Shown: positions 1 through 64,000 of the stretch, in pieces
Layout of the letters: each line of letters starts with the position of its first letter
How positions within the stretch are numbered: the stretch's first letter is position 1
Origin: a virus
IMG/VR virus record: IMGVR_UViG_3300045049_000070
Span: 8,412 to 72,411 of that record
DNA length: 64,000 nucleotides
Reading direction: 5' to 3' (one strand)
The notes under the pieces: generated by a model
What the model was told of the DNA's origin: nothing
Database searches by the model: none
The model's input: the letters and a program-made list of their open reading frames with translations, nothing else
Position numbers and translations under genes: made by a program

Positions 1-9
1 TACGAGAAA

Positions 10-1497
10 ATGACGCAAAGCATTCCGTTCTACACGGACAGCTATAAACCATCAATGGATCCTCAGTATCCACCGGAGGTGGAAACCGTCCACAGCTATG
101 GAGAATCGCGGGGTGCTCCAGTCGATCATGTGATGATGGCTGGAAACCAAGTCTTCGTCGACAAGTTGGCGGAAGGCACAAACATGCGTGAAGTCAATTT
201 CGCACGTGAGTATTGGGCAGCGCATGGCGTACCCTTTCCGTACGAAATGTGGAAGACCATCGTCAAAGAATATGGTGGACGAATCCCACTGACAATTCGT
301 GCGGTACCAGAAGGGATTCTGATCCCGCCACGTAATCCGCTGGTGACCGTGGAGAACAACGGTGGGCGTGCAACTCGGGCCCTAACCACATGGGTAGAGA
401 CGATGGGTCTGTCGTATCTTTGGTACATGTCTACTGTTGCAACAAACGACTACTACCTCAGACAAACAATCGGGAAGTATTACGAATTGAGTGTCGACGC
501 TGGTCTCTACGATCCAGGTCGTTTATTCCGCGACCACGACTTCGGATGGCGTGGCGTTGCTCCAGGAGCGGGTATTTACGGTGGAGGAGCGCACACGTTC
601 AACTCGTTGGGCACTGACACATTCGGTTCTATCCCGTTCATGTGTTGGCACTATGGTGCGGCACCGAACGAGGTTGGATTCTCGATTCCGGCTATGGAGC
701 ACAGCACGGTTACTTCGTGGGGCAAGGATCGTGAAAACGACGCGTTCCTCAACATGACGGAAATCTACGCACATTCGAGTCGCCCATATGCGATGGTGAT
801 AGACAGCTATGATCCGGAACGTGCTGTCGAGTGGATCACCAATCCTGATGGACCGATCGTCAAGATCCTGAAGGAGCGCAATGCCATCTGTGTGTTGCGT
901 CCTGACAGTGGAAATCCGACCGAACTACTTCCAAAGTTGGCACAGATCGTAGCACGGAACGTTGGTTATACGACCAACAAGAAGGGCTACAAGATCTTCA
1001 ACTACTTCCGATTTATCTGGGGTGATGGTATCACGCACGAAGTCATCAATCGTATCGAGAACATGATGGTGTCTATCATGGGCTTCTCAGCAGAAAACTT
1101 CGCCTTTGGCCAAGGCGGAGCCAAACTCCAGTTGGTAGGTCGTGATGATCTCCAGTTCGCATACAAATGCTCGGCTGTGCGTTTAACCCATGGTTCGTGG
1201 CGGAATGTCTATAAGCAGCCTGCTGGTATCTTGAACAAGAACTCGAAGATGGGTCTGGTTGAAACATTCGTTCTTGACCCAAGTAATTGGGAGTACGATG
1301 ACATTTTGTATGTACGTGACATTCGCGACACCGAATCCATCGAAAGACTGAAGCTCGTTCCATTGATGGAAACTGTGTTCGAAAACGGAATAGTGGAAAA
1401 ACGATGGACCATAAAAGAAGTACGAGCGAACACTGAAAGAATCTACAAGAACGCTCCACAAGGTCACAGCGCTGGCGTTTACCCGCCTTTGGTGTGA
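10..1497 (+). CDS. nadV: nicotinamide phosphoribosyltransferase (NAMPT)
   Basis: 495 aa with NAMPT motifs TDSYK, HDFGxRG, SIPAxEHS, DSYD, RPDSG, GDGI, FGxGG. Confidence 0.93.
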   Translation: MTQSIPFYTDSYKPSMDPQYPPEVETVHSYGESRGAPVDHVMMAGNQVFVDKLAEGTNMREVNFAREYWAAHGVPFPYEMWKTIVKEYGGRIPLTIRAVPEGILIPPRNPLVTVENNGGRATRALTTWVETMGLSYLWYMSTVATNDYYLRQTIGKYYELSVDAGLYDPGRLFRDHDFGWRGVAPGAGIYGGGAHTFNSLGTDTFGSIPFMCWHYGAAPNEVGFSIPAMEHSTVTSWGKDRENDAFLNMTEIYAHSSRPYAMVIDSYDPERAVEWITNPDGPIVKILKERNAICVLRPDSGNPTELLPKLAQIVARNVGYTTNKKGYKIFNYFRFIWGDGITHEVINRIENMMVSIMGFSAENFAFGQGGAKLQLVGRDDLQFAYKCSAVRLTHGSWRNVYKQPAGILNKNSKMGLVETFVLDPSNWEYDDILYVRDIRDTESIERLKLVPLMETVFENGIVEKRWTIKEVRANTERIYKNAPQGHSAGVYPPLV

Positions 1498-1703
1498 AAA
1501 CTTCGCAGCTACGCGTTACTACGATGCTAGCTCTACTAACGCTAGTATCTAGTAATACCCCAACTGTCTTTGCACTCAAACGTGAGGAAGGACAGTTGGA
1601 TACTAGCTATCCATTAGATTCCTTGTCCGACAGGGATAGGAAGCGTCTTGTCGCTGAATCACGTCGCAAACGCATTCAAGGTCCTAAGAGAGGAAGGTGG
1701 TGA
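1494..1703 (+). CDS. hypothetical protein, hydrophobic N-terminus
   Basis: GTG start overlaps the nadV stop (GTGA). Confidence 0.5.
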   Translation: MKTSQLRVTTMLALLTLVSSNTPTVFALKREEGQLDTSYPLDSLSDRDRKRLVAESRRKRIQGPKRGRW

Positions 1704-1972
1704 CAATGAGCCGGTACTTACAACGTGTCATCGACATAGCCACACGCTGTGGTTTCAAGATGAAGTTCAATCGCAATCGCAAGAAATGCACGTTCACAAA
1801 CGTGATCAACCAACGAGTAACTATCGAACTTGAGACAGAACTCTACGTCGAAGACGGTGAGATCGTTGTTTGGTTCAACTGTAACGATGGCATGTCTGGC
1901 AATGACTCAGACTACGCTTTCTGGAAGTCATTCAAACGTATGATGACCAATGCGGATGGACTCTCCCTATGA
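1697..1972 (+). CDS. hypothetical protein
   Basis: ORF in tightly packed operon; true start may be ATG 1706. Confidence 0.6.
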   Translation: MVTMSRYLQRVIDIATRCGFKMKFNRNRKKCTFTNVINQRVTIELETELYVEDGEIVVWFNCNDGMSGNDSDYAFWKSFKRMMTNADGLSL

Positions 1973-2172
1973 GTCGCACGAAGAACACTACCAAACGACG
2001 AACCGTCAATCGCTTTAAGGACGGTGAGCGCGCGGAACACGATCCAGCGTTTAGCGGTGAACGTTATGGCAATCGTCGTAAAGACGTGAAGAAGGTGAAA
2101 CGAGCTGTCAGCAAAGCGCTTCGCGGACAACAGAAGAAGGTTGATAGAAAGGAAATTAAAGATGTCAACTGA
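1969..2172 (+). CDS. small basic hypothetical protein
   Basis: ATGA overlap with upstream ORF; K/R-rich. Confidence 0.6.
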   Translation: MSRTKNTTKRRTVNRFKDGERAEHDPAFSGERYGNRRKDVKKVKRAVSKALRGQQKKVDRKEIKDVN

Positions 2173-2359
2173 AACGCCCGAGGAAGTCCAATGGCGTAAT
2201 ATCCGCAAAGTTGTCAAAGCGCTTGCTGATCATTGTTTTGGCAGTCCTGACGATCCCAAGTACGGACTCTACCATGTAGCACTGACGACCAGCTTGACAG
2301 CAAAAGACGGTCCTACCTTCCAACTAGAGCCACTTCCGAAGTCAAAGGACAAGAAATGA
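2162..2359 (+). CDS. hypothetical protein
   Basis: AAGGA RBS before ATG 2162; stop overlaps next start. Confidence 0.6.
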   Translation: MSTETPEEVQWRNIRKVVKALADHCFGSPDDPKYGLYHVALTTSLTAKDGPTFQLEPLPKSKDKK

Positions 2360-2661
2360 ATAAGGACATGCACGATTTAGAACTCTATTTGTGGAACTTT
2401 GGTACCATTTTTGGACTAATGCTCACAGCTGCTGCGATCGTTAACCTTCACCTAACCGGATACAACCTAATTGCAATCTTCGCTTTGCTATGGGTTGCGG
2501 GTGCAATGATTGATGTTTGCTTAATGGTAAGCTGCGCGGCAATCGTGGGATTTAAACGCTTGCGAGACCTCGGCTGGCTCAGTCCTAAACTACATCTGCG
2601 TCGCATCACTTGTGTTGCCCTCTGTATGTATGCCATGAAGATGTTGACCCTTCTAACATAG
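2356..2661 (+). CDS. membrane protein
   Basis: several hydrophobic segments; AAGGA RBS. Confidence 0.65.
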   Translation: MNKDMHDLELYLWNFGTIFGLMLTAAAIVNLHLTGYNLIAIFALLWVAGAMIDVCLMVSCAAIVGFKRLRDLGWLSPKLHLRRITCVALCMYAMKMLTLLT

Positions 2662-2668
2662 GACCAAA

Positions 2669-3112
2669 ATGGATAACGCAAGACGGATGGAAGATGTGGT
2701 TGCCAAACTTTGCATCGACATTTGGGACGAAACGCCACAGAATCACGTGTGCGGCCTGATCGAGGAAGTGATGGAGGCTGCGGCCGAAACTCATCTTCTT
2801 ACTGAGCAAGAAGCGATTGCTGTGGCAACAGCAGCTATCAAGAGGGCGTGGGCGTCAACTATGCTTGGAGATCCAAGAGTCTATGACGAACAAGCGCACA
2901 AACGACGAATTAACTCAGAACTCAACGATGTCGTCACAATGGCTTGTGTGGTGCGCCAAACGTCAGGCAGTCCTCAACTTGCAACTGAATCGTTCGTATC
3001 ATCTGCGCTTGACAAGCTAATGGTGATCACCCAGAAGGCATTAAATCATAATGGACTCAAAGAGTTGATGCAGAAGCTTGATCGAAAGAGAGAACAAGGA
3101 ATTCGGTTGTGA
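2669..3112 (+). CDS. MazG-like NTP pyrophosphohydrolase (putative)
   Basis: helical protein with LIEEVMEA...ELNDV acidic pattern typical of the MazG fold. Confidence 0.5.
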   Translation: MDNARRMEDVVAKLCIDIWDETPQNHVCGLIEEVMEAAAETHLLTEQEAIAVATAAIKRAWASTMLGDPRVYDEQAHKRRINSELNDVVTMACVVRQTSGSPQLATESFVSSALDKLMVITQKALNHNGLKELMQKLDRKREQGIRL

Positions 3113-3528
3113 ACTTCATTAATCTATGGAACGAAATCAAGAACACGTTGCCGCACGTAGATACTTCTGAGTGGAGCCTTACCGACGAACAGATTTCGAT
3201 TATCAACCAGATAAACGTTTGCAAACGAAGGATGCGATCGTCATACTACTGGATTCAGCTGATGGTCATTTTGTTCATCTCTCTAACCTTATGCATGACA
3301 GTCCTGCAAGAAGACCAAGCATTTATTGCCGTCACGTTCAGACTAGTAATGGCCTTTGCTGTAGGATTCGGATTCTCTAAGATAATCCGTCTTGCAGAGG
3401 CACACGATCAATTCGTTCAGCTGCATGCTCAGTTGATGAACACTAGCCCTCCGTTACCCGGAGCACCGGGATACGTTGAACCTTTACCCGAAGGAATAAA
3501 TGATGGGCGTAGAACCGAAACCACCTGA
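3109..3528 (+). CDS. two-TM membrane protein
   Basis: two hydrophobic helices, Pro-rich tail. Confidence 0.65.
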   Translation: MNFINLWNEIKNTLPHVDTSEWSLTDEQISIINQINVCKRRMRSSYYWIQLMVILFISLTLCMTVLQEDQAFIAVTFRLVMAFAVGFGFSKIIRLAEAHDQFVQLHAQLMNTSPPLPGAPGYVEPLPEGINDGRRTETT

Positions 3529-3622
3529 CAAATATCTACGCGGTGGAGACCATCATTGGCTTGAAGAATGGAAGAAGGTGTTTTACGAATTAGCACAGAC
3601 ATCTATCAAACGCAACACATGA
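3500..3622 (+). CDS. small hypothetical protein (40 aa, not in ORF track)
   Basis: AAGGA RBS; MMGVEPKPPDKYLRGG...; stop overlaps next ATG (ATGA). Confidence 0.45.
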   Translation: MMGVEPKPPDKYLRGGDHHWLEEWKKVFYELAQTSIKRNT

Positions 3623-3786
3623 ACTTCTTCAAAAAGCTGCTATATCAACGCATACAAAAGCGGAATGCGCGTAAGATGCGTGAACACATCATAGAGATGC
3701 AACGTTGCACTCCGAATGTGCCTGAAAACGAGAGGCTAAGAACTCTCCTATATCAAGTCCGTCGTGAGCTCGAAGCACGAATGTAG
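3619..3786 (+). CDS. hypothetical protein
   Basis: ATGA coupling; ends just before terminator. Confidence 0.55.
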   Translation: MNFFKKLLYQRIQKRNARKMREHIIEMQRCTPNVPENERLRTLLYQVRRELEARM

Positions 3787-3802
3787 AGAGAATGGAATGT
3801 CC

Positions 3803-3848
3803 AAAAGAAAAGCCCTGTAGATGATGAGTCTACAGGGCTTTGTCATTT
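3803..3848. terminator. bidirectional intrinsic terminator
   Basis: 13-bp stem AAAGCCCTGTAGA/TCTACAGGGCTTT between convergent genes, A/T tails. Confidence 0.85.
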
Positions 3849-3863
3849 GCGCCTCTGATTTTA

Positions 3864-4589
3864 TCAGGCTGTCTCAGCGTTCAGTTCTTTAAGAACTGCC
3901 TTAAGGTGTTTCATTACCTTGGTCTTGTTCGTGAACTCACGACTCAAAAACGCCAGATCTGCTTTACGCAAGTTACTGATGTTCTTAAGTTTGGCAACTA
4001 TTTGAGTTTCGCTCATTTCGTCTTCATGAGCTCGCGCCACAAGATTCTGCACCTTGATCGAAGGTCCCTTCTTTGGCTTCGTTTCTGTAGTTTTTGTTGC
4101 CTGAGCCTGAGCTTTAGGGGCCTTCTTTTTTGATCCTTCGGTAGCCACGTCGAAGAAATCGTCTTCGTCGTCTTCGCCGACGCCAGACGATTGTTCTGCC
4201 ATCACACCAGCTTTCTTCAGCGCCATTCTGGCTTTTTGTTCTTCGTTGCGAAGTCTAGTAATTTCTTCCTTCGCTTCTTCTGTAGAAAGCAAAACAGCTG
4301 CATACTCTGGAGTAACTAATTTCAGCAGACGCGTGTTGATCGTCTTACGGAAATCAGCCGAATCCAGCACTTGCATTCGCGGAACCTGCTGCGTAATGTC
4401 AAAAGGAATAAACGACTTTGGCACCCTGACGATATCTGCGCCATTACCATTTTTCTTCGGGATAGAGATAACGACTTTACCTTCAAGGGAGTCACGTGTG
4501 TTATTCAAAACCCATACTGGACCGCGATCTGCTTTCTCCAGCTCTTCAAGAGTTGTCCATTTACGACCGCGGGAAATTACTTCTGCCAT
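3864..4589 (-). CDS. hypothetical protein with acidic/basic linker
   Basis: 241 aa ORF, AGGA RBS. Confidence 0.8.
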   Translation of the reverse strand: MAEVISRGRKWTTLEELEKADRGPVWVLNNTRDSLEGKVVISIPKKNGNGADIVRVPKSFIPFDITQQVPRMQVLDSADFRKTINTRLLKLVTPEYAAVLLSTEEAKEEITRLRNEEQKARMALKKAGVMAEQSSGVGEDDEDDFFDVATEGSKKKAPKAQAQATKTTETKPKKGPSIKVQNLVARAHEDEMSETQIVAKLKNISNLRKADLAFLSREFTNKTKVMKHLKAVLKELNAETA

Positions 4590-4652
4590 AGATTGTGTAT
4601 CCTAACTGTAGATTGTTGAAAATGACGTGCCCCGCTGTTCGCGTTTATTGGT

Positions 4653-5162
4653 CTACAGTTTGATTGACGCTAATGACTCTCTTACGTCATTTAGCTTGAA
4701 TGTTGACCCTGTTCGTTGTGCCCATTTTGTGAATCGTTTTGGCGACCAGAATTTCTTTTGTTGATTTGGTGCCAATCCAAACACAGTGCTGAGTACGACG
4801 CTAACGTGGCTGTCCTTCTCATTTACAGTTTCACCCACCTTGATGGGCGGAAAGTCTACAACTTGGCTATTCTTTTCAATATGTCTCGGAAATGATTGTC
4901 GGATATATTCAGCATATCTGTCGATTGCCAGTCCGAGTTTGATATTCTTGGTCGCCGCCGTCGCTGCGGTCCTCACCTTGAATGTCTTTTCCCCTTTTAT
5001 CGCAGCAATTGTTTGAACGTCGACCCCATCGTCACTCAGTTCTTGAAATCCGCATTGCCCATTTCCACGTCGATAACAACATTTTACGGGACACAAACTG
5101 ACCGTCAGTTCTAGATGCTCAAGTCCGCAATACACCTCAGACACCATTTCCTTTTGCAGCAA
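4653..5162 (-). CDS. hypothetical protein, Cys-rich N-terminus
   Basis: 169 aa ORF in minus-strand operon. Confidence 0.65.
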   Translation of the reverse strand: MLQKEMVSEVYCGLEHLELTVSLCPVKCCYRRGNGQCGFQELSDDGVDVQTIAAIKGEKTFKVRTAATAATKNIKLGLAIDRYAEYIRQSFPRHIEKNSQVVDFPPIKVGETVNEKDSHVSVVLSTVFGLAPNQQKKFWSPKRFTKWAQRTGSTFKLNDVRESLASIKL

Positions 5163-5337
5163 TCTTAGCGATTCTCACTTCGACTTCTACAATTCCACAT
5201 TCTGAACATTCAGGTTGCTCTCTTTTCAGGTCATCTTCAGATGCGAATATCGTTACTCCACCTTTGGCTTCACCAAGTTCATACCGGAAACTTGTGGAAC
5301 ACATAAATCCCTTTCGAATATCAGTATTATCGTTCAT
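5137..5337 (-). CDS. small hypothetical protein with CxxC
   Basis: start overlaps ruvC stop. Confidence 0.6.
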   Translation of the reverse strand: MNDNTDIRKGFMCSTSFRYELGEAKGGVTIFASEDDLKREQPECSECGIVEVEVRIAKIAAKGNGV

Positions 5338-5957
5338 CTTTCGTTCTTTCTGTTGTAGAGTTTCGCTGTGCTTGTGTCTTCAACTTGGGTCATTAGACGA
5401 TAGAATCGCTTCCGACCCATGGTCCCAAAATCTTTCTGTCCCAGAGCTTGATGCAACGCGTACACGCCAATTAGGCTTGCATCTAATTGGTGAGGTGCCG
5501 TCTTGCACAGACGATATTCATCTTTCAGCTCAATTCCATGACGAGCAACCGCGTTCTTCCACACAGCTGCCGGAATATACGCGTCTGGCAATCCTAGCGA
5601 TTGCAATAAGCCGAGCATCATGTTCACGGCTTCAACAGTCGGTCCTTTGATGCCTCGTGTCATATATCGTTCGCCATAAATCCCCCTTGGCTTCCATCTG
5701 TCCACCATTTCTGTTGCCCATTCGAGAAACGCACGACTCTGTTCCTGTCGCTCCCTGTGATCCTTCAGGTTATTTATCGGACACGGACATAATCCATTGA
5801 TCAGCACGTCGAATTTTACTCGATCGTCAATCAATCGGCCTTCAACGATCGAAAATCCATAGTTCTTGGAACCCGGGTCGTGGGCAAAGATTCTTAGCGC
5901 ATTTTTGTTCTGTGATCTGGTGGACATAGCATTCTCATTTACAAAGCGGACTTGCAT
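5334..5957 (-). CDS. ruvC: RuvC-like Holliday junction resolvase
   Basis: IFAHDPGSKNYG, YGER, HQLDA catalytic acidic motifs; start may be ATG at 5927. Confidence 0.8.
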   Translation of the reverse strand: MQVRFVNENAMSTRSQNKNALRIFAHDPGSKNYGFSIVEGRLIDDRVKFDVLINGLCPCPINNLKDHRERQEQSRAFLEWATEMVDRWKPRGIYGERYMTRGIKGPTVEAVNMMLGLLQSLGLPDAYIPAAVWKNAVARHGIELKDEYRLCKTAPHQLDASLIGVYALHQALGQKDFGTMGRKRFYRLMTQVEDTSTAKLYNRKNER

Positions 5958-5966
5958 CCTGGGCCT

Positions 5967-5975
5967 TAATTTGAT
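5967..5975 (+). promoter_or_regulatory. candidate phage late promoter TAATTTGAT
   Basis: recurrent intergenic 9-mer. Confidence 0.55.
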
Positions 5976-6008
5976 TCAGTATTAAATTGCAGTCCAGGAG
6001 CTGAGAAC

Positions 6009-7280
6009 GTGCCTTTTCAACGCCGCTCGAACAATAAAATCCTTCCGCCAAATAGTCGCACAGCGGATGTGGCTCGGAAGACGCTGGATGCTCTGGTTCC
6101 AGTCCAACAGCGAAAATATGCGAACGCATTCAAAGCAAATGGATATGAAACGTTGGTCTACAGTAGATTGAAACACGGAACTCCGTGTTCATGTCAATCT
6201 TCTAGACGAGCACAGGCCAGCATTCTTGACGAGCAAACAGGAAAATTGAAGAAAGGCCAGATGGAGAAAATATTGACCGGAGGACTATCTTTCCGTGTCA
6301 ATCCATACGGCGTAAAAGAACCGATGCGTGACGATCTGCGTGCCCCTCGTGGTGGTCAATCTCAACCCCGAGACGAGCAGATTTATGACGTGCTAGACAA
6401 CAGTAAACCAGTTGCTGATTGGGAATTAGAGGACGACGTACTCGATAATCCTAATGCGACAGTCACTAGGGCAGCGAATGGTGACGAAGATGATGCACAG
6501 GCTGATATTGTTGATCAAACAGCAGATGATGCTAGCGAGCTGGTGGACATTGAAGCGTATGCTAATGACAGCAAATGCGCAGTTTGTTTCGGGACCGGAT
6601 ATGTCGGTGGATTTACGTTGCTGAACGGATTGCGCTTAGTGATATGCACACAATGGCCTGCCATCTCCAATCTGGTGGGAACTATTGAACCAAACCGTGT
6701 TCCGCATTCATTCTTTACGACAGATGTGTCGTTTACCGTCACGTTACCAAAAGGAGTGATTGGTGTTGATGCATTCAGATTGTGGAACAACGATTTGCAG
6801 ATTCACCCACTGACCATCACAATTGACGGTCTTTCGTATTCGATGGACTTGTTAAGAGCGTTTTGTGACGGACGTCCGCATACGTTCAGATTCCAGTTTG
6901 AACGCCTGACGTATTTCACGCACGTAGAGCTCCAATTCAATTTGTCGGCCATTCCTGCTCTATTCGATTTCCCACGCGGGACGTTTGGAGCAAACATGCA
7001 GAACGTGGAAAATTTGGAGGACATGCAGTTGTATGCGAGTCCAGAGATTCCAAACATCGAACGTGAAGACATGCTGGTCGAATGTACGTTGGGGAAGGCA
7101 TTGGTCGTCAGTTCAGTAACTGATTGGAAGACCAACAAACGTGATATTCTGGGCTGGGACGTGAACGTGCGTGCGCTCCAACCATCAGAACTATTGAACT
7201 TGCTCCCACGTCGTCACCCAACGCATCAGAAATCCACTTACATGATAAGAGACAATATTGATGGTGGACGGAGAACGTAA
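6009..7280 (+). CDS. putative virion structural protein with split Zn-ribbon
   Basis: 423 aa; CSC and CAVCFGTG..GG motifs; AGGAG RBS; follows TAATTTGAT. Confidence 0.6.
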   Translation: MPFQRRSNNKILPPNSRTADVARKTLDALVPVQQRKYANAFKANGYETLVYSRLKHGTPCSCQSSRRAQASILDEQTGKLKKGQMEKILTGGLSFRVNPYGVKEPMRDDLRAPRGGQSQPRDEQIYDVLDNSKPVADWELEDDVLDNPNATVTRAANGDEDDAQADIVDQTADDASELVDIEAYANDSKCAVCFGTGYVGGFTLLNGLRLVICTQWPAISNLVGTIEPNRVPHSFFTTDVSFTVTLPKGVIGVDAFRLWNNDLQIHPLTITIDGLSYSMDLLRAFCDGRPHTFRFQFERLTYFTHVELQFNLSAIPALFDFPRGTFGANMQNVENLEDMQLYASPEIPNIEREDMLVECTLGKALVVSSVTDWKTNKRDILGWDVNVRALQPSELLNLLPRRHPTHQKSTYMIRDNIDGGRRT

Positions 7281-7756
7281 TGCCAATCACGAACAAGACT
7301 GTAGATTTGTGGTCACAAGTTCAACTGAAGGTCGATGGACGTCCTGTCAAAAGCGGTGATTTCTATGACATCAGTTATGATGTTTATCTGGATAACGAGT
7401 ATGTCGGTTATTTGATCTCGGACTACGCATTGAATACTACTGTCCAGAATTTCTTAGACAAATTGGCTCCAGATCAATCACGATTAGCTGATGTTATGTC
7501 TGCTGTTCCTTCACGATATAGATTCAACTACTATTATCTGAACTACCTAGAAATCAAAAGAAAGTGGCAAGGTCAGGGAATAGGTGGAATCGCGTTGCAG
7601 AAATGGTTTTCCAAGTTGAAGTCCCCAGCGATGGTTGGATTAACGCCCGCAAAGATTGCGAATGTCCCAGTAGATATCGTCCGTAAGTTCTATCTTAAGA
7701 ATGGATTCAAGAAAGTAAATCCGCATTATTTTGTCACTTTCATTAAGAGCAAATAG
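7280..7756 (+). CDS. GNAT acetyltransferase with class I leader (MPITNK)
   Basis: WQGQGIG acetyl-CoA motif, FYLKNGF. Confidence 0.75.
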   Translation: MPITNKTVDLWSQVQLKVDGRPVKSGDFYDISYDVYLDNEYVGYLISDYALNTTVQNFLDKLAPDQSRLADVMSAVPSRYRFNYYYLNYLEIKRKWQGQGIGGIALQKWFSKLKSPAMVGLTPAKIANVPVDIVRKFYLKNGFKKVNPHYFVTFIKSK

Positions 7757-7757
7757 T

Positions 7758-7994
7758 ATGGAAACCGTTTACGCTAACATTAGACGATTGGGTCGTATTC
7801 TAGCCGTGGCAAATAATCGTGGAATCGGTGAAGGGCTCGATAATCCATTTGCAACCGAAGCCGATATTCTCAACGATGATGTGGGAACCCAAGAAGAATA
7901 TGAACATGCTGATCGTATGGGATTAAATGGACGTCCGATCGAAAAACCCACGGGAACAGGCATGGATCGAGAATCTATGGGGATGCAATCGTGA
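7758..7994 (+). CDS. hypothetical protein
   Basis: ATG 1 nt after upstream stop. Confidence 0.6.
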   Translation: METVYANIRRLGRILAVANNRGIGEGLDNPFATEADILNDDVGTQEEYEHADRMGLNGRPIEKPTGTGMDRESMGMQS

Positions 7995-8009
7995 TCGGCA
8001 TTTCGTGTG

Positions 8010-8124
8010 GGTAATTTGATTCCATACACAAGATAGTTGGGTGGCGGTGGTTGGACCAGAATTCATTCTGGAAACCGTTCCGTTCCGTCGTCATTCACTT
8101 AGGATTAGGAAATTATGGCGATCA
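8010..8124 (+). repeat. promoter plus structured leader, copy 1
   Basis: 37/38 identity with 8692-8729 and an identical 18-mer AGGAAATTATGGCGATCA. Confidence 0.85.
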
Positions 8125-8696
8125 CTAATCGTCCAGAGACTGCTGAGACCTATAAAGACTATATTGAGATTCTGAAAAGGAAATATAAACTGCGAGTATT
8201 AGGTGATGGAGCGTTCGGAACAGTGTTCCAGCACCCCACCTTGAAGAACGTAGCAGTGAAGGTCTACAGACAAGTGAAATGGATGTCAGCAACCAAATGG
8301 TTGGAATGGTGCAAGAAGCATCCGGAGAATCCTTACGTTCCTAAGATCTATAAGGTTGATTCTCTCCAAATAGAACAAGAAGGCTATCAACGATACCTGC
8401 ATAACGTGGTGTTTATGGAGAAACTATCTCGCGTTTCATCCACCTTTGTCGACGAGGTTCTTCAGAAAACAGGAGCATCAACCCATGTCTTGTATAAGAC
8501 AGTTGATGAAGGAAGACTTGTGTACGAATTCTATTCGGATTCACGCAAGAATGTTCGTACTCTGAAAGACAAGAAATTGGCAGAAGTGCTATTGGCGATA
8601 GATCAGTTTGGCGATCAGTCTGATGGAACAGATTTGCGATATTCAAATTTCCTTCGTCGGGATCAACAATTGGTGTTCGTTGATCCTGTGAGGTAA
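8115..8696 (+). CDS. protein kinase-like protein with class I leader (MAITNR)
   Basis: LGDGAFGTV Gly loop, VAVK, DLRYSN catalytic loop, FVDP. Confidence 0.75.
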   Translation: MAITNRPETAETYKDYIEILKRKYKLRVLGDGAFGTVFQHPTLKNVAVKVYRQVKWMSATKWLEWCKKHPENPYVPKIYKVDSLQIEQEGYQRYLHNVVFMEKLSRVSSTFVDEVLQKTGASTHVLYKTVDEGRLVYEFYSDSRKNVRTLKDKKLAEVLLAIDQFGDQSDGTDLRYSNFLRRDQQLVFVDPVR

Positions 8697-8790
8697 TTGG
8701 ATTCCATACACAAGATAGTTGGGTGGCGGCTTCGATTTGATTTATCGAAAACCGAACCGCCGTCATTCATAGAGGAAATTATGGCGATCA
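8692..8790 (+). repeat. promoter plus structured leader, copy 2
   Basis: direct repeat of 8010-8124 with a different inner stem. Confidence 0.85.
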
Positions 8791-10004
8791 AACGATTGAT
8801 GGGCTGTACTGAGATTGCTGACGCAACGCAGTATCGTAGCCTTACCGACGTTGAAAGACATCTGCAACAGATTAAAGATCAACTAAACGACGCTGACGCG
8901 CTTCTGCGTACATACCGACTTCAATTCGCACGAGCTGAGACCTCGGCCATCAAATTCACAGTCGGTCAGGATATTGATGGCCCCAAGAAGGGCGGAAAGA
9001 TAATCACGAATCAGATTGACAAAGTGGTGATTCCCAAGATGGATGCTCTGCGCTCCAACTTTGAGGTCGTCAATCAACTGGCAGAAAAGGTCCAAGAACT
9101 AGAGACCATGTATGCGTCGGTCGAAATCAATTTTCGCGGCGTTCGTGGGCAGCCAGATGTGCTGAAGTCGATCAAGACTATGAAAGCCGGAGCCGAAAAG
9201 AAGCTGCAGGATGCTCTCGACTTTCTAAACGATATCGGCACCAAATACGCCCCAACGGCCTTCAAGGAAATGACCAAGAAGGTTGCGGCGCGTCTGAACG
9301 AAGATCTTGACTTTGAGAAAGCCAAGTCTGCTGTATACGCTACTGAGATGGCGACAGGAGAATTGTCTTTCACTCTTTATATTGAACTAAAAAACCTCTC
9401 AGACGAAAACGGCGAAACATGGCCCAAATTCTACATCGTTCTGACGTGCGTTTTGGTTCCAATAGCTACCGACAAAACGAAACTGAGTGTCGAAACCTAC
9501 GTCACTGTAATGCACGATTTCCAGCCTCCAGGACGTTTTGATGCGGGAAAACGAGTGACGACTGATAAGGAAGCGCTGGCCGAAATCGGACATCTACTTA
9601 GCCTAGAAAATATCGCGACAGCTATCGGCACTTTGCCTCATAATCTGGTAGGGATTGACAAGAAGTTCTTGAAAACTGGAGCCGAGCGTGTACGTGATGT
9701 AGAGGTAGATGAATCTAGCTTCACGTTCTGGTTCCTGAAAGCGGTAAAAGAAGCAGAAGCACGTTCGTTGATGAATACTCTGTATCCGCAAGTTAAAGCA
9801 ATGCTGTCACACATTAAGCGCGCTCAGGTAAAGATGCGACTGCTGGAAGCCAGCGACGGAGGATGGGGCGCGAAATACAGTCTGGTCAATCTGGCTCGTG
9901 ACGACCAGATTTCTGTGCAAGATCTTGATTGGCTGAAGAAGCAATTCAAGATGAGTGACGAAAAGCTACGTGAAGTAGTGAAGATCGTCAACAAAGGAAA
10001 TTAA
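8781..10004 (+). CDS. hypothetical protein, probable virion component
   Basis: GAGGA RBS, ATG 8781; coiled-coil N-half. Confidence 0.75.
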   Translation: MAIKRLMGCTEIADATQYRSLTDVERHLQQIKDQLNDADALLRTYRLQFARAETSAIKFTVGQDIDGPKKGGKIITNQIDKVVIPKMDALRSNFEVVNQLAEKVQELETMYASVEINFRGVRGQPDVLKSIKTMKAGAEKKLQDALDFLNDIGTKYAPTAFKEMTKKVAARLNEDLDFEKAKSAVYATEMATGELSFTLYIELKNLSDENGETWPKFYIVLTCVLVPIATDKTKLSVETYVTVMHDFQPPGRFDAGKRVTTDKEALAEIGHLLSLENIATAIGTLPHNLVGIDKKFLKTGAERVRDVEVDESSFTFWFLKAVKEAEARSLMNTLYPQVKAMLSHIKRAQVKMRLLEASDGGWGAKYSLVNLARDDQISVQDLDWLKKQFKMSDEKLREVVKIVNKGN

Positions 10005-10012
10005 GACATATC

Positions 10013-10447
10013 ATGAAGATCAGACTTCAAGCCGCTGTTCGTCTTAAGAAAGTTTTAGCCGCAGCACTAAAATCCTTCCCTACGTTAAGCAAATATCCGA
10101 CAATCGTGAAAGCAGTCGAGGAAATTGGACTCGACAACAACAGCAGAAAAGACTCTTATTATGGACGCGCCGAGTGGTATCTTACCAAAGGGAAATATAA
10201 GCCTGCAGAATTAGAAGCAACATGCAAAGAACTTTCCGGACAGAATGTCAGTAAGCTCAAGAATCCAAAGGCTATTGAGATGTATGGAAAGAACGGAAAC
10301 TTCTTAGAAGTTCTGGCTATAGGCGAAGATAGGGATCAAAGAGATGTTATGTCCCGTTCACCGAAATACAAACGTGTGTTTGACTTTCTAGCCGATGTAT
10401 TCGACGGTGCAGAGTGTCCTATCCACTCGCTATTCAGAGGTGAATAA
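10013..10447 (+). CDS. hypothetical protein with class II leader
   Basis: MKIRLQAAVRLKKVLAA. Confidence 0.75.
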   Translation: MKIRLQAAVRLKKVLAAALKSFPTLSKYPTIVKAVEEIGLDNNSRKDSYYGRAEWYLTKGKYKPAELEATCKELSGQNVSKLKNPKAIEMYGKNGNFLEVLAIGEDRDQRDVMSRSPKYKRVFDFLADVFDGAECPIHSLFRGE

Positions 10448-10723
10448 ATGAGGATTCAAGCTGTCGCACGGCTTAAAGAAGCCGCTGGTGTTCTAGACGT
10501 TAAACAGAAACAGAAGATACAGAGTGGTCTAGCACAGATATCTGAAGGAATGGCGATCATCAGAGTTGGCCTTAATACGTTGAAACCAATTGTTGATGTT
10601 CTCAAGAAGAATGATGGAAGTTCTTACGTCGATCATGCAAGTGTCACTAACTCACTCAAAGATTTTGAGTTTGTTTTCAAAGCACTTAAAGACGCGATTA
10701 AAGACGACGACAAAGGCATCTAA
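10448..10723 (+). CDS. hypothetical protein with class II leader
   Basis: MRIQAVARLKEAA; GAGGT RBS. Confidence 0.75.
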   Translation: MRIQAVARLKEAAGVLDVKQKQKIQSGLAQISEGMAIIRVGLNTLKPIVDVLKKNDGSSYVDHASVTNSLKDFEFVFKALKDAIKDDDKGI

Positions 10724-11508
10724 TGAAACTGCAAGCACTTGCGCGCCTGTTGTCGCTAGCAGGTGCTTATACCGAAGACAGACTGACACGCGAACAAGCA
10801 AAGAAACTAGCGCTTCAGTTACGTCCGCTAATCAAACGTCATTGTCAGGGTTTCCAGCTAGCGGGCTCATATCGTCGCGGCAAGACTGATATTGGTGACT
10901 TAGATTTTGTGGTAGTCAATTGCGATATGGCTGCCTTGCTCTCTGACTTGGTTGAACATGCTGCGGCAACAGAAGCTCCTCGTGCAGGATCCGGAATGTT
11001 GACCGTCACTGTGCCGTTCGGAAAGAAGAGTATTCAAGTCGAGTTTGTAAACGTCAAGCCTCGCGCGATAGGTAGCGGATTGCTTCATAGTACGGGAGGT
11101 GCAGATTTCAACAAAGGTCTGCGCAGTTACGCCAAGAGTAAGGGAATGCTGCTCAATCAGCATGGTCTGTTCCGTGCTGATAACAAGAGATTCTTAGCCG
11201 GACGTACTGAAGAAGATGTGTTCGACAAGCTAGGGTGGGCGTTCGTTCCACCTAAAGAACGTGGCTTCAGTTTTATGACCTTGAAGCCCAAATATCTTAT
11301 CGATCCATACAAGAATAACCTGTTGTTGAAGAAACCTCAAGGTGAAGGTAAAGTATGGAAGGTCAAATCCAAATCCGATCCAAACAAGCTCTATTTCGTG
11401 ACACTAAAACCGAATGGCAAATGGACATGCACATGTCCGCAGTTTGTGTTCAGAAAAGTAGACTGCAAACACATAGATCTAGTTAAAGAGAGAACAGGTA
11501 CCAAATGA
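10723..11508 (+). CDS. polX: minimal family X DNA polymerase fused to SWIM zinc finger, class II leader
   Basis: AGSYRRGKxxIGDLD, HSTG..FN..LR..AK.KG..LNQHGL; C-terminal CTCP...CKH. Confidence 0.85.
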   Translation: MKLQALARLLSLAGAYTEDRLTREQAKKLALQLRPLIKRHCQGFQLAGSYRRGKTDIGDLDFVVVNCDMAALLSDLVEHAAATEAPRAGSGMLTVTVPFGKKSIQVEFVNVKPRAIGSGLLHSTGGADFNKGLRSYAKSKGMLLNQHGLFRADNKRFLAGRTEEDVFDKLGWAFVPPKERGFSFMTLKPKYLIDPYKNNLLLKKPQGEGKVWKVKSKSDPNKLYFVTLKPNGKWTCTCPQFVFRKVDCKHIDLVKERTGTK

Positions 11509-12104
11509 ATCCCGTTAATCTAGCAAAGCTATCCTACACGTTCCTAGACTCGAACGGTGCTGCGTATGTCGGAAAAGAAGTGACTGTCTACGAAGACAAC
11601 TCTAGTATTCCTGTTCGTACATTCACGTCAGACGGTCGTTTCTTGGGTTCAATTGGATATACAGACCCAAATGGATTGTTTCAGACCTACGTCCTGCAGG
11701 GCAAGAGCTATCGTTTAGTGATCCGTGATGCGGCTCTGAATGGGTTTGAACTCGACGAAGTGACGGGCATTGTTCCTTCGAATGCCAATCCATCGAATGC
11801 AGCTCCGCTGACTGGTCCGCTGGCAATCACTGCATCACGAACGTTGACCGCTCAAGATAACGGACGTACTTTGGTGTCGAACGTCACGTCGGCGATCGTA
11901 CTAACGATTCCTAAAGGACTCGCTTCTGGATTTGGATGTGCAGTCCATCAACAGAATACAGGAAAAGTTACATTTGCTGCCGCATCTGGTGTAACTATGA
12001 CAAATGTTGGCGATCAATATTCGACGTCAGGCCAGAAAGCTACGATTGGATTAGTAAACATTGCTCAGGACGCTTACAACGTTACTGGTTCTACTGGAGC
12101 GTAA
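11505..12104 (+). CDS. tail fibre/decoration-like protein
   Basis: G/S/T/A-rich beta-strand protein. Confidence 0.55.
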   Translation: MNPVNLAKLSYTFLDSNGAAYVGKEVTVYEDNSSIPVRTFTSDGRFLGSIGYTDPNGLFQTYVLQGKSYRLVIRDAALNGFELDEVTGIVPSNANPSNAAPLTGPLAITASRTLTAQDNGRTLVSNVTSAIVLTIPKGLASGFGCAVHQQNTGKVTFAAASGVTMTNVGDQYSTSGQKATIGLVNIAQDAYNVTGSTGA

Positions 12105-12109
12105 TCCAG

Positions 12110-13906
12110 ATGATGTTATCAAATGCTTTTCTAGCAGCTCTTGCAGCGGCCGGAAATCAGAATTTCACCTATTATGTAGATTCGGTAAACGGGAACGATG
12201 CGAACAACGGTACATCTAAAGCATCTGCCTTCCAATCGCTGAGCAGCGTTCCGTTGCTAACCACCGGTCAATCAGTTGGACTGGCATGTGGATCGTACTG
12301 GCGTGGATATCTTCTAGACGTCAATAGTTCTGGTAACATCATCTTTGGATCGTACGGAACAGGTGCCCCTCCGGTAATGGATGGAGCAGTCGTCGTTACT
12401 GGGTGGACACAGAACGGAACATATTCTGATATCTACCAAGTTTCGTTCACACGTGACAATACGAATCCGACGACCACCGAACTACTTGGTCTGTGGATAG
12501 ATGGTATACGCCCACGGTTTGCCTCGTCATTGGCTGATTTGGAAGCTAACGGTGGATGGTATGCAGATTCACGTATCTCCCTGACAACAAACGTGTACGT
12601 GAAAACGGTGCCTAACTCGCACACGATTGAGATCAGCAAATACGATTGGGCGATCGGATGCTACAACGCAGCGACTCCATGCTACGTAAATGGTCCAATC
12701 GAAATGAAGCGTTATCTGGCGCATTACAACGCGCTCCAGATGGGCCCAGGACAGGCTCAACAATTCATTGTTAGAGATGGAACTATCCACCATACGGTTA
12801 CTCAAGCGTCATTGACACAAGATTTCATCTTGACTGAGCTGGATATACCGTCTGATCCAAATCTGATGGTCGCCTATCGTGATAATCCTGTTGGTTTTAC
12901 ACCAGTGATAAAACGTGGATTTGCCATCTTTGATCAAGCTACGTTAGGCGGCCAGAATTTCACAGTTCATGCAATTTCTGAGCACAGCGGATCAACAGAT
13001 ATCCAGAGTCTGGATGCAGAACAGTGCGGCTTTGTTGGAATAAATGGATTGGCCCATCTGTCTGCATCAAGTGGGCATCTAGAAGGAATCTATTGTCACA
13101 ACGTTGTCAGTGACGGAATATTCTTGGGTCCTGGGTCAACGGTGACTAGACTACTGATGTGGGACGATCAAGTCTCTAACTATAACGGCGGTGTCGCTGC
13201 AATGACACAAATCCACGCCGTTGTAAACGCATCTGCTTCTATCACTGACTGCGCTGTGTGGGGAAAGAAAGGTGCTCAGATGGTAATGGACACCGTAGGA
13301 ACAGTTCCGTTACCAATGTCGCACACTGTGCTATCTTCTGACAATGGTCAAGCGATCAACGTTACAAGTGGATCAATTGCCGTCAACTTCTGTGTCATTG
13401 ACACAAACGATACCAACATACAGATTTGGGATGGATCTGATCCAGGATCGTACACTGGAGATTATAACGTATGGGCGTGGTGGCGCAATCCGTCTGGCTT
13501 CCGACCCGGTGCCGTAAAAGGACAATGGAAAGGCTCTCTGATATTCCACCTAAATGATTGGCAAGCAGCGTCTGGTCAGGATGCTCATAGTGTAGGCCTT
13601 GATTCTGCCGATCAGGTGAGTGGCAATGCCAATGCATTCTGGTTAGGAATGGCTCTAGGAACTGGTGGACCTGAAGTTGGTGACTTCCGAATCAATCCAA
13701 ATGCCAGAGTAATAGGTGGTGACGGAACGGCGTACATTGGAACGTTCACTGATGGAACTCCAATCACACAAGCGGGTCCTCAAACTCACTGGGATTGGAA
13801 CGCCAGAGCAATCGCATCTGGTCCTCCAACACATATACCACAGCTGCCAATAACTCTGTCTCAGATGCGACAGTATATTCAAACCCCAAAATTATGGACC
13901 TTCTGA
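12110..13906 (+). CDS. beta-helix (pectin-lyase-like) tailspike/fibre protein
   Basis: YYVDSVNGNDANNGTS..SAF motif, YGTGAPP, G/N/S-rich repeats; start re-assigned to ATG 12110. Confidence 0.65.
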   Translation: MMLSNAFLAALAAAGNQNFTYYVDSVNGNDANNGTSKASAFQSLSSVPLLTTGQSVGLACGSYWRGYLLDVNSSGNIIFGSYGTGAPPVMDGAVVVTGWTQNGTYSDIYQVSFTRDNTNPTTTELLGLWIDGIRPRFASSLADLEANGGWYADSRISLTTNVYVKTVPNSHTIEISKYDWAIGCYNAATPCYVNGPIEMKRYLAHYNALQMGPGQAQQFIVRDGTIHHTVTQASLTQDFILTELDIPSDPNLMVAYRDNPVGFTPVIKRGFAIFDQATLGGQNFTVHAISEHSGSTDIQSLDAEQCGFVGINGLAHLSASSGHLEGIYCHNVVSDGIFLGPGSTVTRLLMWDDQVSNYNGGVAAMTQIHAVVNASASITDCAVWGKKGAQMVMDTVGTVPLPMSHTVLSSDNGQAINVTSGSIAVNFCVIDTNDTNIQIWDGSDPGSYTGDYNVWAWWRNPSGFRPGAVKGQWKGSLIFHLNDWQAASGQDAHSVGLDSADQVSGNANAFWLGMALGTGGPEVGDFRINPNARVIGGDGTAYIGTFTDGTPITQAGPQTHWDWNARAIASGPPTHIPQLPITLSQMRQYIQTPKLWTF

Positions 13907-14364
13907 TGAAGATCAATGCGCCCAATAGACTGAAGGAAATTGCAGTCGAAATCAAACCTGAGAATCGTGGCAAGTTGCACAAGCGGCTTGGTATTCCAGA
14001 AGGAGAGACAATTCCAATGTCTCGTCTACATTCTGAACTCAAGAAAGCCAAGGACAGCGGCGATACTGAGCTCGAAAAGATGGTGAACTTCGCCATAAAT
14101 TTTCACCACAAGGCCTCTGTGCAAAAGGCGGCAAAGAAACGCCTTCGTGATTACTTAGTGTCGTTCATTCCAGAACATTGGCCTGGAACGACTGCGGTCC
14201 TAGAAGACGATTGTGTGATCGTGAAAGGACCAAAAGCACAGTTGGATAAGATCTATAAAGAATACCATGAAGATGGCCATCCAGGCGAACTCGCTTGCTA
14301 TCGCTATCCGAATTATGTGTCGATAACATCGACAGGCCGCAAAATGGGCGGAATGCCATGGTGA
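13906..14364 (+). CDS. hypothetical protein with class II leader
   Basis: MKINAPNRLKEIA; TGATG coupling with upstream gene. Confidence 0.75.
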   Translation: MKINAPNRLKEIAVEIKPENRGKLHKRLGIPEGETIPMSRLHSELKKAKDSGDTELEKMVNFAINFHHKASVQKAAKKRLRDYLVSFIPEHWPGTTAVLEDDCVIVKGPKAQLDKIYKEYHEDGHPGELACYRYPNYVSITSTGRKMGGMPW

Positions 14365-14367
14365 TGT

Positions 14368-15021
14368 ATGCCTGTACCCTACGTTAAGAAATTAGCAGAG
14401 AAGCATGGCATGTCTGTCGATAAGGCAGAAGAACATTGGTCAAAGGCTAAGCAGAGAGCAGCTGACGAAGGCAAGTCTGAAGATTATGCGTATATCACTG
14501 GCATCTTTAAGCGAATGATGGGTGAAAAAGCTGGAGCCGAATCGGATGCTGCTGAACGATTGTACTGGGAGTTTGATGCTCGCAAGAAAGGTTACGGACC
14601 TTGGAAAACACGGCCACAGTCAGAGCGTGATGCATTTAAGCAAATCTTACGTGGAGTTGGAGTGACCGCCAGTCAAAGAGCTAATGTCGTTCTTGCGGCA
14701 ATTGCCAATCAAGCCCAAGCTAAACGGTTCTTGATCGACATTGGTTTGCATCCAACTAAGATCGGACAATCTGACGATAATTACGTTTCGTGGTCGATTG
14801 CAAAAGACAGCGAAGAACAGGACGTAGTAAACAAGATAAGTGAAGCACTTGGCCGTTCTGGAAAGAAAGTCGCGAAAGATTACGGTCCTCCGATTAAACG
14901 CATTACCAAGACAATCCGTTGGCTGTGGGAAGTTCCAGGCAAAGGCGTTATGGTCTTCTATCCACACAGCTACAAAGTCGGTTTCATGAACAAGATCGAA
15001 GACGATCCCGGAGAAGAGTAA
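14368..15021 (+). CDS. hypothetical multi-module protein
   Basis: 217 aa ORF in operon. Confidence 0.75.
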   Translation: MPVPYVKKLAEKHGMSVDKAEEHWSKAKQRAADEGKSEDYAYITGIFKRMMGEKAGAESDAAERLYWEFDARKKGYGPWKTRPQSERDAFKQILRGVGVTASQRANVVLAAIANQAQAKRFLIDIGLHPTKIGQSDDNYVSWSIAKDSEEQDVVNKISEALGRSGKKVAKDYGPPIKRITKTIRWLWEVPGKGVMVFYPHSYKVGFMNKIEDDPGEE

Positions 15022-15501
15022 ATGGCTATCACCAAAATCCATGCTGCTGAACGTTTGAAACAAACGGCTCTTACCGACACAAAAGGAGCAGCTGCGTTTG
15101 TACAGAAGGTCTTTGACAAATATCAGCTTGGTCTTAAAGTCAAAGCCGACAGAAATCCAGATAATGAGACTGAACCGGCATTAGCTGTATCCGGCCGATA
15201 CAAAGGGCAGGAAATTGAGTTCAACATCATTCTCATGGCGGACGGTAAGCGGCCGGATGTAGTTTTTGATGTCTTCGCATGGCCAGAAATGTCCAATGAA
15301 TCACCAGATGATTATGAGGCAATGGACGTTCTAATGCACAACGGCATGAAAAAGAAAAGCGAACGTCGTGCGTTGGTAAAAGGTCTAAATCAAGCAGCTG
15401 GGACGCTCAGAGATTCTGCGAATAGACTTGTAGACTACGCCGATTGGCTTGAACGAGTATCTAAAGCTATGGCGGACATTGGAAGTAAGTACGGGAAATA
15501 A
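15022..15501 (+). CDS. hypothetical protein with hybrid leader
   Basis: MAITKIHAAERLKQTA. Confidence 0.75.
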   Translation: MAITKIHAAERLKQTALTDTKGAAAFVQKVFDKYQLGLKVKADRNPDNETEPALAVSGRYKGQEIEFNIILMADGKRPDVVFDVFAWPEMSNESPDDYEAMDVLMHNGMKKKSERRALVKGLNQAAGTLRDSANRLVDYADWLERVSKAMADIGSKYGK

Positions 15502-15502
15502 C

Positions 15503-16135
15503 ATGAAAGCAGAAAGTCGCTTGAAAGTTCTTGCGACCGAAGGTGAATCGCTGATCGAACGACGTAACAAACAGACTACTGACCTGTTGCACCGTCTTAA
15601 GTCCATGGGTCTATCTGGAGATTGGCGAGTAGAATCGCATCATTCGGTCATCGTGTTTAGACCTCAGGTAAGCATTGCTATTGGTGATTGGTGGACGTCA
15701 AAGACAGAACCTATTCCCGATGGTGAACATATTCTTGGAGAGTTGCTTTACGACTTGCGTAAATTAGGCTACCGTCTAGACAAAGCCAGATCACGTAAAA
15801 TAGGCAGCATGCATGAAAGTGCGTTTTGGACTAACGGCCACGATGTAATCAGAGTAATGGTCACATATGGCCCCGACGACAATCATCACGTAAGTTACAT
15901 AGAATTTGCGTTCTACGAACCAGAATCTGCTGCTCGTTATATTGGCACGCAACAGTGGTTTCTCGACAAGCCTGTTCATAACCAGAAAGATTATCTGACA
16001 AAGAAGCCGTTCTCTAAGTTCAAGCAGGTTCACGAAGACCACAAACAGCAGAAAGAACAAGAAGCGACAGATGAGCAGGATGAACGATACGGACGTGCGA
16101 TGGAACGTCTGCGCCAACGACTGCAGAAAGACTGA
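15503..16135 (+). CDS. hypothetical protein with class II leader
   Basis: MKAESRLKVLA; ATG 1 nt after upstream stop. Confidence 0.75.
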   Translation: MKAESRLKVLATEGESLIERRNKQTTDLLHRLKSMGLSGDWRVESHHSVIVFRPQVSIAIGDWWTSKTEPIPDGEHILGELLYDLRKLGYRLDKARSRKIGSMHESAFWTNGHDVIRVMVTYGPDDNHHVSYIEFAFYEPESAARYIGTQQWFLDKPVHNQKDYLTKKPFSKFKQVHEDHKQQKEQEATDEQDERYGRAMERLRQRLQKD

Positions 16136-16144
16136 AAGTCAATC

Positions 16145-16600
16145 ATGCCTAGCAACAGCAAACGTATTAAAGAGATTCTTGATCGTCTTGGAAAGATCAA
16201 AGAAATCCTAAGACGTAATGTCGATCCTAAGAAGAAAGCACCAGCGATTAAAGAACGTGAAGAATTGAAAAAAGAATTACAGAAGCTTGGATACACTGGC
16301 AAACTATATTCTAGTCTCGGTGCCGTAGCTCGTTTGCAAGAGATCGCTGCTACGAAGCAGGAGTGGGAAACCGTCTATAACGCTACGTTCAAGGTAATGC
16401 TCAAGCACGGACAAAGATATCTTGCTCGTGCCAAATGGTATTACGAGAACGACTACAGCGAAGTGATCATCGCATTCGAGACCGACATGGATGATGTTCC
16501 TGAGAGCTTGCTAAACGAGCTGAAGTCGTGCAATACGAAGAACGTTAGAGTCGATCCCTGCCGAAGCATTCATGGTAGCGGATTCACACGATATAGATAA
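16145..16600 (+). CDS. hypothetical protein with internal class II motif
   Basis: basic N-part, then GAVARLQEIAA. Confidence 0.7.
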   Translation: MPSNSKRIKEILDRLGKIKEILRRNVDPKKKAPAIKEREELKKELQKLGYTGKLYSSLGAVARLQEIAATKQEWETVYNATFKVMLKHGQRYLARAKWYYENDYSEVIIAFETDMDDVPESLLNELKSCNTKNVRVDPCRSIHGSGFTRYR

Positions 16601-16606
16601 GACATT

Positions 16607-18079
16607 ATGAACAGCACACAAGTAATCGTCAAGTACCCCGCCGACATACGAAACGTTTCAGTCGACTTCACCGACGTACTTGTGGGTGGAGAGCAAATCA
16701 CAAGCGGTAGCTTGAGCGTCAGTGATCCAACAGGATTGACAGTCAGCGGACTAGGTTTTACTGCCAGTACCATCAGCCTTAATGTAGGTGGCGGGGCAGA
16801 TAAGCAATCGTATGGTGTGCAAGTGACAGCCAACACGAGTGGCGGTCATATCTACACCAAACAATTAGCAGTGGTCAACAATTCTGATTTGGCTGCCAAC
16901 TATCAGAACGTAAACGTAGATGCGTTCCAGGCTCTGGTTGGAAAGCTTGAGGCAGGAACATCGGCGTTAGGTAAAGTCAACTTCTCGTTTCCAGCAACAG
17001 TTGATACAACGACTGGTGTTGTTGGATGGGAATTGCTAGACATTGATGGGATTGTTCTTTCGTCTGGACAGGCGTTTGGATATCAGACAGTCACCACTGT
17101 TGGTGGCAAACGTGTTGAAGCACAAGCTATCATATCTGTTCCATCGAACACGAAACCAACGTTGGAAGGTCAGTCGTACCAGATTCGCTGGACATTGACT
17201 CTAAACGGCAATCAGAACTATGCGTATGAAAACCTGATTGTCACTGGACCAAATACTGTTCCAGAAGGCCCGGAAGATGTAATCGAGCTATCGGACGCAG
17301 CGTCGTTCTGTGCATCAATAGTGTCTCCGACTCCGTTCGACACTGTTACTGCCGACATCTATGTCAAAAACGATAAGCTGGTTGCAGACGCACCGACTAC
17401 AGCTGTTCAGACCGCAGACGGATGGCTGTACACGATCAATGTGACTAACGATGGTACATTGGTCGCCAGCCTAGATCCGTATACTGTGATGTGGAAGCAA
17501 TCGAATGTTGCACGTCCAAACTATGTTGAACGCAGCACCGGACGACTGTTTGTCGTCAACGCCAGCTTGATGCAGGCAGTAAATGACATGCGGATTATCG
17601 TCAATCGAGCTGAGTCCTCGATTCTCGGCGCGAACGACATCATCTTCACAGAACAGATTCTGCTGGCGTACCTGCGTCGCGGTCGCGACGCGTTCAACAG
17701 TGCATATGGCATGTTCACTGCATTTGACATGAGAAACGCCAGCGGCGGTATTCGCGAGTATTGGCTGCGCTTCAGTGAAATCATGTGCCTGCGTGCTCAG
17801 TTCCTGGCCGAAGGTGAAAAGGTGTTCAATCTTAGTGGACAAGGTATTTCGCTGGATGTGGATCGTACTTCGTACTATAGTCAGTTGGCTGACAACATGC
17901 AATCGCAGCTGGACAACGAATGCAAGTCCATGAAACAAAACCTGATCAAGAAAGGCATCCTTGGCGGTGACGGCAACGTCGACAACTTGACGGCAATGCG
18001 TCGTGGATCGAACGGAGCAGTGGCTATCACAATCACTCCAGCCTCCTCACTTGGATGGCGTTGGGCACGGAGATTCTAA
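16607..18079 (+). CDS. virion structural protein (Ig-like domains plus helical C-terminus, possible head-tail/neck)
   Basis: 490 aa; T/S/V-rich beta domains. Confidence 0.6.
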   Translation: MNSTQVIVKYPADIRNVSVDFTDVLVGGEQITSGSLSVSDPTGLTVSGLGFTASTISLNVGGGADKQSYGVQVTANTSGGHIYTKQLAVVNNSDLAANYQNVNVDAFQALVGKLEAGTSALGKVNFSFPATVDTTTGVVGWELLDIDGIVLSSGQAFGYQTVTTVGGKRVEAQAIISVPSNTKPTLEGQSYQIRWTLTLNGNQNYAYENLIVTGPNTVPEGPEDVIELSDAASFCASIVSPTPFDTVTADIYVKNDKLVADAPTTAVQTADGWLYTINVTNDGTLVASLDPYTVMWKQSNVARPNYVERSTGRLFVVNASLMQAVNDMRIIVNRAESSILGANDIIFTEQILLAYLRRGRDAFNSAYGMFTAFDMRNASGGIREYWLRFSEIMCLRAQFLAEGEKVFNLSGQGISLDVDRTSYYSQLADNMQSQLDNECKSMKQNLIKKGILGGDGNVDNLTAMRRGSNGAVAITITPASSLGWRWARRF

Positions 18080-18084
18080 ATATC

Positions 18085-18357
18085 ATGGCGATCATAAATC
18101 GTGTCGAAGCCGTTCGAAAGCGCATTTACGAGTTCGTCCCCGGAAGACCAAAATTCTTTTACGCAGACGAAGTCGATAGCATCATTAACAATCTAAAAAC
18201 AAAAGGCAAGGCAGAGCTGCTACATAATGCGTTAAGCGACTTTTTCGATTTTAGTGTCGACAGGAGTAATCTAAAGAATCCAAAGAAAGCTTCTGATCAA
18301 CTCTGCAAAGACGTTGGGAAAACTGTCTGGTACTCAGAAATAGACGATGATCACTAA
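18085..18357 (+). CDS. hypothetical protein with class I leader
   Basis: MAIINRVEA. Confidence 0.7.
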   Translation: MAIINRVEAVRKRIYEFVPGRPKFFYADEVDSIINNLKTKGKAELLHNALSDFFDFSVDRSNLKNPKKASDQLCKDVGKTVWYSEIDDDH

Positions 18358-19108
18358 CCGTATACAAGCGGCTGCTTTATACAGATTGGTCGACAGCATG
18401 CCTTCAGTAACTGTCTACCACGGAACCACTGAGAAAGAAGCCGAAAGAGGACTGAAAAATCCTGATAACCTAAATACAAACTGGGCACAAGGTCTCCTGC
18501 CTCCAAATAGTCATCATCTAACAACTGACTTGAATCTAGCGAAAGGATATGCATCATCTGGTGTTCCTAGAAAATATTTCAAGGAATCAGAGAAGCGAAT
18601 GAATGATGCTATTGATGACGTTCAACGAACAGCTAGAGATTACGAAAAGAAGCTAGGATTGGATCCAGATTCTAAGATGTGGTCCGTGTGGAAAGAACAA
18701 TCTCCACACACCTTTAAGAAGAAATATCCGAATGTATTCAAGCTTGGAGAAGTTGAATACGAGAAGCGTGTCAAGCAGCTAATGAAATTCTCTAAAAGTC
18801 TTTATATAGCTTTCGATGACAAAGTGGAGCAAAAGAAACTTGAAGACGTTCGCGGTCAAGGTGGATATGTTCTATCGTTTACCCTTACTCCAAAGAAGGT
18901 GCTCGCATTTTCAAAACCCTTTGACTCTCTTGACAAGTATGAACTATTTAGTGCCCTTCAGCGAATGAAGGGCAAGTTCCAGTGTATCTATTTTCCCAGT
19001 TCATATTTGCGTCCAGAAAATATGAAAGGTGGTCGTGTCAAGAGAAGTGATTACTATATTGTAGTAGGAACAAAGCTTCTCTCAAATCAGAAGAGAATAG
19101 ACTTATGA
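18347..19108 (+). CDS. ADP-ribosyltransferase-like protein with class I leader
   Basis: MITNRIQA; VYHGT ... HLTTDLNLAKGYA ... GYVLSF. Confidence 0.5.
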   Translation: MITNRIQAAALYRLVDSMPSVTVYHGTTEKEAERGLKNPDNLNTNWAQGLLPPNSHHLTTDLNLAKGYASSGVPRKYFKESEKRMNDAIDDVQRTARDYEKKLGLDPDSKMWSVWKEQSPHTFKKKYPNVFKLGEVEYEKRVKQLMKFSKSLYIAFDDKVEQKKLEDVRGQGGYVLSFTLTPKKVLAFSKPFDSLDKYELFSALQRMKGKFQCIYFPSSYLRPENMKGGRVKRSDYYIVVGTKLLSNQKRIDL

Positions 19109-19755
19109 CGATCACCAATCGAATCGTTGCTGTCCCGAAAGAAGCTAATCCAAACAGCAAAGAGTGGAAAGCCGGATACTCTGCCGGTCGCAATGGGAAG
19201 AGTAGCAAATCACCTCACGTAAAAGGCACTCAAAAGGAAATCGACTGGACGGATGGATGGATAACTGGTGATCATGAACGTAATAGTCCACCTCCAAAAT
19301 CAACTAAGGATGTTTTGGGATATTCGATACAAGATCGCTTAGAACGTTTACGACAACGTCGTGGGGATCCTCCAGATGTCTGGTACACGCATGAAACAGC
19401 GGTTCCGTCCAAAAGCGTTTACTACGTTCTCAGACGATTATTCAAGACACTATTTCCACACGGAGGAGCTGGCGACGTTCCGCCGTATGGAACAAACATA
19501 TGTCATGGGCGAGTGGCAGAAGCAATCAAACGTAGGAACTACAATCCAGAAGACAAAATCTGGCTGTATGGCGCGTCTGGTGGTGATGTCATGCATTCGG
19601 TCCTGACAGACGAACATAATCGAGTGATCCTCGATCCTTGGGCTGGAAGCGGAAACGCTTTTGGTGGACGAGATGGTTATGGCAAACCCGGTGACATGCT
19701 TGACTGTTTATGGGTCGAAACAGTGGCCGGACTTCAAGACGAATTTGGTATTTAA
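19105..19755 (+). CDS. class I leader protein with RMF-like module
   Basis: MTITNRIVA; WKAGYSAG..G....SPH......DWTDGW..G. Confidence 0.6.
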   Translation: MTITNRIVAVPKEANPNSKEWKAGYSAGRNGKSSKSPHVKGTQKEIDWTDGWITGDHERNSPPPKSTKDVLGYSIQDRLERLRQRRGDPPDVWYTHETAVPSKSVYYVLRRLFKTLFPHGGAGDVPPYGTNICHGRVAEAIKRRNYNPEDKIWLYGASGGDVMHSVLTDEHNRVILDPWAGSGNAFGGRDGYGKPGDMLDCLWVETVAGLQDEFGI

Positions 19756-19770
19756 CACATAGGAGCTATC

Positions 19771-19905
19771 ATGTTTTCAACAGTTTTGATTTTTGTTGCT
19801 GGTGTCGTGTTTGCAGCCTTCTTTCCAAAAGCTACTCAATGGGCACACGATAAGGCCGTTGCCACATTCACTGCGTTAAAGAGTCTGTTCGCTAAGAAGC
19901 AATAA
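19771..19905 (+). CDS. small membrane protein (44 aa, not in ORF track)
   Basis: AGGAG RBS; MFSTVLIFVAGVVFAAFFPK... Confidence 0.65.
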   Translation: MFSTVLIFVAGVVFAAFFPKATQWAHDKAVATFTALKSLFAKKQ

Positions 19906-19906
19906 T

Positions 19907-20218
19907 ATGGCAATCTCAGAACGTATAACGTCAGCTATTGGAATAACTCCTGAACAGAAGCAGATACAAACCAAGTTCCTGACGTTGCTGAAGCGTAGTA
20001 ATAGAGGGATCAAGGCAGAACAAGCAGGTAGTGTTTGGGAGGTCTACTACACTTCGAAAGACCACAGCATCACCTTTGGTGACGACTTGCTGAAGTTCTC
20101 GGTAAAGAACGGTATAACCATATCAATCATAAAAGACTCTACTGTAATCAAACTCAGTGCGATCTTCTCTATGGATAGAAACCAAATGCAAGAGCTTATA
20201 GATAACATCAGTGACTAA
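19907..20218 (+). CDS. hypothetical protein with class I-like leader
   Basis: MAISERITSA. Confidence 0.7.
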   Translation: MAISERITSAIGITPEQKQIQTKFLTLLKRSNRGIKAEQAGSVWEVYYTSKDHSITFGDDLLKFSVKNGITISIIKDSTVIKLSAIFSMDRNQMQELIDNISD

Positions 20219-20539
20219 ATGCAGTTCCGACGCGGCAAGAATGGTGTGACGCGTATAGTGCGTGATACATACCGAAAGAAGTACGCACCGACAGTCGGCG
20301 GTAAGAAAGTAACTGAAGATTGGTGGACACTCAAACAGCGTGTTCTTAAACGAGATGGATACAGATGTCGTCAATGCAACGTAAAACACGGTTCAGATGA
20401 TCCACAAAAACCTGGATCAAAGATCTGGCTAGACGTACATCATATACGTGAGTTGTCGCGTGGTGGAACTACGACGATGGCTAATCTAATTTCTTTATGT
20501 CGACGTTGTCACCAAACACGTCACTCCCATCACTTCTAA
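20219..20539 (+). CDS. HNH endonuclease
   Basis: RDGYRCRQC, DVHHI, GG..NL..LCRRCH...H. Confidence 0.88.
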   Translation: MQFRRGKNGVTRIVRDTYRKKYAPTVGGKKVTEDWWTLKQRVLKRDGYRCRQCNVKHGSDDPQKPGSKIWLDVHHIRELSRGGTTTMANLISLCRRCHQTRHSHHF

Positions 20540-20549
20540 AGGACGAAAT

Positions 20550-21008
20550 ATGGGCATCGTAGTTCTAACAGGGGCCGCAGCTCGCGGTCATATGGATCAC
20601 AGACCAGATTTGCCGACCACTAATGAGCCACGAATGCTCATTCATTGGGATGGTGTTGCAAATCGAAAAGTCAATTCAAACTTGGCTGATGGCGTATGCT
20701 GGCTCAATCCGCAAGCACTTATCCGTTATGGACTGGTTAATATGGGTCTGCAATTCCACTCGTTGAACAGTGGGGCAGGAACGATCAAGATTGAAGGATC
20801 GATGAGTCCTGGTGAATTTGCTGACCGTCTAAAAGACAGTTCAGATGCGTGGTCGAATGCGGTAATATCTAAGGAAGCGAATAATTTTGCGACAATTTCT
20901 GCCGCGCTAGCGAGTGGAGCGTCCGTAAATTCGACAATTATTTATACGTTGCTCCGAATTACGTTCCCAGTCGGAACACCATGCAGTTTGTCCATCACTT
21001 CGATGTAA
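20550..21008 (+). CDS. hypothetical, possible structural protein
   Basis: AAGGA RBS, 152 aa. Confidence 0.7.
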   Translation: MGIVVLTGAAARGHMDHRPDLPTTNEPRMLIHWDGVANRKVNSNLADGVCWLNPQALIRYGLVNMGLQFHSLNSGAGTIKIEGSMSPGEFADRLKDSSDAWSNAVISKEANNFATISAALASGASVNSTIIYTLLRITFPVGTPCSLSITSM

Positions 21009-21016
21009 GACGACCG

Positions 21017-21025
21017 TAATTTGAT
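21017..21025 (+). promoter_or_regulatory. candidate phage late promoter TAATTTGAT
   Basis: recurrent intergenic 9-mer. Confidence 0.55.
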
Positions 21026-21077
21026 TACGTACCCTAGAGGTCGCTGCCCACCAATTCAATTTGCCCGGAGATCGAAT

Positions 21078-21611
21078 ATGTCCCAACCTTCGGAGCAGTT
21101 CTTGGACGTCACTGTCCAGGCACAGTCTCCGCCAGACGTTGAACAAAACGATGATGTAACTCTTGAAGATATCATCACAGCTTTTCTAGACGTCAATCCA
21201 ACTCCCTCAGACGATCAAATACATACGTTGGCTGCGCTTCTGAACGTTCCCTTTGAGGATTTTGAAGCCGTTATCTATAAGATGTTTTCGCGCTACGTGA
21301 AAGATCCAGAATCTTACGCCGTAGACGATGCAATTAACGGATTAACCCAACGAGATGGACCAGAAGACGATCCGGTAGAAAACCTACTCGTTTGCTTCTT
21401 TTCCTACCATCCGGATCCAACAGATGTTGAGATCCACCAGCTCTCGGGGTTGATCGATATGACGCCCGAAGAACTGGAAGAAATTCTGTATGCGATGCTA
21501 TCAGAGATCAACGACGATCAGGAAGCAGAAATAGCATCAGATGAAATAGCTACTGAACCGTGTGAGCAAGATGAGTTCCCGTACCAGAACGATCAGCTCC
21601 ATACACCGTGA
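21078..21611 (+). CDS. acidic protein with two homeodomain-like helical repeats
   Basis: FLDVNPTPSDDQIHTLA and FFSYHPDPTDVEIHQLS repeats; GGAG RBS. Confidence 0.7.
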   Translation: MSQPSEQFLDVTVQAQSPPDVEQNDDVTLEDIITAFLDVNPTPSDDQIHTLAALLNVPFEDFEAVIYKMFSRYVKDPESYAVDDAINGLTQRDGPEDDPVENLLVCFFSYHPDPTDVEIHQLSGLIDMTPEELEEILYAMLSEINDDQEAEIASDEIATEPCEQDEFPYQNDQLHTP

Positions 21612-21628
21612 AATGCAAAGGATTTATC

Positions 21629-22459
21629 ATGTCTCAAGATACATATCGCCTGTTTGATCTGGACAAAGTTGCTGCTCAACTGTCCCGCTTTACTGTAAAC
21701 GTCCACGACTACAAAATGCTGAGCCCAACAGTTGCTCGTGTGATTTTGTCGTACACAGGAACGGTCCCAACACAAGAACAAATGCGTCAAGAAATTGCTG
21801 CTCTGTTCGACAACAACGCATCGGCTGTAGCCGGATCCTTCCGCCAACTGACAACGGCTGGTGACGTGAAGAGCGCAGTTGGCTTTGTCAAGATGAGTCG
21901 CGAAGTGCGTCCTTTCGGCGACGAAGAAGTGAAGGCTGCGGCTGATACTCACAAGGTAATGGCATCTAACCTGCTGATGAATAAAGCAGATGGTTCCATG
22001 TGGGAAATCAAGAGCGGTGCGATGGGCAAATATCTAGCCAAGCAAACTGGGGACGATCTGCGTGAGCTTATCCATCTAGCTCACGCTTCGGTCGGCGGCC
22101 TACCGCGATTCAGTTCGATTGCCAGCCTTGCCAGCATGACGCAACCGAAAGAATTCGCAGCATACGTTGACCTGAACGCTGAAGAAGTGCTGCATGGTTT
22201 TGTAATCGAGTCATCCGCCGACAAGATCAAGATCTTGGCCAAAGAAACTGACGAAGTAGTTGAAGTAGCTGCCGATCAGTTGGTCCAAGTGCAAGATTTG
22301 GAAGGTGAGGAAAAGGCTGCTATTACCGCCAGCCCGGAAATGCAAAACTTCAGCCAAGACGCTGCTGGCATGGTTGCCTATTACCGTCTGGCATATCGCT
22401 ACTCTCCTGATTACATTCAGAAGATTATCGACATAATCGGTCAACACTCTTTCGCGTAA
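21629..22459 (+). CDS. hypothetical protein, probable virion component
   Basis: AAGGA RBS; followed by terminator. Confidence 0.75.
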   Translation: MSQDTYRLFDLDKVAAQLSRFTVNVHDYKMLSPTVARVILSYTGTVPTQEQMRQEIAALFDNNASAVAGSFRQLTTAGDVKSAVGFVKMSREVRPFGDEEVKAAADTHKVMASNLLMNKADGSMWEIKSGAMGKYLAKQTGDDLRELIHLAHASVGGLPRFSSIASLASMTQPKEFAAYVDLNAEEVLHGFVIESSADKIKILAKETDEVVEVAADQLVQVQDLEGEEKAAITASPEMQNFSQDAAGMVAYYRLAYRYSPDYIQKIIDIIGQHSFA

Positions 22460-22473
22460 GGCTAACGCGGTTC

Positions 22474-22512
22474 AAACGGGAGCCTGTCCACCACGGATAG
22501 AGCTCCCGTTTT
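22474..22512 (+). terminator. intrinsic terminator
   Basis: AAACGGGAGC...GCTCCCGTTTT. Confidence 0.8.
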
Positions 22513-22529
22513 CGTTCCAAGGACACATC

Positions 22530-22886
22530 ATGGCAATCACAAACAAAGTCACTGCAAAGCCTTCGCAGGAAACTGCTCTCAGTTGGGCAGATATGGCGAA
22601 AACGGTTAACACTGTCGTTAATGAACTCCGCGCGGGCGGAGTCAAGTTGAAGAAAGAGAATGAACCTGTACGCGGGCCTTCTTACTACAGACAGTTCTAT
22701 ATCTGCTTGTCAGGTGAGGAATCGATTCCAAAAATCTTGAAAGCACGTGGATTCAAGACTGATAAACTTGGGACGATGGGAAAGCGAGTAGGCTCGTATG
22801 GAGTGGCTGTAGACTACGATCCCAACGATAACATGATTGAAATCGTCATTACAGATTTCGACGGTCCACAAGAAGAACCTTTCTGA
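22530..22886 (+). CDS. hypothetical protein with class I leader
   Basis: MAITNKVTA. Confidence 0.75.
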   Translation: MAITNKVTAKPSQETALSWADMAKTVNTVVNELRAGGVKLKKENEPVRGPSYYRQFYICLSGEESIPKILKARGFKTDKLGTMGKRVGSYGVAVDYDPNDNMIEIVITDFDGPQEEPF

Positions 22887-22888
22887 TC

Positions 22889-23110
22889 ATGGCAATCAAG
22901 AACCGTATTCAAGCTACTCCAGGCGAGCTCACTGGATGGTTCTTGCCTGTAGACAGTGTTAGCGACATCCAACGTGAACGCATTACAGAATTCGTAAGGC
23001 GAGCAAAGGGTGCTCACTTCATCAACATCTTGATGCGTATCGACGGTCAAGACGAGAATATTGAGGCCGACTGGCTCAGTCGTCTCGATCCAAGTACTTC
23101 CATCGTATAA
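22889..23110 (+). CDS. class I leader protein, paralog A
   Basis: MAIKNRIQA; similar to 23400-23624. Confidence 0.75.
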   Translation: MAIKNRIQATPGELTGWFLPVDSVSDIQRERITEFVRRAKGAHFINILMRIDGQDENIEADWLSRLDPSTSIV

Positions 23111-23136
23111 ACCACCGTGCAGTAGAGTGGACGATC

Positions 23137-23400
23137 ATGCAACGCCTCCAACCAAACGGCAGACTGTGGAACTTCGTTATCGCAGTAGACCAGTTGATAG
23201 CCACATGGTTTGGAGCGTGGCCTGACGAGACATTGAGCAGTTATGCTTGGCGTCTTGAGCGTGCTGGTGACCCCGAAGGTCACTACTGGCGTGTACAGAT
23301 CGACGACATCTTTGAGCATTTGTTTGGTGTACGGGATCATTGTGAAAACGCACATGCAAGTCACATGATACGTAATTCCATCCCTCCTGAGGAGCGCTAA
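23137..23400 (+). CDS. small phage protein (DQL...G.PDETLSS type)
   Basis: IAVDQL..GAWPDETLSSYAWR..DHC motif seen in many phage proteins. Confidence 0.7.
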   Translation: MQRLQPNGRLWNFVIAVDQLIATWFGAWPDETLSSYAWRLERAGDPEGHYWRVQIDDIFEHLFGVRDHCENAHASHMIRNSIPPEER

Positions 23401-23624
23401 TGGCGATCAAGAACAGAATTCAAGCCAGTACCAGGATTAAGGGCTGGTTTCTAAAAGCAACAGATGATCAAGAGTACGCGCAGCGAATTAACTCGATCAT
23501 CAACTGGTTGAAGGGTGCACACTTCATTGATCTTGCGGTTCGAATCAATGGGAAAGATGAACGAGAACAAGGCGATTGGGTCAAGTACCTAGAGCCAGTG
23601 TTTGGAGAAGAAGATGTCACTTAA
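23400..23624 (+). CDS. class I leader protein, paralog B
   Basis: MAIKNRIQA; GWFL, KGAHFI, RIxGxDE, DW shared with 22889. Confidence 0.75.
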   Translation: MAIKNRIQASTRIKGWFLKATDDQEYAQRINSIINWLKGAHFIDLAVRINGKDEREQGDWVKYLEPVFGEEDVT

Positions 23625-24075
23625 GAAAGTAGAAGCAGCACAAATTAGCGCGGCCGGGATTATCTTTGTGCATGATGGACAGTTCTTGTTAATCATGCGT
23701 GCGCGTGATGTTGTCTCTCCATCTGTGTGGTGCGGAGCTGGTGGAAAGATCGAACCGGGCGAAACACCGGAACAGGCCGCCATACGCGAGTCTGAGGAAG
23801 AAATTGGGTTTCCATCTGATTTGCCAATGGAACTGATTCCGCTATATGTGTTCAATAGCGACAGTCTGGTATTTCATAACTATATCGGATGGCTAAAGGG
23901 TGACCGATTTGACCCTAAGCTGAATTGGGAGTCAGATGGATGGGCATGGTTCACGATGGAGAATCTGCCACAGAATGGATTACACTTCGGCTTTCAGGCT
24001 ATACTGTCTGATCCAATGGCAGCGTCCTTGTTGAACAGAACTATTGAAGGTTCCGTACTAAAGAGAGCAGAATGA
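23614..24075 (+). CDS. NUDIX hydrolase
   Basis: Nudix box GGKIEPGETPEQAAIRESEEEIG. Confidence 0.92.
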   Translation: MSLKKVEAAQISAAGIIFVHDGQFLLIMRARDVVSPSVWCGAGGKIEPGETPEQAAIRESEEEIGFPSDLPMELIPLYVFNSDSLVFHNYIGWLKGDRFDPKLNWESDGWAWFTMENLPQNGLHFGFQAILSDPMAASLLNRTIEGSVLKRAE

Positions 24076-24305
24076 TGCCCATCTCAAATAGAGTCGAAGC
24101 TGTAGGCGAATCTCCAGAAGAAACAAAGGAGTGGGAAGCCATCGCCAAGTTTGTGGCGCGCGGCAAAGGAAGTGCCGTCAAGGACAAAGGCAAGAAAGTA
24201 ATGTCTACGTATGACAGACTTCCAAAGTCAAATCCCACTATTCACGAGATCGAAGTTAATGGAACTCGATACGCCATTGTGAAAATCATCAGTCTGAGTA
24301 ACTAA
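24072..24305 (+). CDS. hypothetical protein with class I leader
   Basis: MMPISNRVEA. Confidence 0.7.
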   Translation: MMPISNRVEAVGESPEETKEWEAIAKFVARGKGSAVKDKGKKVMSTYDRLPKSNPTIHEIEVNGTRYAIVKIISLSN

Positions 24306-24318
24306 GCACTAAAGCATC

Positions 24319-24705
24319 ATGACTATAACAAATCGCATAACGGCATCTCCAGCAACGCTGGAAGAACGTACCAACATTCCAAACGATCCGATTAGTGTTG
24401 CTCGTGCTCATTGGTTTATCGCTCATTTCCAGAACGGTCTTGAACGACAACTTCATTTGGCTTTCGATCCGTCCTTGACCGGACACGACAGAATCGTGTT
24501 CAAGAGGAAAGGAAATCAGCTGAACGCTGAATCGATTGTGGCATGGCTAGAACATGCGGGGCTGAAGTTTCGTCCTGCCCGTATGAGCGTCGGAATCCCA
24601 TATGCCATGATAAGCGATCGCCAATCTATCGACGGCCAATACATCTACTTCTCTGTCACATACTATGCAACACAAGGCACAGTGACTGTCTCGTGCCAAT
24701 GGTGA
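24319..24705 (+). CDS. hypothetical protein with class I leader
   Basis: MTITNRITA. Confidence 0.72.
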   Translation: MTITNRITASPATLEERTNIPNDPISVARAHWFIAHFQNGLERQLHLAFDPSLTGHDRIVFKRKGNQLNAESIVAWLEHAGLKFRPARMSVGIPYAMISDRQSIDGQYIYFSVTYYATQGTVTVSCQW

Positions 24706-24712
24706 GCGATGT

Positions 24713-24829
24713 ATGGAAAACAAGCCTGAACACGAGTATGATATTGAGCTGTTAATCATACTGTTCATAGAATGGCTAGCTCTGATGTGGGAGATTGTTG
24801 GTCCTGCATTCACGTTCACATTCCAATAA
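24713..24829 (+). CDS. possible small membrane protein (38 aa)
   Basis: fills intergenic gap; one hydrophobic stretch. Confidence 0.35.
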   Translation: MENKPEHEYDIELLIILFIEWLALMWEIVGPAFTFTFQ

Positions 24830-24849
24830 AGAAAGATAAAGGTTAAACA

Positions 24850-25698
24850 ATGAAGATGCGTAACGTCGGTCCTAAGAAGATCACGCAATCGCTGCTAGAA
24901 GGTCCTGCTCGTAGGAAGAAACGTACTAAAGATGGCGTAACAGAATATGAAAATGGAGATCGAACGTATAAGGTTCTGGCACGTAAAGATCCTGATGACT
25001 TGTCTCCAGAAGAGGAACGGACGTTAAAGAAGTTACGTCGTGAGCGTAAAGAACGCAGAAAGAAGCGTGAGCACGAGGCAATGCTCAAAGGGCAAGCTGA
25101 AGACAACAGGTTTGATAAGCGCCTCAAGGGGAAAGAAAAGAAGATCAGCAAGAGCAGAGAGCTAGTGGTCCAATCTGGTGTACTAGATCTGACTGAAAAA
25201 GACAAGCGACGCATTGCCAAACAAACTGAATCGTTCTTTGGAGGCAAAAGCTCCAAGATCATGGAGATGCTCGAGATGGGTGACTCTGATGGTGGTATCA
25301 CCATTCTGAAGAAAACCTTATTGATGACCATCATTCGTGTGTTGCCTATGTCTGAACAGATTCTTTCAGCTTCAGGTACAGAAAAAGGCACGTACCAATT
25401 TGTCACTTTAGTGAGCCAAATGCGTGAGCTGATGGCCGACATACAGGCTGACAAGGACAAGCAGTACATTGCTCAATCGATCACCGAACAGATCCTACGG
25501 CCTGCATTTATGAACTTGGCGCAGGAAATGATCAATCAGCATCACGACTTCCGTAAACGTAGCGATATGTTCGTTGTGCCGGAAAAGTCTAGTAGGTTTA
25601 GTCAAGAGCTAATGGAACTAGGTAAGTCTCTAGCCAGTTCTATGCAAGTCGAATATAGAGACGTAAGTGCCAAGATCAACGAAGCACTTAAAAACTAA
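24850..25698 (+). CDS. hypothetical protein, basic N-half, helical C-half
   Basis: 282 aa; AAGG RBS. Confidence 0.8.
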   Translation: MKMRNVGPKKITQSLLEGPARRKKRTKDGVTEYENGDRTYKVLARKDPDDLSPEEERTLKKLRRERKERRKKREHEAMLKGQAEDNRFDKRLKGKEKKISKSRELVVQSGVLDLTEKDKRRIAKQTESFFGGKSSKIMEMLEMGDSDGGITILKKTLLMTIIRVLPMSEQILSASGTEKGTYQFVTLVSQMRELMADIQADKDKQYIAQSITEQILRPAFMNLAQEMINQHHDFRKRSDMFVVPEKSSRFSQELMELGKSLASSMQVEYRDVSAKINEALKN

Positions 25699-25706
25699 GG
25701 ACTATC

Positions 25707-25955
25707 ATGTCACGTTTAGCAGTTGGATCAGCGATTCGCCAAGGACTGGAATACATTGGAGATTTCTTTGGCATCCTTATAATGGGATGGCCAGTCGTAC
25801 TGATCATTACGGTGCTATTTGCACTTTTCGGATTTATTGGCTGGATCTTCTGGGGGACTGTTCTAAGTGCTTGGCTTCTGTGGAGCGCAGGCATTGGATT
25901 CGTGATCTCCATGTTTCTCTGTGCTCTTATTTTCGCTCAAGGTAATATTCAATAA
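25707..25955 (+). CDS. membrane protein
   Basis: mostly hydrophobic; AAGGA RBS. Confidence 0.7.
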   Translation: MSRLAVGSAIRQGLEYIGDFFGILIMGWPVVLIITVLFALFGFIGWIFWGTVLSAWLLWSAGIGFVISMFLCALIFAQGNIQ

Positions 25956-25963
25956 GGAACAAC

Positions 25964-26434
25964 ATGTCTGCACTCGTAACCGATCCTACCGACCCACGTC
26001 TTGGCCATGGCGAAGACAAAGAACGTGTCCCGCAGAACGCCGCTTATCTCGTTCTGAGTGATGAAGAAAGGGCCAAGGGCTTCGTGCGTCCTGTGCGCCA
26101 AACTTACAAGCACGTTGGTCTGAAACCACCGGGAACCCTTCGTGACTTGACAGACGAAGAGAAGGAACGCCACAAGCAGTGGGGTTATGTCAAGTTTGAG
26201 CCCAACCCAAATTATCCTGAGAAGAGCTCGGTGATCGGTACATACTGGACTCAGGAACGCTTAGACAAGGCAGGTAAGGGCTGTCAGACGACTACGACCA
26301 TGAGTCGGTCAATCGCAGAAACTTATGCACGCGATCCTCACTTCTATGGGTCTACATATTGCTGCACGTGTCAACGTCACATAGCTGTCGCAGAATTTGT
26401 ATGGGATGGAACTGACGAACGGGTAGGTAGCTAA
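25964..26434 (+). CDS. hypothetical protein with Cys/His cluster
   Basis: YKH..C..TYCCTC..H; AAGGA RBS. Confidence 0.75.
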   Translation: MSALVTDPTDPRLGHGEDKERVPQNAAYLVLSDEERAKGFVRPVRQTYKHVGLKPPGTLRDLTDEEKERHKQWGYVKFEPNPNYPEKSSVIGTYWTQERLDKAGKGCQTTTTMSRSIAETYARDPHFYGSTYCCTCQRHIAVAEFVWDGTDERVGS

Positions 26435-26435
26435 A

Positions 26436-26768
26436 ATGATTGGGAATGCCTCTGATCTTTTCATGTTCTTGAACGCCGTTCTTTCGCCATATGTTCTAGA
26501 GCTAATAATTTCGTTCTATATCCTTCTAATGGTAGACTGGAAACAGACGCTGGACATATCAGAACACTCAGACAAATGGTGGGAGCGCAATCCGATTTTG
26601 GGTCGTCATCCAAGTAAGCTAAGAGTTAACACATGGTTCACCTTCTGCTTTGTAGTCGATACCCTCATTTTGTGGCACTGGCCAGAACAACGAACCAAGA
26701 TTGCTGTTCCTCTGTTATTTGAACTCTGGTGTGTGATAAACAACCTAAGACTCGGTATCAAACCATGA
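26436..26768 (+). CDS. membrane protein
   Basis: hydrophobic segments, WERNPILG motif. Confidence 0.65.
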   Translation: MIGNASDLFMFLNAVLSPYVLELIISFYILLMVDWKQTLDISEHSDKWWERNPILGRHPSKLRVNTWFTFCFVVDTLILWHWPEQRTKIAVPLLFELWCVINNLRLGIKP

Positions 26769-27466
26769 CTATGTATCAAAAACCATGGCCTCGTCAAATT
26801 AAGTGCTGCTTCTTAGAAGCAACGACTATAGAAGAACAACGTTTGCGCCGATATACCAACAACTATGGAGAGTGTCCCGATATCAATAACAATGGTCTTC
26901 ATCAAAACTGGGTTAAGATCGGTGAAATAGAAAACGATGGTCGTGACGAAGAGAAACGTCGTGAAGATCACAGCTTAGGCAACGGCGTAAATCACGATGT
27001 TGAACCGGGTCAAATTTACCCGGTTTCGTACGACGATCCACGATGGCCATCTCATTGCACTTGCGGATTCAAGTTTCCTGACGAGGTAGTACGTCAGTAC
27101 TTCCCAGAGAGGATGTATCGCGTGCAAGGAACTGATACACTAGTTACGCTTCGTAACGCACCTGCCGGAGCAATGTGGTATGCTACTTGGCTCGAAAAGT
27201 ACGATGCATATAAAGGACCGGATGGCAGATGTTTGATTGTCAAACTTCCAAATGGAAATGATTGGACGATCGATAGTCGAGCCTCCAACTGCACATTGCC
27301 TAACGATACTGTTCACAAATGCTGGATACGTCATGGGACACCTCCGAACATAACCGTGGACAAAAACGGCTTCACGTGTGCTGCGGGTGCTGGATCGATT
27401 CTTAGTGGTCAGGGTGATCGTCATTATCATGGATTTCTCATAAATGGTGAGCTTCGAGAATGCTAG
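26765..27466 (+). CDS. hypothetical Cys/His-rich protein
   Basis: ATGA coupling; HCTC, HKCW, YHGFL..G. Confidence 0.7.
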   Translation: MTMYQKPWPRQIKCCFLEATTIEEQRLRRYTNNYGECPDINNNGLHQNWVKIGEIENDGRDEEKRREDHSLGNGVNHDVEPGQIYPVSYDDPRWPSHCTCGFKFPDEVVRQYFPERMYRVQGTDTLVTLRNAPAGAMWYATWLEKYDAYKGPDGRCLIVKLPNGNDWTIDSRASNCTLPNDTVHKCWIRHGTPPNITVDKNGFTCAAGAGSILSGQGDRHYHGFLINGELREC

Positions 27467-27510
27467 AACTTGAAGATTCTTGAGGAATGGTTTCTTAGAG
27501 GAGTGTTGAA

Positions 27511-28275
27511 ATGCCGGTAGTGCCAACTGCCCCACCATCAAAACTTGAAGGTCAGGATCAGACACTAACAGATCTAACGATCATTGGTGTTCCACCTGAA
27601 TTTCAGTCGCAGTGGCCTACTGTTCCTGCGTATCCTTCGAAGTTCAGCGATGAAGGCTTCCATGTATGGCAAGGCCTCCTGAACGATCAGTCGTTTACGC
27701 GTCTGATGACCACAACTGGGAGCAAGGATGCAGCATGGCACATGACTATTCATGAATGGCTGCATCGCTGTGAACTGGCAGTCATAAAACCGTTTCCTGA
27801 CAACACACCTACTGCCGGAACTGCTTTCGTTCACGAACAAGCGCGCCGTGGTCGTATATTTCTCGTAGACTACTGTAATGAAATCGGCTTGTTTGAGAAA
27901 GTCAAAGTCTGGTATCCTCATCGTGAGTATATACGGACCGACAATCGAATCATCATCTACAGTTGGGCACGGATGTTCCCAATTAGTGATGTGACATTCC
28001 CAAATTGGCTTACAAGCTTGTCCATGCCTCGATTCATTAAGCACACTCGTGGTCGTATGGTCGCAACGATAAGACCGGGTGTACGGTTATGGATTGACTG
28101 TTTGAATTTGAAGCGCATATCAGTTGGACAAGAAATAGACGTGACAGGCACGATCGATATTCCAGGCAATCCAGCTCCTACCCGACAAGAAGTGGACGAA
28201 TTCTTGGACGCTCGCGTATGGTTACCAATAGTTCGTTCAATTCGTTTTGATTTTGTCACTAATCGCATCTTCTAA
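27511..28275 (+). CDS. hypothetical protein
   Basis: GAGGAG RBS, 254 aa. Confidence 0.75.
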   Translation: MPVVPTAPPSKLEGQDQTLTDLTIIGVPPEFQSQWPTVPAYPSKFSDEGFHVWQGLLNDQSFTRLMTTTGSKDAAWHMTIHEWLHRCELAVIKPFPDNTPTAGTAFVHEQARRGRIFLVDYCNEIGLFEKVKVWYPHREYIRTDNRIIIYSWARMFPISDVTFPNWLTSLSMPRFIKHTRGRMVATIRPGVRLWIDCLNLKRISVGQEIDVTGTIDIPGNPAPTRQEVDEFLDARVWLPIVRSIRFDFVTNRIF

Positions 28276-28279
28276 TCAG

Positions 28280-28311
28280 TAATTTGATTGGAAAATCCAT
28301 AGACTGTAAAT
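28280..28311 (+). promoter_or_regulatory. tandem candidate promoters TAATTTGAT (28280) and TGTAAAT (28305)
   Basis: both recurrent motifs in one short intergenic gap. Confidence 0.5.
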
Positions 28312-28330
28312 AAGGCCGTATAGGACCATC

Positions 28331-28573
28331 ATGATCGACAACCAGATCCTATCCATGACTGAAGAAGAGATAGATTCAGCAGTCGTTTCCATTGTCTCTC
28401 AGTTTGAGGATAATGAAAGGGATTTTCAACTCGCCAGCCAGATGTACAATAGTCTGTACTTCCGTGACGTTTCGCCAGCGTTGCGTAAACGTGCGTGTTT
28501 GGGTCTAAGGGACCACTTCACAAATAGAACCAACAATTACTGGAACACGCAGGCTGAGAACCAATTCTTGTAA
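28331..28573 (+). CDS. hypothetical protein
   Basis: AGGA RBS. Confidence 0.7.
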   Translation: MIDNQILSMTEEEIDSAVVSIVSQFEDNERDFQLASQMYNSLYFRDVSPALRKRACLGLRDHFTNRTNNYWNTQAENQFL

Positions 28574-28588
28574 TACTAGAAGATCGAC

Positions 28589-31500
28589 ATGCGACCATTA
28601 ACAAACCTTCGTCCGAGAACCGAATTTCGTCTAGACGTCAAACAGTTGCGTTCAGGCTTTATCGGTATCTTTGACGCGAAGCTTGGATCTAAAAACGCGC
28701 TAGCAGACATCTACTACATGCTTGTAGCAGATGCGTTCTTGCCAGCCGTTCGTGATTTGCATCCAAATACGGATGAAGTCAAGAAAGTGATGGCACCGAA
28801 AGACGGAATGTCCTCACTTCGTGACCGTGACCGCCATCGTGTGGTGAGATCGACTCTGCGTAAGAACAACGCGGCAAAACGTTTGGAGTTCCGAACACCA
28901 CTCGCACAGCTGAATGCTGGTGCGATTGCCACTCGTCTTGGGATAAGCTATATTTTCGGCGTTAAACCAAACGAGGCAGGATATGTGGAAGGATTCGACA
29001 ACACAGAAATGGTGGGCGGTCACATTATTTCTGGTAAGGATGTCGATTCACTGTTCAAAAACATACCTTCCAAGGCACGAGCGCTGTTCAAAGATTGCCT
29101 GCTTTCGCTAGAAGCTACTAAGGAAGGCAACGACGTCTGGCTTTGGGGTACGTTCATCATCACCCAACCAGAAGCAGAGTATCTTTGCAACTGCAAGTGG
29201 GTTGAGCTGCGTCTAAGTGATATCTATCCCACATTGATCGACTGGACAGCCTCTGTATTCGGACGATACAGTCGTCTTCCAAAGACGATCACTAAAGTGT
29301 CGATGATTGCCAACGAAGTTAAGGACGTGTTGGCTACTTCCGAGCCTGGAAAAGTCAAACCACGTACTGGCGTAAGCGGCATTGTTGCTGACATTAATGG
29401 CGACTACTATGTCATTCCAGAAGTAGATCAGAGCGCAGAATACGAACAGCTCCTGATGGAGTTTGGTCTACAAGAAGACGGTTCTTACTCCTGGAATCAA
29501 ATCAAAAAGTTGGGTAAGGAGCAGCCAGCTGAAGGCCTCCCGCCAGAAGAAGATGAAGAAGGCGAAGGCGACGAGGGCGAGAACTATCGCGTAGGCGAAG
29601 AAAATATCAACGACCTGAATCCAGGACAACGGAAAAAACTTCCAGCCAATATGCCAATTTTTAGCGATTGGCTGAATGACAAGTTTGTCTACTCTAATAC
29701 GGCTGGTAACCTTGCAGTATATGACCTAAGCGATACTGTTCCAGCAACTGCCTATCATTTCACACAATTCTTTGACACTAAGATCAAGGGTGGGGAAGGC
29801 CGCGAAGGTGGAATGGCTGCGTTCCTTAATCAGATGGTCAACGTGGCAGGTGGGTTTGACTCATCTATCTGGAACGAGTCGGTAGTTGCATCAGACGCTA
29901 AAGTGCGTTCGTCACGTGATTTGATGAACGCAGTTGATCGTGTCGTGCCACACTCAGATATGAGAGCACGCTCGTTCGCTGATGCAATGTCACGAGCATT
30001 CCTGATTCAAAAAGTGTATGCTGGCGAGGGCGGAGCCGACGCTGTATATCAAGGCCGTGATAACATTCGCTACGAATATGTCAAGATAGAAGATCTTGTT
30101 CCAAATTCACAGTTCGATGCGTTCAAATTTGTTGGTCGCATTGTTACCAAAGCAGCTGAAGCCATTGAGAACAACATGGAGGTTCTCTACAACAGAATGA
30201 GTGTGATGAGTGCACTCAAACTGTTGGCCGTTGCTCGCATGATGAAGGAAAGTGCTCCGGCTGCAAAACAGATACGTGAACTTGATACGAAGGAGCGTAA
30301 CGCCTACATCAATCAAGGTGTTGACCCTACATACAAACCAGCACCTATTGCCAACATCAAAGAACTGAAGATCAACAAGAAGACTGGAGAAGTTGAATCT
30401 GGTCTGGTGTTCCAGCCACACCAAGCAAAGATCGACAACTTGATGCGTGAACACCCTAAGTGTGCTGCATATCCAGTCGACGCTGGTGGTGGGAAGACCA
30501 TCCTTTTGATGACGAACATCCTGCGTGAAATGCAGGCAGGCGTTTGTAAGAGACCTATCATTGCATGCCCTTCTACGTTGGTCAACCAATATGTAGAAGA
30601 AGCAGTGTTCGTAACAGAAGGCCGGGTTAACATCATTCCGGTGACGAATCAGACTGTACGCATGCACGGTCTTGAGACGATCGCTAAGATGATTGAGCAG
30701 GCTCCCCCAAATACGATCGTTGTTACGGATTTCGATTTCGTCAAGGGCAAATCGAAGATCCTTAGCTACGGCAATCGTAGCATCATTATGTGGAACAACG
30801 CGGAATGGCTGCGCCAGTTCGAGTTTGACCTGATGTGCGTTGATGAGTGCCATAAGCTAAAGAACATCAGTTCTGCCCGTCGTCAGGCAGTAGCTAGACT
30901 GATGCAAGACATACCGTATAAGCGTATTGCTAGCGGTACGTTGGTGGATGACACGTTGACCGATCTGGTTTCACAGATCGCCCTGATGGATCCTACGATC
31001 TTTGGATCGCAGGAGAAATTCAAAGCAGACTATGGTGATGATGTCCGCGGCAATAAGGTTCTGAGCTGGAAGAAGGGTTCGCAAGAAGCCATTCAGCAAA
31101 AGATCCGTGACAACATGATTTGGGCGCAAGCACGCCGCAAAGAGTGGGCATCACTGTTGCCTCCAGCAAAAGAAGAGTTCTGGGCTGTTGATCTGTCAGA
31201 AAACCAGCGTCTTCTGTACGATTCAATCCTACAAGAAACGACTGACTTGATCGAAGAGGCAATGTCTAAAGACCCAGAGCTCAAGGAAGCTCTCGAGTCT
31301 GGTGACGAAACGCTGGCCGACGACCTTGAAGCAATGTTGCGTCCGTATTTGTCACGTTTGGAACGTTTCCTTTCAGCTCCAGAAGTTGACGAGTTGGCAC
31401 CTGTCTTTCTTAAGACAGAAGATGATAAGATCAGTCCAAAAGTACGTAAGATTCACGAGATCTGCCAAGAGCACCTTCGTAAGAAGCTTCCTGGTAAGAT

Positions 31501-33358
31501 CGTAATCTTTACAAACTATAAGGCTAGCGCTGAAGCGGTGTTCAAATTCGCTCCTCCTGATCTCAGGAAGACGATGATTCATTATACGGCTGGCCGTAAG
31601 ATGGAGTGTCGTGCAGAATTTGCCCGCAATCCAAACAAGATGATCATGGTAGGACAATCATCTTCGATGGACACAGGCATCAACTTCCAGGTAGCATCCC
31701 GTTTGATACGCATGGAAACCATATGGACACCGGGTCTGTTGGAACAAGGTAATGCACGCATCAATAGGCCTCAGTTGAAGAAGGCAGAAATGCGCAACAT
31801 GGTCTATTTCGATTGGATCATGGTGAACAGATCGATCGACATTACAAAAGTTGCTCGACTAACCGCCAAGATCATTTCGAAAGCCAAGTTTGATAATGCA
31901 GGACCCGGTGGTTTCCCGGACTATGCAGAACTGCCGGACATGCCAATCATCCCGATGAACATCGAGACGATTGCTGCTAAGAACGACTTCTTAACTGATC
32001 TTAAGGATTACCTGGATGCATATTCTGAGCTGAACGCGCCTGAGACTGGTGTTCGTGCACGTGACTATGCAGAATACAGAAGAGAGAACGAAGGCAAGTT
32101 GCATCCTGTACCTGTTCCGCACGGAAAGTTGCTGCCCGGATCTAAGCTGATGTCGAGAGTTCCATACGTTCCAGGAATGGCATTGTACGGTACAGACCAA
32201 CTTGGCTTGGTGCGTTATGATGAGTTCTGTAACATCGACCTTGATGAGTTTGAAACATCTGACGATGAATCTGAGGAAGGAGAAGACGCTCTCGGTAAAG
32301 ACGAAGCGATTTCTGACCAAGATCCTAAAGCTGTCGAGAAGCGACGTCATTTAGCTGCTCTGGAACGCAGATGGGAAGCTGAGCGTGCTCTGGTCATGAA
32401 TATGCCATGCCACACTGAGTATGGTGACGGCGTAATCATAGGACTTAAGAAGAAAGTTTGGATACGCTTCCCCTGGAGCGGTAAGATGTGGCGCATTCCG
32501 AAGTTGCAGGTGTTTGTGATTACACGAACTACCACCAATAACAAGGACATGCGTAAGGAACTGCTGAAAGCTGTTGGCGATATACCGATTGACGCCCCTA
32601 TCGAAGTGCCAGTTGAAGTAGGTAGACAAACCAACAAGATTCGCAAACAGATCGCGGAAAAGAAGGCTGTAAAAGAAGGTAAACGGCCGGTTAAAGAAGA
32701 GACTCCAGACGAAGAAACTGGAGCTAGCTTCCAGTTCGCTATCATCAACGATATGTTGGCTATCGAGTTTGATGCAGAAGCATCAAGTCCGGAAGCAGCG
32801 GCTGCCATGCAAAACTATGGGTTCAAGCTCAGTCCAGATTTCTGGATCGCGAGAATCAAAGGCCCAATAGTGATGGTCAACTTGTTCAACAACTTGGCTG
32901 CCAAGGGTTTCACAGTCGACAAGAAGACGGGTGAACACCTGAAGCGCATCTATTTGGTGATCAAGAAGCAGAAGTCATTGATCAAGCAAGCCGGCTTTGC
33001 GACCAGTCTGGACATCACTCACTTTCTGCGTGAGACCGTCAAACCCTCAGCAGATCCTAAGCAAATGAAGGTCTACCCGATGGTTCGCGATGGTTTGCTA
33101 TACATGGTAATGCCTATCAAGGGTCAGTCTGCGAACGCCAAGGCCGTGAAAGTGCCTAGCCCTATGATTCAATGGAAGAAGGGTGGTGGTCAGTCAGAAA
33201 TGCTGCGATTCTGCAAGAACAAAGCAGAAGCGTTGCAAGTGCTCCAACGTATCAAGGCTGACGGGATCAAAATCCTGAATGCTAAGGAGTTGGAGAAGCA
33301 ATGGAAGACCATAAAAGTTGGAGGTAAGATTAAGCTTCCAAAAACTGAGAAAGAGTAA
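28589..33358 (+). CDS. large SNF2/SWI2-family helicase/ATPase
   Basis: 1589 aa; DAGGGKT (I), CP (Ia), VDECH (II), SGT (III), QGNARINR (VI). Confidence 0.88.
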   Translation: MRPLTNLRPRTEFRLDVKQLRSGFIGIFDAKLGSKNALADIYYMLVADAFLPAVRDLHPNTDEVKKVMAPKDGMSSLRDRDRHRVVRSTLRKNNAAKRLEFRTPLAQLNAGAIATRLGISYIFGVKPNEAGYVEGFDNTEMVGGHIISGKDVDSLFKNIPSKARALFKDCLLSLEATKEGNDVWLWGTFIITQPEAEYLCNCKWVELRLSDIYPTLIDWTASVFGRYSRLPKTITKVSMIANEVKDVLATSEPGKVKPRTGVSGIVADINGDYYVIPEVDQSAEYEQLLMEFGLQEDGSYSWNQIKKLGKEQPAEGLPPEEDEEGEGDEGENYRVGEENINDLNPGQRKKLPANMPIFSDWLNDKFVYSNTAGNLAVYDLSDTVPATAYHFTQFFDTKIKGGEGREGGMAAFLNQMVNVAGGFDSSIWNESVVASDAKVRSSRDLMNAVDRVVPHSDMRARSFADAMSRAFLIQKVYAGEGGADAVYQGRDNIRYEYVKIEDLVPNSQFDAFKFVGRIVTKAAEAIENNMEVLYNRMSVMSALKLLAVARMMKESAPAAKQIRELDTKERNAYINQGVDPTYKPAPIANIKELKINKKTGEVESGLVFQPHQAKIDNLMREHPKCAAYPVDAGGGKTILLMTNILREMQAGVCKRPIIACPSTLVNQYVEEAVFVTEGRVNIIPVTNQTVRMHGLETIAKMIEQAPPNTIVVTDFDFVKGKSKILSYGNRSIIMWNNAEWLRQFEFDLMCVDECHKLKNISSARRQAVARLMQDIPYKRIASGTLVDDTLTDLVSQIALMDPTIFGSQEKFKADYGDDVRGNKVLSWKKGSQEAIQQKIRDNMIWAQARRKEWASLLPPAKEEFWAVDLSENQRLLYDSILQETTDLIEEAMSKDPELKEALESGDETLADDLEAMLRPYLSRLERFLSAPEVDELAPVFLKTEDDKISPKVRKIHEICQEHLRKKLPGKIVIFTNYKASAEAVFKFAPPDLRKTMIHYTAGRKMECRAEFARNPNKMIMVGQSSSMDTGINFQVASRLIRMETIWTPGLLEQGNARINRPQLKKAEMRNMVYFDWIMVNRSIDITKVARLTAKIISKAKFDNAGPGGFPDYAELPDMPIIPMNIETIAAKNDFLTDLKDYLDAYSELNAPETGVRARDYAEYRRENEGKLHPVPVPHGKLLPGSKLMSRVPYVPGMALYGTDQLGLVRYDEFCNIDLDEFETSDDESEEGEDALGKDEAISDQDPKAVEKRRHLAALERRWEAERALVMNMPCHTEYGDGVIIGLKKKVWIRFPWSGKMWRIPKLQVFVITRTTTNNKDMRKELLKAVGDIPIDAPIEVPVEVGRQTNKIRKQIAEKKAVKEGKRPVKEETPDEETGASFQFAIINDMLAIEFDAEASSPEAAAAMQNYGFKLSPDFWIARIKGPIVMVNLFNNLAAKGFTVDKKTGEHLKRIYLVIKKQKSLIKQAGFATSLDITHFLRETVKPSADPKQMKVYPMVRDGLLYMVMPIKGQSANAKAVKVPSPMIQWKKGGGQSEMLRFCKNKAEALQVLQRIKADGIKILNAKELEKQWKTIKVGGKIKLPKTEKE

Positions 33359-33366
33359 GTAAACAT

Positions 33367-33393
33367 GGGAGGGCTATAGCCCTCCCTCTTTTT
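33367..33393 (+). terminator. intrinsic terminator
   Basis: perfect palindrome GGGAGGGCTATAGCCCTCCC followed by TCTTTTT. Confidence 0.85.
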
Positions 33394-33406
33394 AGAAGGA
33401 AATGTA

Positions 33407-34102
33407 ATGGAACAGCAAACAAAGTCAGTGCAAGATCTTACCCAAGACGATCTGTATGATATGATCAAACACTATTTGGCAAAGGTGGGGGCGATTCCAC
33501 ATGCTATAGTGCAATGGGACCATAACATTGAACGCATCTTCAAAGAACATTGCCATTTTGGTCTTGGTATCTCGCATCCGATTCTTGTGCCGCATAAATT
33601 GGAAGCATTCCATCCGAAACTTTTTGACGCGATGTTTGGGTCGGCACAAGGTGAAGTAACTACTTCTGCAGCGGCAGAAAATGTGGTATCCTCAACGAGT
33701 TCGACAACTGGAGTTCAGACGCAAGAAAGTGCTCCAGCTGAACCGCAATTCAAGCAGCACGACAATGGCGATCTAAGTTTTGCTCTGAAGACTGGCGTTA
33801 ACCAAGTAGTTCCTCCGACAACAGAAGAACAACTCGCTGTCCAAGTTACGGACAATACGGCAAAGGTTGCTAACGACCTAAGCACCGGAGACGTTGTAAC
33901 TAAAGAAGTGTTGGAATCAGATAAGTCGGCAGATTCCCAGTCAGAAGCCGAAGCTACTGACGAAGAAAACGCAAAGATTGCGGCGACTAACGCAGCGCCC
34001 GATCCGACTACAGCCCCAGTGCCGCCTGCCGTTACGCCTTCAGTAACTCCGGCCCCAACGCCTGCGCCTGCTACTGACGAGCCAAACATCGAAGGTGCAT
34101 GA
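33407..34102 (+). CDS. hypothetical protein with disordered acidic/Pro-Ala-Thr tail
   Basis: AAGGA RBS; low-complexity C-terminus. Confidence 0.75.
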   Translation: MEQQTKSVQDLTQDDLYDMIKHYLAKVGAIPHAIVQWDHNIERIFKEHCHFGLGISHPILVPHKLEAFHPKLFDAMFGSAQGEVTTSAAAENVVSSTSSTTGVQTQESAPAEPQFKQHDNGDLSFALKTGVNQVVPPTTEEQLAVQVTDNTAKVANDLSTGDVVTKEVLESDKSADSQSEAEATDEENAKIAATNAAPDPTTAPVPPAVTPSVTPAPTPAPATDEPNIEGA

Positions 34103-34319
34103 TGTGAAGAACCTGATTCGCGCACTAGTGTTATGTGCCCCACTGACCGGGTGTGCGGTCAGACTCGATTCCTGCCGCCCTAGCATCTCAGTCGACAGGG
34201 TAGACGAAATGCCAGACGGCGTTATCTCATTGAATCAATGTCAGTTCAATATCCAGCATCCGACGGCATGCATCGGAACCTTGTGGCTCAAACTTAAATG
34301 TAAAACGGAGAACTTGTAA
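34095..34319 (+). CDS. putative lipoprotein
   Basis: hydrophobic leader ending in lipobox LTGC. Confidence 0.5.
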   Translation: MHDVKNLIRALVLCAPLTGCAVRLDSCRPSISVDRVDEMPDGVISLNQCQFNIQHPTACIGTLWLKLKCKTENL

Positions 34320-34603
34320 TGAAATATCCTCGCCAAAATTACGCCAGCGTTCTAAGTGCGGCCTCTGGTGCGGCAAGTGCATGTCATTGCATCGGTCCAC
34401 AAAACGGCCAACCTGTGTGCCCATGTGAAATGCGTGGCGTTGAGATCAGAAACGGACGCTATGTCCGTGTCACAGATCTTGGTGCTGTGCCAAGTGGTCT
34501 GGTAGGAATTCCTCGCGGAGAGGAACACAAATGCGGCAAATGCCAGACCTGTTATTTCCAGAAGCAAGAATGCGACTGGTGTCCAGGTCAGCAGACGTCG
34601 TAG
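34319..34603 (+). CDS. Cys-rich hypothetical protein
   Basis: CHCIGPQNGQPVCPC and CxxC motifs; GGAG RBS. Confidence 0.65.
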   Translation: MKYPRQNYASVLSAASGAASACHCIGPQNGQPVCPCEMRGVEIRNGRYVRVTDLGAVPSGLVGIPRGEEHKCGKCQTCYFQKQECDWCPGQQTS

Positions 34604-34658
34604 GGTTGTAAATTGAGGGGTCGCCATTTGGCGGCCCTTCTGCATTTGGGGATCAGAA

Positions 34659-34856
34659 ATGAATATCGTCATATTCAGTTTATGGCTCTTGGTATATCCG
34701 GCTGTAAACGAACATCCGCCAGTCGTAGTGGAGCGCTTCAAAAGCTTCCAAGACTGTGAAGAGTTTCGCAAGGAAGTGGATCCTTTGTCACGCGGGTCGT
34801 CTTCTCAACCATTAAAGTGCATTCGTGCTACAGTCGCTCGTTATCATGAGCAATAA
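34659..34856 (+). CDS. small secreted/membrane protein
   Basis: hydrophobic N-terminus, two Cys. Confidence 0.55.
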   Translation: MNIVIFSLWLLVYPAVNEHPPVVVERFKSFQDCEEFRKEVDPLSRGSSSQPLKCIRATVARYHEQ

Positions 34857-35664
34857 GTATAAGTACATACGTCCGGTTAGTGATCTGCATGCAAATGCAT
34901 TTCAGAGTAAACCAATACATGAAGTAGCGATATTCTTTGTTCCTCCGGATGATCGTGATTCAGAAACTATTCTAATACTGGCTGGTGATATCTCACACTA
35001 CAGGGGTCAATTGTGTGATTTCTTCCAGATAATGGCAACACGATTCGCAGCCGTCATCTATGTTCCAGGAAACCATGAGTACTATGGATCTGAAATGGAT
35101 GAGTGGAATTCCACAGTGGAAAACACTATCAATTGCCTGTATGGAGTACACGCTTCATTGGGTGACGTACGATCGAAAGAGTTCTTTACCGAAGATGGTC
35201 AGCCTCTAGTTCGCTTTATCAGTAGCACGTTCTGGGCTGATGGCGGCAAGACTATGGATGAGCATATCGTTGTCGCTAATAGTATGAATGACTTTGTTCA
35301 CATTCGCAAAGGTCATCGCAAGTTCACGGTTGGTGACATGATGACGCTGCATGCGCAACAAAAGAAGCAGACTGACGAACTATTAAGCACACCGTGGGCA
35401 GGTAAGACAATAGTGGTAACCCATCACGTCCCATCGTACTCTTTGTGTCATCCAAGATTTCCTGTAGAAGGTAACGGTGGATTTGCAAGTGCATCGGATG
35501 ACTTGATAGTTAAACACAAACCATGGCTATGGATCCATGGACATACGCACGATACTATCGACACAAAGATAGATGAGACTAGGATAGTTTGCAATCCACG
35601 AGGATACTTACGTGAGTGGAATACTAAGTACAATAAGTTCCCACAACTGTTCATAGAGATCTAA
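34846..35664 (+). CDS. calcineurin-like metallophosphoesterase
   Basis: SDLH, AGDI, GNHE, THH, GHTH, CNPRGY. Confidence 0.9.
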   Translation: MSNKYKYIRPVSDLHANAFQSKPIHEVAIFFVPPDDRDSETILILAGDISHYRGQLCDFFQIMATRFAAVIYVPGNHEYYGSEMDEWNSTVENTINCLYGVHASLGDVRSKEFFTEDGQPLVRFISSTFWADGGKTMDEHIVVANSMNDFVHIRKGHRKFTVGDMMTLHAQQKKQTDELLSTPWAGKTIVVTHHVPSYSLCHPRFPVEGNGGFASASDDLIVKHKPWLWIHGHTHDTIDTKIDETRIVCNPRGYLREWNTKYNKFPQLFIEI

Positions 35665-35665
35665 C

Positions 35666-36064
35666 ATGCAAAGAAGAGGTCTTCTTAAGACGATTCCAGC
35701 ACTTGGCGTTGCAGTCGTATTTCCTGCGTTAGCATTGACTACAGCAGTTCCGAATAAACTATCTTCATTAGATATAATGAATAGGAGACGTCTCAATATC
35801 AAGATAGCGGAACGTATCTGTTGGGACGTAGGGTTTGTGACGGAAGCATATGGATGTAACGACCTTAACTCTAAAGAGGTACTGCGAACGTTAGTATCAC
35901 GGTACATGTCGGAATTAGAGAGAATACGCGCGATCGTTAAATGGAAATGCATCTGTGATGATACAAATAATCCGGTGTCAGTCATAGACGCTAACAGAAT
36001 AGGCATCCATGTTTGGTGGCAATATACAAATGATGATATGTCCTACCATTACATGCAGTCTTAA
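35666..36064 (+). CDS. Tat-signal protein carrying a tail-sheath C-terminal-like domain
   Basis: MQRRGLLK-hydrophobic-ALA; RRL..I.E.I, CDDTNNP..ID.N. Confidence 0.6.
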   Translation: MQRRGLLKTIPALGVAVVFPALALTTAVPNKLSSLDIMNRRRLNIKIAERICWDVGFVTEAYGCNDLNSKEVLRTLVSRYMSELERIRAIVKWKCICDDTNNPVSVIDANRIGIHVWWQYTNDDMSYHYMQS

Positions 36065-36066
36065 GC

Positions 36067-36073
36067 TGTAAAT
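36067..36073 (+). promoter_or_regulatory. candidate promoter TGTAAAT
   Basis: recurrent motif upstream of DNA-metabolism genes. Confidence 0.4.
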
Positions 36074-36108
36074 GTTTGCAGCAATATAAATAACCCACGA
36101 GGTCCGGA

Positions 36109-39100
36109 GTGTCAGAGCTTTTAGGTAAGCGCTATCGTCCAGATGTTTGGACGTCCAAGAATGACTACGGCTTGTCCCTCCCTATCGATGCGGACTGGAA
36201 CGACAAGCCTCAGCGTGTGATGCTAGTTATCGAGACGATCGACAGTCAAGACCTTACGGAAGGTAGACTGCTCCACGAACGAGCACGCACGGTAGTCCAT
36301 AACCTCATTCAGTATTCTTGTATTCAGGCGAAGCACGAGTTTGGTTTCAAGCGTAAAGACTGTGCATTTGCCACTGTTAACTTCAATTCGTATAAGTTCT
36401 TTGACCAGCCGAAAGAAACTTGGCCAGGACATCGCCGTAAGATGGCGAAGCGTGTCTGGGAAATTATTGCCCAAAAGAAACCGACTCATGTGATTGTGTT
36501 CGGCGATTGGGCAATGAAGGCTATGATGCCCGGCACTGATTGGCTGGAAAAGAAGCGCGGATGGGTGTTTGATGCTGATGCGCATGGGCATCCAGTTAAG
36601 ATCACTGGCACGTTGGACTTACAGCCACTATACTCGACTCGTAAGGAAGATACAAACAACGATGACGATGAAGGTGAAGAAGGTGACGTCTTCGGTAAGG
36701 CGAATCTGCTCTACTACGTCAGCCGCAACGTCATCAACGCACTCGCTGGTCGCAACCTCTACGATCTGAGCCACATCAAGCCCAATCCGGTGGTGGTCGA
36801 CACTATCGAGAAGTTCGATAAGCTCTTCAAGAAACTGACTTCTAAGGAAGTGGTAGCAGTAGACACCGAAACCAAGAACGGTTCGGTTAACCACAACGCG
36901 ATCCACACAATTCAGTTTGCCTTTAATGAAGATAAAGGCTACCTGCTACCAATAGATCACCCACAAACTCCCTTCTCTAAAGAGGAGCGCAAGTACATAA
37001 AGAAGAAGTTGCGTAAATTCTTCGGTGCGGAGAGGGGTGCTATCCCACTGAAGTATCTAATCACACAGTATGGTATCTTCGACCTACGTGTGTTGCGTGT
37101 GGAACTCGGTTTGCCAATCATCTGGCATCGTGTGTGGGAGATCACAGCCGGCGAATGGTGCTTGGATGAGAATCTCAAATACTTGGCAGGGCAACCGTTC
37201 AATACACCACAAGGTGGATTGGAACAGATCTTCATGGTCTACGGCAATGGCCATTACAAGACTGCTCCGTTTGGTAAGGGTGATCGTGCTAACCCCGAGT
37301 TGACAAAGCTGACCAATCCAGACTTCATCGACTATGGTGTGCTAGACGTACAATCTATCTTCGGTATCCACTTGATGCAGATCAAGAGGGCATCAAAACT
37401 AAAGGTTGGGGACAAGGAGTTCACTCCGTTTTACAAACGTTTGGTACTACGACAGTTCTCAAACACTGTGCATGTGCTGTCTCACATGAAACAGAACGGA
37501 AGCACTGTAGACAAGGAATACCTGCAACTGCTTATTTCTAAAGACAGTCCGTTGCTGGAGCTGATCAGGAAAGCAAAGGCGGATCTACTTAAATACCCAC
37601 AGGTACAGAAGGCGAACCGTGTTCTGTTGGCAGAATCGAGTGGACAACAATCTCACAAGGGACTGTTCAATCGCATTCAAACAGTATTCAGATGGAATAA
37701 GTCTCAACACTTGAAGACACTATTCTTCGGCATAATGAAGCTGAAGCCAGTGTCATTCTCGAAGAAGACAAAACTGCCATCTACTGACAAGTTCTTCATC
37801 AAGGCCTATCAGGATGAACATGAGCTTGTGAAGAAGTTCGGCGAATATCAGAAGCTGACAAAACTCTATTCCACATATGTGAAGGGATGGTGGAAAGTCC
37901 TGTCGAAGAACATCGACAGTCTGGCTGACTTCAAGTTGCGTCCAGACTATGGTTTCTTCTTGGTGGTAACAGGTCGTCTAAATTCGAGCAAGCCATCACT
38001 TCAGCAGGTACCAGCGCGTGGGGAAGTAGCGAAGTATATCAAGCGAATGTTCATCGCACGCGCAGGTCTGTTACTAATCAAATTCGACTATAGCGCACAC
38101 GAGATTAGATGCTGGTCTTACGTGTCAGGCGACGAAGTGCTGGCCGAACTGTTCAAGATAGGCCAGCGACTACGTAAGAAATTCCGTAAGGATCCAGATG
38201 CTGAAAAGGCAAAGGAGCTTAAGACCAAGGGTGATATTCACATCATCAACGCGTTCCACTTTTTTGCGCGCTGGATTGACAAGTCTGATCCACTTCGTGA
38301 TGCTATCAAACAGATCGTGTTCGGTGTGGTATACGGTAAGGGCGTGAAGGCGTTAGCTCGAGATATCAAGCAGACAGAAGAGCTTGCTCAAGAAATTATG
38401 GACAAGCTGTTTGCCAAGTATCCTAAAGCGACAAAGTGGTTGCATTGGTCTATGAACCACGCAATGGACTTTTTGTATACATATAGTCCTCTAGGAATGC
38501 GACGTAACCTGTTTGGCGTAATGACCGGAGTGAAGAGCATAGTTAGCGCTATGCGTCGCCGTGCAGCAAATAGTCCAATTCAGGGATTCGCGAGCCAGAT
38601 CGGTGTTACCACCGCTCGTTTGATTACCGAAGAGCTGTACAGAACTTTGATGCATTTCGGGTACATGGACCGTAAAACTCGCGTGATGCCCGCTGACATC
38701 ACCAAGGCCATTCACGATGCACTTCATACGGAAGCCCCATACGAAATCGTTTTGATCGTGCTACACGTTATTCAGTATACAGCTACATATGGAGTTGCCA
38801 AGTGGTATAAGGACAACTATGGCGTAGACATGCTTGTCGAACCTGAGATCGAGATGGAAATTGGCGCTTCAGAAGACAAGATGTACAAATGGGATTGGAC
38901 CCAAAAGAAATGGGATAAGAGCGAGAAGCCTAGTGCATCTTCTCTGAAAGAGATCTTAGAGCAAGCAGTGAAAGACCAAGCGAAACTTGGCTTCTGCAAA
39001 GACCCTGAACTTGCTCTTGAGAAGATCTGGGAGCCTTACCGGAAACCTGAAGTCAAGCAATATCTGCTGACCAATTATCCAATCTTGGGCATGAGACCCA

Positions 39101-39117
39101 AAGCATCTAAGGAGTGA
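36109..39117 (+). CDS. polA: family A DNA polymerase with 3'-5' exonuclease and UDG-like N-terminal domain
   Basis: VAVDTET exo I; TGRLNS; motif A DYSAHEIR; motif B K.IVFG..YG; motif C IHDA. Confidence 0.93.
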   Translation: MSELLGKRYRPDVWTSKNDYGLSLPIDADWNDKPQRVMLVIETIDSQDLTEGRLLHERARTVVHNLIQYSCIQAKHEFGFKRKDCAFATVNFNSYKFFDQPKETWPGHRRKMAKRVWEIIAQKKPTHVIVFGDWAMKAMMPGTDWLEKKRGWVFDADAHGHPVKITGTLDLQPLYSTRKEDTNNDDDEGEEGDVFGKANLLYYVSRNVINALAGRNLYDLSHIKPNPVVVDTIEKFDKLFKKLTSKEVVAVDTETKNGSVNHNAIHTIQFAFNEDKGYLLPIDHPQTPFSKEERKYIKKKLRKFFGAERGAIPLKYLITQYGIFDLRVLRVELGLPIIWHRVWEITAGEWCLDENLKYLAGQPFNTPQGGLEQIFMVYGNGHYKTAPFGKGDRANPELTKLTNPDFIDYGVLDVQSIFGIHLMQIKRASKLKVGDKEFTPFYKRLVLRQFSNTVHVLSHMKQNGSTVDKEYLQLLISKDSPLLELIRKAKADLLKYPQVQKANRVLLAESSGQQSHKGLFNRIQTVFRWNKSQHLKTLFFGIMKLKPVSFSKKTKLPSTDKFFIKAYQDEHELVKKFGEYQKLTKLYSTYVKGWWKVLSKNIDSLADFKLRPDYGFFLVVTGRLNSSKPSLQQVPARGEVAKYIKRMFIARAGLLLIKFDYSAHEIRCWSYVSGDEVLAELFKIGQRLRKKFRKDPDAEKAKELKTKGDIHIINAFHFFARWIDKSDPLRDAIKQIVFGVVYGKGVKALARDIKQTEELAQEIMDKLFAKYPKATKWLHWSMNHAMDFLYTYSPLGMRRNLFGVMTGVKSIVSAMRRRAANSPIQGFASQIGVTTARLITEELYRTLMHFGYMDRKTRVMPADITKAIHDALHTEAPYEIVLIVLHVIQYTATYGVAKWYKDNYGVDMLVEPEIEMEIGASEDKMYKWDWTQKKWDKSEKPSASSLKEILEQAVKDQAKLGFCKDPELALEKIWEPYRKPEVKQYLLTNYPILGMRPKASKE

Positions 39118-40280
39118 CACGCGTGAAGGCAATTCGTAACTGGTTCTCGAAGACATTCGGCAACAATCAAATGTCTGCGGATCATGAACCAGTGTCCATA
39201 GATCGTAGGGTAAAGGTTCTCTTTATCCTCAAATTCCGTGAAGTGGAAGACAAAGACTGCGGTGTTTACAGTGTTCCTGGATTCAGCTCGGGTTTGTTCA
39301 ACTCTGCTCGTATGGTCAGTAGTATGTTGGCCCTGGAAACAGATGGACGATTCGAGTCAAAATTGGTTCATGTGGTAGACAACAACGACATTGATCGAGA
39401 AGTCACAAAATACGCAGCAGACGTAGTGATTATTGAAGCATTCTGGGTAGTGCCGGAAAAGTTCGAGATCCTGCAGAAGCTGCACCCTAAAGTGAAGTGG
39501 ATTATCCGTAATCACAGTAACGTACCGTTCTTGGCGCAAGAAGGTGTGATCATGCGATGGATCGGAGAGTACATCAAATTCGACAACGTCTACGTAGGCA
39601 CTAATACGAAGGAATCTCTGCACGATTTACGGGAAGCAATGACCGCAACCGTCGGTCATTTCTTTGCGCACCGAAAGGTACTGTACTTTCCGAACTATTA
39701 CAAGAATGAAACGCCTGCTATCGATTGGGAGTCTAAATGGCGTGAAGTTGGTGAACTACACATTGGATGCTTCGGTGCTATTAGGCCGCTGAAGAACCAT
39801 CTAGTTCAAGCAGTGGCAGCCATCAAGGTAGCACGCCAGTTGAATAAGGAACTCTACTTCCATGTGAACGCCGGCCGCTATGAAACTGGTGGTCTTCCTG
39901 TAATGCACAACTTACGTGGCTTATTTGACCATCAGTCGAGAGCTAATCTTGTTGAGCATAAGTGGATGAAGCATCAAGACTTCTTAAAGCTGGTTGGCTC
40001 GATGGATGTTGCAATGCAGGTATCTTTGTCAGAGACGTTTAACATTGTAACAGCCGATGCTGTGATGATGAACGTTCCTGTGATAGTAAGTCCAGAAGTC
40101 TTCTGGGTGAACGATCGTTATTACGCACATCCAAACAACGCAAACGAGATAGCAGAGCGCCTGATGCGCGTTCTACTCGAAGAGAAGGACCGTCACTCAA
40201 TAAACAAACATCACTTGACGGTCTACAATAGTGAGAGCAAGGACGCCATTCTAGAGACATTACACGAGGTGTATCAATGA
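39114..40280 (+). CDS. GT-B glycosyltransferase (family 4-like)
   Basis: GCFGAIRPLKNH, SLSETFNIV.ADA..VPVI. Confidence 0.85.
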   Translation: MTRVKAIRNWFSKTFGNNQMSADHEPVSIDRRVKVLFILKFREVEDKDCGVYSVPGFSSGLFNSARMVSSMLALETDGRFESKLVHVVDNNDIDREVTKYAADVVIIEAFWVVPEKFEILQKLHPKVKWIIRNHSNVPFLAQEGVIMRWIGEYIKFDNVYVGTNTKESLHDLREAMTATVGHFFAHRKVLYFPNYYKNETPAIDWESKWREVGELHIGCFGAIRPLKNHLVQAVAAIKVARQLNKELYFHVNAGRYETGGLPVMHNLRGLFDHQSRANLVEHKWMKHQDFLKLVGSMDVAMQVSLSETFNIVTADAVMMNVPVIVSPEVFWVNDRYYAHPNNANEIAERLMRVLLEEKDRHSINKHHLTVYNSESKDAILETLHEVYQ

Positions 40281-41200
40281 AAAAAGCATATTGGATGCGT
40301 GACAATCATACGTTCAGGCCAATTCCATTAGATATGGAAGAAGCCATTGAAGTAATTCGTGAAGAGTTCACTGAAAGTTGGGCAGGTACGCTGTGTAGTA
40401 AAGTAGCAGGAACCAAAATGTTGCATGGGACGAATACCGAGTTTACGGCTTTCGAACCATTGGCACGGAAATGGTTACAGAACTACTACGATTTGATTCA
40501 AAAAGAACCGGAACCTGCGTGGGTAGGGTGCAGTGAGTGTGACTGTACTTTTTCCTGCTACGACGGGAAAGCTCGCTGCATTCGTTTAGAGCCAATTAGA
40601 ACCCCGGACGACGAACAAGGGGGCTACCAGACTGAGAGACAGACACAGAAGATTGGGGTCGATACACCGCTCGATCAGCTGACTGACTTCCAGAAAGGCG
40701 CAAGAGCCATGTTTGATGTATTACACGTCAGAGCCGCTAACAACTGGCATCCGCGCTATATGGATAGTTGCGATAAGGAAAACAAGTTGATCCAGGAATG
40801 GGCAACGGATGCATTAGGTGAAGTTGATCCAAATTCACTGGACGAATGGAAGACTGCAGACCAAATGTTCACAGATGGCGTGCGATTGGGTAAAGCACAA
40901 GCGTATGCGGAGAAGACGAATACGGTTATCGTTCGTGAATTCCAAGAAATGAACATTGCAATCTACATGGGTGTCATCAGTTCGATATTCATGTCGTTTG
41001 GATGCGTAGGAATGTACAGGGGAGCTGGCTGGACAACTCCTACATTCGTTCTTATAGCCTTTAACCTAGTGCTACTGATGTGCACCGGAATCGTATTCGC
41101 TCAACAACGATCATTAAGACGCGTGCAAAAGAATGGATTCTATCCACCGGCTCCACTACCTCCATCACGTCCTCCTGAAGGATGGTCACCAAAGATGTGA
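40277..41200 (+). CDS. composite hypothetical protein with C-terminal TM helices
   Basis: Cys cluster; two C-terminal hydrophobic segments. Confidence 0.7.
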   Translation: MKKAYWMRDNHTFRPIPLDMEEAIEVIREEFTESWAGTLCSKVAGTKMLHGTNTEFTAFEPLARKWLQNYYDLIQKEPEPAWVGCSECDCTFSCYDGKARCIRLEPIRTPDDEQGGYQTERQTQKIGVDTPLDQLTDFQKGARAMFDVLHVRAANNWHPRYMDSCDKENKLIQEWATDALGEVDPNSLDEWKTADQMFTDGVRLGKAQAYAEKTNTVIVREFQEMNIAIYMGVISSIFMSFGCVGMYRGAGWTTPTFVLIAFNLVLLMCTGIVFAQQRSLRRVQKNGFYPPAPLPPSRPPEGWSPKM

Positions 41201-41207
41201 GGGTAAC

Positions 41208-41399
41208 ATGGAGTTCATCTACTGCCATCTATACAACGTCAACACTGAGAGGAGTATTTGCAAGGCACAGTTCAGAGCGATCCCACTACGTGGGGATCTT
41301 ATCTGGGATCAGAATACTTCTCGTCGTTTCCGTGTAGTAGAGATCGAACACTACACTGGAGGAGATGTCATCATACACGTTAAACAGGAGAGAGAATGA
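41208..41399 (+). CDS. hypothetical protein
   Basis: GAGGG RBS; stop overlaps next start. Confidence 0.6.
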   Translation: MEFIYCHLYNVNTERSICKAQFRAIPLRGDLIWDQNTSRRFRVVEIEHYTGGDVIIHVKQERE

Positions 41400-41869
41400 A
41401 CTACGAATGTCATATCACTGTCAATACTGCAGATGCCAAGAAGGCCACAAAGATTGCAGAAGAACAGCACTGGAAAACTAGTGAGATCGCGCGCGATCCA
41501 GTGCTTGGTGATAAGAATTTCTTCTATCTGACTACACATACCAATAGTTATGCATTGATGTTATCGCGAATGTCGCGTTGTGCAGAAGCGTTGAGATCCT
41601 GGGACGTTGAAGTAATTCGTGAGAAAATCGAGCTTATCATCCACGACACTAAGACCAATCGCATTGCGTGTGCAAGTGATGTTTTAGAATCAGAATCAAT
41701 GGTTGCCATTAAGACGAAAACTCAAAGGCCGACAGTACGTTTCGTAAAACAATGCGAGCAGCATAGTGGCATGCCGTTCAAAGCATTTGCGTCATATTCT
41801 GGATCATATCTGACAGAATCATATTGCCCAAATTGTGAAGAGTCTGCTGACAATGTCCGCCCTAGATAG
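41396..41869 (+). CDS. hypothetical protein
   Basis: AGGAG RBS; YECHITV..REKIE pattern; C-terminal CxxC. Confidence 0.7.
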   Translation: MNYECHITVNTADAKKATKIAEEQHWKTSEIARDPVLGDKNFFYLTTHTNSYALMLSRMSRCAEALRSWDVEVIREKIELIIHDTKTNRIACASDVLESESMVAIKTKTQRPTVRFVKQCEQHSGMPFKAFASYSGSYLTESYCPNCEESADNVRPR

Positions 41870-42581
41870 TGAAATCCATGGTGGTCTGTTGGTAAATATT
41901 CTGAACCTAGATAGGATGGAACCAATAACTTTTCCATTCGATGATAGTGTTCCGACCAACGGTGTAAATACAAAGCGCGGTAACCAGATCAAGGAATATG
42001 ATCCAACTACAGTCAATCCTTTTGATTACTGGCACAGTAGCAGAAACGCATCAAAGCAGAATATCTTTGTTGTAGAGCGCGGAATCACTGTAGAAGGTAG
42101 AATGGTAGGACACGAGGCTGATCGTGTTCTAAGGCATACTCTTCATCATGTAGTTACGATGAACGAGGGAACTAGACGCGAAGAACGTCAGGATATGTTA
42201 GAACAGGTGACTAGTGCAGTGATGCCAAACCTATCTAGTCCGGCAATGATAAGCATGGAGATGCAATCTAGCCAGCCAAAGTTCTTGTTGATTTCTAGAG
42301 AGATTCCTATCTATATAAACGTATTCTGCGACGAAGCATGCATGTTATTGGTCTGGTCGAATGAAAAGCAAATCGAAAGTCGCATGCGCGAGCATTATGG
42401 CAATCGATTCGTTGTCTACAGAATGCCCCCGATTGTAAATAGCGTGTGTGTTGTACAGACATATTTCTTGCGTAAACGCATTAAGCGATGGCGAAATGAA
42501 ATGCGCGGTGATAATTTGAGGCTTCTAAATGCGTTAGAAGGATTCATATTTAGACGCGCAAAGCAGGATGATAGAGAATGA
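41853..42581 (+). CDS. hypothetical protein
   Basis: long ORF in operon. Confidence 0.7.
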   Translation: MSALDSEIHGGLLVNILNLDRMEPITFPFDDSVPTNGVNTKRGNQIKEYDPTTVNPFDYWHSSRNASKQNIFVVERGITVEGRMVGHEADRVLRHTLHHVVTMNEGTRREERQDMLEQVTSAVMPNLSSPAMISMEMQSSQPKFLLISREIPIYINVFCDEACMLLVWSNEKQIESRMREHYGNRFVVYRMPPIVNSVCVVQTYFLRKRIKRWRNEMRGDNLRLLNALEGFIFRRAKQDDRE

Positions 42582-42793
42582 GTTACAGGCAACAGTTAGA
42601 AAGTATCTTTACTGATATAGAATTAAACGTACTCGAACAGATGGTCTCATTCGAATCTTCTACGGATACTGGATCAGATCATGTGAATAGCATGTCAGCA
42701 GCCGAGAAACGTGCCAGGATTTCTATTCTAGATAAGATCAATGGAAAACAAAATATCCGGCAGTCAACAACTACGCCACCGAGCAAGTTGTAA
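42578..42793 (+). CDS. hypothetical protein
   Basis: ATGA coupling. Confidence 0.6.
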   Translation: MSYRQQLESIFTDIELNVLEQMVSFESSTDTGSDHVNSMSAAEKRARISILDKINGKQNIRQSTTTPPSKL

Positions 42794-42795
42794 AT
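42789..42795 (+). promoter_or_regulatory. candidate promoter TGTAAAT
   Basis: recurrent motif, upstream of SSB-like gene. Confidence 0.4.
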
Positions 42796-42839
42796 GAAGC
42801 CCATGTGCAACAGGCATAAACCAGAAGGAAAGGAAATAG

Positions 42840-44063
42840 GTGACTAGAGCCCGCTTTAGAACTGAGCGGACGTTTGAAGACACGCAGAACTTCTCCAAAG
42901 AACCAAGAGCCGAAGACATCGTAGATGTTCTGAAGTATCCACCAAAAGATTGGCTTACTGTTAGAGCAGTAGGTCCAGTAGTGGCAAATGGTGGACATTG
43001 GGTAAATACGGAGCCTCCTGCAAAGGACAAGAAGACGAAAGCCTTCTATGTTCCTTGTCTTGCGTTCGATCCAAAAACAGAAGAACGAGATAGCACCAAA
43101 TATTGTGCGTGGTGCGCTGATACAAGCGGTTGGGTTCGTCCTGCTCTCGACTACTGGCAGAACTTCATTGTGCGTGAACTGGAAGAGAACATGCCTGCGA
43201 AGTTGAAAGAGCCAACGAAGAAGGAACGGAAAACTGGCTTCAAGGAAAAGGGCAGCAACTCCTGGACTCCTTGCAAAGCTGGTCGTATTACACCCGGCTT
43301 CATGCGTGACTTGAAGAAGTCAGCGTCTCTTAATCGTCACAAAAACAAAGACGGAGAGAAGAAGGCATATGCTCTGAGCCATGTTAAGTGCGGTGTAGAT
43401 CTGGAAATCATGTATGACCCGGATGAAGCACCAGCCAAGAAGTATTCGCTGCAGAAGGGTGAGAAGCGCACGCCGCTTACAGAAGAACAGCAAGAATATC
43501 TATTGCAGCCCATCGAGAATCTTAACATTACGTTTAAGGCAGAAGCTGAAGCAGATGGCGATGAAGAAAAACTTGCCAAATTGCTAAAAGCACTCGAAAA
43601 GAAGTGGACGTCTGAGCACGAAGGTTGGCTCAAGCGTATGAAGAAGAAATGGAAGTCCAAGTTCGGATCAGAGGGTGACGACGAGGACGATGACGATGAT
43701 GACGATGATGAGGACGATGATGATCGTCCTAAGGGTAAAGGCAAGAAGGGTAAGAAGTCTGCAGGCAAGAAATCTAGTCGAGACGAAGACGATGACGACG
43801 ATTCCGACGAGGATGATGACGACAACGAATTCGACTCAGACAAGAAGTCTTCAAAGAAGTCCAAGAAGTCAAAGCATCGTGATGATGAAGACGATGACGA
43901 AGATGACGATGAAGATTCCGACGACGATGACGACGAAGATGAGGACGACGAGCCCAAGTCTAAGAAGAAGTCGAAGAAGGGCAAAAAGTCCAAGAAGTCA
44001 CGTGACGACGATGATGACGAGGACGAAGATGACGATGATGACGACGAAGACGATGATGACTGA
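42840..44063 (+). CDS. putative ssDNA-binding protein (gp32-like) with D/K block tail
   Basis: HWV..C...C..C N-domain, G.DL.I.Y motif, long acidic tail, located upstream of recA. Confidence 0.6.
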   Translation: MTRARFRTERTFEDTQNFSKEPRAEDIVDVLKYPPKDWLTVRAVGPVVANGGHWVNTEPPAKDKKTKAFYVPCLAFDPKTEERDSTKYCAWCADTSGWVRPALDYWQNFIVRELEENMPAKLKEPTKKERKTGFKEKGSNSWTPCKAGRITPGFMRDLKKSASLNRHKNKDGEKKAYALSHVKCGVDLEIMYDPDEAPAKKYSLQKGEKRTPLTEEQQEYLLQPIENLNITFKAEAEADGDEEKLAKLLKALEKKWTSEHEGWLKRMKKKWKSKFGSEGDDEDDDDDDDDEDDDDRPKGKGKKGKKSAGKKSSRDEDDDDDSDEDDDDNEFDSDKKSSKKSKKSKHRDDEDDDEDDDEDSDDDDDEDEDDEPKSKKKSKKGKKSKKSRDDDDDEDEDDDDDDEDDDD

Positions 44064-44124
44064 GTCGACAACCAATCAATCTGAAATTAACCACAATCAC
44101 GTAAACTCCGGAGTTTAACACCAA

Positions 44125-44616
44125 ATGGCAAAGATGGATAAAGCAGTCGCGAAGAAGTTTGAAGAAGTCGACGAGAAGCTGGAAGCTTTGAAGAAGGCTC
44201 TTGCTAAACTCGCAAAGGGTGGCAAGGCCGACAAGAAGGGTAAGGCGGATGACGACGAGGATGACGAAGACTTCGACCTCGACGAAGACGACGACGTAGA
44301 AGAGTCTGGAAAGAAGGGCAAGAAAGCCGCAAAGAAGGCAGCTAAAAAGGCTGGAAAGAAAGGCGGTAAGAAAGCCAAGGACGAAGACGATGACGACGAT
44401 TCCGACGAGGATGACGACGACTCTGATGATGACGAGGACGACGAGCCAAAAGGCAAGAAGGGTAAGAAGGCTGCCAAGAAAGCTGCTAAGAAGGGTGGCA
44501 AGAAGGGCAAAAAGTCTGATGACGACGATGACGATGACGACGATTCCGACGAGGATGACGACGGAGACGACGATGATGACGACTCCGATGATGACTTCGA
44601 CGATGACGACGAGTAA
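44125..44616 (+). CDS. low-complexity D/K/A/G polyampholyte protein
   Basis: short coiled coil, then alternating GKKGKKAAKKAAKK and poly-D blocks; GGAG RBS. Confidence 0.75.
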   Translation: MAKMDKAVAKKFEEVDEKLEALKKALAKLAKGGKADKKGKADDDEDDEDFDLDEDDDVEESGKKGKKAAKKAAKKAGKKGGKKAKDEDDDDDSDEDDDDSDDDEDDEPKGKKGKKAAKKAAKKGGKKGKKSDDDDDDDDDSDEDDDGDDDDDDSDDDFDDDDE

Positions 44617-44642
44617 TCTTAATCACCTAGGCTGATTAGAAT

Positions 44643-44682
44643 CGGGGCCTGCCTGCTGTGCGCGGGTATGGCCCCGTTTTTC
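44643..44682 (+). terminator. intrinsic terminator
   Basis: CGGGGCC...GGCCCCG followed by TTTTT. Confidence 0.8.
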
Positions 44683-44716
44683 TTGGTAGATTCAAACAAT
44701 CTAGTGTAGGACAAGC

Positions 44717-46369
44717 ATGGCAACAAAGGTCAAGGGCAGCAAAAAGGGTAAGACTGAGGATAAAGCAAAACGCCGTAAGCTAAAAGAACGCGAACGTGCG
44801 GCGAAGGCGAAGTCGAAGGCCAAAGCAAAGAAGAAGGGTGGCCGCACTGAAGCCCTTGAAGAAGGTGAAGAGATTGAGCCAGCAAAAGGCCAACGTGGAA
44901 AGAAGGTCAAGGAACACGCCGATGAGCCAGAAGCGCGAAAACTCGCTTATGGAAAAGGTATCAAAGCACCGGCTGAGATCCCGGGTCTAGACATTGATGA
45001 TGTTCTAAACACTATTGAAAAGAAGACAGGCCTGTCTTCTACTGGCATGGGTGGGGAAGGTGACACACGTATGTCTACCGGACTGCTGATGCTTGACCTC
45101 ATTTCTGGTGGCGGTATCACAGCCGGATGGTATACGACGTTTGGTGAAGAGCAGTCATGTAAGTCAACTCTGGCTATGGCGCTATCCGCATTTGCTGTAA
45201 CACAGGATGTGCCAATAATCGCATATGCCGATTTTGAGGGCTCCACTACTCCTAACTATGTTCAGAACATCCTGAACACGATGGGTGTTAAAGCTACTGT
45301 TGAAGATGTGTTCGGCGTCAAGGACAGGATGGGCAACTATGTGAAACGCCCCCGCATTCGTTACCTGCCCTGCGATACGGCAGAACAGTTCTTCGATTAC
45401 TTGGCAATGTTAGAACGCACGTTGCCTGATAAGGTTTTTGAAGCTGGTGAATGGTGGTATGTCTACGAAAACACCAATGAGAATCGTAAGAAACTGGCGA
45501 AGACTGGGCACGAATACGACAAGAAACGTTTCTCCAAATACAACAAATTCTATGTACCAGCTGAGAACGGTGGGCTGCAAGCACTTCTGATTACAGACTC
45601 CTATCCTGCTATGCTGCCAGAACGCCTAGACGTCGATGAGCCGGGCGCCGGTCTGGCGGCAGTTGCACGTATGTTTGCCGAACAGCTTCCACGAGTGAAG
45701 GGCAAGATGCGTAAGAAGCGCATTGCCGTTATCGGTGTCAACCAATTGCGTGATGTTCCGATGGCGAAGTACGGTCCGCCAAAGAAGCAGGCTGCAGGTA
45801 ATGCAGTGCGTTTCTATTCTGATGTTCGTTTTCAAAACACTGCTCGTGCTTTGTCTGCTATCAGTGATGCTAGACCATCTAAAGATAGTCCGTACGAAGT
45901 TGAGAACAGTGTGGAGTACGAAGGCAAAGACTACTACCGCTACATCGACGTTCGTGGAGAAAAGAACAAATTCAGTCAGCCTAATCTCAGATGCTGGTTG
46001 CGCCTATGGGTAGAAGACGGCAACGGTAACGCACGCGGTTTTGATCCAGTTTGGGACACTTATGAATATCTGCGTGCCACTGGTCAAATGATCGGTAGTC
46101 GTAAAAAGAAGCTCCAGATGAAACTGGAAGGTAACGAAGCACGAAAACCCATCGAGTGGGAAGACTTCAAGACCCTCATACTTGGTGAGAAGAAAGAGAT
46201 TGCAGCCATCTGTAAGAAGATTGGCATGAAGCCTTGCTTTGTGCGTAAAGTCTGTTTCCGTCAGATGGAAAAGAAAAAAGGCATCGATATGTACTTCGAG
46301 CAACGCCGTAAGAAGGCGATGGCGAAGGGTAGCGATGACGATGATGAAACTGGTGGAGATGATGAGTAA
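44717..46369 (+). CDS. recA: RecA/UvsX-like recombinase with basic N-extension
   Basis: STG...LD..GGG, GEEQSCKST Walker A, ITDS, VNQLR, GNAVRFYSDVR. Confidence 0.9.
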   Translation: MATKVKGSKKGKTEDKAKRRKLKERERAAKAKSKAKAKKKGGRTEALEEGEEIEPAKGQRGKKVKEHADEPEARKLAYGKGIKAPAEIPGLDIDDVLNTIEKKTGLSSTGMGGEGDTRMSTGLLMLDLISGGGITAGWYTTFGEEQSCKSTLAMALSAFAVTQDVPIIAYADFEGSTTPNYVQNILNTMGVKATVEDVFGVKDRMGNYVKRPRIRYLPCDTAEQFFDYLAMLERTLPDKVFEAGEWWYVYENTNENRKKLAKTGHEYDKKRFSKYNKFYVPAENGGLQALLITDSYPAMLPERLDVDEPGAGLAAVARMFAEQLPRVKGKMRKKRIAVIGVNQLRDVPMAKYGPPKKQAAGNAVRFYSDVRFQNTARALSAISDARPSKDSPYEVENSVEYEGKDYYRYIDVRGEKNKFSQPNLRCWLRLWVEDGNGNARGFDPVWDTYEYLRATGQMIGSRKKKLQMKLEGNEARKPIEWEDFKTLILGEKKEIAAICKKIGMKPCFVRKVCFRQMEKKKGIDMYFEQRRKKAMAKGSDDDDETGGDDE

Positions 46370-46556
46370 TACACTACGATTCAAGGAAGAAGATTTCCCA
46401 AAGGTAAAACGTATGATGGATCAGGCAGGTGTCTACGGCACGTACTTCTTCCAGAACGGTAGCGTAGACGTTACTTACACGCCGGAAAGCCTAGCACAGT
46501 TCGCTCGCTTTAAGAGGGGAGCACAAGAAGATGCCAAACGGCAAACGCTCCACTAA
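46362..46556 (+). CDS. hypothetical protein
   Basis: GGAG RBS; overlaps recA stop. Confidence 0.55.
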   Translation: MSNTLRFKEEDFPKVKRMMDQAGVYGTYFFQNGSVDVTYTPESLAQFARFKRGAQEDAKRQTLH

Positions 46557-46743
46557 ACTGCCCAAGGTGAGTCGACGTCGAATCGGCTCACCAAAGAGAC
46601 ACAAATGGATTCGTCTGTTTAGTCACAGTGAAGCACATGCTATTGTGAATCATCCAGATTGTCACCCAAACTGGACCGAATGTCCGACCTGTAAGAACGA
46701 CATTGTAAAGTGTGTAATCCTTAACAAACAAGGACAACCATGA
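46531..46743 (+). CDS. hypothetical protein with CxxC
   Basis: operon packing. Confidence 0.5.
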   Translation: MPNGKRSTKLPKVSRRRIGSPKRHKWIRLFSHSEAHAIVNHPDCHPNWTECPTCKNDIVKCVILNKQGQP

Positions 46744-46943
46744 ATCTTGCAGGATGGATGTTGTTAGTATTACTAGCTGACGGTTATCCGACAGCCATTC
46801 AGATGAGAAGCTATGACAGTTGTGTTAGCACGATGTTAGAACTGCACATCAAGGTTCCTGAAACGAAACCTACGTGTGTAAACAGAAATCCTTTGTACGA
46901 TGGATTTAGAGTAACTCCTCAATCTGTTACAGGAAAGAAATAA
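46740..46943 (+). CDS. small secreted/membrane protein
   Basis: AAGGA RBS; hydrophobic N-terminus. Confidence 0.55.
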   Translation: MNLAGWMLLVLLADGYPTAIQMRSYDSCVSTMLELHIKVPETKPTCVNRNPLYDGFRVTPQSVTGKK

Positions 46944-46944
46944 C

Positions 46945-47664
46945 ATGAACATCATCTTCCTACAAGGAGCTGGTGGAACAGGCAAGTCATCTGTAGTGAA
47001 GGAACTCAAACGTATGTACCCAAGTGGCGGAGTGTATACGTTGAGTTCCAGCACGCGTAAGACTTATGAGCGTCTTGGAATCCAAAGTGAAACCGATAGT
47101 CTTGTCATGGACGATGAGACTCGTGTACGGCTGCAAGAAGCAGTTATGGATGATTGGGCAACTGACATTCAAATCGCAGCCTGTCAGTTACAAGATGAAG
47201 AGAAAGAGTTCGGAGACCGACTATTAATCGTAGATAGAGGTCCATTCGATCGAATGGCTTATTGGCTACTGACGATGATGGAGTGTAATCCAGGTTCAGT
47301 AGACAACTATGTCAGCAAGATGAATAAAATGATTGCATGGTTGGATGGGCTTGAAGCTGACATCATGCTGTTTGTAGAGTTTCCTTATCCAGTCGCGTGG
47401 CCTACACAGGATAACTTCCGTACACCGAACGAGCTTCAGACAATGGCGTTATCTTTGATGATCAGCCAAATGTGTTTTCGTCACCATCAAGATGTGAAGG
47501 CTGTATCGAGATACTGGAACATTAATGAGATAGCACCTGCTGGAACAGCTTTGGATAGAGCTTCCAACATGATTACAAGGTATAGTCAGCTAGTTGACGT
47601 GTTCAAAGAGAGCTCGCGTATGCCGAAGAAGCGTGGATTTTTCGATCGTCTGACAGGTAGGTAA
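46945..47664 (+). CDS. P-loop nucleotide kinase-like (AAA_28/thymidylate kinase type)
   Basis: GAGGTGKS, IVDRGPFD. Confidence 0.75.
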   Translation: MNIIFLQGAGGTGKSSVVKELKRMYPSGGVYTLSSSTRKTYERLGIQSETDSLVMDDETRVRLQEAVMDDWATDIQIAACQLQDEEKEFGDRLLIVDRGPFDRMAYWLLTMMECNPGSVDNYVSKMNKMIAWLDGLEADIMLFVEFPYPVAWPTQDNFRTPNELQTMALSLMISQMCFRHHQDVKAVSRYWNINEIAPAGTALDRASNMITRYSQLVDVFKESSRMPKKRGFFDRLTGR

Positions 47665-48695
47665 TGGAGTACATCGGGATAGGAGATCTCCATTACGATA
47701 AAATGGACGGACTGGTTGAAAACGCAAATGACAAGATTAGCGCCTCGATCAGGAAAGTGTTCAAGTACGCCGTAGAAAATGGTGTTCGTCATGTCATCTT
47801 TTATGGTGACTTGTGTGAGCGCTATCGCATGTCATATGAAGCTCAAGTTTCATTCTATCAGATTGCCTTAGATCCTAAGTATGAAGATCTTGTTATACAT
47901 GCGATACTTGGCAATCATGACTTCGCTGAGACGGGGGCACATAGCCTAGAAGTGTTGAAGGTACTTGCTAACTTGATGGACAAGCGTCTGCGTGTGTATA
48001 CAGAGCAGAAGCTAGTAAAGCTGGATGGCAAGAAGTTCAACATGATGCCGCATCCAGTGCTAGAAACTCGTCGTGACTGTCTCAACATTGGTCACTTCGA
48101 AATGAAGAACAGTTTTCGAGATAATGGAAGGCAAATCGGCCATGGATTCACAACTGCCCATAAATGTTGTGTTGGACACTTACACACCAACCACCGAGTG
48201 CGAAGAGCACATTATAGTGGAACACTGTACCAGACAAACTTTGGAGAGTCCTTGCCAAAGTTTTTCCATCACGTACGGTACGAGGACGATGACCCATATT
48301 CTGTCGGAGTGGAGAGCGTTCCCTTCGATCCACCATGGAAGCTCATCAACTTACAGGTGAAATCAGAGTCAGACTTGAAAGCAATTGAAGACGACGAGAA
48401 CGTTCTCTATAAACTATTTGTGCACGAAGGTTTGGACCTCGACATTGGTGATGTGATGGCCGAACATCCGAATGTGGTGCGCCATAACAGATTTGCAAAT
48501 AAGAAGGAACTACAAGAGCTAATTCAGAACGAATGGGACTTTGAATCTGATTCGTTTGACAACAATTTCGATACTAAAGACGTCGTTGGCGATTACTTGA
48601 GAGAGAAAGCAAGGCTCAAACCAAAGGAAGTAAAGCGTGCGTTTAGTATGCTTGACCGCATTGTACAGAAACAACCAGCAACAACACAGGAGTAA
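47664..48695 (+). CDS. sbcD: SbcD/Mre11/gp47 nuclease
   Basis: GDLH, GD, GNHD, GHLH, YSG..Q..FGE. Confidence 0.9.
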   Translation: MEYIGIGDLHYDKMDGLVENANDKISASIRKVFKYAVENGVRHVIFYGDLCERYRMSYEAQVSFYQIALDPKYEDLVIHAILGNHDFAETGAHSLEVLKVLANLMDKRLRVYTEQKLVKLDGKKFNMMPHPVLETRRDCLNIGHFEMKNSFRDNGRQIGHGFTTAHKCCVGHLHTNHRVRRAHYSGTLYQTNFGESLPKFFHHVRYEDDDPYSVGVESVPFDPPWKLINLQVKSESDLKAIEDDENVLYKLFVHEGLDLDIGDVMAEHPNVVRHNRFANKKELQELIQNEWDFESDSFDNNFDTKDVVGDYLREKARLKPKEVKRAFSMLDRIVQKQPATTQE

Positions 48696-48698
48696 ATT

Positions 48699-48998
48699 AT
48701 GAAGTGCACTGACCCAGGACATCAATATGAGATCGAAGGCAACCAGACTCTTCGTTTCCTTAAGAAGGAACGTAATGGCACGGGTGCCGAATTGAAGACA
48801 ACTATTACAGGCACCACGAATGAGGAGCTGATCGAAGTGCTACTCGATCGACTGAATCATCTTAATAGCATGTTTCCATGTGTTGAGAACGAACGTGCTA
48901 TTGGCCACCTAATCCAAGCTAAAGATTGGTTGGATCTACGAACAAGTAAACGTCAGTCTCAAGGCGTTGAAGGAACTGCACAATCTCATCAATCATGA
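48699..48998 (+). CDS. tad1: Tad1-like anti-defence nucleotide sponge
   Basis: G...EELI.VL.DRL...FPC.EN..AI.H...A..WL..R...R...GVEGT matches the Tad1 C-terminal helical hairpin as recalled. Confidence 0.75.
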   Translation: MKCTDPGHQYEIEGNQTLRFLKKERNGTGAELKTTITGTTNEELIEVLLDRLNHLNSMFPCVENERAIGHLIQAKDWLDLRTSKRQSQGVEGTAQSHQS

Positions 48999-49564
48999 TG
49001 GTAACTCTGCTCGATGACAGCTTTCTGACGCACGAGCACGAAACTGTCGTACGCTGCTACCAGAAGACGCCGTTCGAGCAAGTAACATGGGATCATCTGA
49101 ACAAGGTGATCTCTGTCACCAACGAGCTCGAGCCTCCTCTGGCTGACTCTGATCGGCAAGTGCAGATATTCTACTACGCAAAGGTAAAGGATGATTTCCT
49201 TGGCTACGTGAAGGACTGTGTAATAGCCACTTGGATGCAGGCTCTGTTGGACTCACAAGGATGGGACAGTACATTCCTGGCTCATCCAATGGCTGGCGTG
49301 AAGCGTGGGCGCCTACCGATGGCCGTTGCTCCTGAAGGTTTTGCACTATCAGCAGTGCAATGCGATCAGGCTTTCGAACTTCATCTCAATCCAATCAAGT
49401 ACGTCTATGGATGTACTTCCGTCTGCTTGTGGGGCAACGAACTGTTTAGGAACGGTAAATGGGTAAAGAACAACGGCTTCGAAGCAGCGCAGGCGAATTA
49501 CTCAAATGTACGCCTTGACTATGCTTGTTTAGGTGCAGTGTTTCCAAATCTACTAGATTCATGA
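48995..49564 (+). CDS. hypothetical protein
   Basis: ATGA coupling at both ends. Confidence 0.7.
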   Translation: MMVTLLDDSFLTHEHETVVRCYQKTPFEQVTWDHLNKVISVTNELEPPLADSDRQVQIFYYAKVKDDFLGYVKDCVIATWMQALLDSQGWDSTFLAHPMAGVKRGRLPMAVAPEGFALSAVQCDQAFELHLNPIKYVYGCTSVCLWGNELFRNGKWVKNNGFEAAQANYSNVRLDYACLGAVFPNLLDS

Positions 49565-49947
49565 TTCCGTTCGAGGTTATGAAGGCTGTCAACGCAGCAT
49601 ACGTTGACTTTACGATATCAGACTTGTCACCCAAGACAATCGTGGTGCGGGTTAGGAATGCATTGATACATCTGAACTATCCGATTACGCATCTGGTAAT
49701 TAGTAAAGACGTAATGAGTCAGATCGTTTCTGAAGACTGGTGGTCTCAAAGCATGGATCCGGTAACGCAAGTGGAAACCACGGCAGGCGTGATAGGTACT
49801 CTATATGGGATGACTGTCTGTTCTGACTTCGTTGGCAACGTGCCTAAGGAATCGGTGCTCGAACCAAAAACATTGGCTGCAGTCGTCGTTCACCCAAAAC
49901 TTGTAATCAACAAAGTTAGATATTTGCCTATTGCGACGAGACCATGA
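49561..49947 (+). CDS. hypothetical protein resembling a major capsid protein fragment
   Basis: MDPVTQVE..AGVIGTLYGMTV.SD....VL. Confidence 0.5.
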   Translation: MIPFEVMKAVNAAYVDFTISDLSPKTIVVRVRNALIHLNYPITHLVISKDVMSQIVSEDWWSQSMDPVTQVETTAGVIGTLYGMTVCSDFVGNVPKESVLEPKTLAAVVVHPKLVINKVRYLPIATRP

Positions 49948-51035
49948 GTAAAAAATCTGAAACGAAAGACGTTGGCGCACAGTTTCATAATCTCTACAGA
50001 CCAAAGACACTTGAGAAAGTAATTGGACAAGAAGCGGCTGTGAAACGGCTCAATGGAATTATAGAAAGCAAACGCTATCCGTCAACGATGCTCTTCACTG
50101 GACCACCGAGTTCTGGGAAGACCACGTTGGCGAGAGCATTTGCAGCCGGTGTTTTTGGTACAAAACACATCAAGCACCACCCTGACTTCCACGAGCTAAA
50201 CGGGGCTGCTGAAGGTAATATCGACAACATCCGCAGCGTGATGCGAATGGCACGTTTACGCCCACGAACCGGACCACGGCGCATCATCATGATTGATGAA
50301 TGTCACGGACTAACTGGACAAAGCCTCGAGGCGGTGTTGAAGCCTCTGGAGGAGCCGCCGCCGTTCACGATGTTCATTCTTGGAACAAGTGAACCGGAAA
50401 AACTAAAGTCGTCGCTGAAGACACGCGGTTCGCACTTTGCGCTTAAACCATACTCGCGTGAAGAAGTTCTAAAGTACATTAAACGAATTGTCAAGCTTGA
50501 GGACATGTCTTACATGACTGATGAGCTGATGGCAACTGTTGCAGAAAACTCCAATGGGGAACTACGCACTGTCTGTCAGCTGCTGGAAGCAATTGTCCAA
50601 ACAGCAGGCAAAGACGGAAAGGTAAAGAAGGAAGATGTACTACAGTCACTGTCCTCTGTTGAGACAGATGATGCCAAAGTAGCGATGAATATCCTTTTCG
50701 AAGCATATTCAGGCAACATGGAAGGTGTGTATCGTCATCTGTTGGATACCACTGATGGCTTCCGTATGGTGCAATTGCTTCTTGGCTTTAACAGCTTCCT
50801 AATCAATGCAACGACTCTCAAAGGTGAAAAGCATCGGTCTGTTTGGTGGAATAAAAACAACAAAGACTTGTGGGAAGCGATCAAAGAACTGAAGGTAGAC
50901 TTACGTAATATGTCTATCGTGCAGTCGTACCTAATTAGCGCCAGATCCAGGAGCGGTGCATTTATGGTTAGTGAGCAAATGCTTCTTGGAGACGAGATCT
51001 TTAAAGCTGTGTCGGTGATCAAGAAGTCAAAATGA
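49944..51035 (+). CDS. clamp loader ATPase (DnaX gamma/RFC-like)
   Basis: YRPKTL..VIGQ, GPPSSGKTT, IDECH, LK.LEEPP. Confidence 0.9.
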   Translation: MSKKSETKDVGAQFHNLYRPKTLEKVIGQEAAVKRLNGIIESKRYPSTMLFTGPPSSGKTTLARAFAAGVFGTKHIKHHPDFHELNGAAEGNIDNIRSVMRMARLRPRTGPRRIIMIDECHGLTGQSLEAVLKPLEEPPPFTMFILGTSEPEKLKSSLKTRGSHFALKPYSREEVLKYIKRIVKLEDMSYMTDELMATVAENSNGELRTVCQLLEAIVQTAGKDGKVKKEDVLQSLSSVETDDAKVAMNILFEAYSGNMEGVYRHLLDTTDGFRMVQLLLGFNSFLINATTLKGEKHRSVWWNKNNKDLWEAIKELKVDLRNMSIVQSYLISARSRSGAFMVSEQMLLGDEIFKAVSVIKKSK

Positions 51036-51508
51036 AGCTTAGACCAGTAGATACTCGTCCGTTGCTGGACGACATGTGGAACTTTTATCGGTACGCGACA
51101 CCGCACAGTACAGACGAGAACTATCTTAAAAACGGTGCACTCAGGCACGGGAAGACGCTGTGGTTTAAGGACGGGCAGGGCCGCATATGGCACTGGAACG
51201 GACTGTATTCGAGTTGTCTGGGTTTCATCTTGGGATACGCTCAAGAACAAGAACGACACTTGGGATACGCGTACATCCATTGTCTAGAAGCGGGCCAATG
51301 TATTGATAAACATTCGGATAACTTGCCGTATCATTCAACGATAGATAGGTATCAAGTTTATCTAAACTGGCCAGATGGGTGCGGATATGAATACGATGGT
51401 GAGTTGATGCCCAATCATTTACTTTGGTTTGATCATACGAAGGAACATGCCTTCTGGAACAAGGGTAAGGATCCATGGTACATGCTCGTTTTTGATTTAC
51501 TCAAATGA
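51032..51508 (+). CDS. 2OG-Fe(II) oxygenase (Asp/Asn beta-hydroxylase-like)
   Basis: IDKHSD (HxD), WFDHTKEH..N. Confidence 0.7.
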   Translation: MKLRPVDTRPLLDDMWNFYRYATPHSTDENYLKNGALRHGKTLWFKDGQGRIWHWNGLYSSCLGFILGYAQEQERHLGYAYIHCLEAGQCIDKHSDNLPYHSTIDRYQVYLNWPDGCGYEYDGELMPNHLLWFDHTKEHAFWNKGKDPWYMLVFDLLK

Positions 51509-51669
51509 TGTCTAAGAAACCGAAACCAGAGGTTAAAGGCAAGAAGCTTTCTCCCAAAGATTTCAGCACTGGTGGATTCTTTTCACAGGAAGAGCTCAAG
51601 GAACTCGGTGTTCCGAAAAGCAAACGGAAACTACCGCCAGTAGGTAAGTCAAAGACCAAGAAACCATGA
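51505..51669 (+). CDS. small basic protein (54 aa, not in ORF track)
   Basis: ATGA overlaps at both ends. Confidence 0.5.
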   Translation: MMSKKPKPEVKGKKLSPKDFSTGGFFSQEELKELGVPKSKRKLPPVGKSKTKKP

Positions 51670-51977
51670 AATTCCGCAAGGGGGATAAAGTTTGTGCCTT
51701 GCTCGTAGCTAACAAATGGGGTGTAGACTTCACGTGCTTCTGTGGCAAGTTGGTGAAGATAGAAGAACGCGGATCCCTTCTTGTCGCGAAGATCATGGTT
51801 AGCACGTATTACGATCTGTACAAAAAGCAGAAGCACAAACCTTCTGAATTCAGCTTAGACGTACGTCTGTTCAAACTTCTGCCATGGAACGAACAAACAA
51901 AGGAGTATGTCAAGAGCGTAAGAAAGGCTAGCCAAACGCTGCACGAGGTTACTTGTAAAGTAAGATCAACAAAGTAA
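51666..51977 (+). CDS. hypothetical protein
   Basis: ATGA coupling. Confidence 0.6.
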   Translation: MKFRKGDKVCALLVANKWGVDFTCFCGKLVKIEERGSLLVAKIMVSTYYDLYKKQKHKPSEFSLDVRLFKLLPWNEQTKEYVKSVRKASQTLHEVTCKVRSTK

Positions 51978-51993
51978 CGACCAACAATCTGCC

Positions 51994-54216
51994 GTGAAGT
52001 TATTAGAACTAGAACTGAAGAACGTAAAACCGTTCAAGAGCGCATTGCTAGATCTTGATTATGAAGGCGTAACCGTCATCAAAGGACTGAACAAGGACGA
52101 TGGGCCGAAGGCTAGCAATGCAGCGGGTAAAAGCCGGTTGATCTCTGCTTTGCCTGACCTTGTGCTTGATGAAAGTCCTAATGGCAAAGAAGACAAGATC
52201 AAGGGGCAGAAGCGCAAGAAGCAGTTGACTCGTGTTCGTTTCATGAAGGGGAAACACGAGTACGACATAACGAAGAAGATTGGTAAGGGAAAGAGCTACG
52301 AGATAGTCAAGGATGGCAAGTCGATTGACGTACGAACAGTCAAATACAGTCAGCAGAAAATACAGAAGCTGTTTGGTATGTCAGAAACGCAGTTCTATAC
52401 TCGTTTCTACATCGACGGAACTATTCCACACGTTCTGATCACTGGAAGTGCAAAACACAGACAAGAGTACATAGTCGATCTGTTCGATTTAGGTAACATC
52501 GATAGCATCCGCAGGCTATTGAATGCAGAACTTACCGCAGTGTCAAAGAAGGCTGTCGAATATAAGACAGTTAAGAGGACACTGGATGAACTACGTGAAG
52601 ACTTACTTCCTAAAGAGAAGCGAATTGCCATTCGTGAACGCTTAGAAAAGCTGAAATCCAAGCAGGAACGTTTATCTGAATCACTTAAGAACAGCCAACA
52701 TGTTAGCCAACTATTGACATTTGAACGCCAGAACAAGCAGTTACTGGGACGATTCCATAAGTTGGGCATTACAAGTGATCCTGCAGAAGAGTTACAAGAT
52801 CTTCGCAAACGGATTGGTCGCATACAGCTCGACAGATCTAGTTACCACGAATGGGAAGCATACGATAAAGCATTAAATAGCTGGAAGAAGTCATTTGCTC
52901 CAGTTAAGCAGATGCTGGATAGACTAGGTACTGATCTAGAAACAGCTAAGAAGAAGGCACACGAAGCTGGAACAGCAGCCGCTCAACTAAGTGCTTTAGA
53001 TGCAGCTCGTGATCCAGGCACCAAACCCGAACTAGTTGAACGACCGAAGTTTGACCATGATGAATGCAAAATCAAGGTACGTCACTACAAAGATGAATTA
53101 GAACATTCTAAGTCGTTTAAGGACGGCAGGTGTTCTCTATGCGGATCCAAGGTAAAGGCACGCTCGCGTGATGAGATAAAGGCAGATCTTGAGAAATGGG
53201 TAAAGCGCATAAACGCCTGCGAGAAGTATGTCTTATATGAGAACCGCATTCGTGAATGGAAGGAACGTAAACGCGCCTACGATGAGAACGTCGAACAAGC
53301 CAATGCACTGTCGGCAAAGATTGAAGCGCGCGCCCCGTATGTAGATGTGGTAAATGCGGCGTCTGATTTGCGCGCAAAGCCACAGAAACCTCTCTGTGAC
53401 AGGCCAAAGGAGTTTGACGAAGCCCTATTAGAAAGGCTCGAACGTCGTCGTGAACTATTGCGATCAATTCATGATGTATGGACTACAATTCAAGAACTTC
53501 AAACACTCACCGTTGAAAAGCGCGCAACTGCAGAGGAAGCAGAGTCGCAAGTACAACGACTGAACGAGATCATGGGTGAGATTAATGATCTCACCACCAA
53601 GGATGTAAAACAGCAGGAAGTGATCCGCCGTATGCGCGGCCTCAAAGAACGCTGTGCTGCTCTATGGGAAGAATGTAAGGACGAGAAACTTCTAAAAGCC
53701 CTTGTTGGAGCCTATTCGACATCGGGCCTAAAGAAGTTCATGATTGAACGATACTCGAAACTGCTAGAACAGCAGATAAACAAGTACCGGAAGATGTTCT
53801 TCTCTGAAGACTATACGTTTGAGTTCCAATACGATAATGGACTCAAGGTGTTGGTTCATAGAAAGTATGGAAAGCGTGTGGAAACTAGTGACGTGCGCAA
53901 GCTAAGTGGCGCAGAGAAGAGGTTCTTTACATTGCTATCTGTAGTTGCTACGAACACAATGCTTCCAGCAAAGAAACGATTGAACGTTCTGATACTGGAT
54001 GAACCAGAATCACAGATGGGAGAACCAGCAATTGAAAGATTCGTACAAACACTATCAATACTACGGCGACTTGTCCCTCACATCATTGTCGTCACCCCCA
54101 AAACAAGTCTTGATATCCCAGATTCTAGGTCGTTTACTGTCGTCAAACAAAATGGTATATCCCGTCTCGTACGGGACAAGACTCGCGGAGTTGGTAGACA
54201 ACAAGATGAAATATAG
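51994..54216 (+). CDS. sbcC: SbcC/Rad50/gp46 ATPase
   Basis: SNAAGKS Walker A, coiled coils, CSLC zinc hook, LSGAE, LDEPE. Confidence 0.9.
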   Translation: MKLLELELKNVKPFKSALLDLDYEGVTVIKGLNKDDGPKASNAAGKSRLISALPDLVLDESPNGKEDKIKGQKRKKQLTRVRFMKGKHEYDITKKIGKGKSYEIVKDGKSIDVRTVKYSQQKIQKLFGMSETQFYTRFYIDGTIPHVLITGSAKHRQEYIVDLFDLGNIDSIRRLLNAELTAVSKKAVEYKTVKRTLDELREDLLPKEKRIAIRERLEKLKSKQERLSESLKNSQHVSQLLTFERQNKQLLGRFHKLGITSDPAEELQDLRKRIGRIQLDRSSYHEWEAYDKALNSWKKSFAPVKQMLDRLGTDLETAKKKAHEAGTAAAQLSALDAARDPGTKPELVERPKFDHDECKIKVRHYKDELEHSKSFKDGRCSLCGSKVKARSRDEIKADLEKWVKRINACEKYVLYENRIREWKERKRAYDENVEQANALSAKIEARAPYVDVVNAASDLRAKPQKPLCDRPKEFDEALLERLERRRELLRSIHDVWTTIQELQTLTVEKRATAEEAESQVQRLNEIMGEINDLTTKDVKQQEVIRRMRGLKERCAALWEECKDEKLLKALVGAYSTSGLKKFMIERYSKLLEQQINKYRKMFFSEDYTFEFQYDNGLKVLVHRKYGKRVETSDVRKLSGAEKRFFTLLSVVATNTMLPAKKRLNVLILDEPESQMGEPAIERFVQTLSILRRLVPHIIVVTPKTSLDIPDSRSFTVVKQNGISRLVRDKTRGVGRQQDEI

Positions 54217-54291
54217 AACGCCTGGATTCGGCCAATGTGTACACGGGTCTACGTATAAACAATGCGAGTTCTGTTCGCAGAACGATTAACA

Positions 54292-54456
54292 ATGAATGCA
54301 AAACAAGGGCTCATCTTTCTTGGCATTCCGCTTTTGATGTACGTGCTGCAAGGGGTATTGGTCTACTGGACTAATCACCGATACGGTATGGCGATTGCTA
54401 TGTTCGCATATGCAGTTGCCAACGTAGGTCTGATAATGGACATGTTTGGTATCTAG
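54292..54456 (+). CDS. small two-TM membrane protein
   Basis: two hydrophobic helices. Confidence 0.6.
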   Translation: MNAKQGLIFLGIPLLMYVLQGVLVYWTNHRYGMAIAMFAYAVANVGLIMDMFGI

Positions 54457-54457
54457 A

Positions 54458-54466
54458 TAATTTGAT
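54458..54466 (+). promoter_or_regulatory. candidate phage late promoter TAATTTGAT
   Basis: recurrent motif immediately after a stop codon. Confidence 0.5.
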
Positions 54467-54908
54467 GGCGTACACACTGTCACATAGGGAGACTACGATG
54501 GACCTCCACAACCTGAATATACGCCTTCTGGAATACAAACAAATAGCATGGACATGTATTGCAACGCATGATCCAGAAGAAATACATGCAGAGCTAATGT
54601 CGGCGCGTGTAGCTAGCGGAATCACGCATGATGTTGCTCTGGTGATGAGTAACAGTCTATGGATACCATGGTGGAAGAATCCAAAACTTCTACGCTCATT
54701 CAAGCAATGCAACGTATCAGACTATAACTCACGTGGAGTGATAGGAGTATGGGCGTCAATGCATAGCACGGACGAAGTGGTTGTTATGACAGATGTCAAC
54801 GTAAACAAAGATGATCGTACGATCAGCACAATGAGCTTTGCGTTTCTGCACATTTCCCAAGTCAAATATCCTCGTCAGTACGACGCCCCTGCAAGGAGAA
54901 TAACATGA
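54462..54908 (+). CDS. hypothetical protein
   Basis: true start probably the downstream ATG after the AGGGAG RBS. Confidence 0.6.
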   Translation: MMAYTLSHRETTMDLHNLNIRLLEYKQIAWTCIATHDPEEIHAELMSARVASGITHDVALVMSNSLWIPWWKNPKLLRSFKQCNVSDYNSRGVIGVWASMHSTDEVVVMTDVNVNKDDRTISTMSFAFLHISQVKYPRQYDAPARRIT

Positions 54909-54927
54909 CAAGATACAAACTTCAAAA

Positions 54928-55680
54928 ATGATCGTTGCAGTATTTGGTGTTCCAGGTCTTTCGTTCGCAGAATTGACATACTTGCTGACAGAACTCGGAA
55001 TCGGGTTTATGGCAGTAACGGATAAACCGCATAGGATTGGGCAACCGAGTCAAAATCATATAGTTCCGGTGGTATTTGGTTCCGTACGTTCGTTCTTGCA
55101 GCATTATCAAAAGATCAAATTTAGATCAGTTGCTTTTGTCTGTGACACATACACAAAATTGGCAATAGAGCATGGATTTGGCGTACTTGGTGTAAATAAA
55201 CTAAGCAGCAAACGACACGAATATACGCAATTCCATGTTCAAGAACTTGGGGCCATTCTACAATCTGTGGACGGGCTGAGGATGCCGATAACGGCAGAAA
55301 ATTTGATCGAACCCAAGGCCTACGATCCAGCTGCCGAGATGATCTCCAAGTTCTCACAATCGGCATTGACCCAAACCCAATCACTGATGTACAAAGTGAA
55401 AAACCAAGAGTTACGGTCAAAGACATTTTTGTTGGTCAAGAGTTGGTTCCTCGGCGATATCAAAAGTAGTGATACGTTACGCAGTAGACTGAAAAATATA
55501 CACAGTAGTGATAAATATGTTGATGACCTGATGGTCGTAATGACAGCATCAGAAGGTCAAGCGTTACGTAGGGTAACGATTGAAAGCCGGAAGAATCCAA
55601 ACAGAATAGAAGTCTTGACCAAAAGAGCAAATATCAGCCCGTTTGATGTGCGATACTTGCTGAGCAAAGGAAATCGGTAA
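54928..55680 (+). CDS. hypothetical protein
   Basis: 250 aa ORF. Confidence 0.75.
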   Translation: MIVAVFGVPGLSFAELTYLLTELGIGFMAVTDKPHRIGQPSQNHIVPVVFGSVRSFLQHYQKIKFRSVAFVCDTYTKLAIEHGFGVLGVNKLSSKRHEYTQFHVQELGAILQSVDGLRMPITAENLIEPKAYDPAAEMISKFSQSALTQTQSLMYKVKNQELRSKTFLLVKSWFLGDIKSSDTLRSRLKNIHSSDKYVDDLMVVMTASEGQALRRVTIESRKNPNRIEVLTKRANISPFDVRYLLSKGNR

Positions 55681-55916
55681 TGCACGAATGGTCGTGGTGC
55701 AGTCTATGTGAAATCTGGACAACCGTTTGCGGAACTTGTGGAAACAATGTTTGCAACGGAGGAATGGGTGAAGAAATGGGTCCAGAACCAGGAACGATGA
55801 TTCCTTGTCGTTCGTGTGAATCTGCATATCAAATGTGGAAGAACTACAAAGGAAATATAAGTGACGAACACCACAAGCCACAGTCAATCAACAGTCAGTT
55901 CAAATCCGTGGGATAG
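55680..55916 (+). CDS. small zinc-finger protein
   Basis: three CxxC motifs. Confidence 0.6.
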   Translation: MHEWSWCSLCEIWTTVCGTCGNNVCNGGMGEEMGPEPGTMIPCRSCESAYQMWKNYKGNISDEHHKPQSINSQFKSVG

Positions 55917-56049
55917 AACAAGGATTAAACTCCGTAGAGAATTAAGACCTGAATTCAGGGAATATCTTTGGTCTGATTACTACAATGGATATATTCCAAT
56001 TCACATTGACTCTGGATATTGTATTGACAGGCCAGATTACGTAAATGTG

Positions 56050-56058
56050 TAATTTGAT
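56050..56058 (+). promoter_or_regulatory. candidate phage late promoter TAATTTGAT
   Basis: recurrent motif, upstream of Ig-like structural gene. Confidence 0.55.
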
Positions 56059-56096
56059 GTCACAGACACGGCGTAGAGACGCCAACAAGGAATTCC

Positions 56097-56762
56097 ATGG
56101 CAACCACAGTATCTAGAACATCACTAATTCCGATCGTACGTTTAGCAACCAAAACAGTCGTTGGCGCGTTAAACATTGGATCTATTGTGAATTTTGTCGG
56201 CACAGAGACATCGTATACGCTGCCGTCAACAAAAGTCGTTACGATCCAGAAATGGGTGTCAGATGGACCGAATACGACTGGCAACGGACCATTCTTCATG
56301 GCAATGGTGATAGATGAGCCGACGTATAAATCTGGAGCCTATAAAGGGTACGCAGAATTTACCGATCAAGATTCGCTAGCGCCTTCAACATTTTTTACAA
56401 TGTCTGCCGGTCTGGTGAATAGAGAGGTAGACACGGCAGGCGCTTTGATGGACACCATGTCTACTGTTGCCCAACGAACATTGACCGCTCCGACAAATAC
56501 TGTTCTGCCAGCGATTACCGGAACTGGAGCACACGGATCAGCACTGACGGCCAGCACGGGAACGTGGACCGTTTCGGGTCTAAACAATACGTTGACATAC
56601 ACGTATCAATGGAACTCCAACGCAGTAGTGATTCCAGGAGCTACGACAAACTCGTATACTCCTGTTGTAGGTGATGTAGGACATCAAATCACAGTAACAG
56701 TGACGGCAAACAACGGACCAGAAGCAACATCTGCCACGAGCAACCCAATCACAGTCACTTAA
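56097..56762 (+). CDS. virion protein with C-terminal Ig-like domain
   Basis: PTNTVLPAITG..LTAS.GTW...YTYQW..GAT..SY..DVG..ITVTVTA. Confidence 0.75.
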   Translation: MATTVSRTSLIPIVRLATKTVVGALNIGSIVNFVGTETSYTLPSTKVVTIQKWVSDGPNTTGNGPFFMAMVIDEPTYKSGAYKGYAEFTDQDSLAPSTFFTMSAGLVNREVDTAGALMDTMSTVAQRTLTAPTNTVLPAITGTGAHGSALTASTGTWTVSGLNNTLTYTYQWNSNAVVIPGATTNSYTPVVGDVGHQITVTVTANNGPEATSATSNPITVT

Positions 56763-56773
56763 TAGAAGGACTA

Positions 56774-57052
56774 ATGACCATGCAGATGCTTTATGACTCT
56801 GAGTGTTACGTGGTAGTTCATGTGCATGCGAATGCGCCATTCGAGGGGGAAGAACAACCTGCGATCATTCGTCACGGTTTTGAAATCGTAGACAAGAAAG
56901 CGAACAAGGAAGTTTATCTGGATGGTACATGGGCAGACATGTTCCAGCGTCAGATCAATGCATGGCAGCTAAACACACCAACACAAGAAGAAGTCGAAGA
57001 ACACCTGGAGGCGCTGACACAGCTGGCACAGATTCCTCTAGTGATACAGTGA
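56774..57052 (+). CDS. DUF3567-like protein
   Basis: MQMLYDS..VVV, GFEIVDK, KEVYLDG.WA, PTQEEVE. Confidence 0.75.
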   Translation: MTMQMLYDSECYVVVHVHANAPFEGEEQPAIIRHGFEIVDKKANKEVYLDGTWADMFQRQINAWQLNTPTQEEVEEHLEALTQLAQIPLVIQ

Positions 57053-57093
57053 ACTAAACTTAATCCAACCGAACCAAACCTGAAAGGAATAAA

Positions 57094-57861
57094 GTGTCGG
57101 AAATAATGGCAGTAGCAGAAAAGAAAGCTCACGAGAATGTGACAGCTAGTCAGATGATTACTGGAATGTTCAGGATTCAAAATGAGTTGAACACCAAGTC
57201 ATACGACAAGACATGGATCGAGAAAGGACTCACACAAGAGTTCGACTATGAGATAGCAGCTGGTGACGAAGTGCATGAATTCCTTCGTAGTTTGCCCTAT
57301 CAGTGGTGGACAAAGGACAAGGAAGATCGTCAGAACCAAGTTACAGAGATCGTTGATGCTTGGCACTTCGTAATGAGTCAGCACATCATCGACCACTTTG
57401 GTGACGTAGAGAAAGCAGCAAATTCTGCATATTCTACTGCACACCATTCTTTACTAAACGATTCGTTTCAACAACTAGAATCGACGGTAAAGCGTCAAGC
57501 AAAGAAATTTGTTGCTGCTATTTACCTGAACAACCTGAATGAAGAACAACACACGCTATCCTATATGCGAGACTTCTTCCTGTTGATGAAACGTGCAAAC
57601 ATTTCACTAGAGCTGTTGTATGCACGTTACATTGGGAAAGCTACCCTGAACAAGTTCCGCGTTGAAAATGGGTACAAGAAAGGTGAGTACGCAAAGATCT
57701 GGCGTCTTCATGGCCTGGAAGGTGAGGACAATATGTTCCTTAGCACATACATCGACGAGCAACTCGCTGTGAAGAGTCATATTCCTACAGCGATCGAGGT
57801 TCGTGACTATCTACATAAGACGTATGAAGAAGTGAAGGCCGCAATGGCACCTGCTTCTTAA
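57094..57861 (+). CDS. dut: dimeric all-alpha dUTPase
   Basis: Q..LN, E..E, WW.K, EIVDAWHF, K..LN.FR..GYK.G.Y.K.W, EDN. Confidence 0.88.
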   Translation: MSEIMAVAEKKAHENVTASQMITGMFRIQNELNTKSYDKTWIEKGLTQEFDYEIAAGDEVHEFLRSLPYQWWTKDKEDRQNQVTEIVDAWHFVMSQHIIDHFGDVEKAANSAYSTAHHSLLNDSFQQLESTVKRQAKKFVAAIYLNNLNEEQHTLSYMRDFFLLMKRANISLELLYARYIGKATLNKFRVENGYKKGEYAKIWRLHGLEGEDNMFLSTYIDEQLAVKSHIPTAIEVRDYLHKTYEEVKAAMAPAS

Positions 57862-57871
57862 ACAGAAACCA

Positions 57872-57920
57872 AAATGACAAGGGGTCTGTAGATTCATCGT
57901 CTACAGACCCCTTTGCTTTT
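57872..57920. terminator. bidirectional intrinsic terminator
   Basis: 14-bp stem AAGGGGTCTGTAGA/TCTACAGACCCCTT between convergent genes. Confidence 0.85.
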
Positions 57921-57921
57921 A

Positions 57922-58164
57922 CTAGACGGTAAACGATTCTGCATCAATTTCAATGTGAAGCCAACCCTTTGAAATGATATGCAACTTACCGTCCTTTGTT
58001 TGCAGACGATGTGTTCCGCTTGAACGCGCAAGGAAGTGTGTTACGTTGTTTAACGTCACAGATCCACGTCTAAAGTGATAAGTCCTGCTCTTTTCCATTG
58101 GGAAGAGTTCCTGCAATACAAGAGCTTCTGCCGTTACTGGTTTTTCATCTTTCTTCTTAGCCAT
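57922..58164 (-). CDS. hypothetical protein
   Basis: AAGGA RBS. Confidence 0.7.
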   Translation of the reverse strand: MAKKKDEKPVTAEALVLQELFPMEKSRTYHFRRGSVTLNNVTHFLARSSGTHRLQTKDGKLHIISKGWLHIEIDAESFTV

Positions 58165-58181
58165 TCTTTATTCCTTTCTGT

Positions 58182-59651
58182 TTAAGCGCGCCACTTACCA
58201 TCTACGATTATCAAAAGCTGACGTTTTCCGTCTGCGTTCAATACACAATGAGCATTGAGCCATGAACTGGCTCCTCGGTTGTATTCCAGACGCAGAAACG
58301 TGCTGGTCCCCACCTGATAACAACCTTCTTCTATTCCAGGAGTATGTGAGTGACCAATGATACTCTTGTTGCTGATGCGACTCAGGTTCTTGATCGATCC
58401 ACGAGCACCATTCGGTCCTAGATTACCGTGCATGCCAAGCTCAACTTCCTGCAACATAAAGCTTTCGTCGATGTCTAGTATTCGACAGTTTGGCAGGTTT
58501 GCACGCTTTAGCCACAGAGCGAATGCTTCTGGGTATTCGGTTCCTTTGGCAGAAAATTTGGTTCCGCGAACCATTGCCAGAGCAGTTTCCAGATAGAATT
58601 CAGCATTTAGCGGATCATTACGCCAATCGTGCGAGTCAATCCAACGGCCAAGGAAATCGTTATGATTTGATGGGACAACGACCGATTCTGACCCCTTTGG
58701 CGTATGCGCGGCAATGAATTCAATTGCACGTTGAACTTCGTCACGCACACTTGCCGAGTTACCGACAAATTTGCCAACTTTCACCAACGGCTTTCCTGCA
58801 TGGTGTGGATTCACTGAGTAACCATCCAACAGATCATGCCACACTAGATACATAGGTTTTAGAGCGGAAACTATACCGTTCTTTCCAAACGTAGCCTCTA
58901 TGACTGCTGGATCTGCAGAATCTACGTGTGTATCGCCCATCACAAGAGCTAAAGCACGAGGTGCTTTCTCTACGCTATTTGCACGATATGTTTTATCAAG
59001 GTCAGTGCATGATCCGGAGACTTGATCGAAATGCAAATGTCGTAAGAAGAATTTAGTTGGTCCGTCTATCTCGACCAACACGGCGCTCAGGGAATGATGG
59101 AACTCACCTACAGCACCGGCTCGTGAATCTGTATAGTTTGGAATCGTGCAGGCACCTGTCGTTGTCAGTATCTTTGCCATACTATTGCTAGTGGCAGGAA
59201 CTGCTTTCATCTGGAGCTTTGTGTGTCCAATGATGCCTGAACTCGCGTTTGCAAACGCATCGAATCCCGTTAGAGGCGACGACGCTGTGGGTTGCGTTTT
59301 GATGTCACCTAAGATCGCAATATTCTTGTTGAACGACGCCCTACGATTCCATAGGTAGGGTTCTACTTCCTTTACCCAATATTCTTCGTTAGACGCACTA
59401 GCGCTCCAATGAGAAGTAGGATTCTTGTATCGGATAGGGATGACCAGCAATTCTGCCTTCAGTACCTTGCTCATATTGAGCAAAATGGCCCACCATACCT
59501 CGTTAACTGGAGTTCCATTCTGTGCCGCAGTAACAATGAATCGCTTACAGGTTTTAGAAATCTTGCGGTCTTCACCGAATTTTGTTAATGGTCTATCTGA
59601 CCGAAACATCGGACTATGAAGAACTTCAAAGTCCTTTAGGCTCTTGCTCAT
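58182..59651 (-). CDS. T5 A1-like metallophosphoesterase/nuclease
   Basis: VTAAQN.TP, RYKNP, GDTH, HD, SNH, HG..G.NG, GHSH. Confidence 0.75.
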   Translation of the reverse strand: MSKSLKDFEVLHSPMFRSDRPLTKFGEDRKISKTCKRFIVTAAQNGTPVNEVWWAILLNMSKVLKAELLVIPIRYKNPTSHWSASASNEEYWVKEVEPYLWNRRASFNKNIAILGDIKTQPTASSPLTGFDAFANASSGIIGHTKLQMKAVPATSNSMAKILTTTGACTIPNYTDSRAGAVGEFHHSLSAVLVEIDGPTKFFLRHLHFDQVSGSCTDLDKTYRANSVEKAPRALALVMGDTHVDSADPAVIEATFGKNGIVSALKPMYLVWHDLLDGYSVNPHHAGKPLVKVGKFVGNSASVRDEVQRAIEFIAAHTPKGSESVVVPSNHNDFLGRWIDSHDWRNDPLNAEFYLETALAMVRGTKFSAKGTEYPEAFALWLKRANLPNCRILDIDESFMLQEVELGMHGNLGPNGARGSIKNLSRISNKSIIGHSHTPGIEEGCYQVGTSTFLRLEYNRGASSWLNAHCVLNADGKRQLLIIVDGKWRA

Positions 59652-59977
59652 GTTGACATCTCACGCAATTTTGCAGCAAACGCCACAGTTCCTGCCCAGA
59701 CGTTCTTTCTGTGACTACCGTTTGATTTAACAGCCACTATGTGAGATTCGAACTGCTCTCTAAAATTTACTAGGTCGGTAGTAGAGATTCCTGCAATCTT
59801 CATGAAATCAATCTCGTACTCCCAGCTCTCCCCTAGTTTTGCTAAAGCATCCTTGATTTTCTTAGGAACTATATAGTTCTTATCGTGAGCTATTCGGAAG
59901 TCCTCGAGAGTTTTTCCTTTGACAGTCGTACGCTCGGACGACTTTACCGCCGCCGGTTTCGCTTTCTTAGAAGTCAT
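59648..59977 (-). CDS. hypothetical protein
   Basis: GAGGA RBS; coupled to A1-like gene. Confidence 0.7.
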   Translation of the reverse strand: MTSKKAKPAAVKSSERTTVKGKTLEDFRIAHDKNYIVPKKIKDALAKLGESWEYEIDFMKIAGISTTDLVNFREQFESHIVAVKSNGSHRKNVWAGTVAFAAKLREMST

Positions 59978-59989
59978 TAGCTTGTCCTC

Positions 59990-60445
59990 TCACTTTTTGG
60001 AAATCTGTTTCAGCCGGTGAACACGTACTGGACGCATTGAACCTGCGTCGATATCACATGCAATTTCAACCGCTCGTACTAGAGCCATGTCTGGATCCAT
60101 CCCAACTTCTGAGAACGCAGCAAGAGCTGCGCGTACAGGACCAGATCCAGTTCCTATTGAATATGGAGCTTTCTCGCGTCGTGGATAAAGCTTGTTGTCA
60201 TACCAGAACAAGCCTCGTTTGTTGAGCGACAAAGCGGCGAATTCGTCGTCTAGTTTCGGTTTCCGTCCTTTCCTTCCACTACGAACCCAGTCCATAAACT
60301 TGGCTCCGTCTACTGCGTCTCCTGCTAAACCGTAGAGAGTTCCTTTGTGTTCATGCACTTTGCTCTCTTCCCATTTCTGGTCGCCATCACTGACTTGCGA
60401 ATCGCATACCATCATAGACAAGTTTGCTGCGACAGTTGTCATCAT
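59990..60445 (-). CDS. Ntn-hydrolase (HslV/proteasome beta-like) peptidase
   Basis: N-terminal TTVA...CDSQ, LAG, IGTGSG, AV.IA..D. Confidence 0.7.
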   Translation of the reverse strand: MMTTVAANLSMMVCDSQVSDGDQKWEESKVHEHKGTLYGLAGDAVDGAKFMDWVRSGRKGRKPKLDDEFAALSLNKRGLFWYDNKLYPRREKAPYSIGTGSGPVRAALAAFSEVGMDPDMALVRAVEIACDIDAGSMRPVRVHRLKQISKK

Positions 60446-60450
60446 TGTTC

Positions 60451-61044
60451 CTATGTCTTAAATTGACGTGTGTCAGGTTCGGATGAGGGTGCAGAGTCAG
60501 GGTTTCGATTGGGAGCAGATTGTTCCGGAATCGGCGACTTTGGAGTAACTTCCGACGGAACTACGCGACGTGCAGAGTATGGATATTCATCTGTGTTTGG
60601 AGGACTTCCCCCATCTGATCCTCTTGTGCCACGCTCCATAATCGCCGTTCCGCCTTGTCTATGGATCTGTTGGGCGTTGTTCACAGCTTGTTCCATTTGT
60701 TTTGACCACGGTATACGTTGTAGTCTTGACGCTTGTGACCAAGGCTTTCTACTTAGGATCATTATGTCAATCCATTCCTTGGTCGAACTGTCTGCCGAAA
60801 GAACAACCGTATGTCCTAGATAGACGAACTTCTCTGGTAACTTCGATGGGTAAGCGTATCCTAGATGTTGTCCAATGATAGTGAAGCTGAAGAATGCTGC
60901 AACTATTAACACCGGACCGATTACCCACCGAGCTAATAGATTCTTATCAGACGTGTAATAGACGTATACGCACAGGGCGACAAATAATGTGCATAGTACG
61001 ATGATCGGAGCAAAGAGCCAGAGTTGATATTGTAACAAACTCAT
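60451..61044 (-). CDS. two-TM membrane protein of MotAB-like cassette
   Basis: two N-terminal TM helices and a soluble domain. Confidence 0.7.
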   Translation of the reverse strand: MSLLQYQLWLFAPIIVLCTLFVALCVYVYYTSDKNLLARWVIGPVLIVAAFFSFTIIGQHLGYAYPSKLPEKFVYLGHTVVLSADSSTKEWIDIMILSRKPWSQASRLQRIPWSKQMEQAVNNAQQIHRQGGTAIMERGTRGSDGGSPPNTDEYPYSARRVVPSEVTPKSPIPEQSAPNRNPDSAPSSEPDTRQFKT

Positions 61045-61052
61045 CTTAGTCC

Positions 61053-61682
61053 TTACTGTCCATTAAGACCTTGTTGTATGAACGGTATCTGGTCTTCAGT
61101 GTTGATGTTTGTTACTTGACCATCAGGAGTCAATTCGAACGAAACCAACGTTACCTGATCCCCAGGACGTGTTAACGATCTCGTACCATGTGCAACTTCT
61201 TTGAAGACTGGATTAATGTCGGTTAACTTGAAGTTAACCGCAATCTCTTTAGCCCAACTATCATCGACCTTTGCGTCAACGCTTATATGAGCAAAGTAAT
61301 GAGCGTTCACCACATACTTGCCTGGGATTATTGCCCGTATAGTGATAATCTCCTTATTGACTTCGATGATCTTCTTTTCACCTGTCAACGGATCTGTATA
61401 CGTATCACCGTAAGCGCCTCTATCATCTCGGTCCAGGACGGCTATACCTTGATCTTTTGACGAATAGCCAACTCTCTTTCCACCCGGAAGTAGCATCCAC
61501 AAGTCCATATCATCAGTGGACTTTGGATCCCATTCCATTTCGACAACAACTTCTGCTTTCTGTTCTATACTCTTCTTATTCTGTTGCGCCGTCTGCAATT
61601 GGAACAGCATGAACAACAGAAAGAACATGAGCATCAAGTTAGTCAGCGTATCTATATACGCGATGCTCGTGCTTCGATTCAT
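61053..61682 (-). CDS. MotB/ExbD-like single-TM protein with YfaP-like beta domain
   Basis: AYIDTL.. TM with Asp; W....DDMDLW; LDRDD; E.I.I...PG.Y.V..HY. Confidence 0.6.
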   Translation of the reverse strand: MNRSTSIAYIDTLTNLMLMFFLLFMLFQLQTAQQNKKSIEQKAEVVVEMEWDPKSTDDMDLWMLLPGGKRVGYSSKDQGIAVLDRDDRGAYGDTYTDPLTGEKKIIEVNKEIITIRAIIPGKYVVNAHYFAHISVDAKVDDSWAKEIAVNFKLTDINPVFKEVAHGTRSLTRPGDQVTLVSFELTPDGQVTNINTEDQIPFIQQGLNGQ

Positions 61683-62167
61683 GGACGATTACCGACCAGA
61701 CCGAGATTCAACACTTGTGCTTTGGTCAACACGCTACAGATTAGTCCCATAAGCGTATTGGACAACGCAATAGAGCCTGCCAAAACCATCTTTGTTGTTG
61801 ACTCCTGAAGAGTGGCAGGATCAGCACCTGATTTGAAGGCACTCATCATCATGATGAAGCCGATCACTGTACCAATTAGGCCAAGTGTTGTCATCAGATC
61901 AGGCAGATACTGTACTATTTCGTTATATAGATCTTCTGGATGAATTGTTAACGAAATAGTCTGTCCGGTTAATCGCCGATTGTATGACGAACACCAAGTT
62001 AGCCAACCTACAAAGAGCGAGCATGTGAAGTAAGCAGTTAGAGTAACAAAACTCACTTTGTAAACATCTAAGTCCCATAACTTAGACATTAAGCCAAAAA
62101 GGCTGAGCGCACCGATGATTACCGTGCTACAAACGAAGATGAACCACCACTTCAACATGCCGACCAT
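61679..62167 (-). CDS. MotA/TolQ/ExbB-like proton channel protein
   Basis: 4 TM; LGLIGTVIGF and ALSNTLMGL signature helices. Confidence 0.75.
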   Translation of the reverse strand: MVGMLKWWFIFVCSTVIIGALSLFGLMSKLWDLDVYKVSFVTLTAYFTCSLFVGWLTWCSSYNRRLTGQTISLTIHPEDLYNEIVQYLPDLMTTLGLIGTVIGFIMMMSAFKSGADPATLQESTTKMVLAGSIALSNTLMGLICSVLTKAQVLNLGLVGNRP

Positions 62168-62176
62168 AACATACTC

Positions 62177-63877
62177 CTATTCAGATTGATTCTTGATCTT
62201 TTCAAGACCACGTGGAGGGCGTAAGCCAACTTGATCCCAGAATGAAAGCATCACTCCTGGATCGAGGTAACTTTTCATCGCAGTTGCTCCAGTAACCTTC
62301 TGTTGTTTACCAACTCCCCTAACATGACCTAGCGTAGCACCGACCTCTGTCACAAACTGCTTGAACAACGCATCAGCCTGTGCTTGGTTCATCGTGTCTG
62401 GTTTCAACTTGGCTTTGTTCTTCTCCATTAGTTGCATGAAGATCTCAGTGCCTTTAACGTGACGCAACTTATGTGCTGTCACATTCGGTGGTCCCCCAAG
62501 ACGACGTAGCATTCCAGTTACTTCTCCACCGATGATAGGACGCATCCTTCCGTTTGGAAGCTCGTATTGAAATACTGGATCCTTAGGCTGCTTTCCGACC
62601 AAGAACTTCTTGATGTTCGCTACAAGATATTTGGCTTGTTGAGACCCTGTTCCTTGAATGACATGTGATTGTCTCACAGCGTCTTTTCCAGGATATACGA
62701 TCGTGATCACGTTTCCGTTTACCTTGAAATGCCGTGCTTGCAGCGTAGCGATTCCAAAGGTAGAAACGTTTTTGCCATTAACACTTGTTGCGTTACCTTT
62801 AGTTCCAACTCGTGCAGAGAACTGATACAGTAGTTCTAGGACAGTTGCCTGAACACAAGGCTTGGATAAATCGTTTCGTTTCAAATACGTCTGCCACGAA
62901 TTGTGGATCTTTTCCATGACGGCCATTAGCTGATGGACCATCTCAAATTTCTTACTGTTCTTTTGTTTTCTAAAGTCGACAGTGTAGACGTGCTGACTTA
63001 CTTCACCATTCTTTTCGTTGATAGTGGTAAACACATAGCCGTCATCCAGCTTCGGATTATAGTCAGGATTCATCTTGATCGTGAACCCAGAACCTTTTGC
63101 CGGAACACCACCATTGATCGCCTTCCCGGCCATTGTGTAAGTCTTGCCGTTTGCGTCTATCAGACCATCAAAACCCGGTTGCAACGGATGATCGATCTTC
63201 TTGCTGTTTAAGTAGTTCAGCACATCCTTGTAAGGAACAGCTTTCTGCTTAGACTTGACTATATATGCGTTCATCTCGTCTTTCCACACAAGGTTGTATT
63301 GCTTGCGGAGACGCATATACTCGCGGAAGATTTCTTTGTTCTTAGCACGCAGTTTTTCTGCCTGATCTTTGGTAAGAATGATTCCCTTCTTACCTGACAC
63401 TTTAGTTACGATCTTTTCTAATGGACGAATAAAATCCTTCTGTGATTGAGCTTCCGGAGCCAACGCTCGTTGAAGTACCGGCTCGTCCATTGCATTTACC
63501 AGCTTTCGTATCTTGCGCAAAGCTGGTTCACCATAATTGATTAGATAGGCAGAAGTCGCGGCCAGCAGGTCAACAGTGTTGTGATCGAACTTGCGGTCAG
63601 AACGTATTTCGTCTCTGACCGCTTGACGAAGTGTTTTCATCCTTGACGAAAGATCTTCTTCGTCTACTGTTTCTCCCTTTATTATACGTAGCAGAGTGCC
63701 TACTACATCCACTACCATCGCTTGTTCTGCTCTTTTAGCGCCTGAAACAACGGATGTTGCCAGCGTTTTCAGTTCTTGAGTAGTTGATCCGCGTGCGGTG
63801 ACAGCACACGCGGCTACTAGAAGCTTGATAAGTGATTCCAATTGCTGATTTGGAATCCCGGCAAACACGAAATCCAT
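62177..63877 (-). CDS. type IB DNA topoisomerase-like protein
   Basis: catalytic pentad ARVG (R), PGK (K), HKLR (R), LGH (H), KSY (Y). Confidence 0.78.
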   Translation of the reverse strand: MDFVFAGIPNQQLESLIKLLVAACAVTARGSTTQELKTLATSVVSGAKRAEQAMVVDVVGTLLRIIKGETVDEEDLSSRMKTLRQAVRDEIRSDRKFDHNTVDLLAATSAYLINYGEPALRKIRKLVNAMDEPVLQRALAPEAQSQKDFIRPLEKIVTKVSGKKGIILTKDQAEKLRAKNKEIFREYMRLRKQYNLVWKDEMNAYIVKSKQKAVPYKDVLNYLNSKKIDHPLQPGFDGLIDANGKTYTMAGKAINGGVPAKGSGFTIKMNPDYNPKLDDGYVFTTINEKNGEVSQHVYTVDFRKQKNSKKFEMVHQLMAVMEKIHNSWQTYLKRNDLSKPCVQATVLELLYQFSARVGTKGNATSVNGKNVSTFGIATLQARHFKVNGNVITIVYPGKDAVRQSHVIQGTGSQQAKYLVANIKKFLVGKQPKDPVFQYELPNGRMRPIIGGEVTGMLRRLGGPPNVTAHKLRHVKGTEIFMQLMEKNKAKLKPDTMNQAQADALFKQFVTEVGATLGHVRGVGKQQKVTGATAMKSYLDPGVMLSFWDQVGLRPPRGLEKIKNQSE

Positions 63878-64000
63878 TTGTCTATCTTTCTACTGGAGTT
63901 ATCTTGTAAGTGTAACCGGAGTCTCTATCCTTGAACAAATCAATGTAAATGTTCGACTTATGCTTTAGGATGTTGCTCTCGCCACACCATCGGACCACCG

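Follow-up and report, generated by a model that had tools for sequence, protein, structure and literature searches.

A short N-terminal peptide on unrelated proteins of jumbo myophages as a putative capsid-loading tag

Introduction

Encapsulin cargo-loading peptides are short, linear, and usually C-terminal; they sit on unrelated cargo and are read by an HK97-fold shell. In phage T4, the internal proteins IPI–III and Alt carry an N-terminal capsid targeting sequence (CTS) that is removed by the gp21 prohead protease. T4 propeptides direct proteins into the prohead core (PMC10052503). The same article, in its accessible part, describes propeptides of mostly 111–254 residues in phage SPN3US, next to two head proteins with short ones (20 and 24 residues), and describes no common motif. 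A different solution is found in polyvalent proteins of phages and conjugative elements, which combine many domains in one giant packaged polypeptide and are predicted to be injected with the DNA (the available part of Iyer et al. 2017, PMC5512222).

Here, we describe a stretch of phage DNA of 64,000 nucleotides (the window) in which about 20 neighboring genes begin with variants of one short peptide. The window comes from a jumbo myophage of the group of Ralstonia phiRSL1, Burkholderia BcepSauron, and Achromobacter Motura and is a fragment, as is its own contig (CheckV completeness 29). As in T4, the short N-terminal peptide occurs on unrelated proteins from arrays of fast-changing small genes, in a phage group with a predicted T4 gp21-fold prohead protease. 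Unlike in T4, however, tagged genes are far more numerous (up to 16 per 21-kb locus), the cargo consists mostly of recognizable enzymes, and no cleavage site at a constant register was found, packaging and cleavage both being putative. The T4 CTS and this tag seem unrelated in sequence. With the SPN3US/phiKZ propeptides of head and ejection proteins, which are cut after A-X-E, the present system shares the jumbo myophage setting, a gp21-type protease, and an enrichment of A-x-[ED] just behind the leader core; it differs by a 12-residue consensus common to dozens of proteins. The encapsulin peptides are similar in being short, linear, and placed on unrelated cargo, whereas the tag described here is N-terminal, is unrelated in sequence, and would bind a capsid protein only putatively.

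Leaders in the window

The leader genes are listed in Table 1. The six class II N-termini quoted in the preliminary description each start at an ATG, and the N-terminus at 18347 reads MITNRIQAAALYRL, in agreement with that description. Its claim that the bodies are unrelated also holds: in an all-versus-all BLASTP of 21 leader proteins stripped of their first 25 residues, the single related pair was 22889/23400 (E = 1.5e-11), all others having E values of at least 0.016. A short N-terminal peptide common to otherwise unrelated proteins is one of the features of a T4-type CTS. Judged by protein length or sequence, gene calls in a public protein collection share the leader Met for nine genes.

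Table 1. Leader genes and related features of the window (positions are those of the window).
Feature	Position	Strand	Support
Class I leader (MPITNK...), GNAT-like body	7280..7756	+	Pfam Acetyltransf_7 E = 8.9e-4, below cut-off
Class I leader (MAITNR...), T7 gp0.7-like protein kinase body	8115..8696	+	phrog_15752 E = 8.8e-12
MAIKRL... start, conserved 407-aa protein, upstream of connector	8781..10004	+	G001 ortholog
Class II leader (10013-10063), long form, Met 9 residues before Arg	10013..10447	+	
Canonical class II leader (10448-10486)	10448..10723	+	contig's 91-aa protein in public collection
Class II leader (10723-10761), DNA polymerase beta-type nucleotidyltransferase + SWIM finger	10723..11508	+	Pfam
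Canonical class II leader (13906-13944)	13906..14364	+	identical 152-aa protein in public collection
Small N-terminal domain, then decayed internal leader copy	14368..15021	+	
Hybrid leader (15022-15069)	15022..15501	+	
Shortened class II leader (15503-15535)	15503..16135	+	
Internal class II motif, residues 59-70 of the 16145-16600 ORF	16319..16354	+	class II profile
Class I leader (MAIINRVEAV...)	18085..18357	+	identical 90-aa protein in public collection
Hybrid leader	18347..19108	+	
Class I leader, weak ribosome-modulation-factor-like stretch	19105..19755	+	Pfam RMF E = 7.8e-4, below cut-off
Class I-like leader (MAISERITSA...)	19907..20218	+	
Class I leader	22530..22886	+	
Class I leader, absent from earlier list, paralogue of 23400	22889..23110	+	
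Hybrid leader, class I core then S-T-R-I-K	23400..23624	+	
NUDIX hydrolase, weak class I-like start (MSLKKVEAAQ...)	23614..24075	+	phrog_1198 E = 1.8e-19
Class I leader	24075..24305	+	leader kept in orthologs P0004, P0008
Class I leader	24319..24705	+	
Same-Met public gene calls	10448, 13906, 15022, 18085, 19105, 19907, 23400, 24072, 24319		

Scanning all six frames of the 72,411-base contig with A..R[LI][KRQLA]..[ALT] gave 13 occurrences. Six, all located within 10031–15509, are at most 7 residues away from a long ORF's first Met; the remaining seven comprise the internal copy (16322), two sites deeper in leader genes (14131 and 16097), and four in other frames or strands. With patterns picked post hoc, from data already seen, the N-terminal zone thus holds 6 of 13 against 0.55 expected (Fisher p = 7.5e-6). 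The comparison with shuffled sequences proposed in the preliminary description likewise shows enrichment: under the same post hoc choice, A..RL falls in the first 24 residues of 8 of 109 genes (crude gene calls), where the internal rate predicts 1.18 (2000 shuffles: mean 0.99, maximum 5), and A..R[LI]K in those of 6 of 109, with 0 internal matches across 20,020 residues. A pattern-free pairwise 8-mer test was modestly positive, with 25 N-terminal versus 10 internal pairs at score 25 (shuffles: mean 13.4, maximum 20).

Where a known domain is recognized, it begins behind the tag, namely at residue 14 for the kinase (8115) and at residue 23 for the palm of the 10723 enzyme, which also matches the thumb (E = 2.2e-20) and SWIM families of Pfam. 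The internal motif of the 16145–16600 ORF and the class I gene at 22889 are additions to the earlier list. The former is the seventh-best class II profile match (8.3 bits; the next has 2.7), and there is no start at this site since the preceding codon is CTC.

Comparison with the closest relative, G001, adds detail to several genes. Its orthologs of the 7280 and 8781 proteins share 41% and 53% identity, respectively, the latter with the same start, and relatives of the 8781 family carry the canonical leader. The 13906 protein is 82% identical to its G001 ortholog, with the differences concentrated in the leader. At the decayed site of 14368, the G001 ortholog and RSL1 ORF112 have an intact class II motif. 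The 15503 protein ends in a W-F...Q-K-x-Y-L...K-P-x-S-K-F module, which in relatives comes directly after the leader.

Two classes, one tag family

The preliminary description had divided the leaders into two classes clustering in different sub-regions and had offered two explanations, namely separate docking routes or a single tag in two evolutionary versions. The clustering is real, with class II at 10.0–16.3 kb and class I on both sides (7.3–8.8 and 18.1–24.7 kb), but local descent accounts for it as well as separate routes would. The second explanation is favored by the evidence. The leaders at 15022 and 18347 are indeed hybrids, as had been proposed, and those at 23400 and 10013 can be added; moreover, both classes align as overlapping parts of a composite, M-A-I-T-N-R-I-Q-A-x-x-R-L-K-x-x-A. 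The hybrids bridge the two classes, which therefore form one tag family. In addition, the 10723 enzyme carries class II in the window, whereas its G001 ortholog (gene at 162147) starts with a class I-like leader.

By sequence comparison, class II (M-K-[IL]-[ENQ]-A-A-x-R-L-x-A) is the canonical leader of the phiRSL1/BcepSauron/Motura group, and class I (M-A-I-T-N-R-[IV]-x-A) is a locally derived form of this tag. Class I was seen only in the phage of the window and that phage's closest relative: searched with a profile built from the window's class I leaders, 6461 N-termini gave 7 matches with E < 0.1, every one of them in the closest relative's locus (L014), and RSL1 gave none. The NUDIX hydrolase, which starts only weakly class I-like here, has orthologs with the canonical leader in RSL1, BcepSauron, and uncultured relatives.

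That the classes are separate tags for two different docking sites would fit their separate sub-regions and the class I-only leaders, in which the R-L-x-A half is missing and Pro or Gly comes next. We nonetheless hold this very improbable, given the hybrids, the common composite, the ortholog that changes class, and the absence of class I from 34 of the 35 related loci and RSL1. Furthermore, the class I core N-R-I-Q-A also occurs in one of these loci (L040), as the x-R-[LI]-x-A core of a canonical leader.

The tag across the phage group

Relatives were sampled as 35 loci around the connector gene. The loose pattern A..R[LI] at residues 2–13 is found in 191 non-identical ORFs, 165 on the connector's strand and 26 on the opposite one; among the 172 that extend to this position, 53% have a Met 7 residues ahead of the Arg. 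The strict pattern is found in 130 non-identical proteins from 27 of the 35 loci, with a maximum of 16 per 21-kb locus, and their bodies fall into 79 BLASTP clusters.

Leaders are more alike within loci (identity 0.40) than between them (0.25) over the eight columns outside the search pattern, a difference of 0.142 that none of 300 label shuffles reached (maximum 0.027). In one locus (L051), all seven leaders read R-I. Since each phage has its own leader dialect, we infer one reader per phage; the dialects suggest that this reader is common to the tagged proteins of a phage.

Could the leader be no shared signal at all? It might be a common N-terminal helix spread by 5′-end duplication or recombination, or kept for expression or folding. 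The small neighboring gene arrays suggest local duplication, leaders are most alike within one genome, and the leader is predicted as a mere short helix of low confidence (pLDDT of about 51 over the first 10 residues). In some enzyme families, a short helix at the N-terminus is also native: it frequently stands directly before the conserved body in homologues of the 10723 enzyme, so part of the "leader" of this enzyme may belong to the family. On the other hand, the bodies are unrelated (79 clusters), and enzymes tagged here have untagged homologues elsewhere. Synonymous sites are scrambled while residues are kept: the codon is identical in just 37–44% of identical-residue comparisons in three relatives, and third positions agree in 17 of 62 class II comparisons in the window. 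As codons vary freely at kept residues, long-term purifying selection therefore acts on the peptide itself, not on the DNA, and we consider the absence of a shared signal quite unlikely.

A second alternative is a signal for degradation or timing, by which an unfoldase-protease would curb how long accessory proteins persist; the protease could be of the host ClpXP type or a partner of the phage's own HslV-family peptidase. The motif is held strictly near the N-terminus (the Met-to-Arg spacing given above), its M-basic-hydrophobic start loosely resembles N-terminal ClpX motifs, and the window encodes an HslV-family peptidase (59990–60445; phrog_1040, E = 3.2e-20). Yet, several proteins have conserved in-frame internal copies, which an N-terminal degron would not need, the dialects vary from phage to phage beyond what a conserved host protease would lead one to expect, and the tag also sits on large conserved proteins adjoining the portal. 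Such a role thus has a slim chance in our estimate.

Genomic neighbors, cargo, and putative function

In the relatives, several tagged genes adjoin structural ones. In RSL1, tagged ORF210 and ORF133 lie directly downstream of the portal and prohead protease genes, respectively; in G001, the gene next after the portal is tagged, and so is the second gene beyond it; and in BcepSauron, tagged gp077 is flanked by the sheath and tube genes. In whole-genome scans, almost all remaining tagged genes are located beside the head-tail connector gene. The window's contig itself gave no portal match, and family scans of part of its ORFs returned no capsid or prohead protease gene. In GenBank/RefSeq, the tagged RSL1 ORFs in the stretches inspected are all "hypothetical protein" except the NUDIX hydrolase ORF109, and none there is marked as a virion protein.

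The tagged proteins are mostly single-domain (50–500 residues). Pfam matches were obtained for 11 of the 79 cluster representatives, among them NUDIX, GNAT (two), SprT-like, KMPT-N, and Zeta_toxin, and the window's own cargo includes a kinase, a GNAT, and a Pol-beta nucleotidyltransferase. This repertoire matches the effectors of polyvalent proteins (zincin-like metallopeptidases, T7-like kinases, GNATs, and Pol-beta nucleotidyltransferases), and the same classes are listed as phage proteins injected with DNA in the accessible part of that study (PMC5512222). Unlike the polyvalent proteins described there, these are solo proteins, each with a short tag; two to fifteen disparate domains per polypeptide are not seen in them.

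Our best guess, at a probability of roughly 0.45, is a putative T4-CTS-like capsid-loading tag. We favor it for three reasons: in relatives, tagged genes adjoin those for the portal, prohead protease, and tail; a T4 gp21 fold is predicted for the group's prohead protease; and the cargo matches known injected effectors. The tag would be recognized by a single phage-specific reader and would send solo effector enzymes (protein kinase, GNAT, Pol-beta-type nucleotidyltransferase, NUDIX, metallopeptidases, and Zeta-type kinase) to the assembling prohead. There, they would be packed together with the DNA and later injected, as T4 internal proteins are by way of the CTS, and the T4 gp21-type prohead protease may afterward remove the tag. 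Against this stands homospermidine synthase, a metabolic enzyme among the tagged cargo with no obvious reason for packaging.

Alternatively, the tag might address proteins to a phage-encoded hub other than the capsid, which could be a chaperone, a modifying enzyme, or a compartment for replication or assembly. The dialects imply a phage-specific reader whose identity they leave unspecified, and part of the cargo is metabolic or nucleotide-related (homospermidine synthase, NUDIX, and nucleotidyltransferase). Replication and nucleotide-metabolism genes also share strand and neighborhood with the tagged genes, which thus need not be late genes. We regard this as unlikely, since tagged genes directly adjoin portal, protease, and tail genes in three relatives and the cargo resembles injected effectors; in addition, we know of no report of a phage-built compartment in the phiRSL1/BcepSauron/Motura group. 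A broader version, in which a putative in-cell linear sorting signal would lead dozens of enzymes to a non-capsid phage-built site or a phage-controlled protease, seems improbable to us; if true, no earlier short "zip code" peptide would be known in phage cell biology, and the dialect of each phage would be co-evolving with its reader.

If head loading is true, the 12-residue pattern would reveal the group's injected effector arsenal from sequence alone, with kinases, acetyltransferases, nucleotidyltransferases, NUDIX hydrolases, metallopeptidases, and many unknowns. Many solo effectors, each with the same address, would then be an alternative to polyvalent fusions. Motura, BcepSauron, Matilda, and RSL1 are cultured members of the group, which makes the idea directly testable by virion mass spectrometry, and the phage-specific dialects offer a covariation route to the reader. 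A possible use is the loading of chosen proteins into jumbo-phage capsids.

Prohead protease and candidate cleavage sites

The gp21 fold of the group's prohead protease is seen for G001 in its structural model (pLDDT 82.6), which superimposes on T4 gp21 with Z = 10.3 and an rmsd of 2.8 Å over 137 residues. The related SPN3US protease cleaves after A-X-E, with V favored at P4 (PMC10052503, accessible part). Among the tagged proteins, A-x-[ED] occurs within 14 residues after the R-L core in 38 of 130 leaders versus 14.8 ± 3.3 in control windows of the same proteins, an excess of which much is a by-product of the conserved Ala at +3. No acidic residue stands at a constant distance from the core (D+E 15% at +5 and +6, near background), and class I leaders have no A-x-E.

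The likeness of class I to the capsid protein N-terminus is not significant (best BcepSauron match E = 0.41), and a profile of capsid protein N-termini did not recover the leaders. In all 119 of 119 major capsid proteins examined from the group, a possible cleavage site stands close to the N-terminus, with an acidic residue ahead of [YFL][RK] and usually as part of [VL]-A-[ST]-[ED].

Leader peptides in the window

Judged from its sequence, the leader is a real, portable, peptide-selected and phage-specific N-terminal tag, and we infer that the tagged proteins share a common reader. The six class II N-termini first described (10013, 10448, 10723, 13906, 15022 and 15503) are indeed found at their proposed ATGs, as is the peptide at 18347, and for nine leader genes a public protein collection calls the start at the same methionine (by protein length or sequence).

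All window patterns were composed post hoc, with the data already in view, and the following counts should be read as such. The pattern A..R[LI][KRQLA]..[ALT] occurs 13 times in all six frames of the contig, and six occurrences head long ORFs (10031-15509), where 0.55 would be N-terminal by sequence share. One is internal (16322) and, as the preceding codon is CTC, conceals no hidden start; two lie deeper within leader genes, and four belong to other frames or strands. For class I, the pattern I[TSK][NE][RK][IVP] is found 11 times in the contig, and in nine cases it begins one or two residues past an ORF's first Met (0.46 expected). The enrichment over shuffled sequence on which the preliminary description hinged was also found: among 109 crude gene calls, A..RL falls within the first 24 residues of 8 genes, against a maximum of 5 in 2000 shuffles and 1.18 expected from the internal rate. 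A pairwise test without a preset pattern was positive only to a modest degree, and replication in independent genomes is the stronger argument for the leader.

Other signals were considered as well. Promoter-like and terminator-like sites between 5900 and 25000 were not commoner than in shuffles. The Dam-like GATC in several class I starts was dismissed as arising simply from the codon pairs for Ala-Ile, Lys-Ile and Thr-Ile; about half of the starts lack it. The hydrophobic moment (0.15-0.31 at 100 degrees) gives no support for a strongly amphipathic helix, which makes a membrane anchor unlikely.

Source phage and spread of the leader

The window spans positions 8412-72411 of a viral contig of 72,411 bases with a CheckV completeness of 29. 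Its head-tail connector protein matched 127 phage records by tblastn, with Ralstonia phage phiRSL1 (RSL1) on top (39.3% identity, 95% of the query covered), and with Burkholderia phages BcepSauron, BcepSaruman and BCSR5 and Achromobacter phage Motura among the further best matches. RSL1 has the matching gene order NAMPT, connector, HNH and helicase. The closest relative is G001, an IMG/VR contig (248,884 bases) that is rated complete and whose connector is 68% identical; a megablast of 9000-20000 against the phage collection matched nothing. A gene lying upstream of NAMPT, outside the window, has a start resembling that of cytidylyl/adenylyltransferase genes close to NAMPT in RSL1 and BcepSauron, and the two are probably a NAD salvage pair.

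Coordinates of the features discussed (window numbering unless another record is named; (-), minus strand)
Feature	Record	Position	Remark
NAMPT	window	10-1497	
Helicase (1589 residues), DNA polymerase, SSB protein, UvsX-like recombinase, clamp loader, SbcCD	window		
Gene upstream of NAMPT	source contig	genome 5093-6214	about 3 kb upstream
DNA polymerase beta-type palm and thumb, SWIM finger	window	10723 (start)	palm from residue 23
T7 gp0.7-like kinase body (window)			match from residue 14
GNAT-like protein body	window		leader gene
NUDIX hydrolase body	window		leader gene
Two fibre-like or virion-like genes	window	11505-13906	inside leader array
Small conserved N-terminal domain	window	14368-15021	
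Leader-associated module	window	15503-16135	C-terminal part
Leader-associated module	locus L041	9653-9949	
Leader-associated module	locus L038	2904-4454	
Leader-associated module	G001	208574-211057 (-)	
Head-tail connector protein	window	16607-18079	
Tagged protein, weak RMF match	window	19105-19755	
Tagged protein, weak RMF match	Motura, locus L064	8669-8902	
Tagged homospermidine synthase	locus L040	8461-9897	
Tagged homospermidine synthase	locus L061	2733 onward	
Prohead protease	G001	12582-13388 (-)	
Divergent gene cluster	window	57922-63877 (-)	
HslV-family peptidase	window	59990-60445	divergent cluster
'DNA transfer protein' family member	window	58182-59651	divergent cluster; E = 1e-142

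RSL1 carries about ten leaders of the form M-x-Y-x-I-x-A-A-V-x-R-L-x-A-T, and BcepSauron at least five within a 41-kb stretch. In addition, connector alignment was used to fetch 35 loci from IMG/VR, each up to 21.5 kb long and sampled no further than 10 kb from the connector. Added to the window's own stretch, they yield 191 non-identical ORFs with A..R[LI] at residues 2-13; the connector's strand holds 165 of these and the opposite strand 26, the latter being a rough chance level. The group consensus is M-K-[IL]-[ENQ]-A-A-x-R-L-x-A-[TS], and a Met stands seven residues ahead of the Arg in 53% of the 172 ORFs reaching that far. Under the stricter pattern [ILVMF].A..R[LI], 27 of the 35 loci together retain 130 unique proteins (at most 16 per locus), and eight loci are left without such a leader. 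Whole-genome scans of RSL1 and G001 confirm that most leaders do fall near the connector, around which the distant relative Pseudomonas phage PaBG has none. By this distribution the leader tag is group-wide. A literature search that included term look-ups in PMC7824862, the Matilda preprint and PMC8066314 found no description of it; two RSL1 papers and the Matilda supplements lie outside that scope and may bear on the point.

One tag in two forms

The preliminary description had proposed either two docking routes or two versions of one tag. The aligned leaders merge into a single composite, M-A-I-T-N-R-I-Q-A-x-x-R-L-K-x-x-A, whose first part is class I and whose second part is class II, and 15022, 18347, 23400 and 10013 contain both parts. 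Furthermore, the Pol-beta-type enzyme at 10723 switches class, its leader being class II in the window phage and class I-like in G001. The composite, the hybrids and this class switch favor versions and speak against separate routes; as the alignment reads, classes I and II are one tag, and the alternative in which each takes its own route is highly unlikely.

A class I profile trained on the window alone retrieved eight G001 N-termini (E 1.6e-4 to 0.037; 2925 candidates), seven in the syntenic cluster and one two genes past the portal, and had no matches in RSL1 or in 34 other related loci. The profile of the six window class II leaders found the 13906 ortholog alone in G001 (E = 0.008); individual RSL1 leaders escaped it, the best true one scoring E = 2.3. 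In a profile search of 5.8 billion proteins, queried with residues 1-40 of 18 leader proteins, 11 of 8000 scored candidates reached E <= 10; seven of these belong to the window's own contig.

Selection on the peptide and phage dialects

Class II leaders encode their conserved Arg and Leu with several different codons each. Third positions match in 17 of 62 same-residue comparisons for class II and in 83 of 181 for class I, and in three relatives only 37-44% of such comparisons share the whole codon. On these codon counts the peptide itself is under selection, and a peptide without any signal role seems quite improbable.

Leaders also follow the phage that carries them, with an identity of 0.40 within one phage vs 0.25 between phages (columns not fixed by the search), a difference that within-locus paralogy inflates somewhat. 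None of 300 label shuffles came near the observed within-phage likeness, and all seven leaders of one locus (L051) have R-I in place of R-L. The scrambled synonymous sites and the dialects together point to co-evolution of the leaders with one reader per phage. That the tag would be a degradation signal is very unlikely in our estimate.

Bodies, cargo and associated modules

The bodies were said to be unrelated, and 21 leader proteins stripped of their first 25 residues contain only one related pair. Across the group, the 130 strict-pattern proteins fall into 79 BLASTP clusters of bodies; Pfam identifies 11 of the 79 representatives, and none of the remaining 68 gives a match at E <= 1e-4. The named cargo comprises NUDIX, two GNATs, SprT-like, KMPT-N, Zeta_toxin, DUF3175, an RMF-like stretch, saccharopine dehydrogenase (homospermidine synthase) and, below the cut-off, a lethal-factor-like metallopeptidase. 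Homospermidine synthase is tagged in some uncultured relatives and untagged in RSL1, and the two RMF matches (19.9 and 25.2 bits) stay below the 27.9 cut-off. PMC5512222 lists T7-like kinases, GNATs, Pol-beta nucleotidyltransferases and zincin-like peptidases as protein-targeting classes of effectors that are injected along with the phage DNA. Searched against 1.84 billion proteins, the 10723 enzyme gave 150 listed homologues, nearly all of which align from query residue ~10-20 or later; many have their own short N-terminal helix directly ahead of the conserved body, which makes 10723 the least clean example.

A module of about 35 residues, W-W/F..L-S...Q-K.Y..L-H-P-N-S-K, can directly follow the leader, and its family is found across the group. 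It heads a protein of 517 residues that contains a kinase domain of the Zeta-toxin type (E = 4e-20), and BcepSauron gp075 has two leader-plus-module copies. The module matched no Pfam or PHROG family, and fold prediction of leader plus module returned low-confidence helices only.

The array contains further genes. Two of them are fibre-like or virion-like and have no counterpart at that position in G001: the product of the first carries a C-terminal domain with matches to PHROG families of virion proteins, and the second encodes 599 residues. The small N-terminal domain at 14368-15021 is fused ahead of a leader-like motif and body in the window phage, G001 and RSL1, and is a stand-alone 71-residue gene in BcepSauron; the arrangement may be a gene fusion or a polyprotein.

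Head genes, the prohead protease and a possible role

Several tagged genes neighbor portal, prohead-protease or tail genes. RSL1 has tagged ORF210 after the portal gene and tagged ORF133 after the prohead protease, and in BcepSauron the sheath and tube genes flank the tagged gp077. In G001, the gene that follows the portal (827 residues) starts with a leader-like peptide and a W-W...Q-x-E-Y-L-x-E-H-P-x-S-K module, and a class I leader stands on the second gene beyond it. As the likeliest reading we tentatively propose, with a probability of roughly 0.45, that the tag would bring proteins into the prohead much as the capsid targeting sequence does in T4, after which the gp21-type protease would perhaps take it off. 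An address for another destination in the cell is a less probable, rather doubtful reading.

The T4 sequence is the closest known kind, from which the group's leader differs in the number of tagged genes, the enzymatic cargo and, apparently, its sequence; a further difference is that no fixed cleavage site was found for the leader. A model of the G001 protease has T4 gp21 as best match (Z = 10.3), herpesvirus proteases reaching 7.0 or less. In each of the 119 major capsid proteins examined from the group, an acidic residue stands 11-21 residues from the start, followed by [YFL][RK] and typically lying within [VL]-A-[ST]-[ED], which fits the A-X-E motif with V at P4 given for the SPN3US protease in PMC10052503. 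After the leader core, A-x-[ED] is enriched (38 of 130 vs 14.8 in controls), yet no acidic residue stands at a fixed register, and cleavage of the tag by the prohead protease is therefore only possible.

A complex prediction that combined a tagged protein of 68 residues with the major capsid protein and prohead protease of G001 returned 'no answer' (score 0.00), which speaks neither for nor against. Mimicry of the capsid protein's N-terminus by class I was rejected, since a profile of capsid N-termini misses the leaders (best window match E = 0.68, a non-leader). In the prohead protease family (the G001 gene and its homologues P0132-P0188), a conserved N-terminal stretch, K-I-Y..R.L, loosely recalls the leader and is followed by A-V-Y-A-D-x-E, which may be a self-cleavage site.

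Lastly, the window's divergent cluster also encodes a protein of 566 residues from an unnamed phage family, and it contains three ORFs with hydrophobic-looking N-termini.

Follow-up and report, generated by a model that had tools for sequence, protein, structure and literature searches.

Three consecutive genes in a phage genome, here called A, B, and C, encode a MotA/ExbB-like protein, a MotB/ExbD-like protein, and a third membrane protein with two transmembrane (TM) helices, and they are not specific to phages: the phage carries a reduced version of a three-gene module that is widespread in bacteria and has no name. The recurrence of the A-B-C order in unrelated phages and in bacteria is far beyond chance. 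All 10 distinct viral loci examined have it, with C located 3′ of B; these are the window (the whole stretch of DNA that was analyzed, 64,000 nucleotides), three Rhizobium phage lineages, and six IMG/VR contigs. The HMM found nine of the 10 viral C genes, and that of locus L010 was recognized by eye and alignment. Of 400 genomes from a single bacterial class, 50 contained B, and at 30 bacterial B places, A was adjacent in 29 and C was found in 26. A first-pass annotation of the window had described a two-TM protein following the motor-like pair and had asked whether the genes co-occur elsewhere, and both the gene order and the co-occurrence held in other phages and in bacteria. Its view of the trio as the phage's own device is not supported in that form, given the chromosomal copies. 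Our literature search found no publication describing the three-gene cassette.

The window derives from a large soil phage. All eight runs listed as containing the phage DNA are soil or rhizosphere DNA runs, two of them possible sources; no RNA run was among them, and a search for expression data gave nothing. The cassette lies within a minus-strand gene block (57922-63877) in which genes overlap by 4 nt or are spaced 5 to 17 nt apart, and the block ends at a hairpin (Table 1). Reading of the A-B junction gave ATGA, in which the TGA of A shares nucleotides with the ATG of B, in agreement with the three membrane-protein genes and the A/B overlap described at first pass; the start of C follows the end of B by 8 nt. 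DNA nearly identical to the cassette region was not found among cultured phages. A tblastn search of cultured phages with A likewise gave no match; in the Rhizobium phages, the genes preceding B nonetheless match MotA_ExbB in Pfam. B and C are without a name in Pfam, NCBIfam, PHROGs, and PADLOC, and none of the three proteins has a PHROGs family. This lack of families, together with a frameshifted copy in one bacterial MAG (L008), could be taken to mean that the genes are chance reading frames or a decayed, nonfunctional remnant. Such an origin is barely conceivable, and the conservation data refute it: the reading frames are unbroken, the genes are coupled, the B family comprises 1,627 clusters (50% identity) at an E value of ≤1e-3 with invariant residues, the gene order is conserved in distant phages and bacteria, and the models of B and C are confident (pLDDT, 93.7 and 78.7, respectively, with ∼90 over residues 70 to 140 of C).

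Table 1. Positions of the cassette genes and their features in the window
Feature	Position	Strand	Description	Basis
Gene A	61679-62167	minus	162 aa; four-TM MotA/ExbB/TolQ-family protein with near-zero cytoplasmic domain ("minimal" A subunit)	ORF
A residues 83-147	61727..61921	minus	TM3, periplasmic loop, and TM4; MotA_ExbB core	Pfam range and alignment to MotA, ZorA, TolQ, and ExbB chains
Gene B	61053-61682	minus	209 aa; MotB/ExbD-like, single TM helix, TerD/DUF2135-like beta-sandwich head	ORF
B Asp11 codon (GAT)	61650..61652	minus	Near cytoplasmic start of TM helix; candidate ion-binding Asp	
B residues 45-205	61068..61550	minus	Predicted beta-sandwich head; invariant W51, D58, D60, D86, E111, and G121	AF2 model
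Gene C	60451-61044	minus	197 aa; two-TM hairpin, small beta/alpha domain, linker, conserved C-terminal motif, Pro-rich tail	ORF
C residues 3-60	60865..61038	minus	TM hairpin, predicted N-out/C-out; helices 3-31 and 36-60	Model
C residues 62-138	60631..60861	minus	Soluble domain, predicted periplasmic; conserved G62, LGY/WP motif, and R107	Alignment
C residues 156-169	60538..60579	minus	YSARRVVPSEVTPK; counterpart of YDLPDPxxPEK, the C-terminal motif of bacterial C	
Terminator-like hairpin	57879..57913	both	Strong, bidirectional; 14-15-bp stem; end of block 57922-63877	

The family assignment of A comes from its TM core. Residues 83 to 147 scored 28.6 bits against the Pfam model PF01618 (MotA_ExbB; cutoff, 22.9), a cutoff also passed by two of the three Rhizobium phage A proteins (the remaining one scored 20.5) and by all four bacterial A proteins scanned, and there were weak matches to ZorA, PomA, and ExbB models in PADLOC and NCBIfam. 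A has four hydrophobic stretches, and these, like its charge pattern, are consistent with MotA topology: over 18 A sequences, the N terminus has 21 K/R versus 2 D/E, and the TM3-TM4 loop has 13 versus 35. In this set, G96, G99, T138, G141, and Q151 are invariant, and T100, held in a conserved LGLIGTV motif, is nearly so. In ExbB and TolQ, Thr residues at these TM positions presumably border the route taken by the ions. The invariant columns align with the GxIGT and AlitTlxG stretches of MotA 8gqy, which was also the best match when the profile of the A family was compared over TM3-TM4 with solved structures (E = 7e-4), followed by ZorA 8qyh (7.5e-4), TolQ (0.033), and ExbB (0.13). Outside this core, the phage proteins are short. 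In the window's A, TM2 and TM3 are ∼25 residues apart, with 70 to 80 residues more in the bacterial cassette homologues, and every phage A protein lacks the bacterial cytoplasmic insert and C-terminal extension. The sizeable cytoplasmic domain that separates the TM pairs in MotA, ExbB, TolQ, and ZorA is thus missing, and the window's A is shorter than all 13 solved A-subunit chains listed (at least 230 aa).

Protein B has one TM helix (residues 3 to 32 in the AF2 model), and the candidate ion-binding Asp11 within it is conserved (128 of 129 aligned relatives). The pairing of a MotA/ExbB-like with a MotB/ExbD-like protein bearing a TM Asp, as proposed at first pass with conservation of that residue as its check, is thereby upheld. 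Matches of the TM region to named models were weak (ZorB1, E = 3e-4 over residues 4 to 43; MotB, E = 0.14), and the MotB_plug model was matched by three of the 129 relatives. A linker of ∼12 residues leads from the helix to the predicted beta-sandwich, whose clearest structural likeness, judged from the AF2 model, is to TerD. In VIA-align, the head matched the TerD homologue 2qz7_B (Z = 10.3; rmsd, 3.5; 133 aligned) and TerD 2kxt (Z = 9.6; rmsd, 3.6; 135 aligned), with the next-ranked entry at a Z of 6.1, and Foldseek concurred (prob, 1.0). In sequence comparisons, the TerD Pfam model (PF02342) was unmatched by the 129 relatives at an E value of ≤0.01, and a search of PDB sequences with the B profile gave no TerD chain at an E value of ≤10 and no solved ExbD, TolR, or MotB. 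That search returned only marginal matches (E = 0.11 to 0.71), among them the Ca2+-binding jelly-roll of Tk-subtilisin via a "WD..sDLDLyl.dPnG" stretch, to which we attach no weight. The acidic residues D58, D60, D86, and E111 of the head are invariant and D87 is present in 127 of 129 relatives; the heads, whose predicted fold is that of the Ca2+-binding TerD, probably bind Ca2+.

Neither B nor any of its 129 relatives had a Pfam match to an OmpA-like or ExbD/TolR-type periplasmic domain, in line with the earlier reading of the head as not OmpA-like. That reading had also called the head YfaP-like, for which the matches are weak. DUF2135 (PF09906), the family of E. coli YfaP, is the nearest named sequence family to B, with weak matches in six of the 129 relatives (best E = 6e-4, all below the family thresholds) and none to the window's own B, and it was the nearest named cluster in the ESM Atlas (0.87; one structural row); the clearest likeness is nonetheless to TerD. 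A literature search on DUF2135/YfaP found nothing relevant. To our knowledge, DUF2135 is a family with no known function.

The third protein is homologous by alignment to the third gene of every cassette. Over 21 C sequences, the N terminus has no K/R, and the loop between the two helices has 47 K/R versus 3 D/E; because of this charge pattern, we place the loop inside and the domain outside. Both this topology and a partnership of C with A-B are likely. Near the C terminus, P163 is nearly invariant in the alignment, and the model has a short strand at residues 156 to 161. A Foldseek search with C gave nothing at an E value of ≤0.001, and in VIA-align, helical hairpins matching residues 1 to 63 (best Z = 6.9) took up the list, along with weak OB-like rows that were uninterpretable. 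Neither Foldseek nor this hairpin-dominated VIA-align list gave a match to TonB or TolA. When B residues 36 to 209 and C residues 56 to 197 were predicted as a complex, the best score was 0.31, against a mark of 0.32, an outcome that bears neither way on binding. A holin or spanin was considered for C and ruled out because bacterial chromosomes carry C in the same operon.

The genomic surroundings of the cassette differ between the two groups of carriers. Bacterial cassettes adjoin envelope or periplasmic genes: DUF302 is the adjacent upstream gene in four loci, YkuD L,D-transpeptidases lie up to two genes upstream in five, a DUF3108-like gene is next downstream in seven (and two genes down in L024), and an NlpC/P60 gene follows the cassette in one. 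In viral loci, most neighbors instead encode cytoplasmic proteostasis proteins and not envelope proteins, and in marine-type viral contigs, the cassette sits amid host-like DnaK, Hsp20, ClpS, ClpP, SbmA/BacA, FTR1, and NifU genes. A protease-related gene (HslV-like, ClpP, or ClpS) recurs downstream of C, which may be chance. Two observations sit uneasily with the envelope role that we prefer below, namely, the cytoplasmic location of TerD and this proteostasis neighborhood of the viral copies. Nothing in the phage loci indicates a specific target, and a ZorC/ZorD, TonB, or TolA-like partner is not present. Judged by DNA polymerase, the closest phages are those of Achromobacter, Burkholderia, and Ralstonia, all of them diderm bacteria.

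The host-like genes around the marine-type copies, together with the chromosomal occurrence of the same three genes, would suit an auxiliary role in which the phage copy substitutes for the host's and keeps an envelope module running after host shutoff, with no phage-specific activity of its own. We consider this unlikely. The bacterial partners (vWA-FHA, DUF302, and DUF3108-like) are missing from the phage loci, and the absence of the bacterial insert and extension from all phage A proteins also speaks against it. Furthermore, in the B tree, the phage proteins fall on long branches outside a single well-supported bacterial clade (100/97) and therefore do not have the look of recent host captures.

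MotA/MotB-type pairs form 5:2 ion-driven rotary motors in flagella, Ton/Tol, and Zorya. Building on the gene content, homology, conserved Asp, synteny, B head fold, and distribution described above, we think that, on balance, the cassette probably encodes an A5B2-type proton- or ion-conducting unit with periplasmic output and C as its third subunit, carrying out envelope work in the infected cell. A ring of A subunits would encircle a dimer of B TM helices, as in MotAB, ExbBD, TolQR, and ZorAB. The 5:2 stoichiometry, which we draw from family analogy, is most likely, as is ion conduction by A-B. Asp11 of B would take up and release protons (or Na+) flowing down the membrane gradient, and this flow would move A relative to B. 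The output is expected to be periplasmic because phage A is virtually without a cytoplasmic domain and the beta-sandwich of B begins ∼12 residues past the helix; it would be delivered via the TerD/DUF2135-like, putatively Ca2+-binding B heads and via C. The latter is the likely third subunit, as either an anchor or a driven element, its conserved domain and C-terminal motif being predicted to face the periplasm. During infection, the unit would probably spend energy on work at the inner membrane or envelope of its diderm host. Our guess at its role is envelope conditioning or the exclusion of superinfecting phages.

Several observations point away from a motor. B is without a peptidoglycan-binding or ExbD-type domain and its linker is very short, leaving no evident stationary part against which the other could rotate. 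The Pfam score of A is also modest, and the ZorB and MotB matches of B are weak. The A-B unit may be a gated channel instead of a motor. An extension of that idea is a regulated leak, in which an A-B(-C) channel dissipates or senses the membrane potential to time lysis or to stop energy-dependent processes of the host and does no mechanical work. A bare core would conduct ions if unplugged, and the cassette has no peptidoglycan anchor, no plug of convincing length, and no cytoplasmic domain in A. We nevertheless regard a leak as improbable: it would have no need of the large, highly conserved periplasmic head of B or of the conserved C domain, bacteria keep B and C on their chromosomes, which argues against a simply toxic leak, and no holin or endolysin genes were found beside the cassette in the loci read.

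The phage subunits might also act on the host's own 5:2 motors, mixing with or blocking ExbBD, TolQR, MotAB, or ZorAB and so disabling TonB-dependent receptors, Tol, flagella, or Zorya. By score, the core of A is nearest to ZorA and MotA models, and so minimal a subunit could in principle join foreign rings. This is, in our judgment, very improbable, as matching B and C always accompany A, even on bacterial chromosomes, where a poison of this kind would harm its own carrier. The likeness to known motors is moreover limited to TM3-TM4 at E values of ∼1e-3, and no mimic of ZorC/ZorD, TonB, or TolA is encoded.

Our preferred reading of the cassette as an ion-conducting unit with periplasmic output has a more specific form, which we put forward tentatively. 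Tailed phages of several unrelated lineages might carry a self-contained minimal ion-driven rotary unit, in which A would form a membrane-core ring, B an axle topped by a TerD-like, Ca2+-binding head, and C a dedicated two-TM partner. Such a unit would act mechanically in the infected cell's periplasm, e.g., in phage exclusion or in the control of envelope integrity or lysis. Flagella, Ton and Tol transport, gliding, and Zorya defense all run on ion-driven 5:2 motors, and each new branch of these has revealed a new route by which energy passes from the inner membrane into the envelope. In the cassette, the conserved core is joined to a B head and a third subunit that are both new. If the rotary reading is true, this would be the first virus-encoded 5:2 motor family and the smallest natural one, and the bacterial sister module, which adds a cytoplasmic domain and has vWA-FHA or DUF3108-like genes as partners, would be one more envelope machine of the Tol/Ton/Mot/Zor kind still to be described. 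The phage A, as the shortest A subunit found here, lends itself well to structural and single-molecule studies of motor rotation in a minimal form, and the culturable Rhizobium phages that carry the cassette, such as RHph_Y68 and P10VF, make the role of a virus's own putative proton motor directly testable.

Known systems resemble the cassette in different parts. TerD is a soluble cytoplasmic protein, and the head of B, which shares the predicted fold of TerD structures (2kxt, 2qz7, and 2qng) and is rich in invariant acidic residues, is membrane tethered and predicted to be periplasmic. With MotA-MotB and PomA-PomB, the cassette shares the four-TM, MotA-like topology of A, whose best match among solved structures is a MotA. 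The sequence pattern of the Asp-bearing TM helix of B is one that we take to be of the MotB kind. Unlike these stators, the cassette has no torque-generating cytoplasmic domain, convincing plug, or OmpA-like domain. The virus-encoded motA and motB from glacier ice are reported to carry a peptidoglycan-binding motif (PMC8290583) and are distinct from the phage cassette, which has no peptidoglycan-binding domain.

An adjacent gene pair is also shared with Zorya, the anti-phage system whose core motor is ZorA-ZorB (PMC11946911 and PMC11890865; PDB 8qyd, 8qyh, and 8vvn). Phage A has a MotA/ExbB-type TM3-TM4 core with ZorA models as its best PADLOC/NCBIfam matches, and the adjacent B has a ZorB model as the best match of its TM region, although all ZorA/ZorB scores are far under the family cutoffs and neither C nor the neighbors scanned gave any (PADLOC and NCBIfam). 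Unlike Zorya, the cassette has a 162-aa A subunit without a long cytoplasmic tail (solved ZorA chains have 280 to 729 aa), a B subunit without an OmpA-like peptidoglycan-binding domain, and a two-TM third protein in place of ZorC, ZorD, and ZorE.

In its overall composition, the cassette recalls ExbB-ExbD-TonB and TolQ-TolR-TolA. It departs from them in the TerD-like beta-sandwich of B, which replaces the ExbD/TolR fold; in the four-TM A, which is without the large cytoplasmic domain of ExbB/TolQ; and in C, for which two TM helices are predicted and neither an SHLS-type motif nor, in the family models scanned, a TonB/TolA C-terminal domain was found. ExbD and TolR have an essential TM Asp near the cytoplasmic end (D25 and D23, respectively), and the single TM helix of phage B likewise has an Asp near this end. 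The window's C carries a Pro-rich tail, a further likeness to Ton/Tol, and both arrangements comprise a pair of membrane proteins that makes up the ion-driven unit (predicted so for the cassette) plus a third membrane protein, a partner anchored in the membrane and acting in the periplasm (likewise predicted for C).

The first protein of the cassette, A (162 aa), is of the MotA/TolQ/ExbB type, as the first-pass annotation had proposed. Residues 83 to 147 matched Pfam MotA_ExbB with 28.6 bits (curated cutoff, 22.9), and a family profile of 18 sequences matched solved chains of MotA (8gqy; E = 7e-4), ZorA (8qyh; E = 7.5e-4), TolQ (E = 0.033), and ExbB (E = 0.13) across the last two transmembrane (TM) helices. 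The charge distribution of A agrees with the topology of MotA. Within the family, five positions never vary (G96, G99, T138, G141, and Q151), and T100 is nearly invariant.

The start codon of the second gene, B (209 aa), overlaps the stop codon of A (ATGA). In the structural model of B (pLDDT, 93.7), a linker of ∼12 residues joins a long helix (residues 3 to 32) to a beta-sandwich. When 129 of the best 150 plus close relatives were aligned, Asp11 was kept in 128, bearing out the description of B as a protein with one TM helix that carries an Asp; W51, D58, D60, D86, E111, and G121 were invariant. An exhaustive profile search placed 1627 clusters in the family at an E value of ≤1e-3 and 950 at ≤1e-10. 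The head of B was thought to be YfaP-like and not OmpA-like. The second part held, as the head had no OmpA or ExbD-type match. The first part gained only weak support: the sole sequence likeness, to DUF2135, is weak (6 of 129 relatives; best E value, 6e-4), and DUF2135 was also a lead in the ESM Atlas, but structure points most clearly to TerD. TerD homologues were the top structural matches (2qz7_B: Z = 10.3, root mean square deviation [RMSD] 3.5, 133 residues aligned; 2kxt: Z = 9.6, RMSD 3.6, 135 aligned); the entry ranked after them had Z = 6.1, and Foldseek was in agreement. The likeness to TerD is by fold only.

In the third protein, C (197 aa), a TM hairpin is followed by a small beta/alpha domain, and a linker leads on to a conserved C-terminal motif. 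In 21 homologues, the N terminus lacks K/R, while the loop between the helices holds 47 K/R versus 3 D/E; from this charge pattern, the conserved domain is predicted to be periplasmic. Neither B nor C has an NCBIfam model. The annotated position of a two-TM protein after A and B recurs, with a C homologue third in cultured-phage, IMG/VR, and most bacterial loci.

We then looked for co-occurrence of the three genes elsewhere and found the order A-B-C in Rhizobium phages, IMG/VR loci, and bacterial loci. Rhizobium phages are the only cultured phages with B (23 records, including RefSeq duplicates). In one record taken from each genome-size group (∼68, 153, and 171 kb), B has a short MotA_ExbB-like gene on one side and a C homologue on the other, and all three are annotated as hypothetical. 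IMG/VR scans added seven loci with the identical order, of which six are distinct; C of viral contig L010, missed by the HMM, was identified by eye and alignment. As the local A and C HMMs were built partly from loci L002 to L007, only L009 to L013 and the bacterial loci count as independent tests.

The first-pass annotation needs correcting chiefly on one point, as the cassette is not phage-specific: B-profile matches occurred in 50 of 400 genomes from the class to which a Ramlibacter metagenome-assembled genome (MAG) belongs, most with E values of 1e-60 to 1e-75. At the 30 distinct bacterial places examined, A adjoined B in 29 and C did so in 26; where a gene was missed, the ORF calls were high-GC or fragmented. 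At 215 to 293 aa, bacterial A proteins exceed phage ones (143 to 178 aa by HMM-aligned length); a 70- to 80-residue insert separates their TM2 from TM3 and their C terminus is extended, features that no phage A has. A maximum likelihood tree of 43 B sequences, left unrooted, gathered the 28 bacterial rows in a single clade (100/97); the 10 phage rows, on long branches, fell outside it. B of the window joined two metagenomic proteins, then a Ramlibacter MAG copy, and then the Rhizobium phages. Same-place duplicates (L001, L013, L024 to L026, and L030 to L032), frameshifted L008, L039 (near L038), and L044 (over-extended ORF call) were excluded.

Two Ramlibacter MAGs carry short-A cassettes. On the high-GC contig L007 (4523-6217), the cassette is of the phage type, with an A of just 156 aa and a B 40% identical to that of the window; from their translations, the neighbors read as response regulators (one with a DNA-binding end of the LuxR type), a gene resembling pyridine-nucleotide disulfide oxidoreductases, and an ORF with a TraR/DksA-like zinc finger. 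This stretch may be an island of phage origin. In L008 (4983-6205), B and C are interrupted, with split ORFs and one TGA and one TAG in the B match, which points to decay of this copy or to an error in assembly.

Bacterial cassettes have two recurrent neighborhoods. The first, (YkuD L,D-transpeptidase)-DUF302-A-B-C-vWA+FHA protein, is complete in L025, L030, and L034, where YkuD lies upstream; L026 is without YkuD, and L036, L043, L045, and L047 are partial. DUF302 precedes the cassette in the first four of these, and the vWA+FHA protein (∼500 aa) follows it in the same four and in L043, which had no DUF302 match upstream. L047 has an FHA-only ORF downstream, and tilS/accA lie past the vWA-FHA gene in L025. 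The second, A-B-C-DUF3108-like, occurs in L024, L027, L032, L035, L044, L048, and L049. NlpC/P60 lies beside the cassette in one bacterial locus, and a convergent PP2C+FGE-sulfatase protein does so in two (L040 and L041). The vWA-FHA and PP2C+FGE-sulfatase neighbors suggest phospho-dependent regulation of the bacterial form.

In marine-type contigs, viral by IMG/VR classification (one as a provirus), the cassette has Hsp20 on one side and ClpS on the other (L006, L009, L010, and L012; Pfam matches for both); in L011, ClpS alone was confirmed. DnaK, SbmA/BacA-like, FTR1, and NifU genes are nearby, and L005 has the cassette between SbmA-like and ClpP genes. By Pfam, L009 to L012 (contigs up to 242 kb) have side by side genes for DnaK, Hsp20, ClpS, NifU, an Fe-S assembly protein, FTR1, SbmA/BacA, and aldehyde dehydrogenase, and L010 translations also read as ribosomal protein L7/L12-like and cysteine desulfurase-like ORFs; these contigs are either very large phages with many host-like genes or cellular DNA wrongly classed as viral. 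In seven viral loci, the gene directly downstream of C encodes part of a cytoplasmic protease, with three families represented. Since L006 and L009 to L012 share the Hsp20/ClpS synteny, these represent at most about three independent associations, which may reflect chance or a functional link.

The window is the final 64 kb of a 72.4-kb IMG/VR virus record (29% complete by CheckV) and codes for DNA polymerase, helicase, SSB, a UvsX-like recombinase, SbcCD, a clamp loader, and a head-tail connector. The nearest polymerases (35 to 40% identity) belong to 220- to 260-kb jumbo phages of Achromobacter, Burkholderia, Ralstonia, and Xanthomonas; on this kinship, we read the window as part of a phiRSL1-like jumbo phage with a putative diderm host. 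The cassette sits in a minus-strand block (63877 down to 57922) with 4-nt overlaps or gaps of 5 to 17 nt. The topoisomerase IB-like gene directly upstream of A matches the eukaryotic-type catalytic core. The T5 A1-like gene, in this block and close to the contig end, recalls a T5-style pre-early region, provided that this end is the true genome end. Nicotinamide phosphoribosyltransferase and Nudix hydrolase genes suggest an NAD-salvage module.

Features of the window and genes directly downstream of C in other viral loci
Feature	Locus	Coordinates	Strand	Remark
Nicotinamide phosphoribosyltransferase	window	10-1497	+	phrog_448, E 1.7e-101
Nudix hydrolase	window	23602-24075
Topoisomerase IB-like, eukaryote-type, 566 aa	window	62177-63877	-	Pfam Topoisom_I, E 1.2e-20; phrog_23460, E 1.5e-101
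A, B, C	window		-	after topoisomerase IB-like gene
HslV-like peptidase	window	59990-60445	-	directly downstream of C
109-aa protein	window		-	between HslV-like and DNA transfer protein genes
"DNA transfer protein," T5 A1-like, 489 aa	window	58182-59651	-	phrog_1745, E 1.1e-142
80-aa protein	window		-	last gene of block
Strong bidirectional hairpin	window	57879-57913		closes minus-strand block
ClpP	L005	5397-5984		directly downstream of C
ClpS	L006	5087-5401		directly downstream of C
ClpS	L009	4664-5002		directly downstream of C
ClpS	L010	4651-4953		directly downstream of C
ClpS	L011	4664-4966		directly downstream of C
ClpS	L012	4659-4961		directly downstream of C

For A-B, the most economical interpretation, by analogy, is an ion-conducting unit of the ExbBD/MotAB type: B bears a conserved Asp in its lone TM helix and is translationally coupled to a MotA/ExbB-family protein, and the genes strictly co-occur. 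With the B head on its short linker, a C outside known families, and a phage A without a cytoplasmic domain, any output would have to lie in the periplasm or inside the membrane. In bacteria, the A insert and perhaps the FHA protein probably serve to take in or pass on something at the cytoplasmic face, an exchange that the phage form has probably given up. For infection, we favor energy-dependent envelope conditioning or superinfection exclusion as the putative role, given the envelope-related bacterial neighbors and a published proposal: a jumbo-phage comparative genomics paper suggests that phage-borne Ter components, including TerD, serve competition with superinfecting phages (PMC7824862). 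That proposal concerns canonical Ter proteins, and B is TerD-like by fold only. Rival readings of the cassette are a substitute for a host function, a regulated leak, and interference with host motors.

Full-text literature searches, covering main articles, found no description of the A-B-C cassette; family lists in supplements may bear on the point. Term searches of main texts did not find it in 2025 surveys of MotAB homologues (PMC12505986) and periplasmic force transducers (PMC12204202), the jumbo-phage comparative paper, or a gut jumbo-phage paper (PMC12880540). The virus-encoded motA/motB published in PMC8290583 carry a peptidoglycan-binding motif and are of a different type. The putative motor core of the cassette is of a known kind. 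What sets it apart from every described branch is the TerD/DUF2135-like beta-sandwich head of B on a very short linker, a third subunit outside all known families, and, in phages, an A without a cytoplasmic domain.
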